From a virus (lineage: Duplodnaviria; Caudoviricetes), in the IMG/VR virus record IMGVR_UViG_3300044695_004869: 64,000 nt of DNA. The stretch is one strand, 5' to 3'. Shown one piece after another: positions 1 to 64,000 of the stretch (the first letter of the stretch is position 1; each line of letters opens with the position of its first letter). The notes below the pieces were generated by a model, which was given only the letters and a program-made list of their open reading frames with translations, did no database searches and was not told where the DNA came from. Made by a program: the position numbers and the translations under genes.

Positions 1-3000
1 CCGTTGGTTCCATTCGTACCTGACGTACCATTAGTACCATTTGTTCCGTTAGTTCCATCTGTTCCTGAAGTTCCGTTAGTTCCATTCGTACCGTTTGTTC
101 CATTCGTACCGTTTGTTCCACTAGTCCCGTTGGTACCCGAAGTTCCATTAGTTCCGTTAGTCCCTGACGTACCATTTGTACCATTGGTTCCTGATGTTCC
201 ATCAGTACCGCTTGACCCTGAAGTACCGTTGGTACCACTTGAACCATTCGTTCCGTTTGTACCTGAAGTTCCATTCGTACCATTCGTACCCGAAGTTCCA
301 TTAGTACCGTTAGTACCGTTAGTCCCCGACGTACCATTAGTTCCGTTAGTCCCTGAAGTTCCGTTTGTACCATTCGTACCGTTTGTTCCTGAAGTACCGT
401 TTGTTCCTGATGTTCCGTTTGTTCCATTAGTACCTGACGATCCATTCGTACCATTCGTACCTGAAGTACCGTTAGTTCCGTTCGTACCTGAGGTTCCATT
501 AGTACCGGAAGTCCCATTAGTTCCGTTCGTACCATTAGTACCGCTAGTTCCTGAAGAACCACTTGTTCCATTAATTATACCTAACGTAGTTTGACCATAT
601 GAATAATGAGTTGTACCTTCGGTTACGAAAGTAATTGTATGTGATTGATTTGAGGTATTTGTAGCTCGAACTTTAACAAATATCCTATCTGTTGTATTGA
701 TTGAAAATCCTCCTTGAAATCCATCAGATAATACCATTGATGGGTTTGGTGAATTTGTTGTTACAGGTGCTGGGTCTGTTGAAAATAATAAAGTTTCAGT
801 CCCACCTGTTGTTCTTGAATAAACTTCACAGAATATATCAAAACTTGCATTATTGTTTTCTTTATACGCGTGTAAGAAGAAAGACCAAATTCCCGCAGGT
901 ATGGTTGATACATTCGGATAAGTTGAGGGTGTTAAATATGATTGAATAGTTGATGTTACACCATTCGCAATAGTAACCGTAACTGTTTGTTGCGACCCTG
1001 ATGTCGGTATTGGTGAAAATTCTTTATAAGGGGTTTGTGTTACTGATTCGTTAAAGAAATAAACAGCACCACCTGAAATACCATTAACACCGCTAGTACC
1101 GTTCGTACCATTAGTTCCCGATGTTCCATTAGTACCATTCGTACCTGAAGTTCCATTTGTTCCGTTAGTACCACTTGTACCATCTGTCCCATTAGTTCCA
1201 TTCGTACCGTTTGTTCCGTCAGTACCATTGGTTCCTGAGGATCCGTTTGTACCTGAAGTTCCATCCGTTCCGTTCGTACCATTTGTTCCATTCGTACCTG
1301 AAGTTCCATTCGTACCTGAGGTCCCGTTAGTTCCATTCGTACCGTTTGTACCATTTGTTCCTGAGGTTCCGTTTGTTCCTGAGGTTCCGTTTGTTCCATT
1401 GGTTCCTGAAGTCCCATCCGTTCCGTTCGTACCATTTGTTCCACTAGTCCCGTCAGTTCCATTTGTTCCTGAAGTTCCATCCGTTCCATCCGTTCCGTTC
1501 GTACCATTTGTTCCACTTGAACCATCTGTACCATTTGTTCCACTTGAACCATCTGTACCATTAGTACCTGAAGTTCCGTCAGTCCCATTTGTTCCACTTG
1601 AACCATCTGTACCATTAGTTCCGTTTGTACCTGATGTTCCATTAGTTCCGTTTGTACCTGATGTTCCATCGGTTCCATTTGTTCCTGAAGTTCCATTTGT
1701 ACCATTGGTTCCTGATGTTCCATCTGTACCGTTTGTTCCGTTTGTTCCATTGGTTCCTGAGGATCCGTTTGTTCCATTGGTACCTGAAGTCCCATTTACT
1801 CCGGATATTCCACTAGTTCCATCTGTCCCACTCGTTCCGTCTGTTCCGCTCGTACCATTTGTTCCGCTCGTGCCATCTGTACCGCTCGTACCATCTGTAC
1901 CGTTTGTTCCGCTTGTACCATCTGTTCCGCTCGTGCCATCTGTTCCGCTCGTGCCATCTGTTCCGCTCGTACCATCTGTTCCGTTGGTTCCTGAAGTTCC
2001 ATTAGTACCACTTGACCCATCTGTTCCATTAGTTCCTGATGTTCCGTCTGTACCATTAGTCCCTGAAGTACCATTTGTTCCACTTGACCCATCCGTACCA
2101 TTAGTTCCGCTGGTTCCGTCGCTACCACTAGTACCATCTGTTCCGTTTGTTCCTGAAGTTCCGTCAGTTCCCGACGTTCCATTAGTTCCGTCAGTACCGC
2201 TAGTACCATCTGTTCCGTTTGTTCCTGAAGTCCCATCAGTTCCGTCAGTACCACTAGTTCCATCAGTACCATCAACACCTGAAAGACCACTTGTTCCATC
2301 TGTACCACTACTTCCATCCGTACCGCTAGTTCCATCGGTACCATTAGTTCCGTTTGTACCATTCGTTCCTGACGTTCCATCCGTTCCTGACGTTCCATCC
2401 GTACCTGAAGTTCCATCCGTACCGTTTGTACCGCTAGTTCCGTCTGTTCCTGAACTTCCATCCGTTCCACTAGTTCCGTCAGTACCATTAGTTCCACTAG
2501 TTCCGTCAGTCCCACTAGTTCCGTCAGTTCCACTAGTACCGTCAGTTCCACTAGTTCCGTCAGTACCACTAGTTCCGTCAGTACCATTCGTTCCGTTTGT
2601 TCCTGAAGTTCCATCTGTACCGTTTGTGCCCGAACTACCATCCGTACCATTAGTTCCGCTAGTTCCGTCCGTACCATCTGTCCCGTTAGTCCCCGAAGTT
2701 CCGTCTGTACCGTTTGTTCCACTAGTTCCATCTGTCCCACTCGTTCCGTCTGTCCCCGAAGTTCCGTCTGTTCCATTAGTTCCGCTTGAACCATCTGTTC
2801 CATTAGTTCCGCTTGTACCATCTGTTCCATTAGTTCCGCTCGTACCATCTGTTCCGTTCGTTCCATTAGTACCATTAGTTCCCGATGTTCCATCTGTCCC
2901 TGAAGTTCCATCCGTTCCGTTTGTTCCACTTGTACCATCCGTTCCGTTAGTACCTGAAGTACCATCTGTTCCATTTGTTCCGCTTGAACCATCCGTTCCA

Positions 3001-4901
3001 TTAGTACCTGATGTTCCGTCTGTACCGTTGGTTCCTGAAGTTCCATCTGTACCATTTGTACCATTTGTACCTGAAGTCCCATCCGTTCCACTTGAACCAT
3101 TTGTTCCATCAGTTCCCGAACTACCATTTGTACCATCAGTGCCGCTAGTTCCATCTGTACCTGAAGTACCACTCGTTCCATCGGTTCCGCTAGATCCATT
3201 TGTTCCATCAGTACCTGAAGTACCATCTGTTCCGCTTGAACCATCCGTGCCGTTTGTTCCTGAAGACCCATTTGTTCCATCTGTTCCGCTTGTCCCGTCA
3301 GTCCCTGAAGACCCATTAGTACCATCTGTTCCGCTTGTCCCTGAAGTACCGTCAGTTCCTGAAGTACCGTCAGTTCCGTTAGTTCCACTTGTGCCATCAG
3401 TTCCGCTAGTTCCATTTGTACCATTAGTTCCATTTGTACCGCTAGTGCCATTGGTACCATTAGTTCCTGACGTTCCATTGGTACCATTAGTTCCTGACGT
3501 TCCATCCGTTCCATTAGTACCGTTTGTTCCCGATGTACCATTCGTTCCGTTTGTTCCGTTAGTACCATTTGTTCCTGAAGTTCCATTTGTACCATTAGTC
3601 CCTGAAGTTCCATCCGTACCATTAGTCCCTGAAGTTCCATCCGTACCATTAGTTCCGCTAGTTCCGTCCGTTCCTGAAGTACCATCAGTTCCACTAGTTC
3701 CATCTGTTCCGCTTGTTCCATCAGTTCCACTAGTACCATTTGTTCCATTTGTCCCTGAAGTCCCATCAGTACCACTTGTTCCATCAGTACCACTTGTTCC
3801 ATCTGTACCGTTAGTTCCTGAAGTTCCGTCTGTTCCTGAAGTTCCGTCTGTTCCTGAAGTTCCGTCCGTACCTGAAGTTCCATCTGTACCACTTGTTCCA
3901 TTGGTACCACTTGTTCCATCGGTACCACTAGTTCCGTTTGTACCATTAGTTCCACTTGAACCATCCGTACCATCTGTACCGCTTGTTCCATCTGTACCGC
4001 TTGTTCCATCTGTACCACTTGTTCCATCTGTACCGCTTGTTCCATCTGTACCGCTTGTTCCATCTGTTCCGCTAGTTCCATTAGTACCGCTAGTTCCATC
4101 TGTTCCGTTAGTTCCACTTGTCCCATCGGTACCGCTAGTTCCATCTGTTCCACTAGTACCATTTGTTCCTGAACTACCATCTGTACCATCTGTACCATCT
4201 GTACCGCTAGTACCATTTGTACCACTAGTTCCGTTTACTCCTGAAATTCCGCTTGTACCATCTGTTCCGCTCGTACCATCTGTTCCTGAAGTACCGTTAG
4301 TCCCTGAAGTTCCGTTAGTCCCTGAAGTTCCGTTGGTTCCGTTTGACCCATCCGTCCCATTTGTTCCAGAACTTCCATTAGTACCATTTGTACCTGAAGT
4401 TCCGTCGGTACCATTAGTTCCTGAGGATCCGTTTGTTCCATCAGTTCCCGATGTCCCATTAGTACCTGATGTTCCGTTGGTACCTGAAGAACCGTTCGTT
4501 CCGGAAGATCCATTAGTTCCCGAAGAACCGTCAGTTCCGGAAGATCCTGATGAACCACTAGTTCCATCTGATCCATTCGTCCCATTCGTTCCATTAGTAC
4601 CTGAAGTACCATCTGTTCCGTTAGATCCGGAAGTTCCATCAGAACCCGAAGTACCATCTGTCCCTGATGTTCCGTCTGTTCCTGATGTTCCATTATTACC
4701 ACTGGTTCCATTTGTACCTGATGTACCATTAGTACCTGATGTGCCAACACTTGAGATTGCCGCACCTACTTGTGCGATTGTTGCTTTATAAGAAGATCCT
4801 GCCGGATTTTGGGACGTGTCACCAGTGATAACGATATGTATTAAATCATTAAGTGATACACCTGTGGCAATTGTCCTATCCGTCAGTCGTTGAAATCCCA
4901 T
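1..4901 (-). CDS. Giant collagen-like (Gly-X-Y) Thr-rich protein, >1633 aa, runs off the left edge; probable fibre/virion surface protein
   Basis: Manual translation from ATG 4901: MGFQRLTDRTIATGVSLNDLIHIVITGDTSQNPAGSSYKATIAQVGAAISSV, then GTSGTNGTSGTDG... In frame at positions checked (4901, 1082, 569, 11). A ~170-aa non-repetitive domain at 1079-570 (ISGGAVYFFNESVTQTPYKEF...GQTTLGIIN) reads without stops. The + strand shadow ORFs have Pro at every third residue (the reverse complement of Gly GGN). TATTTAT motif upstream at 4917-4923. Confidence 0.92.
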   Translation of the reverse strand, partial: MGFQRLTDRTIATGVSLNDLIHIVITGDTSQNPAGSSYKATIAQVGAAISSVGTSGTNGTSGTNGTSGNNGTSGTDGTSGTDGTSGSDGTSGSNGTDGTSGTNGTNGTNGSDGTSGSSGSSGTDGSSGTNGSSGTNGSSGTNGTSGTNGTSGTDGTNGSSGTNGTDGTSGTNGTNGSSGTNGTDGSNGTNGTSGTNGTSGTNGTSGTDGTSGTDGTSGISGVNGTSGTNGTSGTDGTDGTDGSSGTNGTSGTDGTSGTDGTSGTNGTDGTSGTNGTSGTDGTSGTDGTSGTDGTSGTDGTSGTDGTSGTDGTDGSSGTNGTNGTSGTDGTSGTNGTSGTDGTSGTDGTSGTDGTSGTDGTSGTNGTDGTSGTDGTSGTDGTSGTNGTNGTSGTDGTSGTDGTSGTDGTSGTDGTSGTNGTDGTSGTNGTDGTSGTNGTNGTSGTNGTNGTNGTNGTSGTNGTNGTDGTSGTNGTNGTSGTNGTNGTSGTNGTNGTNGTSGTDGTSGTNGTDGTSGTDGTSGTSGTDGTNGSSGTDGTSGTDGTNGSSGTNGTDGSSGTDGTSGTDGTNGSSGTDGTSGTSGTDGTSGTDGTNGSSGTDGTNGSSGTDGTSGTNGTNGTDGTSGTNGTDGTSGTNGTDGSSGTNGTDGTSGTNGTDGTSGTNGTDGTSGTDGTSGTNGTNGTNGTDGTSGTNGTDGTSGTNGTDGSSGTNGTDGTSGTDGTSGTDGTSGTNGTDGTSGTNGTDGTDGTSGTNGTDGSSGTNGTDGTSGTNGTNGTDGTSGTDGTSGTDGTSGTDGTSGTDGTSGTNGTDGTSGTDGSSGTDGTSGTNGTDGTSGTDGTSGTDGTSGTNGTNGTNGTDGTSGTDGSSGTDGTSGLSGVDGTDGTSGTDGTDGTSGTNGTDGTSGTDGTNGTSGTDGTSGTNGTDGTSGSDGTSGTNGTDGSSGTNGTSGTNGTDGTSGTNGTDGSSGTNGTSGTNGTDGTSGTDGTSGTDGTSGTDGTSGTNGTDGTSGTDGTSGTNGTSGTDGTSGTDGTSGISGVNGTSGTNGTNGSSGTNGTNGTNGTDGTSGTNGTNGTSGTNGTDGTSGTNGTNGTSGTNGTNGTDGSSGTNGTDGTSGTNGTDGSSGTNGTDGSSGTNGTNGTDGTDGTSGTNGTDGTSGTNGTNGTDGTSGTNGTNGTSGTNGTSGTNGTNGTNGTNGTSGTNGTSGTNGTNGTNGTDGTSGTNGSSGTNGTDGTNGTNGTNGTDGTSGTNGTNGTSGTNGTNGTSGTNGTNGTSGVNGISGGAVYFFNESVTQTPYKEFSPIPTSGSQQTVTVTIANGVTSTIQSYLTPSTYPNVSTIPAGIWSFFLHAYKENNNASFDIFCEVYSRTTGGTETLLFSTDPAPVTTNSPNPSMVLSDGFQGGFSINTTDRIFVKVRATNTSNQSHTITFVTEGTTHYSYGQTTLGIINGTSGSSGTSGTNGTNGTNGTSGTNGTSGTNGTNGTSGTNGTNGSSGTNGTNGTSGTNGTSGTNGTNGTNGTSGTNGTNGTSGTNGTNGTNGTSGTNGTNGTSGTNGTNGSSGTNGTSGSSGTDGTSGTNGTNGTSGTNGTNGTSGTNGTSGTNGTNGTNGTNGTNGTSGTDGTNGTNGTNGTSGTNGTN
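3970..4059. repeat. Near-perfect 18-bp tandem repeat (ccatctgtaccgcttgtt x ~5) inside the collagen gene
   Basis: Copies at 3970, 3988, 4006 (one variant), 4024 and 4042. Similar 18-bp runs near 1860-1980 and 2500-2580. Confidence 0.8.
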
Positions 4902-4935
4902 TATATATTTTTATTAATAAATATCGTAAAAATGA

Positions 4936-5244
4936 TTATTGGTCTTGGAAAATGAAAATCTCCGCATCCATATACAAGAATATTTCACCATCCTCAAATA
5001 TTTTACCCTTAGTAATACCTTGACAATAGATTATACCGAATAATTCACAACCAACAGAGTCAATCATTTTTAATCCAACCGCAGGGGCACCATTAAATTG
5101 TGGTGGTAATGTAATGATTAATGGAAATGTTGCTGTAGAAGGTATGGTGGCAATTAAAACACATTGATTACCATAAACGTCACAAGCGTAAAGAGTATAC
5201 GGATATGCTGATCCCGTTATGGAATTTATTTGGATTTGTGTCAT
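4936..5244 (-). CDS. Hypothetical protein, 102 aa (likely virion-associated)
   Basis: Clean ORF co-oriented with fibre genes; TATTTATA motif at 5249-5256 just upstream. Confidence 0.8.
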   Translation of the reverse strand: MTQIQINSITGSAYPYTLYACDVYGNQCVLIATIPSTATFPLIITLPPQFNGAPAVGLKMIDSVGCELFGIIYCQGITKGKIFEDGEIFLYMDAEIFIFQDQ

Positions 5245-5276
5245 ATCCTATAAATAGTTGAAATATAGAATTACAA

Positions 5277-8200
5277 TTAAATATATTTTCTATAATCGGC
5301 ATTATAGTTTTGTAATACCTCTGATGAGGTAAGTGCCGTATTATATAAACGAGTAATACCAATTTTTCCATCAAACCATTGAGAATACTCACCACCATTG
5401 TAACTACCAATGTAAAGTGGGTTATCCGTGTTTAGTATACTTGCCAAACTATGGCTCACACTTCCTATACTTACACCATTTACAAATGTTTCAAGTGTAT
5501 TAGACGAAACATTAGTAAACACATAAACTATCTGATACCAAGTACCAATCGTTCCAACGTAGTTTGTACTATTAACAAATAACGTTGACCCAGCACCACT
5601 ACCTGAACCTAATTGAGCGTAGTATGTGGTATTAGTTGTTCTGATACTATAACTTACATCTATAGTTAACCCTCCATTATCAAATTTTCCAAGTACAACA
5701 TCATTACCTAAAACCGATTGATTAACCCACACTTCCATAGTCCAATCTCCACTTCCTGGTTCTAATAATGTATTATCATCAACTCTAACTTGTGATGAAG
5801 TTCCATTATATGAAAAATATGGTGATGTATATGTAATACCCGACATTGAACCATTTAATCCATTTCCTGATAAATCATTTATTGTTGTACCAGTACCAGG
5901 GTAACTTGATAAATTACTTGGGTCATAATATAAAACAATATTTCTTAAAACAGGTTCGTTTGTTGGAGTACCGGTTGGTGTCGGTGTAGTCGTGTTAGTG
6001 GGAGTATTAGTATTAGTAATAGTTGGTGTTACTGTTGGGGTTGATGTTATGGTATTTGTTGGTGTGGGAGTAGGTGTTACTTCAATAAATCTTGGGGCCA
6101 AGAAGTTATATTGTTGAGTTATTTCAGAAAGTGATAATTGTCTATTATAGAAAAACATATTGGCAACATATCCAAATGGTTGACTTGGTCCCTGATTATT
6201 ACCCCAAGTCCAATGTGTGGTACCACCCGCACCAAAAGAAATAGGATCACCGACTTCTATATTATTAATGTAGAATGTTTGTGATGAACTATCCCCGACC
6301 ACTGAGTACTGAACCCAAAGATCAGTTTGACCAGATAAATCATATCCAGAACTTCTAAATTCAGTATCCCAATAACCCAACGTATTTGTTCCATTAGGAA
6401 TTGTAATTGGCGTGTATATAGGTGTGTTTGTGGTAAGTAGTGTTCTAAATGATGCGATATTGTCTGAATCTAATCTAGACCAAGTAATATATGTATATCC
6501 CGATGTTGGTAAGGTAGGGCCTGTTCCATTTACAACAACCTTATTAGTTCCTGTCGTACAATCAAAACATTTTATTCCATTAAGAATTGTGTAGGTTGCA
6601 CCTGTTAATGTGTGGTCATACGTTCCTGGTGTTTGTAAGTTAACAACGTTCGTTCCTGAACCCGAATAACTTAACTCATCATACGCGTCTAATCGTATAA
6701 TTAATCCGGATGTGACCAAGTTTGGTGTTGATGTTAATGTTGGGGTATTAGTTGGTGTTGTTGTTAAAGTTGGTGTATTAGTTACTGTTGGTGTAGGTGT
6801 GTTAGTTGGAGTGTTAGTTGGAGTTTCAGTTATTGTGGGGGTGGGTGTATTAGTTGGAGTATTTGTTGATGTTATAGTTGGCGTATTTGTTGGAGTATTT
6901 GTTGATGTTATAGTTGGCGTATTTGTTGGAGTAATTGTGCTTGTGTTTGTTGGTGTATTAGTTGGAGTTGTTGTTGGAGTATTGGTGGAAGTTATTGTTG
7001 GGGTTGGTGTAATAGTTGAAGTTACTGTTGGGGTGTTGGTTGGTGTTGGTGTTACAATTGGAGGATTAAAAACATAAGAAGTGTCAATTGAGAATGACAT
7101 TTCACCATCGTAAATAATACTAAAATCGTCAAATACTGATTCACCATTCAGTAGAGAATAATCAGTATCGGTTATTTGAATAATAGACCCATTAGTTTCT
7201 CCTGCCAATATGGATATTGACGTATCAATTTGAATTGGGTCTCCCGATGTTAAATATATATAATTTCTTAAAATTAAAATAATATCTTTTTCAAGAGGTT
7301 GATCCATGTATAATTCATAGAGAGAGGATACCGAACCAGATGAATATGTTGCAAATAAAACAAAAGACACAGAATTAACAGGGAATGAATCTGTACATAT
7401 TGATAATAAAGAACCGCTACTAACACCACTACCTGTTATTGTAAGTGATGTAAAGTTGACAGAATTTTGTATTAAGAATTTACCCCCACCTCCGGTAATA
7501 GGAGCTCCCGCACCGGAAAGAATTTGATTTCCTGATATTGTCGTAAAACAACTTGATGGTGATGAAATTGTTGGTATTCCCGTACCTGTATTAGTAGTGA
7601 AAACAAAATTTTCATTGTTAAGTTGTCCTGTTGCCGTTAAAAATATTGTAATATTATTTACAGGAGAACTAAAATTCATTGTATAACTAAATGGACCATT
7701 TTGACCTAACCATCTTGAATTTGCGGGAGTTGTAACATTACCACAACTAGTAAATGGATTTGCGTGTAATCCAACTGAACCGGTAAACGAATCGGTTATT
7801 GTTATTCCATTTATTGTTGTTGGAGGTACAACACTTGAATTACATGACAATACAGGTATTGATGGTTGAATTGAATCTGTACATATATCCATATAAGTAC
7901 CACCAAGTCCTCCGGGACCCACAACGGTTAATGTTGTGAAAGAGGTTGAATTAGATATTTTAAAAATACCATTTCCGGCGGTACCTAAAGGGGTAAAAGG
8001 AGAGCAAGTTGGTGAAGTATATGCTGCCGTTATTGTATTACCGCTAATAATTGCGCAACAATAGTTACAAGATGATATTGAGGGAATCCCACTACCGGTA
8101 TTTGTTGTAAATGTAAATGATTCTACAATTGTTGTACCAGAATCGTATCCATATAATCTTATTACAATATCATTTACAGGTACACTGAACGATAATGTAT

Positions 8201-9074
8201 ATGTAAATGGACCGACAGGACCGGGGGTGCAATTTCCTAACCAAATAGTGTTAATACTTGAAATAGGGGGAGGGAGTGGACACCCCATCCCAAGACCAGA
8301 ATTTGGGTACGATCTAACACAACCGGTACTTGAGGCGTAAATTGTTACACCATTATATGTTACGGAATTACCCGATTGTGGTAACAATCCGGCGGTTGTA
8401 CAAGACGGACAAATAGGTGTTGATGTTGGTGTTGGCGATGGCGGTGTATTTGTTGGTGTTAAAGTCGCGGTTTTAGTTGGAGTGTTTGTATTTGTTGGTG
8501 TATTTGTTGGAGTTGCAAAAGGGAATGATAAGGTCGGTGTAGGTGTTTGAGTGGATGTTGGTGTTGGATAACATAATCCAGATGTTGGTGTAGGACTTAT
8601 TTTCGGTGTTTTGGTTGGAGTTGGAGTTTTACTTGGTTGAGGACATCCACATGGGTTTGTACAAGTTTCACTTGGTGTCGGAGTATTAGTTGGAGTTATT
8701 GTTGGTGTTGATGTAGTTGTTGGAGTTGGGGTTGGTATTTTACATGGATCAACGGTTAAAGTAGGTGTCACAGTTGGAGTAACTGATGGTGTTTGTGTTC
8801 TTGTAATTGTAGGAGTCGGTGTTGGTGTAGGTGTAGGTCTAACAACTTGCATTATATTCGGACAATCCGTATTACAACTTCCATCAGTACCTAAAACTAA
8901 AATTGTGTACGTACCATATATTTCTCTTGGTGGATTTAATAATGATGAATCAAACAAATATGGTAAAAGATGATTACCCAAATTAATAACAACATTGTCA
9001 TTATCAGGTTTGAATAAAATGGTTGCAATTTGACCATTGAATGTAATACTACTTATTAATATGGTTTGACTCAT
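5277..9074 (-). CDS. Pro/Thr-linker multidomain protein with two C-terminal LamG/ConA-like domains and a tandemly duplicated beta domain; probable virion surface protein
   Basis: 1265 aa; several PTPTPT/TNTPT tracts; LamG-like motifs (WTMEVWVN...WYQIVYVF...YVNG...LYIGSY...[24 protein letters not shown]); upstream TATTTATA at 9086-9093. Confidence 0.82.
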
Positions 9075-9108
9075 CTTCGTTTACATATAAATACATTCCT
9101 GAATTATT

Positions 9109-12100
9109 TTATATGAAATAATTCGGATCAACAATATTTCCATTAGGGAAAGATGCGTTAACCTCATATATTAAAGTACCACTTGGCCATGAGTCCCATA
9201 AGTTAAAATATGTTGGGTTATTAGGGTCGGTAGGTTGTATCCAATATGACCCAAAACTTTTAGTGAAATATTGTACCTCTTTTAACCCATTTGGATTTAT
9301 AAAATTCACAAAATCCATCCAACCAAAATCACAAGTAGTTGCCGATAAACTTGGTATAACCGTAAGAGGGTTTCCTGAATATGGTATTGTTTGTGTTGAA
9401 TAATATGGTATGCTTAAACCCGCCCCACCAAAATAACCCAAAGGTTGTGATGGGGTATAACTATTAATTTTTACGTAATTAGCAAATGGATTGTCAAACC
9501 TTAACCCATTGTTTGTGGTGGTATTTATATTTGGTGAAGAAACAGAATTGTTTATTATTTGGGTGTAAGAATCAGTAATTGCATAACAATTATTACAATT
9601 GTTTAATGGATATTGATTTGTTATATTTGCCAAATTAATTGTCATTGTGTATGCTCCCGGACCACCTCCTGTGGTTACAACTGAGGTTGGGTGTATATTA
9701 TAATTGGTAACAGTATATTGATTATCACCACAAGTACTTATTGATGATAAAGGAATAATATGTCGGAATACAATGTATGTATAATATTGAATTGTTGTTG
9801 GTAAAGGTGGGGTAGGTGACCAACCTGTTGAATTATACGTTGATATATAACTGTTATAATAAACGTCACGATCACTTATAGATGAACAAGTTATTGTTAT
9901 TATTGATCCTACTTTTGTGACATTAATGGTATTACCTGTTGCCTGACAATTTGATGGTGGACCATAACCAACACCACTACAGTTCGGGTTAAATGAGGTA
10001 AAATTATTACCATTAAAACCTCCAAGAGCGTAGTAAGTTGAGTATGGATAATATGCGGTACCGTCTGAACTATTAAATGTTGGTAAGTATTGATTTGTTA
10101 CGGAATGCATGAATTTGAAAATGTCTTCGTTATCGTATGAAGGACAACCAATAACCGTACCTTTTACATTTAAAATATTACAAATTGGATCCGCAGAAAA
10201 AGTAAGTGTTGATGCCGATATTTTGAAAGGTGTATTAGTTGATAAACAAGTATCACAGTCAAAACTTTCTAAACAAGTAAAATATAAATCCCAACTAGTT
10301 TGTGTTATACCTGAATTTGGTATTACTTCTAATATTAAATAATCACCATTATTAATAACGAAATTACTCAAATTGATTGGTTTTGCATAATAGGATGGGG
10401 CTTGACCCGTTTCTAAACGTTTAGGTATTGTATTAACAGATAAGTCACTGTCTCCCGGAACAGATTGACCGGTTGTTAAATATTCAACAACAATAGGACT
10501 ATTATAGTTAGTTCCGTCTTGGTTTACAAATGTTATTTTTAATGTGTCAGGAATTGACTCACCTTTGAATGCATATGCAAAATAAGGTTGTGTAGGATCC
10601 AAAGCAAATGTTGTGGATAAAGTACCAGCGGGAACTAAAGAACCTGGAGAGGTAATATATGATTTTCTACACTTATAATGACCAACTTCTGTACAATTTT
10701 CACAACTAAAAGATTGTACTGTTATATCAAGATTAGTAAAACAATCCAAATTGGCCTCTGTTGTACCACTTGCCCCTGTTGAAGTATATGTTATACCATT
10801 AATTATAATTGCTTGAAGAACTGGGGTATATTGTCCGGCCGGTAAAGGTGGCGATCCTGCACCTGTTAATGGGTGTGTAACAGTGTATGGTGTGAAACCA
10901 GCAATCAAAGGTCCAAATCCACTTACAAGTTGGATATTACCTAAAGAATCGTACCAATAAATAACATATGATGTAATAGAACCACAACCACCTGTTATAC
11001 TACCCACAACTAATTGACCAACCGTATTTGAACTATATGTGTCAAACCCTAACCCACATGGTGGTCCACATAAATTATTTGTGTTGTTTGGTGATAGTGT
11101 AATTGTTGGAGTTGGAGTATTAGTTGGTGTTTTTGTTGGGGTTGGGCTAACAATTTGAGTATTTGTTGGGGTTGGTGTTGGTGTTATAATAATATCTGAA
11201 ATAAAATTATCCACAGGACAAATGTAAGTATTACAATCAGGGCAGTCAGGGTCGAACATATTGAATCTGTCTTTTAATATTTTGAAATTGTGTTTTACTT
11301 CAGACGCATCTAATGGATCAATATACATTCTGAATTGTGAAATGCCACCTTCAAAAGTACCACCAAAATTTTGTTCTAATAATATATTAGTTCTCATTCC
11401 TGCCAATGTTGTCCCACTAAGAACATTCGGTGGGAATAATTCGGGGTCTTGAATATAATCAGTGTAAGGTAAAGTACAAGATGAGAAAACTAAATTTTCT
11501 CGTAACCCTTGAGTTCCCCCACCCCAAGATATATTAAAAGGTACACCAATTTGTCTTTCTTTATCAGTATCTAATGGTCTTGGTATAATTTCCTCAAAGT
11601 TTTCAATCGTAAAGAAAGGTTTTCCATTTACGTAGATTTTTAATCTACCCATTCTAAACTCTAAATCATTTAACCATTTTTGGTTAAGCTTTACTAATTC
11701 TATTTGTTCAGGATCAATACTACAATTTTCGTGAGTGTACGGAGGTTTTATTAATTTTGTGGTATCATTTACTAATGAATCCAAATATTTTATTTCTGTT
11801 ATATCTCCTAACCCTCCTCTCCATTGTAGATCACAAGTATCTAACCAAGTATAACGTCTCCAAACGACATCAACCATCAACCATTTTTCAACATCAAAAA
11901 ATTCATTACATTTTGTTAAACAATAATCATATATCCCATTTGGAGAGCAATATGTGTCGATTGTGTATCCTGTCATATGTGTTATACCTGTTGTAGCACA
12001 ACTTCCTGTTGTAACACAGTCACCGGTAAATCTTAATGCTTTTACACATATTCTTGGGTTTCTTGGATCCCCTGAAAATTTAACAGAAAATGCGTTAGAC

Positions 12101-13398
12101 AATGAATCCCATAAAGGATCTTTTTCACAAGTATCTTCTATTGAGGTATACCCTGTGGTTGCACAAGTAATACAATCGATACATTCATCACACGTATCAC
12201 AATCAGGACATTCATGTTCACATACCGGTGTGGTTTCACAATAAATAGGTGTAGGTGTTGGGGTAGGTGTTGGGGTAGGACTTGGTTCACATGGTTTACA
12301 CAATAATGGTACAATTGGCATTGGTGTTGGTGTAACACCTGTTATTAATGCACATGGGTGAGTTTTACATTCCCATCCACAAGTACCGCAAGGTTCCTCA
12401 CCACAATCACAACCACAATAACGTTTTTGTTCTTTACAAACGTCACATCCATAATTAAGGTGGTAATCATGAATTCCATCAACAGATCTTGGTGGATATA
12501 CAAATATACATCTACTATTTGTTACTCCTGTATTACAACAAGCACAAGTTACTAAACAATCTGCTAAATCAGAAGTAACTCTTGTATATCCCGTGAAACA
12601 TTTTGGGTGACCATCAGCGTGATGATAAAATTTATTTTCCGCTCTCGTACCTAAATAGAAAAAAGTATTTTTATTATCGGGATAAATTTCATTAAGTGTT
12701 GTTTCTCCCGTTGAAATAATTTTGTCGTTTAAAATTCTCGGTTTCAATAACATTTCAACTGACCAACCCTTGTTGGTTCTTTCAGGTAAAACTTCATAAT
12801 CATAACCAAATAATTTGTAAAACCCTTGATAAAACCCACCATATAACTTATGAAACTTTCCAACATTTGGTTCTGTTGCACTTTCTATTTCATATAATGT
12901 AGTTTTAGAGATACCTGAAAATCTATTATATTGCGAAGTATATCCCGTAACTTGGAACATCTTCATTCTTCTATCAAAATAAGTTCTTTGGAATTTTTCA
13001 GTTTGATTAAATAATCCATTAGTAAATGTGATTGTTTGACCAACTAAAGATGTTACCAAACCATTGTCCATTCCGACTAAACCTATATCACAAGCACTTT
13101 GAGCACTAAAACAAGTAAGATCTAAATTATCGGGGTTATAATAGTTTTCAGAAACAACTAAATTTCTAAAATCATATTGACCATAAGTGAGTGTTAAATT
13201 TTGTCTGGTGTTTGAACTATTTAAATCATAATAAACAGGTAATCTATTACCATATGTTTGTGCAATAAGATACGGGGAAAACACAACCTCTTGGTTGTAG
13301 TCCACCTCATCAGACGCTAAAGACATATCTGACGAATCCAACGCAAAACTTATTTTTAGTTTCGAGTACACATATTGATTAATGTTCTGTTGTGCCAT
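9109..13398 (-). CDS. Large Cys-rich, Pro/Thr-linker protein (1429 aa), probable structural protein
   Basis: Long ORF; LamG-like remnant (FGGTFEGGISQFRMY); PT tracts; Cys cluster; upstream TATTTAT at 13409-13415. Confidence 0.78.
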   Translation of the reverse strand: MAQQNINQYVYSKLKISFALDSSDMSLASDEVDYNQEVVFSPYLIAQTYGNRLPVYYDLNSSNTRQNLTLTYGQYDFRNLVVSENYYNPDNLDLTCFSAQSACDIGLVGMDNGLVTSLVGQTITFTNGLFNQTEKFQRTYFDRRMKMFQVTGYTSQYNRFSGISKTTLYEIESATEPNVGKFHKLYGGFYQGFYKLFGYDYEVLPERTNKGWSVEMLLKPRILNDKIISTGETTLNEIYPDNKNTFFYLGTRAENKFYHHADGHPKCFTGYTRVTSDLADCLVTCACCNTGVTNSRCIFVYPPRSVDGIHDYHLNYGCDVCKEQKRYCGCDCGEEPCGTCGWECKTHPCALITGVTPTPMPIVPLLCKPCEPSPTPTPTPTPTPIYCETTPVCEHECPDCDTCDECIDCITCATTGYTSIEDTCEKDPLWDSLSNAFSVKFSGDPRNPRICVKALRFTGDCVTTGSCATTGITHMTGYTIDTYCSPNGIYDYCLTKCNEFFDVEKWLMVDVVWRRYTWLDTCDLQWRGGLGDITEIKYLDSLVNDTTKLIKPPYTHENCSIDPEQIELVKLNQKWLNDLEFRMGRLKIYVNGKPFFTIENFEEIIPRPLDTDKERQIGVPFNISWGGGTQGLRENLVFSSCTLPYTDYIQDPELFPPNVLSGTTLAGMRTNILLEQNFGGTFEGGISQFRMYIDPLDASEVKHNFKILKDRFNMFDPDCPDCNTYICPVDNFISDIIITPTPTPTNTQIVSPTPTKTPTNTPTPTITLSPNNTNNLCGPPCGLGFDTYSSNTVGQLVVGSITGGCGSITSYVIYWYDSLGNIQLVSGFGPLIAGFTPYTVTHPLTGAGSPPLPAGQYTPVLQAIIINGITYTSTGASGTTEANLDCFTNLDITVQSFSCENCTEVGHYKCRKSYITSPGSLVPAGTLSTTFALDPTQPYFAYAFKGESIPDTLKITFVNQDGTNYNSPIVVEYLTTGQSVPGDSDLSVNTIPKRLETGQAPSYYAKPINLSNFVINNGDYLILEVIPNSGITQTSWDLYFTCLESFDCDTCLSTNTPFKISASTLTFSADPICNILNVKGTVIGCPSYDNEDIFKFMHSVTNQYLPTFNSSDGTAYYPYSTYYALGGFNGNNFTSFNPNCSGVGYGPPSNCQATGNTINVTKVGSIITITCSSISDRDVYYNSYISTYNSTGWSPTPPLPTTIQYYTYIVFRHIIPLSSISTCGDNQYTVTNYNIHPTSVVTTGGGPGAYTMTINLANITNQYPLNNCNNCYAITDSYTQIINNSVSSPNINTTTNNGLRFDNPFANYVKINSYTPSQPLGYFGGAGLSIPYYSTQTIPYSGNPLTVIPSLSATTCDFGWMDFVNFINPNGLKEVQYFTKSFGSYWIQPTDPNNPTYFNLWDSWPSGTLIYEVNASFPNGNIVDPNYFI

Positions 13399-13407
13399 CT
13401 TTTTTTT

Positions 13408-13435
13408 AATAAATACAGCAAACGAAGTATTTATT
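13408..13435. promoter_or_regulatory. Back-to-back pair of putative late promoters (AATAAATAC-N10-GTATTTATT) between divergent genes
   Basis: Perfect 9-bp inverted repeat placing one TATTTAT copy on the coding strand of each divergent gene (13398 minus, 13449 plus). Confidence 0.6.
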
Positions 13436-13448
13436 GTAAAAAATACTT

Positions 13449-14408
13449 ATGATGAGTAAAATTACTGACGAACTTAAAAAATACAAAAACGCGGCAACTA
13501 GTGAGGCGAAAGAAACTAGATTGTTGGTTAAGATATTGATGTCAGCGGCGAAAGAGTATAAAAAGGATAAAAAGTTTAAATTAGATAATGAGGATGTACA
13601 ATTTATAAAAGATCAATCACAAGACCTTTTAAAATTAATTCCTTTAATTGTTATTCAAATTTTACCCGGTGCTACCATCGCCACTCCATTTATTGTTGAA
13701 CTAAGTAAAAAATTAGGAATTAAATTAAATAGTAAAATTCCTGAAAAACACAAAGAAAAAAAATCGGGAGGTGAGATTGATGAATTAGTAAATTCTGATG
13801 GGTCTATGATTGGAAAATCAACACCAATGTTAGATTTAGGCATGCATCCAAGAAAAACAATGGACCAAACGGTTATTGCCACAAGACAAACAAATAACCC
13901 TGCCGTTAGAGGTTATAGAGTTTACTATGGTGAATCTGAAGAAAAAGATGATGAAAAAATGTTAGATGAATATAATTTGAAACCTACGTTTGCTTATGAT
14001 GAAACAGAAGATGTTTCAACATATGAGAAAGCGGATGAAGTATTAATTGATTTAGGGATAGAAGATGATTGTGAAAGACATGAAAGATTGGAAGTTTTAG
14101 GTTTTGATCCTGAGTTAGACGATCAACTAGAAGATGAAAAGGAACACGGTGAATGTGAAGATTGTTTCACTAAAAGAAGATTGGCCGAATTAGAAAAACA
14201 AAAGATGACCAAAATGATTGATGAAATAATAGTTGGTAAAAAAAGTAACGATAATGATTTCGTAAAAAAAACAAAAGAAGAAGAGGATGAGGATAAATCT
14301 CCAATTAGTAAAATATTAATGAGAAACATTGAATCAATTAAAAAAATTGCAGAAAAAGAAGGTATATCATTGAATAAACTATTTAAACATTTTAGACAAA
14401 GTGAATAA
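13449..14408 (+). CDS. Hypothetical protein, 319 aa (N-terminal hydrophobic helix-turn segment, acidic C-terminal half)
   Basis: ORF; IPLIVIQILPGATIATPFIVEL is reminiscent of LETM1-like segments, not confirmed. Confidence 0.7.
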   Translation: MMSKITDELKKYKNAATSEAKETRLLVKILMSAAKEYKKDKKFKLDNEDVQFIKDQSQDLLKLIPLIVIQILPGATIATPFIVELSKKLGIKLNSKIPEKHKEKKSGGEIDELVNSDGSMIGKSTPMLDLGMHPRKTMDQTVIATRQTNNPAVRGYRVYYGESEEKDDEKMLDEYNLKPTFAYDETEDVSTYEKADEVLIDLGIEDDCERHERLEVLGFDPELDDQLEDEKEHGECEDCFTKRRLAELEKQKMTKMIDEIIVGKKSNDNDFVKKTKEEEDEDKSPISKILMRNIESIKKIAEKEGISLNKLFKHFRQSE

Positions 14409-14868
14409 GGAATTATACGGTAAAATGATACCACTACCTAAAGAACTTTTAGAATATCTAGGACAATGTTTTGATCAGGTACCTAATTCTGACGCTTCAG
14501 TAGAAGGTCATAAAAGAAATGAATTTTTAAGAGATAGAGGACAAGCGTCTTTCCAACAATTAGAAAGAATTGAAAATTGGTTTAACTATTATGACGGAGA
14601 AAAAGAATCCGCACCATATATTTTAAATGGTGGTGATTATATGAGAAGTTGGGTAACTCAAACAATAGATGGTTTAAGAAGAGGAACAACAACTCCCGAA
14701 ATAACAAATGATGTTATGCCTGACGATGTTAATGACGATCTTATTGATGACATGGGATGGTTGTCAAATATGAATAGAGATGTGAAATCACATAAAGATG
14801 TGAATGATGATATAAAAATCACAGAAGCCTTAAGAAGGATAAACGACATAATGAAAAAAATAATTTAA
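14401..14868 (+). CDS. Hypothetical protein, 155 aa
   Basis: GTG start overlapping the upstream stop; C-terminal ITEALRRINDIMKKII motif. Confidence 0.7.
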   Translation: MNKELYGKMIPLPKELLEYLGQCFDQVPNSDASVEGHKRNEFLRDRGQASFQQLERIENWFNYYDGEKESAPYILNGGDYMRSWVTQTIDGLRRGTTTPEITNDVMPDDVNDDLIDDMGWLSNMNRDVKSHKDVNDDIKITEALRRINDIMKKII

Positions 14869-14869
14869 T

Positions 14870-15157
14870 ATGCCAGTTACAGAACCACTTAATTTTAGTC
14901 AACCGGATAATGAGTTGTCTCAAATTGCCGTACAACAAAGATCAAAATTATTCCCAAAGAATGATTATAAAGATACGAATAAATACTCTTCAACTAACCC
15001 TGATGCAATTGCCGATGGTGATGAATTAGGAAAAGGTACTGGTGTATTTTTAGATACCGTTAATGGAGGATCTTCAATAGATGCCCTTGAGAGAAAAAAT
15101 GGTATTAAAGTAAATGAATATCAAGCTAACAAACCATATACAACTCCTTCGGCGTAA
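14870..15157 (+). CDS. Hypothetical protein, 95 aa
   Basis: Tightly packed ORF in the operon. Confidence 0.75.
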   Translation: MPVTEPLNFSQPDNELSQIAVQQRSKLFPKNDYKDTNKYSSTNPDAIADGDELGKGTGVFLDTVNGGSSIDALERKNGIKVNEYQANKPYTTPSA

Positions 15158-15810
15158 TGAAACTTTACAATACTTTAAAAGATATTATTCTTGAGGTAGT
15201 TGCCGTTAATTCAGTTACAGACACAATTAAAAAGAAACAAAAAATTGTGGTGTACTATGATGGTGATGAACCAGGAGGTAAAGGTTTGCGTTTAATTGAA
15301 CCTGTATGTTTTGGGTATAGTAAAGCCGATAACCCTGTTTTAAGGGCTTGGGATTTAGAAGGAGCGTCTCACACCGCATATAAAGGAGAACAACCTTTAC
15401 CGGGATGGAGATTATTTAGGTTAGATAAGATATTAACTTACAAACCATCAGGTGAAAATTTTGATTCACCAAGACCCGGATATAACCCAAGAGGTGACAG
15501 AAGTATGAACAGAGTTATTATTAACGCTGTTTTTGATGAAGGAGTGGAACCAACAATAGAAAGCTCAATAAATGATATTGTTGCTACTGTTGTTAATTCA
15601 ATGATAAACAATATTATTCAAAAAGAAGGAGAAGAATATTTGGTAAATGTTGATCTATCTAAGGCGGCAGAATCTTATAGACAAATTTATCAAGAATTAG
15701 AAAGAAGATTAAATAGAAAATTAACACCCGAAGATAGAGATAACTTCAGAAGTCAAATACAAGATTTAATTCGTCAGTCACAAGATTTAGTAATAAATAA
15801 TATAAAATAA
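15157..15810 (+). CDS. WYL-domain protein
   Basis: VVYYDG...RLIEPVCFG...VLRAWD...GWRLFRLDKI matches the WYL signature (YY..R.IEP..W..RxFRLD.I). Confidence 0.75.
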   Translation: MKLYNTLKDIILEVVAVNSVTDTIKKKQKIVVYYDGDEPGGKGLRLIEPVCFGYSKADNPVLRAWDLEGASHTAYKGEQPLPGWRLFRLDKILTYKPSGENFDSPRPGYNPRGDRSMNRVIINAVFDEGVEPTIESSINDIVATVVNSMINNIIQKEGEEYLVNVDLSKAAESYRQIYQELERRLNRKLTPEDRDNFRSQIQDLIRQSQDLVINNIK

Positions 15811-15813
15811 AAA

Positions 15814-16407
15814 ATGGGAGCAGAACAAGATTTAATACAAAAATTAATGATTTCTAAACAAATTATGGATAAACATAATGGTATGAGCAGAAATCAAACT
15901 CAAGGTAATGTATTGTCTTCACCTATGGTAGAAGAATTTTCACCAGTACAAGCCAATTATAATTTACCACCCGATTTGTTATCAGAAACAAATACGGCAC
16001 CAACTAAAATTAATACAGAATTACCAACATCAGATAGAATTCTTAATTCAAGATTACCCGATGAAATTAAAAAATTAATGATGGAACATCCAATACAACA
16101 ACCAAATATGGGTGTTTCCACGGGTTCTGTTTTATCTAATGAACTAGTTGAAAAGGCATCAAGATTAATGAATACAAATGCGAAGGGAGACACCATTCAA
16201 CAACGTAAACCACAACAACAAATTAACGAAAGTATCCCAACCAACAATAATTTAAAAAATATTATTAGAGAAACAATGGAAGAAGTTTTAAAAGAGAACG
16301 GTCTACTTGTTGAATCAGAATCAAAAAGTAATGATCTTTTTAAATTCAGAGTTGGTGACCATATCTTTGAGGGTAAGATTGTTAGAGTTAAAAAAGTTTC
16401 CAAATAA
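15814..16407 (+). CDS. Hypothetical protein, 197 aa
   Basis: ORF followed by an intrinsic terminator. Confidence 0.75.
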   Translation: MGAEQDLIQKLMISKQIMDKHNGMSRNQTQGNVLSSPMVEEFSPVQANYNLPPDLLSETNTAPTKINTELPTSDRILNSRLPDEIKKLMMEHPIQQPNMGVSTGSVLSNELVEKASRLMNTNAKGDTIQQRKPQQQINESIPTNNNLKNIIRETMEEVLKENGLLVESESKSNDLFKFRVGDHIFEGKIVRVKKVSK

Positions 16408-16431
16408 AACAATTCATAATTTAATTTATTT

Positions 16432-16460
16432 CCCCATTCTCTTTGAGTTTGGGGTTTTTT
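16432..16460 (+). terminator. Intrinsic terminator
   Basis: CCCCA-ttctc-ttt-gagtt-TGGGG followed by T6. Confidence 0.65.
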
Positions 16461-16470
16461 ATTTTTGGGG

Positions 16471-16501
16471 TTGATATTAATCTATTAATTGATTATATTT
16501 C
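16471..16501 (+). promoter_or_regulatory. Host-type promoter for the glycosylation island
   Basis: TTGATA-N17-TATATT; equivalently TTG-N20-TATATTTC (near-match to Bacteroidota TAnnTTTG); ATG at 16522. Confidence 0.55.
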
Positions 16502-16521
16502 TAATAAATTTATATTTTATT

Positions 16522-17736
16522 ATGACAAAAATTAATGTATTAGTTCTCCCAAGTGACAAATCTGGTGTAGGAAAGTTTAGGTCAGTTGACCCCCATGTTA
16601 TGTTACAAAATATGTATCCTGAAGATTTTCATATAGACATTGACTACGAACCAAAAGTTATGGATCAAAACTATTGGAAAAAATATCAAATTGTACACGT
16701 ACATAGAAATATTGGGCAGACGTATGAAGAGACACCAAAATTGATTGAGTGGTTAAAATCAAATGGTATTATAGTAATTGTTGATATTGATGATTATTGG
16801 TTACCGACAAAAGAACACCCAATACACCAATTAATTATACAAAATAAAATTCATCAAAAAATTATGGATAATTTAAAGGTTGCATCTTATGTTACAACTA
16901 CAACTAAATTATTTGCAGATGAGATTAGAAAATATAATAAAAATGTTGAGGTATTTGCTAACGCCATTAACCCGAAAGATCCACAGTTCAATGAACAAAC
17001 ATTATCATCTGACAAAATAAGAGTTGGTTGGTTAGGTGGGTCATCTCACCTTCACGATTTAAAATTGATGAGTGGGTTTGTTTCAAAATTATCTCCACTA
17101 CAAGATAAATTACAATATTATGTTTGTGGTTTTGATACAAGAGGTACGGTTACGGAAATTAATAAGGAAACAGGTCAACAGACACAAAGAGCAATTAAAC
17201 CTGAGGAAACTGTTTGGGCAAGATATGAAGAAATTTTCACCGACAATTATAAAATTGTAACACCAAAATATAAGGAATTCTTAAGTAAGTTTGAAGAAAA
17301 AGAATTTTTTGGGTGGGAAAATGAAAACTATGTAAGAGTATGGACAAGACCTGTTACAACTTACGCAAAAAACTACGCTAAATTTGATATCTCATTGGCC
17401 CCAATCCAAAACCACATATTCAATAGAATGAAATCTCAATTAAAAGTTATTGAGGCAGGATTCTATAAGAAAGCATTAATTGCTTCTAATGTGGGTCCAT
17501 ATACGATTGATTTGAAACACGCATTACACCAAGGTCAATTTACGGATGGAAATGCATTATTAGTAAATGAATCAAACAACCATAGTGATTGGGCAAAAAA
17601 TATAAAAAAATTAGTAGAAAACCCAAGTATGATAGTTGATTTGGGTGAACGATTATATGAAACAGTTAAAGATAGATACGATCTTAATAACGTAACAAAA
17701 GAAAGAGCAGAATTTTACAAATCCTTAATTAAATAA
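16522..17736 (+). CDS. GT-B (GT4-like) glycosyltransferase
   Basis: VIVDIDDYW, VRVGWLGGSSHLHDL, FDISLAPI..HIFNRMKSQLKVIEAG...LIASNVGPY. Start moved to ATG 16522. Confidence 0.8.
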   Translation: MTKINVLVLPSDKSGVGKFRSVDPHVMLQNMYPEDFHIDIDYEPKVMDQNYWKKYQIVHVHRNIGQTYEETPKLIEWLKSNGIIVIVDIDDYWLPTKEHPIHQLIIQNKIHQKIMDNLKVASYVTTTTKLFADEIRKYNKNVEVFANAINPKDPQFNEQTLSSDKIRVGWLGGSSHLHDLKLMSGFVSKLSPLQDKLQYYVCGFDTRGTVTEINKETGQQTQRAIKPEETVWARYEEIFTDNYKIVTPKYKEFLSKFEEKEFFGWENENYVRVWTRPVTTYAKNYAKFDISLAPIQNHIFNRMKSQLKVIEAGFYKKALIASNVGPYTIDLKHALHQGQFTDGNALLVNESNNHSDWAKNIKKLVENPSMIVDLGERLYETVKDRYDLNNVTKERAEFYKSLIK

Positions 17737-17739
17737 AAA

Positions 17740-18459
17740 ATGATTAACGTACCAATTACAAAAATTTTATTCCTTGATATTGAAACAGTTGGAATATCAA
17801 AAGATTATGACACTTGTGTAAAAGAATATCCAAGATTAGGTGAACAATTTGACAAATACTTTGATTGGTTCTTAAAAAGATTTCCGGAAGACCAATTGAT
17901 TGGTAAGAATGAAAACGAAAGAAAGAATTTAATCTTCTCAACAAGAACCGCATTGGTCCCTGAATTTGCTAAAATTGTTTGTGTGAGTGTTGCTTTCGTA
18001 ACAGATAAGAATGAAGTTAAAAAACAAACATTCTCAAACGATAATGAAGAAACACTTTTAAGTGAACTTCAAACATTGTTAAATCGTTGTGGTAAATTAG
18101 ATTTCCATTTATGTGGTCATAACTTAAAGAATTTTGATATTCCAATGATTGCTAAACGTATGATTATTAATGGATTAAAACCATCATCAATTTTACCATC
18201 ATATGATACTAAACCTTGGGAGATCAAAGCAATTGATACTAAAGATGTTTGGCAATATGGTGCATATACCGCAATCGGATCATTGGACTTAATGTGTTCG
18301 GCGTTAGATATTCCAACACCAAAAGGTGGGGAAGTAACGGGAGATAAAGTTCATGATTGTTATTGGAACAAAGGTATGTTAAAAGAAATTGGGGAATACT
18401 GTGAACGAGATGTTGAGGTTCTGATTGATGCAATCATAAAATTAAAACAATTAAAATAA
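17740..18459 (+). CDS. 3'-5' exonuclease (PolB-exo-like, DnaQ superfamily)
   Basis: LFLDIET (ExoI), CGHNLKNFDIP (ExoII), YCERDV (ExoIII). Confidence 0.85.
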   Translation: MINVPITKILFLDIETVGISKDYDTCVKEYPRLGEQFDKYFDWFLKRFPEDQLIGKNENERKNLIFSTRTALVPEFAKIVCVSVAFVTDKNEVKKQTFSNDNEETLLSELQTLLNRCGKLDFHLCGHNLKNFDIPMIAKRMIINGLKPSSILPSYDTKPWEIKAIDTKDVWQYGAYTAIGSLDLMCSALDIPTPKGGEVTGDKVHDCYWNKGMLKEIGEYCERDVEVLIDAIIKLKQLK

Positions 18460-19067
18460 TGAACGATAATAAAGTTGATGAGTTTGAGGAAATGCTCAAA
18501 CGAGTTAGTACTCTTGAGGCAGCGTTAGATGATGATGGTGAAATAGAAATTGATTATGATTCCATAATCCAAGAATTTGGTTTAGATGTTGAGGAATTGG
18601 AAAGAGCAATGGAATCCATGCAACCCACAATTAAATTACATTATAGTAAATCTAATTCAGGATCAACATCCCCATCATACGCATACCAAACAGATTCGGG
18701 AATGGATTTATTTTCTACCGAATCAATCACATTAAAACCTTTTGGTAGAGGTTTGATCCCAACGGGAATACATTTTGATATACCTGAAAATTATGAAATA
18801 CAAGTTAGATCAAAAAGTGGTTTGGCATTAAATCAAGGATTGATGGTTTTAAATTCTCCCGGCACTGTAGATCAAGGATATACTGGTGAAATAAAAGTTA
18901 TAATGTTTAACACGACTAGTAATCCCGTAGAAATTAAACAAGGTCAGAAAATTGCTCAAGCAGTTATGACACCTGTAGTTTGTGGTAAATGGATTGAATT
19001 AACTGAAGTGGATAATGTTACCTCGAAAGATAGAGAGGATAAAGGGTTTGGAAGTACAGGAATATGA
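18459..19067 (+). CDS. dut: dUTPase (trimeric) with acidic N-terminal extension
   Basis: DSGMDL, RSKSGLA, PGTVDQGYTGEI, KIAQAV, REDKGFGSTG motifs. Confidence 0.93.
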   Translation: MNDNKVDEFEEMLKRVSTLEAALDDDGEIEIDYDSIIQEFGLDVEELERAMESMQPTIKLHYSKSNSGSTSPSYAYQTDSGMDLFSTESITLKPFGRGLIPTGIHFDIPENYEIQVRSKSGLALNQGLMVLNSPGTVDQGYTGEIKVIMFNTTSNPVEIKQGQKIAQAVMTPVVCGKWIELTEVDNVTSKDREDKGFGSTGI

Positions 19068-20455
19068 TTACGATTGGATATAGTACAAAATCAACAAAAC
19101 CAAATTTTATAAGTCACATAAAAGAAACTTGTGGTTTAGACAATGTCCAAATCATTGAGAAAATTAATAATGGTGATAAATGTTTATCTGCAACTTATAA
19201 TGAAATTTTGTCCGAAAGTTTAAATGATATTGTTGTTTTATGTCATGACGATATAATATTTGAAAAACCATATTGGGCAAAAAGAGTTATTGAACATTTC
19301 ACAAAGAGACCTGAATTTGGGGTTCTTGGAGTTGCGGGAACAAGATACTATCCTTCTACTGGTATGTGGTGGGAAATTACTTCTGAAATGGTTGGTCAGG
19401 TTTACCACAAACATAATGGTAAAAAATGGTTATCATCATATAACGATCCTTTTGGAAACAAAGTTATTGACACCGTTATTATTGATGGTGTTTTTATGAT
19501 GATAAATAAGAAAAAAATATTTACAACATTCAATGAAGAAGTTGAGGGGTTTCACTTTTATGATACCACATTTTCATTTGAAAATCATATTAACGGAGTT
19601 AAGGTTGGTGTAGTTTCAAATATCCCAATTACTCACCTATCAATAGGTATGACGAACGATCAATGGAATAAAAATAGAGAAAAGTTTATTGAAAATTATA
19701 AGGATCACTTACCTAATATTTTAGAGAATAACCTACCGGTTAATCCCCAAAACAAAAAACTTCCTTTGGTCTCTGTAATTATGCCAGTTTATAATTATGG
19801 AAAAATGTTTCAAAAATCTATTGAGTCGGTATTCAACTCAACTTATAAAAACTTTGAACTAATCATTGTTAATGATGGGTCTACAGATGAATATATTATA
19901 AATAAATTAAATTCTCTATCTAACCACCCTAATATAAAAATTATTAATCAAGAAAATGGTGGTCCGGCAAACGCAAGAAATAACGGAATAAAAAATTCAA
20001 ATGGAGAATATATTTTACCATTAGATTCTGATGACATGATCTCCGCAGAATATATTCAAACTTGTGTTAATATTATTAGAAAAGATAAAAAAATTAGTCC
20101 TGTATATTGTGATACAAATCATGTTGGTCAAATAAGTGGGGTTGAGAATAGACCTGAATGGTCAAAAGAAAGATTAATACAAGGTCCATTTATTGTTAAT
20201 TGTTCAATGTTTACAAGAGAATCTTTTGAAATGTGTGGAGGATATGATGAGGAAATGAAAGGATGGGAAGATTATGATTTATGGGTTAGAATGATGAATA
20301 ATGGTTTTGTTGGTAAAAGAATACCAAAACCATTGTTTACCTACTATCACCACGAAAAAGATGGGACCGTGTCAACAGAAGCAAATAAAAATACGAAAGA
20401 ATTATATGAATATATAATGTCTAAAAATAATATATTTAAAAATGAAAATAACTGA
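19064..20455 (+). CDS. Two-domain GT-A glycosyltransferase (GT2-like plus GT2)
   Basis: N-terminal domain VLCHDD...GFHFYD; C-terminal domain VSVIMPVYN...IVNDGSTD...PLDSDD...WEDYDLW. Confidence 0.88.
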   Translation: MITIGYSTKSTKPNFISHIKETCGLDNVQIIEKINNGDKCLSATYNEILSESLNDIVVLCHDDIIFEKPYWAKRVIEHFTKRPEFGVLGVAGTRYYPSTGMWWEITSEMVGQVYHKHNGKKWLSSYNDPFGNKVIDTVIIDGVFMMINKKKIFTTFNEEVEGFHFYDTTFSFENHINGVKVGVVSNIPITHLSIGMTNDQWNKNREKFIENYKDHLPNILENNLPVNPQNKKLPLVSVIMPVYNYGKMFQKSIESVFNSTYKNFELIIVNDGSTDEYIINKLNSLSNHPNIKIINQENGGPANARNNGIKNSNGEYILPLDSDDMISAEYIQTCVNIIRKDKKISPVYCDTNHVGQISGVENRPEWSKERLIQGPFIVNCSMFTRESFEMCGGYDEEMKGWEDYDLWVRMMNNGFVGKRIPKPLFTYYHHEKDGTVSTEANKNTKELYEYIMSKNNIFKNENN

Positions 20456-21071
20456 TTTTTTTGATAAAACATTTTGCATTAATTTAGAAAGAAGATCTGA
20501 TAGATGGGAAGAATGTCTTATAGAGTTTAATAAATACGGATTAACAAATATTAATCAATTTAATGCTGTTGACGGTAAAGAATTACCACAGGTCATATCA
20601 GGGTTTGTTACACCATCAAGATTGGCATTAGTTTTAACTAATATGAAAATACTAGAAGAAGCGTTAGAAAATAATTATAAATCAATATTAATTTTAGAAG
20701 ATGATGTTGAATTTAACCATCAAGTTATTGATATGGAAGATTATTTTAAAATGTTACCCGATGATTGGGATATGTTATATTTTGGGGGCAACCATAATAC
20801 TCACATGAATGTAAAACCCCCAATTATAGTTAATGAAAAAGTTTGTAAATTACATAAAACATATAGTACTCATTGTGTTGCAATTAATGGTAAATCAATT
20901 AGTAAAGTGTATGATAGAATAAAAAAACGTGATAATGCTCTTGATGTTATTTATGTTGAGTTACAAAATACGTTAAACGTCTATTCATTTTATCCTATGA
21001 TTGCAACTCAGAGAGTTAGTTTTAGTGATATTGAAAATAGAGTAACTGATTATAAATGGTTAATAAAATAA
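20442..21071 (+). CDS. GT25 family glycosyltransferase
   Basis: FCINLERRSDRW...ILILEDDVEF...DWDMLYFG. Confidence 0.82.
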   Translation: MKITDFFDKTFCINLERRSDRWEECLIEFNKYGLTNINQFNAVDGKELPQVISGFVTPSRLALVLTNMKILEEALENNYKSILILEDDVEFNHQVIDMEDYFKMLPDDWDMLYFGGNHNTHMNVKPPIIVNEKVCKLHKTYSTHCVAINGKSISKVYDRIKKRDNALDVIYVELQNTLNVYSFYPMIATQRVSFSDIENRVTDYKWLIK

Positions 21072-21073
21072 TT

Positions 21074-21769
21074 ATGAAAGTTTCAATTTGTATACCATCA
21101 TATGATAGTGATGGCAGTAACCTACATTTATTAAGTAAAAATATACAATCTTGTATATCTCAAGATTATAATGACTATGAAATTATTGTATCAGATCATT
21201 CACCTGGTGACAATGTAAAAAATTTAATTTATAATTTTAAAAGTGATAAAATAAAATACATTAAAAACTCAAACAATATTGGATATCCCGCACACAATAC
21301 AAATAATGCAATTTTAAATTCAAGTGGGGAATTTATTAAAATAATGAATCAAGATGATTATTTTAATAATAATTCTGTTTTAAGAAATATGATGTTGTTA
21401 ACTAAAACCCATAAGTGGGTCCTTAATGGTTTTACACATTTAAAATCGGGAACTGATATTTTTTATAACCCAAAAATACCAAGAATAAATGGAAATGGAA
21501 TTCATTTATTGGACGGTATAAATACAATAGGATGTCCTAGCGTTGGATTGATTCCAAAGGGAGAGCTAATTGATGTGGATGTTACATATATGATTGATTG
21601 TGAGTTATGGTATCGGTTATTTATTAAATATGGATATCCGGGAGTTGTTAATGATCATAATATTATTATTGTTATGGGGGACCATAATTTGAGCACTAAA
21701 CTAATAAATGATAGTAAATCTATGATTTTAAAAGATAAAGATTATTGTTATAAAAAATATAAACTATGA
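21074..21769 (+). CDS. GT2 family glycosyltransferase
   Basis: VSICIPSY...IIVSDHS...IMNQDD...IDCELW. Start moved to ATG 21074. Confidence 0.82.
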   Translation: MKVSICIPSYDSDGSNLHLLSKNIQSCISQDYNDYEIIVSDHSPGDNVKNLIYNFKSDKIKYIKNSNNIGYPAHNTNNAILNSSGEFIKIMNQDDYFNNNSVLRNMMLLTKTHKWVLNGFTHLKSGTDIFYNPKIPRINGNGIHLLDGINTIGCPSVGLIPKGELIDVDVTYMIDCELWYRLFIKYGYPGVVNDHNIIIVMGDHNLSTKLINDSKSMILKDKDYCYKKYKL

Positions 21770-22917
21770 AAAATTTAAATTTATTTGTACCTAAATTCAG
21801 AAATGATGAAATTATTGAACATATAACAGAATGTTTAGATAAAGGATGGACAGGTCTTGGATTCAAAACCGTTGAGATTGAATCCAAATGGAAAGAATAT
21901 ACTGAACTACCTCACGCCCATTTTATAAACTCAAACACATCTGGGCTTCACTTGGCAATTAAAATACTTAAAGATTCAAATAAATGGAATGATGGTGATG
22001 AAATCATCACAACACCTATGACATTTGTTTCCACAAATCACGCAATAAATTATGAAAATCTAAATCCTATTTTTGCGGATGTTGATGATAACTTATGTTT
22101 AGATCCAAAATCGGTTGAAAGTTTAATAACTAAGAAAACAAAGGCGGTTATTTTTGTCGGTATAGGAGGTAATACCGGTCAATTAAATGAAATTATTAAT
22201 TTATGTAAAAGAAAAAAACTTAAATTAATACTTGATGGAGCTCATATGGCTGGGACATTTATGAATATAGATGGAGAAGTAAAACACGTAGGTCATAATG
22301 TTGACGTGTCAGTTTTTAGTTTCCAATCAGTAAAAAATTTACCTACGGCGGATTCAGGAATGATCTGTTTTAAAAATGAGGATTACGATACATTAGTACG
22401 AAAATTATCTTGGCTTGGTATAGATAAGGATACATATCAAAGATCTAATGATAAAGGAACATATAAATGGGAATATGATTTAGTTGATGTTGGATTTAAA
22501 TATCACGGTAATTCTATTATGGCATCAATGGCCTTAGTAGGTTTAAAATATTTAGAAGAAGATAATTCACGTAGACGAGAAATTTGTAAAATGTATGAAG
22601 AAGGATTTAAAAACACAGATATTAAATTTATTTCTACCCACAAAGATTGCATTAAACCTTCAAGACATTTATTTCAAATTGTTGTTAACAATAGAAATAA
22701 AATGATGGAACTCTTAAATGGATATGGTATTTACCCTGGAGTACATTATAGAGACAATATGTTATATAAAATGTATAAAAGTAATTACGGTTCTTGCCCA
22801 AACTCACATAAATTATCCGAACAAGTAATATCATTACCATTACATATGTTTTTAACAAATGATGATATTAAATATATTATTGAGATGGTAATATTATCAA
22901 ATAAAAATTTAAATTAA
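21766..22917 (+). CDS. PLP-dependent NDP-sugar aminotransferase (DegT/DnrJ/EryC1/StrS)
   Basis: SNTSGLHLA, ILDGAH, FSFQSVKNLPTADSGM (catalytic Lys present), VISLPLH. Confidence 0.88.
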   Translation: MKNLNLFVPKFRNDEIIEHITECLDKGWTGLGFKTVEIESKWKEYTELPHAHFINSNTSGLHLAIKILKDSNKWNDGDEIITTPMTFVSTNHAINYENLNPIFADVDDNLCLDPKSVESLITKKTKAVIFVGIGGNTGQLNEIINLCKRKKLKLILDGAHMAGTFMNIDGEVKHVGHNVDVSVFSFQSVKNLPTADSGMICFKNEDYDTLVRKLSWLGIDKDTYQRSNDKGTYKWEYDLVDVGFKYHGNSIMASMALVGLKYLEEDNSRRREICKMYEEGFKNTDIKFISTHKDCIKPSRHLFQIVVNNRNKMMELLNGYGIYPGVHYRDNMLYKMYKSNYGSCPNSHKLSEQVISLPLHMFLTNDDIKYIIEMVILSNKNLN

Positions 22918-22918
22918 T

Positions 22919-23560
22919 ATGGAAACTTTAGTTATTTTAGGATCGGCCGGTTTAGCAAAAGAGTTTTTTTTATATATAAAAAGATCTCAACCTCAGATTA
23001 AAAATTTTATTTTTGTTAATGATCTTAATGATGGTCAAAATGAAATTGTAATATCCGGAATTTCATATCCTGTTGTTAAAGATTGGAAATTTGATTCAAA
23101 TTACTTTTTTACGGTTGCGGTGGGAAGTCCTAAAATAAAAAATCTTTTAGTTCAAAAAGCATTAGATAGTGGGTTAATTCCCGCACCAACTTTTGTTGAT
23201 ATAGACGCCAAAATATTAGATAACACTATTAAGCTGGGTGTTGGGGGAATTATCTCACCCGGATGTATTTTAACTACAAATATAAGTATCGGAAATTATA
23301 CGACATTAAATTTAAATACAACAGTAGGTCATGACACAGTTATTGGTGATTTTGTGACAACTAACCCCGGTGTTCATATTTCAGGACATTGTAATATTGG
23401 AGATATGAATGAATTTGGTACAGGATCAATAGTAAGAGATAGGTTAACAATTGGTAGTAATAAAATGTTTGGGGCTCAAAGTGCAGTTGTAAAATCTTTA
23501 TTAGATGATAACCCTGAAATTTTTGTAGGTGTCCCAATTAAACTTTTAAATAAAAAATAA
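22919..23560 (+). CDS. Sugar N/O-acetyltransferase, PglD/NeuD/PerB-like left-handed beta-helix
   Basis: N-terminal ILGSAGLAKE, VAVGSP; hexapeptide repeats, TVGHDTVIG, VGVP. Confidence 0.85.
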   Translation: METLVILGSAGLAKEFFLYIKRSQPQIKNFIFVNDLNDGQNEIVISGISYPVVKDWKFDSNYFFTVAVGSPKIKNLLVQKALDSGLIPAPTFVDIDAKILDNTIKLGVGGIISPGCILTTNISIGNYTTLNLNTTVGHDTVIGDFVTTNPGVHISGHCNIGDMNEFGTGSIVRDRLTIGSNKMFGAQSAVVKSLLDDNPEIFVGVPIKLLNKK

Positions 23561-24342
23561 TGGGATTTGTAAGTGTTAAACTTATGGGTGGATTGGGAAA
23601 TTATTTATTTCAAATTGCATCTTCATATTCTAAATCAATTGACGATAATTTAAATTTTATACTAGATATAAATGACATTACAATTGTACATTCAAATCCA
23701 AACAACTATAAAAATAATATTTTTAGGAAATTAAATTTCCAACCATTAAATGAATCTTATTCACATTATAAAGAACCATCTTTTAATTATAATGCCATAC
23801 CAAAATTTAATAATAACACAAAAATGGTTGGGTATTTTCAAAGTGAGAAATATTTTTTAAATAACCAAGAAAAAATACTTAACATTTTTTCTATTGATGA
23901 TTTAACCAATAATTTACTCGAAACAAAATATGGTGATATATTAAATCACAATACTTGTTCTATACACGTAAGAAGAGGTGATTATGTTAGATTAAATCAA
24001 TATCATCCACCACAATCAATTGAATATTATAAAGAATCGATTAAAATTATTGGTGAGGATTCTCATTACTTAATTTTTTCGGATGATATAAATTGGTGTA
24101 AAGAAAATTTATCATTTATAAAAAATAAAACTTTTATTGAGGGTAATGATGATTATCAGGATTTATATTTAATGTCCATGTGTAAAAACAATATTATTGC
24201 AAATTCTTCATTTTCTTGGTGGGGGGCATGGTTAAATAAAAATGAAGATAAAAAAATCATATCACCAAAATTATGGTTTGGTGAAAAAAATAAACATTTA
24301 AACAGTAATGATATATACTGTAAAAACTGGATTGTGATATGA
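23560..24342 (+). CDS. GT11 alpha-1,2-fucosyl/colitosyltransferase
   Basis: MGGLGNYLFQ, GYFQSEKYF, SIHVRRGDY, IFSDDINW, DLYLMSMC..NIIANSSFSWWGAWL. Confidence 0.9.
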   Translation: MGFVSVKLMGGLGNYLFQIASSYSKSIDDNLNFILDINDITIVHSNPNNYKNNIFRKLNFQPLNESYSHYKEPSFNYNAIPKFNNNTKMVGYFQSEKYFLNNQEKILNIFSIDDLTNNLLETKYGDILNHNTCSIHVRRGDYVRLNQYHPPQSIEYYKESIKIIGEDSHYLIFSDDINWCKENLSFIKNKTFIEGNDDYQDLYLMSMCKNNIIANSSFSWWGAWLNKNEDKKIISPKLWFGEKNKHLNSNDIYCKNWIVI

Positions 24343-25127
24343 AAGAAATTAAACCAACTCTAATAGGAGGTATTCCAAATAAATTAGGAGATTTAGAAAA
24401 AAAAGTTATTGTATACGTAGACCAATATGGTATTAATTTAGACCATTATAATCATAATGATTACGATTATAAAATTTATTGGCAAATTGAGGGTCAAGGA
24501 GTAATACCTAGAAGAGAAAATAATATAAGTTTCCCAATACAACATAAAAATAAATTTGATCTTATTATTGCAAGTGACCCGACAATATTAAATGAGTGTT
24601 CAAACTCAGTTGTTTTCCCATTTGGGGATTGTTGGATTCCATTAGATGATCAAAAAATACATGATAAAAATAAATTACTTTCAATTATCGCATCTTCAAA
24701 AAATGAATTGCCAGGTCATAAATTAAGACATTTAACAATAAATAATATTGGTAATAAAATGGACATTTATGGTAGATGTTGTAATTATGTGGAAAATAAG
24801 ACGGACGCTTTAAAAGATTATATGTTTTCAATATGTACAGAAAATTTACAAATTGAAAATTGGTTCACCGAAAAATTAATTGATTGCCTTAGAACGGGAA
24901 CAATTCCTATATATTGGGGATGTCCAAATATTGGAAAGTATTTTAACCTTAATGGTTTTATAATTGTTAATTCAATAGAAGAAATTATTGATGTTGTTAA
25001 CAATTTATCCGAAGATCAATATTTTTCTAACTTAAAATATGTGGAGGAAAATTTTATTAAATCCGCTCAATATGGTAGTAATTTATTTGAAAGAGTTGAT
25101 AACGAAATAAAAAAAATAGTGAAATGA
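24339..25127 (+). CDS. GT10-like (alpha-1,3-fucosyltransferase-type) glycosyltransferase
   Basis: KTDALKDYMFSICTEN....WFTEKLIDCLRTGTIPIYWG. Confidence 0.78.
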   Translation: MKEIKPTLIGGIPNKLGDLEKKVIVYVDQYGINLDHYNHNDYDYKIYWQIEGQGVIPRRENNISFPIQHKNKFDLIIASDPTILNECSNSVVFPFGDCWIPLDDQKIHDKNKLLSIIASSKNELPGHKLRHLTINNIGNKMDIYGRCCNYVENKTDALKDYMFSICTENLQIENWFTEKLIDCLRTGTIPIYWGCPNIGKYFNLNGFIIVNSIEEIIDVVNNLSEDQYFSNLKYVEENFIKSAQYGSNLFERVDNEIKKIVK

Positions 25128-26035
25128 ATAAAATAGTAGTAACAGGAGGATCTGGATTAGTTGGTAAATATTTAAAAAAATATCTACCTGAGGCAATTTA
25201 TTTATCATCAAAGGATTTTGATTTAACTACTGAAGTGGGAGTTAGAAATATGTACCTAAAGTATAAACCGGATGTCGTTATTCACTTGGCGGCAAAAGTT
25301 GGTGGAATTATAGATAACATTAATAAACCCGCGGAGTATTATACTGAAAATGTAATGATGAATACATTATTAGTTGATTACGCATATAAAATGGATGTAA
25401 AAAGATTTATCGGTATTTTAAGTACTTGTATTTTTCCTGATGTAATGGAGACATATCCAATGAAAGAGGAAGATTTACATTTAGGTCCGCCAACGTTAAC
25501 TAATTTTTCATACGGATATGCGAAAAGAAGTTTAGCGGTTCAAATAGATGCGTACAACAAACAGTATAATACTAAATACCAATACTTAACTCCATGTAAT
25601 TTATATGGTGTTGGGGATAAAGATCATGAATCTAATAGTCATTTCATAACGGCATTGGTAAAGAAAATATTTGACGCCAAACAAAATGGTGAAAAATCAA
25701 TAACTTTATTTGGAGATGGATCTCCATTAAGACAATTTATGTTTGCCGATGATTTCGCCAAAATAATTTATCATGTTATCTCTGATGAAATTTATGATAG
25801 TTTTAATGTTGCAGGAAATGAAAATTTAACAATTAAAGATATGGCTAATATTGCATTAAATTCATGTGATTCAGAATTTTTAGAAATTAATTGGGATTTA
25901 TCTAAACCAAATGGACAACATAGAAAAGACGTATCCATAGAAAAATTAAAATCTTTACTACCTAATTTCAATCCCTTATCATTAACGGAAGGAATAAAAA
26001 TAGTATATAATAATTATTATGATAAAATTAGTTAA
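25124..26035 (+). CDS. fcl: GDP-L-fucose synthase / ColC-like GDP-4-keto-6-deoxysugar epimerase-reductase
   Basis: VTGGSGLVG, VIHLAAKVGGI, LSTCIFP, YGYAKR, PCNLYG, GDGSPLRQF. Confidence 0.88.
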   Translation: MNKIVVTGGSGLVGKYLKKYLPEAIYLSSKDFDLTTEVGVRNMYLKYKPDVVIHLAAKVGGIIDNINKPAEYYTENVMMNTLLVDYAYKMDVKRFIGILSTCIFPDVMETYPMKEEDLHLGPPTLTNFSYGYAKRSLAVQIDAYNKQYNTKYQYLTPCNLYGVGDKDHESNSHFITALVKKIFDAKQNGEKSITLFGDGSPLRQFMFADDFAKIIYHVISDEIYDSFNVAGNENLTIKDMANIALNSCDSEFLEINWDLSKPNGQHRKDVSIEKLKSLLPNFNPLSLTEGIKIVYNNYYDKIS

Positions 26036-27179
26036 TGACACAATAAATAAAGATGATGTAAAATCCCTATGTGAATGGTTATTACAAGATGAAATACCTC
26101 GTTTAACTAAAGGTGATTTAACATTGAATCTAGAATCAAAATGGGCCGAAAAAATTGGTACAAAATATTCTGTTTATGTTAACTCAGGGTCTTCGGCAAT
26201 ACTTTTAACTTTAGCGGCATTACAACACACCAATCGTCTAAAAAATAATAAAATTATTGTCCCTGGTTTAAGTTGGGCAACCGATGTGAGCTCACCAATG
26301 TTATTGGGTATGGAACCAATATTATGTGATTGTAATTTAGAGGATCTATCTTGTGACTTAACTCATTTAGAAAATTTATTTATTGATTACTCCCCATCAT
26401 CATTTATTTTGGTTTCACCATTAGGTTTAGTGCCCGATATGGAAAGAATAATAAATCTTTGTGAGAAGTACGATGTTATATTGTTAGAAGATGTATGTGA
26501 GAGCATGGGATCTAAATATGAAAATAAATATTTAGGGTCTTTTGGATTTGCATCATTTTTCTCTATGTATTTTGGTCATCATTTAAGTACTATTGAAGGT
26601 GGTTTTATAAACACTAACGACACAGATTTTTATCATGCATTATTGATGATGAGAAGTCACGGTTGGGATAGAGATTTACCAAAAAGAATCCAAAATAAAT
26701 TACGAAACGAAAATGGAATTAGTGAATTTGATTCACTATATACATTCTATTTACCGGGATTTAATCTAAGATCAACGGATCTACAAGCATTTATTGGGTT
26801 AAGAGCGATTGACAAGTTAGATAATTATACTGAAAAAAGAAATAAAAATTTTCGATTATATAGGTCAACTATAAATGATAACCAATTAAACATTACAGAT
26901 ACCGAGAATAATTTCATTTCAAATTTTGCATATCCAATTGTAAACAAAAATAGGGAAATCATTATAAAGAAATTAATTGATAATGATATTGAAGTTAGAC
27001 CTTTAATTGCTGGTGATATGTCTAAAAAACCTATGTGGATTAAAAATTATGGAGAAGTATCATTACCTAATTGTCAATTAATTAATGAGTATGGATTTTA
27101 CATACCTAACCATCAGGATTTAACTTCTAAAGATATAAATATTATTTGTGATATTATTAATAATGTACAGATTGTATAA
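26019..27179 (+). CDS. ColD-like PLP-dependent GDP-4-keto-6-deoxymannose 3-dehydratase
   Basis: DegT fold (VNSGSSA, LEDVCES) with FSMYFGHHLSTIEGG: His replaces the Schiff-base Lys as in ColD/E1; 386 aa fits ColD size. Confidence 0.78.
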   Translation: MIKLVNDTINKDDVKSLCEWLLQDEIPRLTKGDLTLNLESKWAEKIGTKYSVYVNSGSSAILLTLAALQHTNRLKNNKIIVPGLSWATDVSSPMLLGMEPILCDCNLEDLSCDLTHLENLFIDYSPSSFILVSPLGLVPDMERIINLCEKYDVILLEDVCESMGSKYENKYLGSFGFASFFSMYFGHHLSTIEGGFINTNDTDFYHALLMMRSHGWDRDLPKRIQNKLRNENGISEFDSLYTFYLPGFNLRSTDLQAFIGLRAIDKLDNYTEKRNKNFRLYRSTINDNQLNITDTENNFISNFAYPIVNKNREIIIKKLIDNDIEVRPLIAGDMSKKPMWIKNYGEVSLPNCQLINEYGFYIPNHQDLTSKDINIICDIINNVQIV

Positions 27180-27942
27180 ACCCGCCAGATCTAAAGAGGC
27201 GTATAGAGGTTTATTTTCTTATTTAACAGAATCTGTTTTAAACATGGTAAACTTCATAAAATTAAATGGGGATGATGATATAAAATATTATCATGATTTA
27301 TTTAACATACCGGGATATGGTAATCAAAATTTATATGATATCTATTTAACACAAGATGAAAATGATTATAAAATAAATAACCATCTTTATAAAAATATAG
27401 AATCATTTGAAAATATTTTAAATATTGATTGTTATGGTTTTGAAAAATATAATCAGGATCTTAGGTTAATTAGTGAAAAAGTTATTAATAAGTTTTTTAT
27501 ACCTAATAAAACTTTAAATGAATTAATTAGTAAAAGACACCATGAAATTAATTTTAATACAACAATTGGGGTTCATAGAAGATCAACCGATATAGGTACC
27601 CACCATAATATTATAAAAATGCATGATATTTTTAATGAAATTGAATTTAATGATTTTGATAATATTTTTTTAATGTGCGATAACATATATGATACAAATA
27701 AATTTAAACAAAGATATGGAAACAAACTTATAACATATGATGAGTTTACTTCCAAAGATATGAATTTACCTTTTTTTAAAATTAATAATTCAGTTGAAGA
27801 TATAGATAACCATATTAAAGAATTACTATTCGGTGTTTTTACATTATCAAAAACAAAAAATTTTATATGTACAAAATCTAATATATCTTCTTTCTGTGTT
27901 TTGTCCAATTCTAAATTAAACTATAAATTACTTAACAAATAA
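27163..27942 (+). CDS. NodZ/GT23-like or O-fucosyltransferase-like protein
   Basis: TIGVHRRSTD...IFLMCDN...FTLSKTKNFICTKSNISSF. Start moved to ATG 27163. Confidence 0.65.
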   Translation: MYRLYKPARSKEAYRGLFSYLTESVLNMVNFIKLNGDDDIKYYHDLFNIPGYGNQNLYDIYLTQDENDYKINNHLYKNIESFENILNIDCYGFEKYNQDLRLISEKVINKFFIPNKTLNELISKRHHEINFNTTIGVHRRSTDIGTHHNIIKMHDIFNEIEFNDFDNIFLMCDNIYDTNKFKQRYGNKLITYDEFTSKDMNLPFFKINNSVEDIDNHIKELLFGVFTLSKTKNFICTKSNISSFCVLSNSKLNYKLLNK

Positions 27943-27943
27943 A

Positions 27944-28915
27944 ATGAAAAAAGCATTAATTACCGGCATAAATGGTCAAGATGGTTCATATTTAGCCGAA
28001 TTTCTTTTAGATAAAGGTTATGAGGTTCACGGAACTTTAAAAAGAAATTCAGTGTCTGAAAATCAAACATCTAGATTAGATAATGTATTTGAAAAAATAA
28101 AATTTCACTATGCCGACCTAACCGATCTTTCATCGTTAATTAGGATTATAAGTGAAATAAACCCAGACGAAATATATAATTTAGCGGCACAATCTCACGT
28201 TAGAATATCTTTTGATCAACCAATATATACCGCAAACGTAACTGGCTTAGGAACATTAAATGTTTTAGAGGCGGTTAAATTAATTAACCCAAAAATAAAA
28301 ATTTATCAGGCATCATCTTCAGAAATGTTTGGTAATAATATTGATGAAGACGGTTACCAAAGAGAGTCAACACCAATGAGCCCTGTTTCACCTTACGGAT
28401 GTGCTAAAGTTTTTAGTTATAATATATCCCGTAATTATAGAAATTCATATGGGATGTTTATCTCTAACGGAATATTATTCAACCATGAATCACCAAGACG
28501 AGGTACAAATTTTGTTACTAACAAAGTTTGCAAAGAAGCCGTTAAAATTAAATTAGGGTTAAGTAACGAACTTAAGTTGGGTAATTTAGACGCAACAAGA
28601 GATTGGGGTCATGCTAAGGATTATGTTGAAGCAATGTGGATGATTTTACAATTAGATAAGTCGGATGATTTTGTGTGTTCTACAGGTATATCCCACTCGG
28701 TTAAAGATCTAGTTGAATACGTTTTTAATAAATTAGAATTGGATTGGACAAAATATATTAAACAAGATGAGAAATTTTATAGACCTGAAGAACTTAACGA
28801 TCTTAAAGGCGACTCAAAAAAATTAAGAGAATTCACTAATTGGTCACCAAGATATACATTTGAAACTATGTTGGACGAAATGATAGAATATTGGTTAAAT
28901 ATCTTAAATAAATAA
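27944..28915 (+). CDS. gmd: GDP-mannose 4,6-dehydratase
   Basis: ALITGINGQDGSYLAEFLL, YNLAAQSHV, YQASSSEMFG, SPYGCAK, LFNHESPRRG..FVT.K, RDWGHAKDYV. Confidence 0.96.
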   Translation: MKKALITGINGQDGSYLAEFLLDKGYEVHGTLKRNSVSENQTSRLDNVFEKIKFHYADLTDLSSLIRIISEINPDEIYNLAAQSHVRISFDQPIYTANVTGLGTLNVLEAVKLINPKIKIYQASSSEMFGNNIDEDGYQRESTPMSPVSPYGCAKVFSYNISRNYRNSYGMFISNGILFNHESPRRGTNFVTNKVCKEAVKIKLGLSNELKLGNLDATRDWGHAKDYVEAMWMILQLDKSDDFVCSTGISHSVKDLVEYVFNKLELDWTKYIKQDEKFYRPEELNDLKGDSKKLREFTNWSPRYTFETMLDEMIEYWLNILNK

Positions 28916-28928
28916 TAAATAAAAATTA

Positions 28929-29666
28929 ATGGCAACAAGAAGAAAAACACCTCAGACAACTGAAGAAACAACAAATCCTTTGATATCAAGAAAGGACTTT
29001 ATTAATTCAGTTATTAAGAAAAAACAAAAAAACAAATTTTTATCTGATCATCAAGAAGAGTATTATAACATATTAAAAAATAATCAGATAACTGTTGCGT
29101 CAGGACCTGCGGGTGTTGGAAAAAGTTACATTGCAATGAAAGCTGCGGTTGATTTACTTATGGACCCAAATAACTCATATGAGAAGATTATCATTGTAAG
29201 ACCTGCGGTTGAGGCCGAAGAAAAGTTAGGTTCTTTACCGGGTAACCTTGAGGAAAAATTAGACCCATACATTTTTCCATCATACTATCTATTAAATAAA
29301 ATTATTGGTAAAGATGCTAGAGAAAAATTAAAAGAGGCTGAGGTTATTGAGGTATTTGCGTTAGCATTTATGAGAGGGATGAATATTGATAATTCAATAC
29401 TAGTATTTGAAGAAGCTCAGAATTCAACACCAAATCAAATGAAACTTTTGTTAACAAGAATTGGTTTCAACAGTAAATTCTTTATCTCAGGTGACCTTGA
29501 ACAAACTGATAGATATAAAGACAAAAAACAATCAGGTCTTTACGATGCAATCCAAAGATTTAAAGATGTTAGAGATATTGGAGTATATGATTTTAGAGAC
29601 GCTAAAAACGTAAGAAATCCATTAATTAGTAAAATCCTTAGTAAGTATGATGAGAATAGGGATTGA
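28929..29666 (+). CDS. phoH: PhoH-like ATPase
   Basis: GPAGVGKS, IVRPAV, LGSLPG, AFMRG, FEEAQN, LLTRIG, SGDLEQTD, VRNPL. Confidence 0.92.
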   Translation: MATRRKTPQTTEETTNPLISRKDFINSVIKKKQKNKFLSDHQEEYYNILKNNQITVASGPAGVGKSYIAMKAAVDLLMDPNNSYEKIIIVRPAVEAEEKLGSLPGNLEEKLDPYIFPSYYLLNKIIGKDAREKLKEAEVIEVFALAFMRGMNIDNSILVFEEAQNSTPNQMKLLLTRIGFNSKFFISGDLEQTDRYKDKKQSGLYDAIQRFKDVRDIGVYDFRDAKNVRNPLISKILSKYDENRD

Positions 29667-30300
29667 GATTAATGGGGTGTTAAGAGACACCATTGGTAAG
29701 TTCACGCAACTTTACGAAAAACATTTAATTGATGAAATTGAATCTAATAACCCAACGTATTTAATGGATCTTTCAGGTAATACTGAGGTTACACTATTAG
29801 ACGATCCATTTAAATATGAAAAATTAAGTGATGTTACATCGTTAAATTTGTTAGATCATTTTTCCTTCCCATCTAAAGATGAATTATATAGTTTTATGTA
29901 TGAAGAATATACAATGGAACTTTTTGGCCACGCACCATCTACAGAAATGATGACTTTTAATATTTTAAATGATATTTATCACAACCTAAGAGATAAATAC
30001 GATTTAATGATTGTGTCGGACGAAATAGGTAGATCAAAACCATCTTCATTATTTTTCTTATCTAAATTTGGTTGTTTACTTGAAAAAGTATTTTTTTATA
30101 GTGAAGTAACAAAAAATGATATGTGGAATGGTGTAGACATTTTACTTACCGCTAATCCTGACCTATTATTAAATAAACCTTCTAATAAGATAGTGATAAA
30201 ATACGAAACAGAATTTAATAAAAATGTTGAATCCGAACACACAATTAAATCATTATCAGAATTTGAAGATAAATTAACAAAAATTATTGAAAATGTTTAA
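29647..30300 (+). CDS. 5'(3')-nucleotidase/HAD-like protein with degenerate motif I
   Basis: N-terminal RIGIEINGVLRD where DxDGV is expected; VDILLTANP near the C-terminus. Confidence 0.55.
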   Translation: MMRIGIEINGVLRDTIGKFTQLYEKHLIDEIESNNPTYLMDLSGNTEVTLLDDPFKYEKLSDVTSLNLLDHFSFPSKDELYSFMYEEYTMELFGHAPSTEMMTFNILNDIYHNLRDKYDLMIVSDEIGRSKPSSLFFLSKFGCLLEKVFFYSEVTKNDMWNGVDILLTANPDLLLNKPSNKIVIKYETEFNKNVESEHTIKSLSEFEDKLTKIIENV

Positions 30301-30562
30301 AGTATTTGGAGATCACTATTACCTTGATTTAGATGTAATAGAAGAGTATACTAAAATTGTCCCTGATATGACGACAACGGGAGAAACCGAAAATCATATC
30401 CATATTGTTAAGTATGAAACAATTAAATATTTAATTGAAACCATAATGACAGAAAATGAAACGATAGACGAAAAATTAGGGATGAATTCATCAGAAGCAT
30501 CTCTACCATTTAAAATTGCGTTTAATACACTATTATTCAAAAAAATAATAAATAAATTATAA
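30293..30562 (+). CDS. Hypothetical protein, 89 aa
   Basis: Overlapping ATG start in the operon. Confidence 0.7.
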   Translation: MFKVFGDHYYLDLDVIEEYTKIVPDMTTTGETENHIHIVKYETIKYLIETIMTENETIDEKLGMNSSEASLPFKIAFNTLLFKKIINKL

Positions 30563-30566
30563 ATAT

Positions 30567-31628
30567 ATGAATCAAGAACAAATATCAAAGTTAGAGAGGT
30601 CAATCCAAAATATGAAGGATAAAACCTCAAGAATTTATTTTGTGGTACAAGATACCAAAGGTAATGCAAGAGCATCCATTAGATACATTTATCAAATGGC
30701 AATGGCTCTTAAAACAGACGGATACAACCCGATCATCTTACATGAAAAACCTGAATACTTTGGTGTGTCAGATTGGTTAGGAGATACCTATATGACAGAA
30801 TTACCACATAAAGCAATTGAGGGAAGTAACTTAGAAATTTCACCTGACGATCTAATTGTCATTCCTGAAATTTTTGGTTTTGTTATGGACCAAATTACTA
30901 AATTACCTTGTGGTAAAGTTGTGTTGTGTCAAGCTTATGATCACATATTTGAAACATTACAACCTGGTCAAACATGGTCTCAATTAGGTTTCTTTAAATG
31001 TATTACAACTTCTGAAAAACAAAAAGAATATGTTGGGTCAGTTATGAGAAACATCTCATCTAGTGTAATTACACCTGTTATTTCAGATGTGTTTAAAAAA
31101 CAAGAATTCCCACCAAAAACAATTATTTCAATTCACACTAGAGAACATAGAGATACTGTTAATTTAATTAAAACATTTTATTCAAAATTCCCACAATATA
31201 GATGGATTACATTCCGTGATATGAGAGGTTTATCTGAAAGTGAATTTGCAAACGCAATGAATGAAAGTTTTGTATCAGTTTGGGTAGATCAAACAAGTGG
31301 ATTTGGAACATATCCATTGGAATCAATGAAAATGGGAATTCCTGTAATTGGTTTGGTCCCTAATTTAGTACCAGAATGGATGAACGAAGATAATGGTATT
31401 TGGATTAATAACCCTAATATGTTGACTGATGTTATTGCGGACGTTGTTCAAAATTGGTTAGAGGATAATTTAAATCCAGCATTATATACCGAAATGGAAA
31501 AAACAATTTCTAATTACACTGATTTAACAAAATTCAATGAAGAAGTTATTAAAACATTTAGTGACATGATAAACACTCGTCTTGAAAATTTTGAAGACCA
31601 ATTATCTAAATTTATAACAATAGAATAA
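30567..31628 (+). CDS. GT-B (GT4-like) glycosyltransferase
   Basis: LIVIPEIFG...SGFGTYPLESMKMGIPVIG. Confidence 0.72.
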   Translation: MNQEQISKLERSIQNMKDKTSRIYFVVQDTKGNARASIRYIYQMAMALKTDGYNPIILHEKPEYFGVSDWLGDTYMTELPHKAIEGSNLEISPDDLIVIPEIFGFVMDQITKLPCGKVVLCQAYDHIFETLQPGQTWSQLGFFKCITTSEKQKEYVGSVMRNISSSVITPVISDVFKKQEFPPKTIISIHTREHRDTVNLIKTFYSKFPQYRWITFRDMRGLSESEFANAMNESFVSVWVDQTSGFGTYPLESMKMGIPVIGLVPNLVPEWMNEDNGIWINNPNMLTDVIADVVQNWLEDNLNPALYTEMEKTISNYTDLTKFNEEVIKTFSDMINTRLENFEDQLSKFITIE

Positions 31629-31629
31629 T

Positions 31630-41043: not shown

Positions 41044-42924
41044 TTATCTCAATTCTCTCAAGTCGAATGTTCTAACTCCATCAACTGTGATACGTCCGTA
41101 GAAACGGTTGTTAACCATTTTCTTAGCGTATCTTGTCATAATACCTTTGATAGGTGTGAAGTTGAATGGGTTGTACATTGTAGGTGTCAATTGTAGAGGT
41201 ACATACGGTGCGTAGATGTAACCTGTGTCTAACAATGATGTTCCTTTGTGTCCAATCAAAACTTGGTTTGGTGGGAAGTAAGGATCACGGTACACTTGGT
41301 AACGTCCTGCTAAAGTACCAACTCTTTCGATACCCATGTTATACTGATCTTGCTCAGGAGATGCGTTAGATACGTGGAAGTATTCTAAATCATCAAAGAT
41401 TGCTGAAACCTCAGAAGATACAACGATCCAGTTAGCTCCACCTCTCAATGTAGATTTGTGGATTTGTGCTGACAATTGGTTGATTGCTGTAATCAAAGTT
41501 TGGTTCCAATCTTTTTGAGTGTAAGATGTAGTTTGAGAAATTCTTCTCCATCCGTTGTAGTCCCAACGTAAGTTCCAAGCCGCTCCTTTTCTCAAGTCAC
41601 GTAAGATCTCACGGTCAATCTCTGCTGCTACTTGCTCAGATAACAATGCTGTTAACTCAGCCTCAGCGTCGATGTTATGGAATGCTGCAACGTCTTGAGC
41701 TAACTCAGGAGACCATTGTGCTCTTAATTTTCTTTCGGTTACAGAAACAGTTACTGAATCTAAATCGAAAGAAACCTCTCCAATTTTATCTTCGAATTCC
41801 ATTTCTTCATATCTTCTGAATACAGCTACGAAAGAAGTTGCAGAAGTCGCAGAGAAAATAGTAGTACCTGTGTAACCATCTAAAGATGTAGAATCACAAT
41901 CAGCACATACTGGACAAGATAAATCAACTTCTAAGTAGATACATCCATCTGCAGAACAGATATTTTTGAATGAACCACCGTTACCATCAGTTGGCCAAGT
42001 TGTAGTCACAGTGTTACCGTATTGAACGATACCTTTACCGTATTGTTGAGTAACAACTCTAAATAATAGAGGAACTGCAACACCAGCACCTGCACCTACA
42101 ACATCACAAGGAGTAGTTGAAGAAGAGAATGTACTTAAATTAGTAAAGATTTTAAGATCAGAAAGGAAAGATTCTGAATCCATTTCGTTTCCATCAGGTC
42201 CGATTAATTTACCCGCTCCTGTATCAGCAAAACCACACATTTTAATAATTAATTTTCTTTGGTTACCTGCCGCAATTTGAACTCCTCCTGCCGGTACACC
42301 ACCAGCAACAGTTGCGTCAACTAATGATCCACTTGACCATGCTTGAAGAGTTGTAGTTGCAGTAACTGCCGACCAACGACCTTTAGAGTAGTCAAATAAT
42401 CCTGGAGGATCTAAACCTGCCTCACCACCTTCGTAGAATAAATCGTAAAGATTTTTTCCGAATGCTCCTGCATTGTCAGGATATCCTGCTCCTGGTCCTG
42501 AGTTACCTGTACCACCTGCTGTAGGTCCGTTAGGTGCTCCGATTGGTGCGTAGTGGTCACCTGATGCGTTTGCAGTACCACCATTATATCCTTGGATACG
42601 AGGTACAAAGTAGAATAATTTACCGATCGGTAAGTTCATTGCTTGTACAGAAACGATATCGTTAGCCAACAATTTAGAGAAAACTCTTCTTACGATAGGG
42701 AAAACAACTGTTTCGAACGCTCCGTTAGAACCTTCAGATGTTGCTTCGTTAATCAAGAAAGAAGCTTGGTTTTCATACAACTGTGCTACGTTTTCTTTTA
42801 GGTGGCCTCTAAGACCTTCAAGGAATCCTAATTTATCCCATTTGTTAATAGTATCTTCTTTGATAACTTTAAGGTGTTTTAAACCGATGTTACCAACAAG
42901 ACCTGATTCTAATAATGCTCCCAT
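41044..42924 (-). CDS. Major capsid protein (T4 gp23-like)
   Basis: VSVQAMNLPIGKLFY, VTERKLRAQWSPELAQDV, IDAEAELTALLSEQVAAEIDREI, YAPYVPL, FTPIKGIMTRY. Confidence 0.95.
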   Translation of the reverse strand: MGALLESGLVGNIGLKHLKVIKEDTINKWDKLGFLEGLRGHLKENVAQLYENQASFLINEATSEGSNGAFETVVFPIVRRVFSKLLANDIVSVQAMNLPIGKLFYFVPRIQGYNGGTANASGDHYAPIGAPNGPTAGGTGNSGPGAGYPDNAGAFGKNLYDLFYEGGEAGLDPPGLFDYSKGRWSAVTATTTLQAWSSGSLVDATVAGGVPAGGVQIAAGNQRKLIIKMCGFADTGAGKLIGPDGNEMDSESFLSDLKIFTNLSTFSSSTTPCDVVGAGAGVAVPLLFRVVTQQYGKGIVQYGNTVTTTWPTDGNGGSFKNICSADGCIYLEVDLSCPVCADCDSTSLDGYTGTTIFSATSATSFVAVFRRYEEMEFEDKIGEVSFDLDSVTVSVTERKLRAQWSPELAQDVAAFHNIDAEAELTALLSEQVAAEIDREILRDLRKGAAWNLRWDYNGWRRISQTTSYTQKDWNQTLITAINQLSAQIHKSTLRGGANWIVVSSEVSAIFDDLEYFHVSNASPEQDQYNMGIERVGTLAGRYQVYRDPYFPPNQVLIGHKGTSLLDTGYIYAPYVPLQLTPTMYNPFNFTPIKGIMTRYAKKMVNNRFYGRITVDGVRTFDLRELR

Positions 42925-42955
42925 TTTTTTGGTTTTTATTTTATTTGTTTATTTT

Positions 42956-44401
42956 TTATTTTATTTTTGACATTAAATCTTTCATTCTTAAGAATTGAGG
43001 ATTTTCATAAGTTTTAGATTCAATTAAATTAACTGCAGATCCAGATGATGGAGTTTTTTCAACAGTTCGTTCAAATGATTCACTAATTGTATTATTTTCC
43101 TTAGAACTTGAGTTTGAAAGTTCGTCTTTTACAATTCTATACAAATTTTTAGATTCTTTAAGAGTTTCAACGCTATCAAATCTTTTTAAGATGTTGATTT
43201 TTTCTTGTTTTGTAGTTGAGTGTTCTGTAAACAAACGTGTAGCGTAAGCCAAGTTTGAATTGAATACCGCAACCTCATTCAATTTGTCTCTAAATACATT
43301 TAATGCATTTCTATACTCTTCATTTTTTTCTCTAAGAACTTGTAATTCTCTATTGTCAACACTTTCTTTTTTAATTGCCGTGTTTGCTTTTGAATGTGCT
43401 CTTGGTTTAGGTAAACCACCTTTTCTAAAATTAGAACCATTACCTAACGTACGAGACGCTTCTTTGGTTTCCATTTTTTTAACGGTTGTGTTTTTACCTT
43501 TCTCCATGTTTTCACCTTCCTTATATTCAAATTTCGCTTTACCCATACCAACTCCTCTGGTTCCTTGTTTCATTTTTGTTTTGAAACCTTGTCCTTGATT
43601 TGGTTTTTTGTCGTATTTGAATTTTGATGCGTTACCCATACCAACTCCTTTTGCCTTGAAATTAGATTTTGATTCAATAACAAATTCCTCATCTAAATCT
43701 TCTTCTAATTGAGACCAATCTGTTTCAAAATCAAGATCCTCATCCTCATCTTCAGGGTCATTACGGTGTCTGCGACCCATATGATAACGCTCTTCCATTT
43801 CACCACCTAAGTGTTTAGAGTATTCTTCACCATCATCATCATCTTCTTCATCTAACATGATTTCATAGATTGTTTCGGTAGTACCATCCTCTTCTTCCAT
43901 CCAAGATTCTCCAATCTCATCGTTTTTCATCATTTCGATTTCATCTTGCTCTTGTTCGGACTCACTTAATTGGATAAAATAGTCAACATCGTTATTTTCA
44001 TCAGATAAATGTATCATATCATCTTCTTTTTTAACAATGACACCATCTTCAGGTCCCATAGCCTTGAAAACTTTTAAAACGTCTTCTGAGGATGCTCCCG
44101 TTAGGTCAAGTGTGTCATCATCTTCGTCTTCGTCGTCGAAGTCAGCATCAATAGATAGCCCATCTTCGTCTCCGTCGTCGAAATTATCAACATCATCATC
44201 AGATACGTCAGTATCGTCAAACTCAGCATCTACATCAATCTCCTCGTCGTCGTCTTGCTCGTTAAGGGACTCTTTTACTAATGATCTGATTTCTTCCTTC
44301 ATTGTAGAAGCAAGTATTCCTTTTGCGTTTTCGTTAATAACTTCTTCCAAATTTCTCATTTGTAAGAAAGTATCTTCAACCAATGATTTTTCTTTGCTCA
44401 T
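42956..44401 (-). CDS. Prohead core scaffold protein (gp22-like)
   Basis: Highly acidic; LNEVAVFNSNLAY...KINILKRFD; directly upstream of MCP; TATTTATA at 44424-44431. Confidence 0.8.
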   Translation of the reverse strand: MSKEKSLVEDTFLQMRNLEEVINENAKGILASTMKEEIRSLVKESLNEQDDDEEIDVDAEFDDTDVSDDDVDNFDDGDEDGLSIDADFDDEDEDDDTLDLTGASSEDVLKVFKAMGPEDGVIVKKEDDMIHLSDENNDVDYFIQLSESEQEQDEIEMMKNDEIGESWMEEEDGTTETIYEIMLDEEDDDDGEEYSKHLGGEMEERYHMGRRHRNDPEDEDEDLDFETDWSQLEEDLDEEFVIESKSNFKAKGVGMGNASKFKYDKKPNQGQGFKTKMKQGTRGVGMGKAKFEYKEGENMEKGKNTTVKKMETKEASRTLGNGSNFRKGGLPKPRAHSKANTAIKKESVDNRELQVLREKNEEYRNALNVFRDKLNEVAVFNSNLAYATRLFTEHSTTKQEKINILKRFDSVETLKESKNLYRIVKDELSNSSSKENNTISESFERTVEKTPSSGSAVNLIESKTYENPQFLRMKDLMSKIK

Positions 44402-44534
44402 TATAGTTTTGTTGTTTTTACAATATAAATAGTATGTTAATTGAAAAAATTCACATTTTTATAACAATGAGGCAAAAAAAAATGGAGATATTAAAAAATA
44501 CCCCCATTTTAATAAAATGTAATTAAATTAAAAA

Positions 44535-44750
44535 TTAGTCGATAACCTCATCAATTTTACTTTCTGTAATTGAAGTAATTCTCCAATCCATTGTGTAATG
44601 TTCATATACTTTGGTTACTTTAGCCTCAACATCAGTAGGGGTATAACCCATAACTAACTTCTCTTCTCTAACTTTTCTAACCTTTCCTGATTCGCTGTCT
44701 AACAAATCTGATGTGATTTTAGCCACAAAATACTTTTCTCCTTGTTCCAT
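44535..44750 (-). CDS. Hypothetical protein, 71 aa
   Basis: Small ORF in the head module. Confidence 0.7.
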   Translation of the reverse strand: MEQGEKYFVAKITSDLLDSESGKVRKVREEKLVMGYTPTDVEAKVTKVYEHYTMDWRITSITESKIDEVID

Positions 44751-44787
44751 AATTTTTTAATTTTATTAAATCATAGAACTTATTTTT

Positions 44788-45525
44788 TTATTTGTCAAGA
44801 AATGAACTTAATTTATCCATTAAACTTTTTGTTTTCTCAATAGATGAGGATTCCATTCCAGTTGCTCTTTCTAAATTCATTTTTTTATCCTCATCTAAAT
44901 TCTCCTCATATTTTAATCGGTCATTTTTATCTAAGAATAAATAAGCCCCCGGTGTAGACGGAGAAGATACAAGGTCAAAACAAATTAATTCAAAGTCATC
45001 TTGTACTTCATTTTGGTCCCCCACTTTTTTAAGTGATCCTACCCCACGAGAAGAAATACCTAAAGTAACTCCTTGTCGTAAATAGTTTGCTGCTAAATCC
45101 CCCTTTGTGGAAACAATACCACTTTCATGAAAACCAGGACTTGTAAGTAATTTTATTTTACCTAACAATACATTACCATCCCACCATACTTCTGTGATAA
45201 TGTGAGAAACACGATCCAAATCAATCAATGATGATTCAGGGTGATTTAATTCAGAGAGAGCGGTTCCCTTTTCAATCATCTTTTTGTAGTTTTCCGACTC
45301 TCTCTTTAATATTTTCTCAGGATAAACTCTACCATTTCTATTAGGGGTATTGTACTTCTGTAATACCGCATAAAATTCAAATGGTTTAGAGTGGTCAAGC
45401 ATATTTCTTGACTCTTTTAATATATCTAAATTACGACCCTCATTAGGATTAATATATCCCGCATCATATTCAATAAGAATACCTTTACCCGAATCTTGGG
45501 GTCCTAAAATTTTATAACCGCTCAT
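44788..45525 (-). CDS. Prohead protease (T4 gp21-like)
   Basis: QKYNTPNRNGRVYP, SELNHP, LGISSRGVGS, FDLVSSPSTPGA. Confidence 0.93.
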   Translation of the reverse strand: MSGYKILGPQDSGKGILIEYDAGYINPNEGRNLDILKESRNMLDHSKPFEFYAVLQKYNTPNRNGRVYPEKILKRESENYKKMIEKGTALSELNHPESSLIDLDRVSHIITEVWWDGNVLLGKIKLLTSPGFHESGIVSTKGDLAANYLRQGVTLGISSRGVGSLKKVGDQNEVQDDFELICFDLVSSPSTPGAYLFLDKNDRLKYEENLDEDKKMNLERATGMESSSIEKTKSLMDKLSSFLDK

Positions 45526-45546
45526 AGTATTTTTTTATTATAAATA

Positions 45547-46014
45547 CTAAACTTTTTCGGTTTTTACTTTAATTGGTTTAACATTCCCATTTTTTGTTAG
45601 GTAAAATTTGAAATTATCATTCTTATGTAATACGTCATTATATAATCCCTTAACAATTTCCTTTAATTTACGTTTGAGTTTTAAATCTTTGAAATCCACC
45701 TCATCAATAAGATAGAGATTAATTTCTAAATTCATAAATGATTTCTTTTTTAGTGATAATCCACTTGTTCTTAGATCCATATCCACAATAAACTTATCGT
45801 CAAACATTTGTTTATCTATGTGGTTGAATACTGAGTGTTTAATTGATCGGTTCATATTTAATACGAGCCTTGTCCAGTTCTCTACTTCTATTTTTGGTTC
45901 CGCCCATGTTTGGAGGTTCAAATACAATGACTTGAAATTTTTTGAATCTACTGTTCCGTAGGTAATTTTTGAGTTTCTAAATCCACTCAGTTTTGAGGTT
46001 TTCCCTTTTTTCAT
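45547..46014 (-). CDS. Hypothetical protein, 155 aa
   Basis: ORF divergent from rpsU. Confidence 0.72.
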   Translation of the reverse strand: MKKGKTSKLSGFRNSKITYGTVDSKNFKSLYLNLQTWAEPKIEVENWTRLVLNMNRSIKHSVFNHIDKQMFDDKFIVDMDLRTSGLSLKKKSFMNLEINLYLIDEVDFKDLKLKRKLKEIVKGLYNDVLHKNDNFKFYLTKNGNVKPIKVKTEKV

Positions 46015-46105
46015 TTGATATTTCCATAATACAATGTTTATTTTATGAAAAAATAGTTAATTTTGTGATATATATCAAATATAAAATAAAATCTTAAAAT
46101 ATATT

Positions 46106-46294
46106 ATGTTAATAGTACACGTAACCAAAAATGGGGGGATTGAAAGAGCCCTTAAAGAGCTGAAAAGTAAGGTGATTAAAACAAGACAAAACTCTCACCT
46201 AAATGATAGGAAAGAGTTTACTAAAAGGTCTGTTAAAAATAGAGAAATCCTTAATAAGGCTATTTATCGTCAAAAAATTAAAAGTAACGATTAA
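46106..46294 (+). CDS. rpsU: Ribosomal protein bS21 (phage-encoded)
   Basis: 62 aa basic; IERALKELKSKVIKT...LNDRKEFTKRSVKNRE...KAIYRQ; antisense within the head module; TAATTTTG at 46058-46065. Confidence 0.88.
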   Translation: MLIVHVTKNGGIERALKELKSKVIKTRQNSHLNDRKEFTKRSVKNREILNKAIYRQKIKSND

Positions 46295-47007
46295 AGATTA
46301 TTATTTAATTCTTGTAGTTTTAAATAAGTCAACTTATCAAATGATTCAGAACTAACTTTTTCAATTGTTTCATTGATTGCATTTCCTACTTCTTTATCTT
46401 GCTCACTCTCTTGGATTTTCTCTAACTTGGAGATTACACTCTCTTTTAAAGAGTTATATTTTTCTTTTAATTCATCTTCATTAGAAGACAAAATAGTTTT
46501 TAATTTTTTCTGATCAGATTCACTTAGATTACTTACGTAATTACTAATAGTTTTGTTTGCTATTCCCACCATAGTTTTTAAAGGTACATTAATAACTTCT
46601 TTATTCTCTTTCGGGGATTTTGTAATTGTTTCCAAAATTGTTTTTTTACTTGTAATTTTTTCTTCTAACTTTGTAATACCCGTTGAGAATAAATTATCAA
46701 CGACATCATATTCATTACCATATTCTGATCCCTCAACCCAATCATTTAAAGGTTTTAAATCTTTTGGTGAAATTTTGTTTATTGAATTTTCATAAGCGGT
46801 AATACTTTGATTAATATATTCGTTTGCAATGGATTCATTTAGACCTTTATTCGTTGTTAATTCATCATATAGATAAAAAAGTTTAGAAACATTTTTATTC
46901 TTTAACACCAAAGAGTTAAATTTAGACATATCAGTTTTAATTGTATCATTTTTGTATGATTCAACTAATTTGTTTTCTATTTTTGATTTTAATTTACCGA
47001 ATTTCAT
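46291..47007 (-). CDS. Hypothetical protein, 238 aa (downstream of portal)
   Basis: Start moved to ATG 47007; TATTTATA at 47020-47027. Confidence 0.75.
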   Translation of the reverse strand: MKFGKLKSKIENKLVESYKNDTIKTDMSKFNSLVLKNKNVSKLFYLYDELTTNKGLNESIANEYINQSITAYENSINKISPKDLKPLNDWVEGSEYGNEYDVVDNLFSTGITKLEEKITSKKTILETITKSPKENKEVINVPLKTMVGIANKTISNYVSNLSESDQKKLKTILSSNEDELKEKYNSLKESVISKLEKIQESEQDKEVGNAINETIEKVSSESFDKLTYLKLQELNNNL

Positions 47008-47027
47008 AATCTTTTTTATTATAAATA

Positions 47028-48929
47028 TCAATCTCTTAATAATTTGCTCAGTTCATTTTCAATTGAACCTAAAGAATTTCTACCTTTAGATAAATCAATG
47101 TACTTATCACCATAAATATCATCACTTTCTAGTAAGATATTTAAGTTATCATTTTTCTTTCCTTCAGGTAAAGTTTCTTCTTCAGGTGGAGCCCCTGGTG
47201 CCGCTGGAGCTTCAGGTGCCCCACCAACTTCTTCACCCCCTAATGGTGGTAATGGAGGTTCAGGTGAAGTTTCTCCCCCACCTCCGAAGTCAGGTAATGA
47301 TCCTCCACCTCCGAATGATCCTCCACCACCACCTGATGGAGGTGCTCCTCCTGCTGGTGGATTTTCTGTCGAACCTGATTTAGATTTATATAATCTATCC
47401 ACAACATCAAACATACCTGTATGTGTAATAACAGTTGCGGTATTTGCTAATTCAGCGGCAACCGCTCTTTCTAATCTTTGTTGTTGTGTGTCTAATTTAA
47501 TATCCTCATCTGAGAAACCAAAAATATGTTTCTTAGCCCAAGTTGCCGAAGTTGGGGCCAAACTATTAGGTATTTCTGACACTAAATCTTTATATAATAA
47601 TACTTTTTCTTTCCAAACATCAATCATTAATAAATCAGCTTGTTTCGAAGGATTGGTTAACCCTAATGTAAAGTTTTGTAGATCATCCTCAAAACCTAAA
47701 ATAAATAAGTGAATGATTGCAATTTTATTCATTTCTGCAATCATTGCTTTTTGTATTTTATTAATAGTTCTTGCAAAACGAATATCTTGTAATGATAAGT
47801 TCTTACCATCACCAACCACTTCCTCAAACCCTAAGTATGCTTTTGGTACACGTAATGCGGTCACTAATTTCTTTTGGATGTATTCAATATCCGCTATTTC
47901 AGATAAGTTCTGAGCTCCTGGTAATGTCTCAATCGGCATTGTTTGTGTAACATCACGTACAGGAACAAAATAATCCTGATCCACAGCCATTTGGTTAAAT
48001 CTCATATCCACGTTTCCTGTTTTATTATCAACGATTTGATCACGCTTAAATTTGTTTGCAACACGTTGTACGTAAGGTTCAACATCTTTATCATCCATAT
48101 TACCAACAAACACTTTAAACACTCTTCTTTCAGGTGCTCTTGATGTCCTATAGATTAACATCGCATCTTCCGATAATAATAATTGTTTCCAAATTCTTCT
48201 TGCTTTCTCCAACATGGAAGTTCCGTAAGGTAGTTTTCTATCATCACCAAGTAATCTAAAGTGAGCAACCTCCCAACTATTAAATTCCATGTCTTTTACT
48301 TTCCATTTGAATCTTAACCCTTTTTCTTTTGGGTCAACTTCGGCATTTACTGATTTTGCTGCCATTCCTCTTTCTAATCGTTCAATCTCAATGTTTGGTA
48401 ATTGCATACAACCAACAATACCCTTTTCGGGGTCTAATTTTAGATACACAAAATTGTCACCATATTTACAGGTATTTCTTGTCCACATCTGTAAATTGGT
48501 ATTAACATCCAATACATTATTAAATAAATCAGTTAAAATACCTTTTACCCTTTTTGATTCGGAATATATTTGTAAAATAAAACCATCTTGATTTGGAGTT
48601 GTTGATTCTTCAGCATATATATCTAATGCGGTTGATATCTCAGGTGTAAATTCCATTGATTCATAATCATAAAATGCCGCCAATCGTGTTGGTTCATAGT
48701 AAATTGCTTGAGTATAAAGATTGTTTTCAATTTTTGCCCATTGACCCGATAAATACATGGATTGTTGAGCCTGTAATTTTTCCTTTTCATACTCTTGTTT
48801 ATTTGTAGTTTTAAGTAACTCTTTTTTATCTAATGAGTATGTGGGTAAATCTTGACCCAATAAGGAGTTCGGTCCAAATGTTTTGGATAACCTTTGCCAA
48901 ATTGTTAGATTTTGATTATTATTTTCCAT
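47028..48929 (-). CDS. Portal protein (T4 gp20-like)
   Basis: KYGDNFVYL, YGTSMLE.ARRIWKQL.LSEDAMLIYR.SRAPERRVF.V.VGN, DYFVP.R...IETLPGAQNL, DI.Y.QKKL..AL.VP; Gly/Pro-rich tail. Confidence 0.95.
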   Translation of the reverse strand: MENNNQNLTIWQRLSKTFGPNSLLGQDLPTYSLDKKELLKTTNKQEYEKEKLQAQQSMYLSGQWAKIENNLYTQAIYYEPTRLAAFYDYESMEFTPEISTALDIYAEESTTPNQDGFILQIYSESKRVKGILTDLFNNVLDVNTNLQMWTRNTCKYGDNFVYLKLDPEKGIVGCMQLPNIEIERLERGMAAKSVNAEVDPKEKGLRFKWKVKDMEFNSWEVAHFRLLGDDRKLPYGTSMLEKARRIWKQLLLSEDAMLIYRTSRAPERRVFKVFVGNMDDKDVEPYVQRVANKFKRDQIVDNKTGNVDMRFNQMAVDQDYFVPVRDVTQTMPIETLPGAQNLSEIADIEYIQKKLVTALRVPKAYLGFEEVVGDGKNLSLQDIRFARTINKIQKAMIAEMNKIAIIHLFILGFEDDLQNFTLGLTNPSKQADLLMIDVWKEKVLLYKDLVSEIPNSLAPTSATWAKKHIFGFSDEDIKLDTQQQRLERAVAAELANTATVITHTGMFDVVDRLYKSKSGSTENPPAGGAPPSGGGGGSFGGGGSLPDFGGGGETSPEPPLPPLGGEEVGGAPEAPAAPGAPPEEETLPEGKKNDNLNILLESDDIYGDKYIDLSKGRNSLGSIENELSKLLRD

Positions 48930-48968
48930 ATTACAATTTTAAGTATAACAATAAATATCTAAATAGTT

Positions 48969-49817
48969 CTATTTAGTATTCGTAGGGGTTACAGTTGGAG
49001 TAGGAGTTATTGTTGTTGTGTTAGTATTCGTTGGAGTATTTGTTGGTGTTTCAGTGTTAGTTGGTGTTGGGGTTGGAGTTATATTAGAAATCTCACAATC
49101 ATTACATCCACCATATCCAAATGATGCGGTAAACGCATCGTCTATCGGAGCATTTATCTTACCAATGACTGAATAACATCCACTTGGTGTTGCTCCTGTG
49201 AATGTGTAATAGTTTACATCTCCAGGAACTATAAATCCTGGTCCTAAATCAACAACTAAAACATTTAGATTAGTACATCCTGAAATACTGTATGTAGTTA
49301 TTGAACTCAAATTAGTTGAAGTTGGTGTTTGAGTTAATGTTGGTGTAACTGATGGTGTTTGAGTATTTGTTACACTTGGCGTAGGTGTAATTGTATTAGT
49401 TGGTGTTTGAGTATTAGTTGGAGTTACAGTTGGTGTAGGTGTGTTAGATGGGTCCGGTTCTCTAGATATTGTTGGGGTTGGGGTTAATGTTTTAGTTGGT
49501 GTAATAGTATTAGTTGGAGTTATTGTTGGTGTGGGAGTTTTTGTGTTAGTTGGTGTAGGTGTAATCGCTCTTTGTGATTCGGTTATTGTAGGTGTTATCG
49601 TTGGTGTAATACTAGGAGTTGGAGTGTTAGTTGGTGTTGGTGGTATTGTTGTTGTGGTTGTTGTAGTTGGGGATTCTCTATGCTCGTTAGGTAAAGAACC
49701 TATTTTTCCATCAAAATTTGGATCAAATACTTTTGCAGTTAGAATTTGCTGACCCTCAACAATCAATCTTGATCCCGCAAATATTTTCCCCGACCTTTTT
49801 CTTAAACTTAATCCCAT
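48969..49817 (-). CDS. Pro/Thr-rich protein, 282 aa
   Basis: TPTPT tracts flanking a small Cys-containing domain; TATTTAT at 49830-49836. Confidence 0.72.
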   Translation of the reverse strand: MGLSLRKRSGKIFAGSRLIVEGQQILTAKVFDPNFDGKIGSLPNEHRESPTTTTTTTIPPTPTNTPTPSITPTITPTITESQRAITPTPTNTKTPTPTITPTNTITPTKTLTPTPTISREPDPSNTPTPTVTPTNTQTPTNTITPTPSVTNTQTPSVTPTLTQTPTSTNLSSITTYSISGCTNLNVLVVDLGPGFIVPGDVNYYTFTGATPSGCYSVIGKINAPIDDAFTASFGYGGCNDCEISNITPTPTPTNTETPTNTPTNTNTTTITPTPTVTPTNTK

Positions 49818-49836
49818 TTTATTTTAATAATAAATA

Positions 49837-51600
49837 TTATCTTCCCCCAAATAACCATCCGTATTTTTCATAATCACCTCTACTTGGACCACTACTATCT
49901 CTTCTTGAGTCATAACCAATATTTGGCATTGTAGGATTAAAACTAATAATATCTTTTACCGATTCATTGCTAGTGACAGTCCACGATTCAATCATAGATT
50001 TTGTATGTTCCGTAACTTTCTCTAAACTTGAGAACGAAGATTCTCCCACGTATAAAGCCATTGCTATAGACATGATTAAATCATCGTGATGTCCTTTTTG
50101 ATGGTCAGGTCTACCGTTAATATAAACGAACGTATTCATTTCGTTATACAATCTAGAACTATACATTCTAAATCCGTGTCTCAGGCCTTCTTCAAATGCC
50201 GCAATGATCTGAACACGTTTGGCATTAAAGTTAATACCCGGTATTTTGTCTACCGTTCTTGATGCGGATCTCCAAATGTTATTTTGATCTACGCCATCAA
50301 TATATAAATTCTTATAATCAAATTCTTGTAGTTTACGAACTGTGGTAATACCCATACCACCGGTAATATCCACAACAACAAATGCCGAATACATATTTGC
50401 CCATTTAAAGGCAACCTCAGCCAATGTATCGGGTGGAATTTTACCAATATATTCTAATACCTGTTCTCTCGTGTCAAAATCAATAATTTGAATAGTACTA
50501 AAGTCCTCACTATCCCCACGAGAAACGTCAATACCCATAATGTATTTGTGACCCACTTCAGGTTCTTTCCAAATCCATAATGAATTACCCATCATTTTAT
50601 TTTGAGGGCCCTTCAACATATTCTCACGAATTTTTTGTAACAGATTAGAATCAAAGACATTATCCCCCGATCCTAAGAAGTTACATTCCAACTCTTGTGA
50701 TACTTTTCTCTTATCGTATTTAAGTTTTTTTACCATTCCCTCAAACCAAATAGAACAAGCCTTATAACCTGTATCCATAATTGCTTTAAGGTCATCATAA
50801 TTTCTTTCGGCGAATGGAATACCTTCCCAACTTAATATATCATCATCGGTATATTCCTCTTTATTTAACAAATAATGAATAATATCCTGTGTTTTAACTA
50901 AATATAAATCTTTGGTATATCTTGGGTCTCTAAACCAATACATTTCAGAAATTTTGAAGTCATTCATATTTCTTAAAGCTTGATCATATATCTCATAATA
51001 AATTGGATCATAACCATTTGGTGTTGAAACCACAATTACCTTACCCCCTGTGGATAAGGATGCCATACAAGCCGCCCAGAAATCACTGTCGGCTTCAATA
51101 AACGCCGCCTCATCAAATACTAATATTGTAGGGGTAAATCCACGTAAGGCATCTTTTGATGTTGCTACCGCTTTAACCTCAGATCCGTTATTTAATTTGT
51201 AATGTTTTTGTGAGTTCTTTTCTGGTGAAAAATCTACACCAACCCATTTAGGCCATTGACCGATAAATGCTCTTACCTTATTTGCCATCTCTAATGACGT
51301 ATCAAGTTTGTTGGCAATAATAAGGATTTTTTCAGGTTTGTTTTTCTTAGCAAATGCCAATCGTTTTGATGCCCACGCCGCTGTAACCGTAGATACACCC
51401 GCCTGACGATATTTTAACGCAATATTCTCATTAAAATTTTCGTAATCTTGTAATAAAGATATTTGATCGGGAAATAACTCTAACGGAACATATTGTGAAA
51501 CCGTGTTATCATATGTCTGTAAATAAGTTTTTAATGCGTAAGTTGTGTCCTTCATACACTTCACATACTCAAGCATTACTTGTTCTTTAGATAAACCCAT
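49837..51600 (-). CDS. Terminase large subunit (T4 gp17-like)
   Basis: LKYRQAGVST, LVFDEAAF, VSTPNG, QELEC.FLGSG, GIDVSRG, HHDDLIMS. Confidence 0.95.
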   Translation of the reverse strand: MGLSKEQVMLEYVKCMKDTTYALKTYLQTYDNTVSQYVPLELFPDQISLLQDYENFNENIALKYRQAGVSTVTAAWASKRLAFAKKNKPEKILIIANKLDTSLEMANKVRAFIGQWPKWVGVDFSPEKNSQKHYKLNNGSEVKAVATSKDALRGFTPTILVFDEAAFIEADSDFWAACMASLSTGGKVIVVSTPNGYDPIYYEIYDQALRNMNDFKISEMYWFRDPRYTKDLYLVKTQDIIHYLLNKEEYTDDDILSWEGIPFAERNYDDLKAIMDTGYKACSIWFEGMVKKLKYDKRKVSQELECNFLGSGDNVFDSNLLQKIRENMLKGPQNKMMGNSLWIWKEPEVGHKYIMGIDVSRGDSEDFSTIQIIDFDTREQVLEYIGKIPPDTLAEVAFKWANMYSAFVVVDITGGMGITTVRKLQEFDYKNLYIDGVDQNNIWRSASRTVDKIPGINFNAKRVQIIAAFEEGLRHGFRMYSSRLYNEMNTFVYINGRPDHQKGHHDDLIMSIAMALYVGESSFSSLEKVTEHTKSMIESWTVTSNESVKDIISFNPTMPNIGYDSRRDSSGPSRGDYEKYGWLFGGR

Positions 51601-51675
51601 AAAAGTATTTATCTATAAATATAGAAACCCCCAGTTATTTTCATAAAAGGGGGTTTTTAGTTATTTTAATTGATT

Positions 51676-53040
51676 TTAGAGTCCTAATTGTGAAAGGATA
51701 TCATCGTCTTCTTCTTCATCCTCTTCTTCACCATTATTGTATCTATCGTATTCTTTTTTTGCTTTTTGTAAGATTTCTTGAAATTTACGTCTTGCTTTGT
51801 CATTGTCAGAATTATCGTCAGAAACAACATTTGCCATAATATCTCTTAAGAATTCTTCGGCTGGAATACTATAAAGGATTTTTGAAAAATAAGGTTTATA
51901 TTTTCTACCTTCTTCGTCAACTGTAATTTCATCAGGTAAAAGAGTTCTTAATTTTCTTACCAACTCACCCCCAACTCTAAATTGCATAGGTTCATTTGAA
52001 AATACGTCGGTTTGACCCATAACATCTTGAGCCATTGACGGATCCATATCCCTCCACTGCTCTCTTGATGGGATCATTTCAAATGTTTTACCTAATTCAT
52101 GTAATAAAATTGGAAATATTAAACCGTTTCCGTAGAAAGTTTCAACACCATCATCTTCTTGATTTTCTTCTCCTCCACCTTCTTCTTCGTCGTCATCTTC
52201 TTCAGCTTGACCAGATGATCCAGCTGCATTTCCACCCAACATTTCAATAAGTTGTTCGTCGGTAAAATACATTAAATCATTTGCCGACATTATTTTATTA
52301 TAAATTGAATATAATCTTGGGTCAATTTCATCTAACCTATCTTTATATGCTTGATATGCAAACTGAATTCGTTTACCCGTACCTTGAATTATTGCATTAA
52401 TAACATTACGTTTTTCAATCTCAAGTTGTCTAATTTCATCCGGAGTTAATTCATCAACATCAAATGAAAAATTTGGAGGTAACTCCAATTTCTTTTTTTC
52501 TTTTTTTTCCATTTGGAATTTTGACGGGTCCACTTTTTGTTCACCTAAAAATGTAAGAAGGTTAAAAAAGTCATATTCATATATTGCACCACCTTCTTCA
52601 CTTACTCTTTTAGTTATCAAACCTTGTTCTAACGCCTCTTCCATTGTAATATTGGGTGACATCCATCCAGATTCTTTAGACGCAATCTCTACCGCCAAAT
52701 TTCTTAATGATTCCCTATGTGATGGTTCAATCATCATTGCCTGTCTAACAGAATTCATTTGTTCCATTTGAATGGCTCTTTTGACTGATGGGTCAGTCAC
52801 ATTTTCTTCGGTACCGTAATATCTTTTTACGTAATCAACAATTTCTTTGAATCGTTTTCCCGTAATTCTTTCAACGTCACTTACCCCTTTTCTAAATGCC
52901 CTATTTTTTGCATATAAACCTTCAGGATCCTCAATTTTTGCTTGAGACCTTGGGTCCATTCTTTCAGGGTAATCACCATAATCAACAGGTGCTTCCTTAA
53001 CAATTTTTCTAATTAAATTTTCTAAATCTTTATTTCCCAT
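51676..53040 (-). CDS. Hypothetical acidic protein, 454 aa
   Basis: Long ORF; N-terminal DLENLIRKIVKE; internal LLHELGK (HE motif, function unclear). Confidence 0.75.
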   Translation of the reverse strand: MGNKDLENLIRKIVKEAPVDYGDYPERMDPRSQAKIEDPEGLYAKNRAFRKGVSDVERITGKRFKEIVDYVKRYYGTEENVTDPSVKRAIQMEQMNSVRQAMMIEPSHRESLRNLAVEIASKESGWMSPNITMEEALEQGLITKRVSEEGGAIYEYDFFNLLTFLGEQKVDPSKFQMEKKEKKKLELPPNFSFDVDELTPDEIRQLEIEKRNVINAIIQGTGKRIQFAYQAYKDRLDEIDPRLYSIYNKIMSANDLMYFTDEQLIEMLGGNAAGSSGQAEEDDDEEEGGGEENQEDDGVETFYGNGLIFPILLHELGKTFEMIPSREQWRDMDPSMAQDVMGQTDVFSNEPMQFRVGGELVRKLRTLLPDEITVDEEGRKYKPYFSKILYSIPAEEFLRDIMANVVSDDNSDNDKARRKFQEILQKAKKEYDRYNNGEEEDEEEDDDILSQLGL

Positions 53041-53045
53041 CGTTA

Positions 53046-54164
53046 TTATAATGCTTGGTTAATTAATCCAATGAAATCTTTTTTCATATCTTCCTTACTT
53101 TTCTTTTGACCTCTTGGATCTTCCTTAACACCTGGGTTAGGATTTTTAAAAGGATTACCTCTTCTCTTAGGCGTCGTACCTGGTTTAGTAGGCGCATCCT
53201 TCTCTTTAGTTCTTTCTTTTTCTTTAGTTTCGTTTTCTTCCATTGTTCCCATAATTGGCATCATTTGACTTGGTTTTTTCATTCTTTTACTTTCAATTCC
53301 TGATTCGTCAGCAAACATACTCATTTTTTTTGGGTTTCTCAAAATCATTGAGTTATTTTTTTCCATTTTTTCTGAAATTGTTTTTAGAATGTCAGCCTTT
53401 GTCATTTTAGGTTCAATTCGTTTTTCAATCATTTCAACAATACGATCTTCCAAAAGTTTCTCAAATTCTTCATTAGTTTTTTCTTTTTTCTTCTCAAACA
53501 ATTTAGTAAAAAGTTCTTTGGCTCTTTTATTGTGAGTACTTCCATGTTTTGACATATCAGCATATCCCTTAATCTGATCTATTATTTTTTTGTCAGACCA
53601 ATCTTCAATACCTGATTCAATATCTTTTATTTTTGAATATTTAACAATAAAATTTTTAAACTCGCTCTTTAATTTAGAATCATTAATTTGATTGGGTATT
53701 TTTTTTCTAAATAAATCATAAAAACCTTCAGAAACCTGATCTGGCATATTTTCATAATCTTTTTTAGTGGTTTTATCAGAAAACTCTCTCGCTAATTCAC
53801 ACCATTTCTTTTTCTTTACACCTTTACTTGTGTTACACTTTGCCCAAAAGAATCCTTGTTGTGCTTTTGATTCAAATTTCTCACTCATTTCACCGGTTTC
53901 TTTTAATGGGGTTACAACAGTTTTACCTCCAGTTGTATCTACTTCAACACCATTAACCATAGTTTTAGAATTAGGGTTAACTTGGTATGATGGTGGTGCC
54001 GGTTTTGATACTACTGTTGTGTTTTGAGGTATTGATTGTTCTTCAATAACATTCTTACTAAATCTATCAATTAATGACTTCATTTGTGAGTCATTTAATT
54101 TAGCAACAAAAGCGGATGATAGTCCGCTTTCTAATAACATTTGTATGTCTTTTTTAGTTCTCAT
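53046..54164 (-). CDS. Hypothetical protein, 372 aa
   Basis: Long ORF, overlapping start. Confidence 0.75.
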   Translation of the reverse strand: MRTKKDIQMLLESGLSSAFVAKLNDSQMKSLIDRFSKNVIEEQSIPQNTTVVSKPAPPSYQVNPNSKTMVNGVEVDTTGGKTVVTPLKETGEMSEKFESKAQQGFFWAKCNTSKGVKKKKWCELAREFSDKTTKKDYENMPDQVSEGFYDLFRKKIPNQINDSKLKSEFKNFIVKYSKIKDIESGIEDWSDKKIIDQIKGYADMSKHGSTHNKRAKELFTKLFEKKKEKTNEEFEKLLEDRIVEMIEKRIEPKMTKADILKTISEKMEKNNSMILRNPKKMSMFADESGIESKRMKKPSQMMPIMGTMEENETKEKERTKEKDAPTKPGTTPKRRGNPFKNPNPGVKEDPRGQKKSKEDMKKDFIGLINQAL

Positions 54165-54561
54165 ATACTACTTTTTTTTCAAACTCAAGAACAATGTCTC
54201 GTTCGTATAATTTATCTTTTACTTCCTGTTCTGATTCACCGAACTTAAAAACAAGTCGTTTTATAACGGAAAAATCAAGTTCATCATTTTCTTTTTCCCA
54301 ACCTAACGATAACACACCATCCATTGAATCTAACATTGAGAACACATCCGAATCTTGAACTAAGTCCAACCCTATTTCTCCATTTGTCAATATACCTACT
54401 TTTTTAATATATTCAACATCTGGTGGGGTTGGGTATCCGTTTGCCGGTTTTGATTCCCAATTGTCTCCCCAAACTTCTAATGTGTCTGAGAAAATAAATT
54501 CATAAATGTTGTCTCCCTTATAATTGGGTCCCATTCCATTTATGTAAATTAATTTATTCAC
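54154..54561 (-). CDS. Hypothetical protein, 135 aa
   Basis: Packed ORF. Confidence 0.75.
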   Translation of the reverse strand: MNKLIYINGMGPNYKGDNIYEFIFSDTLEVWGDNWESKPANGYPTPPDVEYIKKVGILTNGEIGLDLVQDSDVFSMLDSMDGVLSLGWEKENDELDFSVIKRLVFKFGESEQEVKDKLYERDIVLEFEKKVVYEN

Positions 54562-55928
54562 AGAATAGATCCGTTTGGTGTAATTTTAGTTTCGGTAATA
54601 CCGTCTTTAAAAATTAAATTCTTTTTGTTTGTGATACCAACTAAAGAAGAGTTTGGATTTTTCTCCATGAAGCTTAAAGCTGATCTTTCTTGTCTGATAG
54701 TTTCTGATAATCTTTTAACTTCTGATTTATCAAATTCTTTCATTTCACGTGACATCATTTTATTTTTTTCTTTTCTTAATTCATCTTCTTCATTGATATT
54801 AAAATATTTTGAAATAATTTTATCAATTTTAGATTCACCAAATGTGCCGTGAGTTAAATGTGGGTAAGATCTTTGTTTTAATTTCGATCCATGTCTTGGA
54901 TAGTCATTTTCAAAATCAGATTCCATTGGATCGTATCCCATATTTAATTCTTTTTTCATACCTGAAGCGTATGCCGATGGAATTTTTTCATTAAGCGCGT
55001 CTTCTAAACTCATAACTTCTTTCACCTCACCTCCTTCTGCCGGTGGGGGAGGTAACTCTTCACCACCCATTTCAGGTTCATCACCCATAGACAGTTCATC
55101 ATCATCCATATTAGGTTCTTCACCCATTCCTTGTTCGTCCTCTTCAACACCTTCTAAACGATCAATAATCTCATCAATATCATCATCATTTAATGTTGTT
55201 AAATCCAATGCCGATAAAATTGAATTAATAACGTATTTAACGTCATCTCCAATCATTTCTTCATCTTCATTGTTAAAGTTTCTAATTTTTTGTGCTAATT
55301 TACCTGTTAACTTTTGAATAACCTTCATTGTTACAGGTTCGTTGTCATCGTCTTCTTCTTCATCTCCACCCATTTCATCAAAATTAGGTTCATCCTCAGG
55401 TGCCGGTAATGCCTCAGGTTCCGGTAGATCTTCAGGTGCGGGAGCCGGTGAAGGTACTGCAGCGGGTGGTGCCGCAGCTGGTGCTGGTGCCGGAGCGGGT
55501 GCCGACTGTTCGTCAAGTTCAATGTCATTAGTCATCATCTCATTAGTTGGTTTTCTTTTGAGAATATATTTTTTATTTTCATTAAATAATGAGGTCCCTT
55601 CCTCATTCTCAAATAAAGTATTAAATTCTTTAGCCATCAAATTCATTCTTTTGAATGCTTGAGAATAAGAAGAAAAATATTGTCTATTTTTCATAGGTGC
55701 AATATAATCGTTTTCAGATTCATTAATAGTTTTCTTTATAATATAACCCGCCTTTTCTTTAACGATTTGGTATCTATTACCATCGGCTAAATCAATAGAA
55801 TATTCTGTGGATTTAGATTCGTTAACAGGATTTGGTGTGTTTTCGTTGTAACGAGAAATTTCAATAATTCGTCTAATTTTATCCATTCCCTGTAGTTTTT
55901 CACTACCAATTGGTCTTAAGTTTCCCAT
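54558..55928 (-). CDS. Hypothetical acidic protein with Pro/Ala linker, 456 aa
   Basis: Long ORF; TATTTATA at 55960-55967. Confidence 0.75.
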   Translation of the reverse strand: MGNLRPIGSEKLQGMDKIRRIIEISRYNENTPNPVNESKSTEYSIDLADGNRYQIVKEKAGYIIKKTINESENDYIAPMKNRQYFSSYSQAFKRMNLMAKEFNTLFENEEGTSLFNENKKYILKRKPTNEMMTNDIELDEQSAPAPAPAPAAAPPAAVPSPAPAPEDLPEPEALPAPEDEPNFDEMGGDEEEDDDNEPVTMKVIQKLTGKLAQKIRNFNNEDEEMIGDDVKYVINSILSALDLTTLNDDDIDEIIDRLEGVEEDEQGMGEEPNMDDDELSMGDEPEMGGEELPPPPAEGGEVKEVMSLEDALNEKIPSAYASGMKKELNMGYDPMESDFENDYPRHGSKLKQRSYPHLTHGTFGESKIDKIISKYFNINEEDELRKEKNKMMSREMKEFDKSEVKRLSETIRQERSALSFMEKNPNSSLVGITNKKNLIFKDGITETKITPNGSIL

Positions 55929-56002
55929 TTTTTTGTTTTTTTAAAAATATTATTTTAATTATAAATATATTAATACTTATGTTTATTTTTTGTTTTATTA
56001 AA

Positions 56003-56737
56003 TTATTGCTTCATTGTAAGGTTTTTATCCAGTATTTCTGTAGATAAGTTGTGTAATTTTTCAATATAACCATTACGTCTTAAAATCTTAAACACTAAAT
56101 TTTCAGTTGAGTACTCCCCGTCTTTTTCTAAACCACAGGTTCTATACTTTTTAAGTTTTTTCTTATATTTATCAACCAATTCTTTTGCGGTGTCCAAATC
56201 CTCATCTTCAATATTTTCAATAACACCGTCAATTATATTCATCCATTGTCTGGACTTTTCTTTTAATAGATCCTTATCAACAACAAATTCTTCTTTTTCG
56301 GGTTCATTAGACCATTCATCAAAAAGTACTGAATATACACCACTACTGAAATGAGTTTCAACTTCATTTTGAACATATAACTCAACCTCATACCCAAAGA
56401 TAGTTATGTCGTGATTTTTGTTAAAAATTATTTTTTTTAAATTAAATAACTTCTCATATAATTCTATTTGATTTTCAGGATACTGTGAGAAATTAGCAAC
56501 AATGTGTAAATCAAAATCAGAATATTTTGACCAATTGTAATTTGATAATGATCCTGTTAATATTATATCAGTAACAACAATATCAATATCTAAAAAATCT
56601 ATAAATTCATATGCAATCTCTAATAACCTTTCTCTAACTTCAGGTTTCATAGTTGCATCACTACCACTTAAATCCCACACTTTAGAATTTAATTCTTTCT
56701 TTGGTTCAAAACTTTTTAAAATTTCATTGTTATCCAT
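56003..56737 (-). CDS. Pol-beta superfamily nucleotidyltransferase
   Basis: IILTGSLSNYNWSKYSDFDLHIV (GS...DxD) and VELYVQ; TATTTATA at 56742-56749. Confidence 0.75.
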   Translation of the reverse strand: MDNNEILKSFEPKKELNSKVWDLSGSDATMKPEVRERLLEIAYEFIDFLDIDIVVTDIILTGSLSNYNWSKYSDFDLHIVANFSQYPENQIELYEKLFNLKKIIFNKNHDITIFGYEVELYVQNEVETHFSSGVYSVLFDEWSNEPEKEEFVVDKDLLKEKSRQWMNIIDGVIENIEDEDLDTAKELVDKYKKKLKKYRTCGLEKDGEYSTENLVFKILRRNGYIEKLHNLSTEILDKNLTMKQ

Positions 56738-56763
56738 TACCTATAAATATAATGGTTTTCAAA

Positions 56764-57009
56764 TTACGACAATTTTGCGAATTTAAACGTCTTTGATATT
56801 TCTTTACTGAAAAAACTACCCTGAGATTTGGCGGATCTAAATTGAGTATATGTAAGGTGAGGCACATCATCATATTCATACTTCAAACCATGTTTAAACT
56901 CAACAATCATCTTTTTAGTTGCGGTATCGTATTCTGTTCTTACGATATTACTTGACTCAATCTCATTTAAGATTTTTGTCCCTCTGATTTCTTCTTTAAT
57001 AATTCCCAT
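56764..57009 (-). CDS. KTSC-domain protein
   Basis: ESSNIVRTEYD....MIVEFKHG.KYEYDDVP...Y..F..AKSQGSFF..EI. Start moved to ATG 57009. Confidence 0.87.
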   Translation of the reverse strand: MGIIKEEIRGTKILNEIESSNIVRTEYDTATKKMIVEFKHGLKYEYDDVPHLTYTQFRSAKSQGSFFSKEISKTFKFAKLS

Positions 57010-57103
57010 AATCTTTTCTTTTAAATATATTTTCAAAAAAATAAAAATACAGGTTATATACTTTATTAAAAAAAAATACTACCTTTACAAAAAAATATAA
57101 CTT

Positions 57104-59167
57104 ATGATTGAATTTCAAGACGAAAACGAAAAAGGAAAAAAGAAACCAGAAAGTAGTGGGGGAACTCCTGTTTTGGATAACTTTAGTAAGGATTTAATTA
57201 AAATGGCAGAAGAAGGGAAATTAGATCCCGTAATCGGTCGTGAGAAAGAAATCCTACGAATTGCTCAAGTTTTATCAAGACGTAAAAAGAACAACCCTAT
57301 TATTATTGGTGAACCAGGAGCTGGTAAAACAGCTATTGTTGAGGGATTAGCAATGATGATCTATAACGGGGATTGTCCTAAAAATTTGGTTGATAAACGA
57401 ATTGTATCTTTGGATATTAATTCAATTGTTGCAGGTACCAAATATCGTGGTCAATTTGAAGAACGTATGAAAGTTATTATTGAAGAGTTACAAGCAAACC
57501 CAAATATTGTTATCTTTATTGATGAGATTCACACAATGGTTGGGGCCGGTAATAGTTCAGGATCTTTAGATGCTTCTAATATCTTCAAACCGGCGTTATC
57601 TCGTGGAGAAATTCAATGTGTCGGAGCAACAACTTTGGATGAATACCGAAGACATTTTGAAAAAGACGGAGCATTAGAGAGACGTTTCCAAAAAGTGATT
57701 GTAGATCCTTCTACCAAAGAGGAAACATTTGAAATCCTTAAACAAAGTAAATCTAAGTATGAGGAACATCACAAAGTTAATTATACTGACGAGGCTCTTT
57801 TGGTTTGTGTTGAACTAGCTGATCGTTATATTACGGATCGTGAATTCCCTGACAAAGCATTTGATATTTTGGATGAGGTTGGCGCAAGAATGCAAATTGA
57901 CATCAAGTTACCTGAAGTAATTGAGAAACTTAAAGTTGAAGCTCAAGACATTAAGAAAGAAAAACTTGAGGTAATTAAAAAACAAAATTACGAGCAAGCG
58001 GCTGAGTTACGCGATAAAGAACGTACCGTATTGGCTAACCTTGAGATGGAGAAGAAAAAATTTGAAGAGTATCTTAGAGTTAGTAAACGTAGTATTCCTG
58101 AAGAATTGATTTATGAAGTTGTTTCAAACATGACCAAAATTCCGGTTTCAAAATTAAACTTGGATGAGAAGAATACGTTGGTTAATTTGGAATCATCATT
58201 ATCATCTACAGTAATTGGTCAGGAAGAAGCGGTTATGAAAATCTCCAAATCTATCCGTAGAAATCGTGTAGGTATTAAGGACCCAAATCGTCCAATCGGA
58301 TCGTTCATTTTCTTAGGATCAACAGGTGTTGGTAAAACATTCTTGGCTAAACAATTGGCGAAAGAAATCTTTGGTAACGAAGAAAACTTAATCCGTGTTG
58401 ATATGTCTGAATACCAAGAGAAACACACGATCTCAAGATTAATTGGTTCTCCTCCAGGATATGTGGGTCACGAAGAAGGTGGACAACTTACCGAACAAGT
58501 GAAAAACAAACCTTACTCTGTTATCTTGTTTGATGAGATTGAGAAAGCAAACAAAGACATTTTCTCAACACTATTACAGATGTTGGATGATGGTCACTTA
58601 ACTGATGGTTTAGGTAGAAAAATTAACTTCAAAAATTGTCTAATCATTATGACATCTAACATTGGAGTTAAAAAACTACAGGACTTCGGTGCTGGTGTTG
58701 GTTTCAAAAGCAATAGTGATATTGTTAAAGAAGAACACAAACGAGATATCCTCAAAAAAGAATTAGGTAAGTTTTTCGCACCTGAATTCCTTAATCGTAT
58801 TGATGATGTTATTATCTTCAATTCTTTGAAAAAAGAGAACATTGATAAAATTGTTAAGTTGGAGATTGATCGTTTAATGAAACGATTGACCAAAATGAAA
58901 TACAACTTTACTTACGAACCAACGGTTATTGACTTGATCTCTAAAGTTGGGTTTGATGAAACGTTTGGAGCTCGCCCACTAAAAAGAGCACTACAAGATA
59001 AAGTTGAGGATCTAATCTCAGAAAAAATACTTCTTAATGAGGTTGTTGAGGGAACTGAATATATGTTATTAGTAAAAGACGGTGAGGAGATAGTAATTGA
59101 AACCCGTACGGTTCAAGAACCAAAGAAACGTGGTAGAAAGAAGAAAGAGGATCAACCCTCAATCTAA
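57104..59167 (+). CDS. clpC: ClpC-like Hsp100 AAA+ ATPase lacking the N-terminal Clp-repeat domain
   Basis: [25 protein letters not shown]-like [30 protein letters not shown] loop, [15 protein letters not shown]. Confidence 0.88.
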
Positions 59168-59170
59168 AAT

Positions 59171-59198
59171 AAAAAGGAAGAGAAATCTTCCTTTTTTT
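59171..59198 (+). terminator. Intrinsic terminator of clpC (potentially bidirectional)
   Basis: AAAAAGGAAGA-GAAA-TCTTCCTTTTTTT. Confidence 0.85.
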
Positions 59199-59207
59199 AT
59201 GCCCAAT

Positions 59208-59233
59208 AAAAAAGGGGGATTAAAAATCCCCCC
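59208..59233 (-). terminator. Intrinsic terminator of the peptidase gene
   Basis: A6 run then AGGGGGATT-aaa-AATCCCCCT on the + strand. Confidence 0.78.
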
Positions 59234-59257
59234 TAAAAACAAATAGAAAATTAAACA

Positions 59258-60043
59258 TTAATGTTTAGTATAACCAAGACCCTCTATCATTAGTTTACCA
59301 ACCTTAATTCCATTATATGTATCCTCAACCACAACGTATTCATTTGCGGTGTGATAACGATAATACCCTATTGATATATTAAAACATGGGATATTAAATA
59401 ACTGATTAACCATATAAATGTCTGTATATGGATGTTTGTGATACTTTGTGTCTGATGGAAAATGTTCGGTAATTAAACGACCCCCAACATTAAAGAATTC
59501 ACTATCACGATCAAACATTTGTCTATTCATAAGGAACTCTGAAATCATGTTGTTCTCAGGGGCATCAAATTGGATACCATACCCTACATTCTTAAAAAAC
59601 TCAGGATCTGCCTTTCTTGACCCATGACAACCTGTTTCTTCAGATACGAAAAATGCTGCCTTCAGGTTTGGTAATTCTTTTAACAATTCCAAACAACCGT
59701 ACACACCACATTTATCATCTCCACCAATACCTGTTGGGTCTCCTTCGTCATTATACGCTTTAAGAGATAATTTGATCTCTCCCTGAGCATTAGGTAACAT
59801 TTCCTCAACAACGTTAATTGTGTCGATCGTATGTACCGTATCGGTGTGAGCAATTACACACGGGAAGTATTCAATATCTTCATCGGTTTGTTTAGTTGCG
59901 TAGATGTTATACATCTCATCAACATAAAACGGAATATTGTTTTCGGTTAACCAATCAGCAATAAATTGGATCATCAAATCCTCTTTATATGTCTTTGTTG
60001 GTACGGACAATACTTCTTTTAGTAATTCATAGTTTCTTTCCAT
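59258..60043 (-). CDS. Zn-dependent exopeptidase (M20/M28/M42 clan)
   Basis: IAHTDTV, GIGGDDKCG, FFVSEETG, QFD, NISIGYY..HT; promoter TTG-N20-TACATTTG at 60048-60078. Confidence 0.8.
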   Translation of the reverse strand: MERNYELLKEVLSVPTKTYKEDLMIQFIADWLTENNIPFYVDEMYNIYATKQTDEDIEYFPCVIAHTDTVHTIDTINVVEEMLPNAQGEIKLSLKAYNDEGDPTGIGGDDKCGVYGCLELLKELPNLKAAFFVSEETGCHGSRKADPEFFKNVGYGIQFDAPENNMISEFLMNRQMFDRDSEFFNVGGRLITEHFPSDTKYHKHPYTDIYMVNQLFNIPCFNISIGYYRYHTANEYVVVEDTYNGIKVGKLMIEGLGYTKH

Positions 60044-60061
60044 AGCACAAATGTACGGAAA

Positions 60062-61459
60062 TTATTTTAATATACCAACTATTCTTTTGATTTGTTCAAA
60101 TAATTCGTATTGGGTTTCAATTCTTTTTAGATCTTCAAAATCTACAGACCTTTTTTGTTCCCGTTCATCACTCATGTTATTTCTAAAAGTAACAATGATC
60201 TTATTTGTTCCAGGATCAATTTTATTTATTTTGAAAAATGTGTTCTCATCTGTTTTAACTGGTATCCATTTATCAAAACCATATTCTTGATCAATCTTTT
60301 GTTGTAATTCTATGAATTCATAAAAATTAACAAATCTTTCATCTTCTTCGTATTTCTCAATAATTTTATCTAATTTATCGGAAACATAAGTTTGATAAGC
60401 CTCATATCCCTCATTATTCCAATCAGGACAATCACCATTATATCTTAGTTCACCCCAATTACCTCTATAGTTATTTCCATCAAATTTATCAATTAATCCT
60501 TTTAATAGACCACCAAGATCAACGTCTTCAGATTTTAGTTGTTTATACCACGTTAAAAGGACCCCTACGGTTGACTCATATTTATATGCTAATGATTTTT
60601 GTTTAATACCAAATTTAACAAATGGATTATCAAGTTCAGATCTTATTTCATCCCTTGCATTATTGTATATACAGTTTTCCCATTCTGACGCATATTCATC
60701 CACAACCCTATCAACGAAATCGGAGTCAATTTCAATTGCCAATTCTGATATTTTTTTTGTGTCAGTAATGTCAGTAGAAGGAAAAAATGTTCTAACGATA
60801 TTAATCAATTTTTCTTTATTCTGATCATTAAACGCATACTGGAAAAAATCACCTTCACTCCAATCTTCAGTATATCTATAATCGTCATAATCAACGTTTG
60901 AATAGTCAGACATATAATATCTCCATTCATAGATATCATCACCGTCAAGATCAAAAATATTTAAAAAATCTTCATCATCATTAAACTCAATAACAACAAT
61001 TGAATTATTTGGGTTACTACGATTAAATTTGATTTCACCTATGATCTTATCTCCACCATTTTCACTCCATCTTGGTTCATACCCATTATAAACACTTTTT
61101 AAGAATTCATATGTTTCACCAAATCTTATTATTGGGTTTAAAACTTTAACCGATTTAGGGAAGTATTTTTTTAGATCGTCAGCATTTGCAAATCCATTTC
61201 TATCGTACCCATATCTTACAACACTTGCATCCTGATTATCTCTATTATGAATAGAGAATACTTGAACATCAGGATCAGTACTAATTAAAAAATACAAATC
61301 ACCGTCTCTGAAATTATCATCCCAACTTTGACTATATAAATCCCCACCAAAATAAAATGCAGCATCTTTAGATAATACCTTTACTATCTTTAAATTTTCG
61401 TCTTCACTAACAATTTCTACGTCACCAGATTCGTATGGATTATATTTCCCGTAATTCAT
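60062..61459 (-). CDS. Hypothetical acidic, aromatic-rich protein, 465 aa
   Basis: Start moved from 61564 (inside the tmRNA) to ATG 61459, which has TATTTAT at 61465-61471; C-terminal LFEQIKRIVGILK. Confidence 0.72.
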   Translation of the reverse strand: MNYGKYNPYESGDVEIVSEDENLKIVKVLSKDAAFYFGGDLYSQSWDDNFRDGDLYFLISTDPDVQVFSIHNRDNQDASVVRYGYDRNGFANADDLKKYFPKSVKVLNPIIRFGETYEFLKSVYNGYEPRWSENGGDKIIGEIKFNRSNPNNSIVVIEFNDDEDFLNIFDLDGDDIYEWRYYMSDYSNVDYDDYRYTEDWSEGDFFQYAFNDQNKEKLINIVRTFFPSTDITDTKKISELAIEIDSDFVDRVVDEYASEWENCIYNNARDEIRSELDNPFVKFGIKQKSLAYKYESTVGVLLTWYKQLKSEDVDLGGLLKGLIDKFDGNNYRGNWGELRYNGDCPDWNNEGYEAYQTYVSDKLDKIIEKYEEDERFVNFYEFIELQQKIDQEYGFDKWIPVKTDENTFFKINKIDPGTNKIIVTFRNNMSDEREQKRSVDFEDLKRIETQYELFEQIKRIVGILK

Positions 61460-61481
61460 ATAAAATAAATATCCTAAATGC

Positions 61482-61535
61482 TTGGAATATTGTTTTTTTG
61501 TATTATCTTTGTATTTATAAATTAGTTCTTTAACA
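61482..61535 (+). promoter_or_regulatory. Bacteroidota-type promoter plus boxA leader of tmRNA
   Basis: TTG (61482)-N19-TATCTTTG (61504-61511), then GTTCTTTAACA (61525-61535), 3 nt before the tmRNA 5' end. Confidence 0.72.
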
Positions 61536-61538
61536 TAT

Positions 61539-61936
61539 GGGGGTAACTTGGAATCGACTGACATAGTTGGTTATTCGGGGCACGCAGTGAGAGGGTTCCT
61601 ATCACTTTAATCTATGGAGTCAACAATTAGACGGCAACGTTCTAGACAAAATGGCGGCAATCGGTCTTATCCGTGAAGACGCTGCGGTAGTAGCCTAACA
61701 GTTAGGAAACACCAATCGGGTCGGTGGACATACAACCTAGGAACAGAAGTCCCTACAAAGATGTGGTTTCTATCGTAAAAGGAATAAGTGGAGGATTAGT
61801 TCTCAGTAAAACGAACCACTTTAAAAATAAGGGAATTGTGAGATTTCGGAACATTAGATTAAATGTTGACCTAAGCGTGTAGTCCTTAGTAGTCAAGATG
61901 GACAACACGAGGGTTCGAATCCCTCTACCTCCACCA
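61539..61936 (+). ncRNA. ssrA: tmRNA (one-piece, 398 nt)
   Basis: 5' GGGGGTAACTTGGAATCGAC pairs with 3' TACCTCC-A-CCA including a G3-U wobble; T-arm GGGTTCGAATCCC; tag frame 61633-61698 encodes GNVLDKMAAIGLIREDAAVVA*; next to smpB. Confidence 0.95.
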
Positions 61937-61939
61937 ATT

Positions 61940-61967
61940 AAACCTCATCTAACGATGGGGTTTTTTT
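61940..61967 (+). terminator. tmRNA terminator
   Basis: AAACCTCATC-taac-GATGGGGTTT plus T tract. Confidence 0.8.
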
Positions 61968-62018
61968 ATGCGGTAAAATTATAGATTAGTGTTGTATGAT
62001 TATTATATTTTAGAGCAC

Positions 62019-62044
62019 AAAAAAAGAGGTATTAATTACCTCTT
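62019..62044 (-). terminator. smpB terminator overlapping its stop codon
   Basis: AAAGAGGTA-ttaat-TACCTCTTT with an A7 run on the + strand. Confidence 0.7.

Positions 62045-64000: not shown

What the first reader, a model, noticed from the sequence alone, without database searches (positions are those of the whole stretch)
1..4901. Hidden >1633-aa proline-free Gly-Thr-(Ser/Asn/Asp) collagen-like gene with a ~407-triplet uninterrupted block
Seen: the ORF track shows only shadow frames. The real minus-strand frame has a 52-aa head, ~1222 aa of Gly-X-Y (4745-1080), a ~170-aa globular insert and >189 aa more repeat. Pro at every third position of the + shadow frame indicates the Gly register is unbroken over 1228-4745. 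Known: the type I collagen helix is ~1014 aa, so this block is longer (~350 nm at 0.286 nm per residue if triple-helical). Inference: with no Pro and few charges, stability may need glycosylation of the Thr, or the chain may form polyglycine-II bundles as in snow-flea antifreeze protein or the phage S16 gp38 adhesin. Regular Thr arrays also recall ice-binding surfaces. The many GTNGT repeats are N-G-T sequons.
Basis: partly seen in the sequence, partly recalled or inferred. Interest (0 to 1): 0.72.

Follow-up and report, generated by a model that had tools for sequence, protein, structure and literature searches.

The report
Giant proline-free collagen-like phage fibre
An uncultured T4-like lake phage encodes a 3,747-residue fibre protein made almost only of Gly-Thr-(Ser/Asn/Asp) triplets, with no proline and no positive charge; related phages keep a protein-sugar-adding enzyme beside such genes, so it may be a sugar-coated collagen rope nearly a micrometre long, but nobody has tested this.

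Summary
Window 3-4901 (-) is an open 1,633-codon frame: a 52-aa head, 409 uninterrupted Gly-X-Y triplets, a 165-aa globular insert, then more repeat. It is the first 44% of a 3,747-aa gene called on two independent assemblies.

The window is a T4-like phage. Four things mark the gene as a virion fibre:
- Its 52-aa head is an N-terminal module shared by 387 protein clusters.
- A conserved ~100-aa gene lies just upstream.
- Its promoter-like motif is shared with head and packaging genes.
- The insert is a jelly-roll, sugar-binding-type knob found in 82 other long fibre-like proteins.

Strain variants show selection on this frame: 352 synonymous against 132 non-synonymous codon changes, and no glycine changed.

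In a close relative, a TibC/Aah-type protein O-heptosyltransferase ends 18 nt from the fibre gene. That enzyme family lies within 10 kb of such proline-poor repeats in 37 of 80 phage loci, against 0 of 80 control loci. TibC modifies Ser, not Thr, so the Y-position Ser is the likelier sugar acceptor.

The triple helix and the sugars are inferred, not shown. I found no support for polyglycine-II bundles, ice binding or N-glycosylation.

This scan already reported the same gene from the adjacent window (e1-5343206).

The parts
4746..4901 (-). N-terminal head module (aa 1-52), the probable anchor that docks the fibre on the virion
   Evidence: 387 protein clusters (at 50% identity) match it at E<=1e-3. 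All 150 listed matches lie within the first ~58 residues (149 of them at about residues 1-55), in proteins of 58-1297 aa. What follows the head differs between proteins: Pro-free G-T/S-S/N repeats, YadA-like repeats, and Peptidase_S74 or Peptidase_G2 C-termini.
1065..4745 (-). Collagen-like block 1: 409 uninterrupted Gly-X-Y triplets (aa 53-1279), acidic, with no Pro, Lys or Arg
   Evidence: X is Thr in 90% of triplets. Y is Ser 38%, Asn 33%, Asp 29%. The same Y residue seldom recurs in neighbouring triplets (0.13 observed, 0.34 expected).
570..1064 (-). Globular knob (aa 1280-1444): a jelly-roll of the galactose-binding-domain / carbohydrate-binding-module type
   Evidence: AlphaFold2 model with pLDDT 91.5. 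Best solved match is the C-terminal jelly-roll of CocE/PepX-type hydrolases (8yzn, Z 14.6, 161 residues, rmsd 2.8), followed by many carbohydrate-binding modules at Z 7-9. 82 homologues occur inside long proteins of 898-2858 aa.
3..569 (-). Start of collagen-like block 2 (aa 1445-1633 in the window). It continues for at least 626 triplets beyond the window start.
   Evidence: Over the 626 triplets read on L001, Y is Asn 67% and Ser 33%, with almost no Asp, so this block is uncharged.
4917..4923 (-). TATTTAT motif 22 nt upstream of the ATG; a candidate late promoter
   Evidence: The same motif lies within 40 nt upstream of 16 of 48 listed ORFs (at -12 to -39). These include the portal, terminase and other head-region genes and the three fibre-region neighbours. 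None of the 14401-33182 + strand ORFs that hold the sugar-enzyme genes has it. The promoter function is inferred.
4936..5244 (-). Conserved 102-aa partner gene directly upstream of the fibre gene
   Evidence: Homologues (51%, 34% and 37% identity) lie directly upstream of head-bearing fibre genes in two other contigs. It has no family match. A role as adaptor or chaperone is inferred.
5277..9074 (-). 1265-aa neighbour with Thr/Pro-rich tracts and a C-terminal Laminin_G_3 (concanavalin-like lectin) domain; probably a virion protein
   Evidence: Pfam Laminin_G_3 at E 1e-23. It matches PHROG families, one of which is annotated 'virion structural protein'. The TP-rich tracts show.
9109..13398 (-). 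1429-aa neighbour in the same transcription direction, preceded by the same upstream motif; no family match
16489..32436 (+). Context: a phage sugar-synthesis and glycosyltransferase island, a possible source of further sugars for the fibre
   Evidence: The island holds GDP-mannose 4,6-dehydratase, an NAD-dependent epimerase/reductase, two DegT aminotransferases, a hexapeptide transferase and enzymes of glycosyltransferase families GT1/4, GT2, GT10, GT11 and GT25. Its target is unproven.

Best explanation
Window 3-4901 (-) is the 5' 44% of a 3,747-codon late gene of an uncultured freshwater T4-like phage. It encodes a homotrimeric virion fibre.

Proposed anatomy:
- A conserved 52-aa N-terminal module docks the fibre on the particle, perhaps with help from the 102-aa protein encoded just upstream.
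- Two very long Gly-Thr-(Ser/Asn/Asp) segments form a collagen-type triple helix. Block 1 would be about 350 nm and block 2 at least 540 nm, at 0.286 nm per residue.
- A trimer of jelly-roll, sugar-binding-type knobs sits between the two segments. A distal C-terminal part follows, which I could not read for this phage.

Proposed chemistry: the helix has no proline and no salt bridges. I propose that it is made soluble and stable by dense O-glycosylation in the host cytoplasm. A phage-encoded TibC/Aah-family heptosyltransferase, fused to GT4 and FkbM methyltransferase domains, would add the sugar to the Y-position Ser, which recurs every 2-3 triplets.

Proposed function: a long flexible line that enlarges the capture radius in dilute lake water and binds host surface glycans through its knob and tip.

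Shown here: the gene, its frame under selection, its phage origin, its modular relatives, the fold of the knob, and the linkage of such genes with the enzyme.

Inferred: trimer and triple helix, glycosylation and its site, place on the virion, and function.
For: Gene and frame:
- The frame is open and is called as 3,747 aa on two assemblies.
- Selection acts on this frame, and no Gly is ever changed.
- The collagen-like gene at this place differs in length between close relatives: 3,723 or 3,747 aa; at least 3,263 aa in G001; two genes of 1,231 and about 2,390 aa in G002.

Phage and virion context:
- Gp23 capsid, Gp20 portal and terminase genes are in the window.
- The TATTTAT motif is shared with head and packaging genes.
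- The neighbours match PHROG families annotated as virion structural protein.

Fibre architecture:
- The head module is found at the N-terminus of 387 clusters with varied distal parts. These include Peptidase_S74 and Peptidase_G2 C-termini, which are known from trimeric phage fibres and spikes.
- P0003 and P0079 repeat the repeat-knob-repeat layout and end in Peptidase_S74.

Structure:
- Gly is strictly every third residue over 409 + 626 triplets, with no higher period.
- The knob is a confident jelly-roll.

Glycosylation:
- In the close relative G001 (knob 99% identical), a 1,527-aa enzyme ends 18 nt from the fibre gene's stop.
- Its TibC/Aah domain scores 285 bits on TIGR04414 (cut-off 200) and E 1e-62 against TibC structure 4RAP. 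It keeps Asp110, Thr226, Lys230, Trp305 and all four iron-finger Cys (residues named in PMC4358343).
- The enzyme is present in 12 of 20 collagen-type knob loci; the other 8 hold little DNA beyond the gene. It is in 0 of 7 non-collagen knob loci.
- 37 of 80 enzyme-centred phage loci (30 of 44 informative clusters) carry Pro-poor G-T/S-x genes within 10 kb, median 2.5 kb. Terminase-centred control loci: 0 of 80.
- TibC's mapped acceptor site VS*GTN matches the fibre's commonest motif TSGTN.

Expression (weak): contigs from RNA libraries of four studies cover parts of the knob at 98-100% identity.
Against: - No structure or trimer was shown.
- Host-guest studies rank Thr at X and Ser/Asn/Asp at Y among the weaker triple-helix formers. 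This is from my recollection of Persikov et al. 2000 and was not checked here.
- (Gly-Pro-Thr)10 is a random coil unless glycosylated (PMC11923368).
- A recent survey argues that long collagens need Lys-Gly-Asp/Glu salt bridges (PMC11923368). This protein has none.
- I did not see the enzyme gene in this phage's own DNA.
- The enzyme's Arg286 is Val in G001.
- TibC's known substrates are beta-helices, not collagen-like chains.
- 14 of 44 informative enzyme clusters have no such repeat gene nearby.
- The last 425 aa of this protein were not read.
- The RNA-library contigs carry no strand information and could come from DNA carry-over.
Confidence: 0.5

Rival explanations
1. The repeat is a glycosylated but non-helical tether. 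It would be an extended, mucin-like 'bottle-brush' or single polyproline-II-like chain whose stiffness comes from dense sugars. The strict Gly spacing would serve enzyme recognition or flexibility rather than triple-helix packing.
For: There are no imino acids or salt bridges to hold a helix. Ser is spaced every 2-3 triplets, as if set by the enzyme. The neighbouring proteins carry mucin-like Thr/Pro tracts. Unglycosylated (GPT)10 is a coil (PMC11923368).
Against: Among about 1,035 Gly codons none is substituted at 7% nucleotide divergence, and the Gly register runs unbroken over 409 and at least 626 triplets. That is stricter than a spacer needs. Relatives with the same layout end in trimer-folding Peptidase_S74 domains.
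Confidence: 0.22
2. The chain folds back on itself into polyglycine-II helix bundles, as in snow-flea antifreeze protein or the gp38 adhesin of phage S16.
For: It has Gly every third residue and small polar side chains, and such domains occur in a phage adhesin (10.1101/2023.11.25.568672, listed; abstract only read).
Against: Gly is exactly 33%, with one Gly-Gly pair in block 1 (its last triplet, GGA) and none in block 2 as read. No turn motif or super-period appears in the Y-position autocorrelation up to 40 triplets. To my knowledge (not checked here), known bundles use helices of about 6-10 residues with far more Gly. A beta-branched Thr in every triplet would crowd the helix-to-helix contacts.
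Confidence: 0.04
3. The protein is not part of the virion. It would be made in the infected cell for another purpose, for example a released sugar-coated matrix or decoy, or a modifier of the cell surface.
For: No proteomic evidence places it in the virion. The phage carries a very large sugar-enzyme repertoire that could also act on host structures.
Against: The N-terminal module is shared with proteins that end in tail-fibre chaperone domains. The promoter-like motif is shared with structural genes. The gene lies among genes matching PHROG families annotated as virion structural protein. I noticed no N-terminal signal peptide when reading the head sequence; no predictor was run.
Confidence: 0.08
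4. It is an ice-binding or antifreeze surface built from regular Thr arrays.
For: Thr occurs in almost every triplet, and the source is lake water.
Against: In a triple helix the Thr positions wind around the rod and do not form a flat array. Known Thr-based ice-binding faces are flat beta-solenoid surfaces (general knowledge, not tested here). The linkage with glycosylation predicts a sugar-covered surface.
Confidence: 0.02

Closest known systems
Collagen-like tail-fibre and side-fibre proteins of phages and prophages (E. coli O157:H7 EPclA; T4-like cyanophage P-SSM2 orf028; 'bacteriophage collagen', Smith et al. 1998)
   Same: A Gly-X-Y stalk lies between globular N- and C-terminal fibre domains. 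EPclA is a shown trimer with a rod-and-knob shape (PMC3368898). P-SSM2 orf028 is 49% Gly-X-Y, with X and Y often Pro, Ser or Thr (PMC1079782).
   Different: In viral collagen-like domains Pro fills 22% of X positions and charged residues are abundant; in EPclA Pro fills 48% of X (PMC3368898 table 4). Here Pro, Lys and Arg are all zero. EPclA molecules reach about 62 nm. This repeat would span about 0.9 micrometre.
BclA of the Bacillus anthracis exosporium, and Riftia cuticle collagen (Thr-glycosylated collagen helices)
   Same: These are collagen-like helices that lack hydroxyproline and carry O-linked sugars thought to stabilise the helix (PMC8968730; PMC11923368).
   Different: In those proteins Thr sits at Y, usually after Pro (GPT), and Thr is the acceptor. 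Here Thr sits at X, there is no Pro, and the linked enzyme family is specific for Ser. The sugars and enzymes differ too: rhamnose-based chains or galactose there, heptose predicted here.
TibC/Aah with TibA/AIDA-I: bacterial autotransporter heptosyltransferases and their adhesin substrates
   Same: A cytoplasmic enzyme hyper-glycosylates a repetitive adhesin on Ser residues followed by Gly. The mapped site VS*GTN resembles the fibre's TSGTN motif (PMC4358343). The phage enzyme meets the family model and keeps the catalytic and iron-finger residues.
   Different: The known substrates are beta-helical passenger domains of secreted bacterial adhesins. The putative substrate here is a collagen-like phage fibre. 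The phage enzyme is fused to GT4 and FkbM domains. No paper in the library mentions TibC or a heptosyltransferase together with 'collagen-like'.
Mimivirus collagen-like proteins and its virus-encoded glycosylation of surface fibrils
   Same: A large virus that encodes both collagen-like proteins and its own sugar-synthesis and transfer enzymes (PMC8968730).
   Different: Mimivirus is a eukaryotic virus. According to that review, it hydroxylates and glycosylates its collagen. To my knowledge its collagen contains Pro and Lys and its fibrils are about 0.1 micrometre long (neither point checked here). No homology was tested.
Mycobacteriophage virion glycosylation
   Same: A precedent for phage-encoded glycosyltransferases thought to act on the phage's own structural proteins. 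One genome announcement infers capsid glycosylation from two phage glycosyltransferase genes (PMC11256854 abstract). The original study was not read.
   Different: There the target is the capsid, and to my recollection also the tail tube, of siphoviruses of Actinobacteria. The enzymes are different and no collagen-like substrate is involved.

Membership tests
Collagen triple-helix repeat proteins (Pfam PF01391) | Gly at every third residue over long uninterrupted stretches | tested here: met
   409 and at least 626 uninterrupted triplets. Pfam Collagen scores 643 bits against a cut-off of 27. No Gly was substituted between variants.
Collagen triple-helix repeat proteins (Pfam PF01391) | A stabilising composition: imino acids at X or Y, and/or charge pairs (KGD/KGE) | tested here: not met
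   There is no Pro, Lys or Arg in about 1,035 triplets. Only Asp is present (about 120, almost all in block 1).
Collagen triple-helix repeat proteins (Pfam PF01391) | Three chains wound into a triple helix | not testable with these tools
   This needs CD, trimer mass measurement, EM or a solved structure.
Trimeric phage fibres with an N-terminal anchor and swappable distal parts | A conserved N-terminal module shared by proteins with differing distal domains | tested here: met
   387 clusters match the head. All 150 listed matches lie within the first ~58 residues (149 of them at about residues 1-55). Distal parts differ.
Trimeric phage fibres with an N-terminal anchor and swappable distal parts | A C-terminal receptor-binding or intramolecular-chaperone domain | tested here: inconclusive
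   The last 425 aa of this protein were not read. Relatives P0003, P0079 and P0136 end in Peptidase_S74 and P0176 in Peptidase_G2. The G001 orthologue ends in a 320-aa domain with no family or PDB match.
Trimeric phage fibres with an N-terminal anchor and swappable distal parts | Presence in the virion | not testable with these tools
   Only context supports it: the promoter-like motif shared with structural genes and neighbours matching PHROG families annotated as virion structural protein.
Polyglycine-II helix bundle domains (snow-flea antifreeze protein, S16 gp38) | Short Gly-rich helices (well over one-third Gly, with Gly-Gly pairs) joined by regular turns | tested here: not met
   Gly is 33.3%, with one Gly-Gly pair in block 1 (its last triplet) and none in block 2 as read. 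No periodicity beyond the triplet appears up to a lag of 40 triplets. The defining numbers come from my general knowledge.
Substrates of BAHT (TibC/Aah) protein O-heptosyltransferases | A family enzyme encoded beside the substrate gene | tested here: inconclusive
Met in the close relative G001 (18 nt away, convergent) and statistically across phage loci.
Substrates of BAHT (TibC/Aah) protein O-heptosyltransferases | Ser acceptors in a repeated Ser-Gly context | tested here: met
   There are 343 SGT motifs in the first 3,322 aa, and TSGTN is among the commonest pentapeptides. The TibC sites are NS*GG and VS*GTN (PMC4358343).
Substrates of BAHT (TibC/Aah) protein O-heptosyltransferases | Heptose actually attached | not testable with these tools
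   This needs mass spectrometry.
Galactose-binding-domain-like / carbohydrate-binding-module jelly-rolls (the knob) | Beta-sandwich jelly-roll fold | tested here: met
   The model has pLDDT 91.5. Best match 8yzn has Z 14.6 over 161 residues, and many carbohydrate-binding modules score Z 7-9. The best Foldseek query-normalised TM-score is 0.68 (4p08), to CocE C-terminal domains. A shared fold does not show sugar binding.

The most novel reading that the evidence does not exclude
The fibre is a true collagen triple helix nearly a micrometre long that contains no imino acid and no salt bridge. It would be held together by dense Ser-O-heptosylation, further extended and methylated, installed by a phage-borne TibC-type enzyme.

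That would be a third chemical route to collagen stability, beside hydroxyproline and charge pairs. It would also be a new substrate class for autotransporter heptosyltransferases, and the longest appendage known on any phage particle.
Probability: 0.3. Interest if true: 0.85.

Novelty: new variant of a known kind. Interest (0 to 1): 0.7.

Why it matters
Collagen-like phage fibres are known. This one breaks the composition rules thought to be needed for a triple helix: it has no proline or hydroxyproline and no Lys-Asp/Glu clamps. It does so over more than 1,000 triplets.

If it folds, it tests current ideas on how long collagens fold and stay folded (PMC11923368). It would also offer a minimal repeat, GTSGTN plus one enzyme, for designing sugar-stabilised collagen materials.

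For phage biology it points to three things:
- fibres several times longer than the particle, used as capture lines in dilute water;
- widespread self-glycosylation of virions by phage-encoded enzymes;
- a locus that varies quickly in length between close relatives, which is relevant to host range.

The enzyme family is common in phage contigs (at least 588 matches), yet no paper found here links it to collagen-like proteins.

Tried and rejected
- Trimer prediction. I sent the repeat-knob-repeat segment as three copies to complex prediction. There is no verdict.
- Reading the last 425 aa of this phage's protein. Exact-pattern scans of viral contigs and metagenome contigs found nothing. A search among longer proteins found none. 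The record behind L001 is not held, and no whole genome is held. I therefore read the C-terminal architecture only in relative G001.
- A megablast search of the neighbouring genes against deposited phage genomes gave no match.
- The head module has no paralogue elsewhere in the window, and none in the part of G001 that is held.
- The profile match of the knob to a mouse SEA domain (1ivz, E 6e-5) was not borne out by the fold searches. I take it as compositional.
- The TNF/C1q-like trimeric jelly-rolls listed by Foldseek have TM-scores of only about 0.3. I do not claim a C1q-like head.
- RNA libraries: contigs from four studies cover parts of the knob. They carry no strand information and may be DNA carry-over. 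Stretches without cover mean nothing.
- N-glycosylation of the 522 N-G-T sequons: none of the window ORFs scanned matched an N-glycosyltransferase family. It remains untested.
Full report
**1. Observation**

The minus-strand frame 3-4901 is open and runs off the window start. It encodes four parts:
- a 52-aa head;
- 409 uninterrupted Gly-X-Y triplets (aa 53-1279, nt 4745-1065);
- a 165-aa non-repeat insert (aa 1280-1444, nt 1064-570);
- 63 further triplets up to the window edge.

In block 1, X is Thr in 367 of 409 triplets and Ser in 32. Y is Ser 156, Asn 134 and Asp 118. The repeats contain no Pro, Lys or Arg. The long + strand ORF 1228-4791 is the antisense shadow, with Pro at 98.7% of one phase.

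**2. The whole gene**

No whole genome is held for this window. The 102-aa gene just upstream is carried by many public contigs. On a 111.5-kb JGI contig and a 94.9-kb NCBI contig the fibre gene is called as 3,747 aa, and on a third contig as 3,723 aa.

The DNA I could fetch (L001) gives the first 3,322 aa. It is identical to the window over its 1,633 aa. Block 2 is at least 626 uninterrupted triplets, with Y = Asn 67% and Ser 33% and almost no Asp. I could not read the last 425 aa.

**3. A real gene under selection**

Two natural variants (L001 and L004) differ at 704 of 9,966 nt, and 65% of the differences lie at codon position 3 of this frame. The counts of synonymous against non-synonymous codon changes are:
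- this frame: 352 : 132;
- the other two sense frames: 28 : 489 and 33 : 470.

No Gly codon changed. Nearly all amino-acid changes are S/N/D/T swaps, with six T-to-A/V/L exceptions.

At the DNA level, synonymous codons are mixed and no exact repeat reaches 150 nt. This is not a recent slippage array.

Contigs from RNA libraries of four studies cover parts of the insert at 98-100% identity. They carry no strand information and could be DNA carry-over, so this is only a weak hint of transcription.

**4. Whose gene**

The window is a T4-like phage. It carries a Gp23-type major capsid protein (41044-42924), a Gp20-type portal (47028-48929) and a large terminase (49837-51600). The nearest deposited capsid proteins are those of an uncultured 484-kb phage (47%), Microcystis phage Mel-JY01 and Flavobacterium phage immuto. 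The DNA occurs in many lake-water metagenomes.

The fibre gene and its three upstream neighbours (102, 1265 and 1429 aa; all minus strand) each have a TATTTAT motif 12-22 nt before the start codon. The portal, terminase and several head-region genes also have it. None of the + strand ORFs from 14401 to 33182, which hold the sugar-enzyme genes, has it. This suggests late co-expression with structural genes, but that is inferred.

The 1265-aa neighbour ends in a Laminin_G_3 lectin-like domain and matches PHROG families, one of which is annotated 'virion structural protein'.

**5. The head (aa 1-52)**

A full HMMER scan of 1.84 billion representative proteins found 387 clusters at E<=1e-3. All 150 listed matches lie within the first ~58 residues (149 of them at about residues 1-55), in proteins of 58-1297 aa.

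Of the best 150, twelve continue at residue about 50 straight into Pro-free G-T/S-S/N repeats. Others carry YadA-head-like repeats, or end in Peptidase_S74 or Peptidase_G2 intramolecular-chaperone domains. Those chaperone domains are typical of trimeric phage fibres and spikes.

In two further contigs (three homologous copies in all), a homologue of the 102-aa gene lies directly upstream of the head-bearing gene, at 51%, 34% and 37% identity.

I read the head as the virion-docking module of a family of exchangeable fibres. The small protein would be its adaptor or chaperone. This reading is inferred.

**6. The insert (the knob)**

The insert has 82 homologues inside proteins of 898-2858 aa, and most of those proteins have no collagen-like repeat. 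P0003 and P0079 repeat the layout repeat-knob-repeat with the same junction (G-V/I-N-G-I/V-S-G-G, then a hydrophobic strand) and end in Peptidase_S74.

With a 38-sequence alignment, AlphaFold2 gives pLDDT 91.5. The fold is a jelly-roll:
- the best solved match is the C-terminal domain of CocE/PepX-type hydrolases (8yzn, Z 14.6, 161 residues, rmsd 2.8);
- carbohydrate-binding modules of several families follow, at Z 7-9.

A shared fold does not prove sugar binding, but it fits a receptor-binding bead on a fibre. At the syntenic place, a related 180-kb phage contig has a 1,589-aa fibre-like protein with no collagen repeat and two copies of this knob.

**7. Relatives and plasticity**

G001 (IMG/VR 3300034062_003964; knob 99% identical) continues after the knob with:
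- 861 uninterrupted triplets, the longest run I saw;
- a second, 113-aa globular bead, which on reading resembles a stretch of P0089 (not aligned);
- 20 more triplets;
- a 320-aa C-terminal domain with no family or PDB match.

G002 (terminase 96% identical to ours) has two genes in the same slot. One is a 1,231-aa head-plus-repeat gene and the other an approximately 2,390-aa repeat gene.

Several IMG/VR contigs end or begin in or next to this gene, probably because short-read assembly fails in the repeats. The locus therefore changes length and gene number between very close relatives.

**8. The sugar link**

In G001, a 1,527-aa gene converges on the fibre gene and ends 18 nt from its stop. 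It contains three domains:
- a GT4 domain;
- a TibC/Aah domain (NCBIfam TIGR04414 equivalog, 285 bits against a cut-off of 200; E 1e-62 to TibC structures 4RAP and 4RB4);
- a C-terminal FkbM methyltransferase.

The alignment to TibC keeps the catalytic Asp110, the sugar-binding Thr226, Lys230 and Trp305, and all four iron-finger Cys. Arg286 is Val (residues named in PMC4358343).

I tested the linkage in both directions.
- From the knob side: of 27 viral loci with a knob relative, 20 have collagen-type flanks. Twelve of those 20 hold the enzyme: ten show the TibC domain itself, and L009 and L025 show only its FkbM end, with the TibC domain confirmed in G001, the record that holds L009. The other eight hold little DNA beyond the gene. 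None of the 7 non-collagen loci has the enzyme (Fisher p = 2e-5, but only about 7 against 2 independent lineages).
- From the enzyme side: at least 588 viral contigs encode a relative of the enzyme. Of the best 80 loci, 37 carry a Pro-poor G-T/S-x ORF of at least 16 triplets within 10 kb, at a median distance of 2.5 kb. That is 30 of 44 informative clusters at 85% identity.
- Control: none of 80 terminase-centred loci from related phages (954 kb in all) has any run of 8 or more triplets (for loci of 15 kb or more, 26/49 against 0/25, p = 1e-6). The control samples the head and packaging region, not other fibre regions, so it overstates the contrast somewhat.

TibC heptosylates Ser and not Thr, at NS*GG and VS*GTN (PMC4358343). 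The fibre has 343 SGT motifs in its first 3,322 aa, and TSGTN is among its commonest pentapeptides. Y-position Ser recurs mostly every 2-3 triplets and is rarely adjacent: 7 of 155 gaps in block 1 are adjacent, where about 59 would be expected at random. In collagen-like runs near the enzyme in other phages, the median share of Ser at Y is 64%.

I could not check that note.

The window itself holds a 16-kb island of sugar-nucleotide and glycosyltransferase genes. Its target is unknown.

**9. How it most likely works**

The strict Gly register is conserved in evolution. Gly is exactly one residue in three, there is no higher period, and relatives carry trimer-folding C-termini. Together these favour a homotrimeric collagen-type rod with beads.

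The composition argues against a stable unmodified helix:
- Known viral collagen-like domains have Pro at 22% of X positions and many charges (PMC3368898).
- (GPT)10 needs galactosyl-Thr to fold (PMC11923368).
- A recent survey proposes salt-bridge clamps as a general folding device (PMC11923368).

Dense Ser-O-heptosylation, low lake temperatures and trimeric nucleation domains could compensate. All of this is inference.

A line of 0.9 micrometre would enlarge the capture radius of a particle of roughly 0.2-0.3 micrometre. The knob at about 350 nm and the tip would make the first, reversible contacts with the host.

**10. Rivals**

- A glycosylated non-helical tether (0.22).
- A non-virion role (0.08).
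- Polyglycine-II bundles (0.04).
- Ice binding (0.02).

I did not pursue it by other means.

**11. Novelty**

Collagen-like phage fibres are long known (PMC3368898; PMC1079782). I found no paper describing either of the following:
- the complete lack of Pro and of positive charge, with Thr at X, on this scale;
- the linkage with an autotransporter-type heptosyltransferase.

I rate it a new variant of a known kind.

The same gene was already reported by this scan from the adjacent window (e1-5343206), and the enzyme in e1-5343222. My tests on relatives agree with both.

Noticed in passing
window 16489-32436 (+): A run of sugar enzymes in a phage. It holds GDP-mannose 4,6-dehydratase (27944-28915), an NAD-dependent epimerase/reductase (25124-26035), two DegT-type aminotransferases, a hexapeptide acyltransferase, and family GT11 and GT10 fucosyltransferase-like, GT25, GT2 and GT1/4 enzymes. 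A dUTPase, a PolB-type exonuclease and PhoH are interspersed. This scan already noted it (e1-5343231).
   Followed up: partly
window 5277-9074 (-): The 1265-aa neighbour has long Thr/Pro-rich, mucin-like tracts (for example around aa 117-175 and 1000-1040) ahead of its Laminin_G_3 domain. These are possible further sugar acceptors.
   Followed up: no
window: upstream of 16 of 48 listed ORFs, e.g. 4917-4923, 5256-5262, 9093-9099: A TATTTAT motif lies 12-39 nt upstream of fibre, portal, terminase and other head-region genes. It is absent before the 14401-33182 + strand ORFs that hold the sugar-enzyme genes. It is a candidate late promoter that differs from T4's TATAAATA.
   Followed up: partly
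window 41044-42924 (-): The major capsid protein is 626 aa. Pfam Gp23's best stretch covers only residues 361-611, and tblastn to known phages covers about half of the query in two pieces. The protein therefore seems to carry a large extra N-terminal or inserted part.
   Followed up: no
window 57104-59167 (+); also L035:346-2382: A ClpB/Hsp104-like double-AAA ATPase is encoded by the phage and by its relative G001.
   Followed up: no
L035:6873-11023 (relative G001): Next to the fibre-linked enzyme lie two small Laminin_G_3 proteins, a separate GT9 heptosyltransferase-like protein and a PA14/GLEYA lectin-like protein. Together they form a cluster of putative adhesins and sugar enzymes.
   Followed up: no
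L036:4387-5586: A short head-plus-collagen-like fibre gene (P0089, 524 aa) is followed directly by a PF11397 (GlcNAc-transferase, GT60-type) gene. This is a second kind of sugar enzyme beside such repeats.
   Followed up: no
L056, L066, L049 (viral contigs): Other phage contigs hold uninterrupted Pro-poor G-T/S-x runs of 834, 574 and 566 triplets near TibC-like genes. Giant versions of this repeat therefore recur in several lineages.
   Followed up: partly
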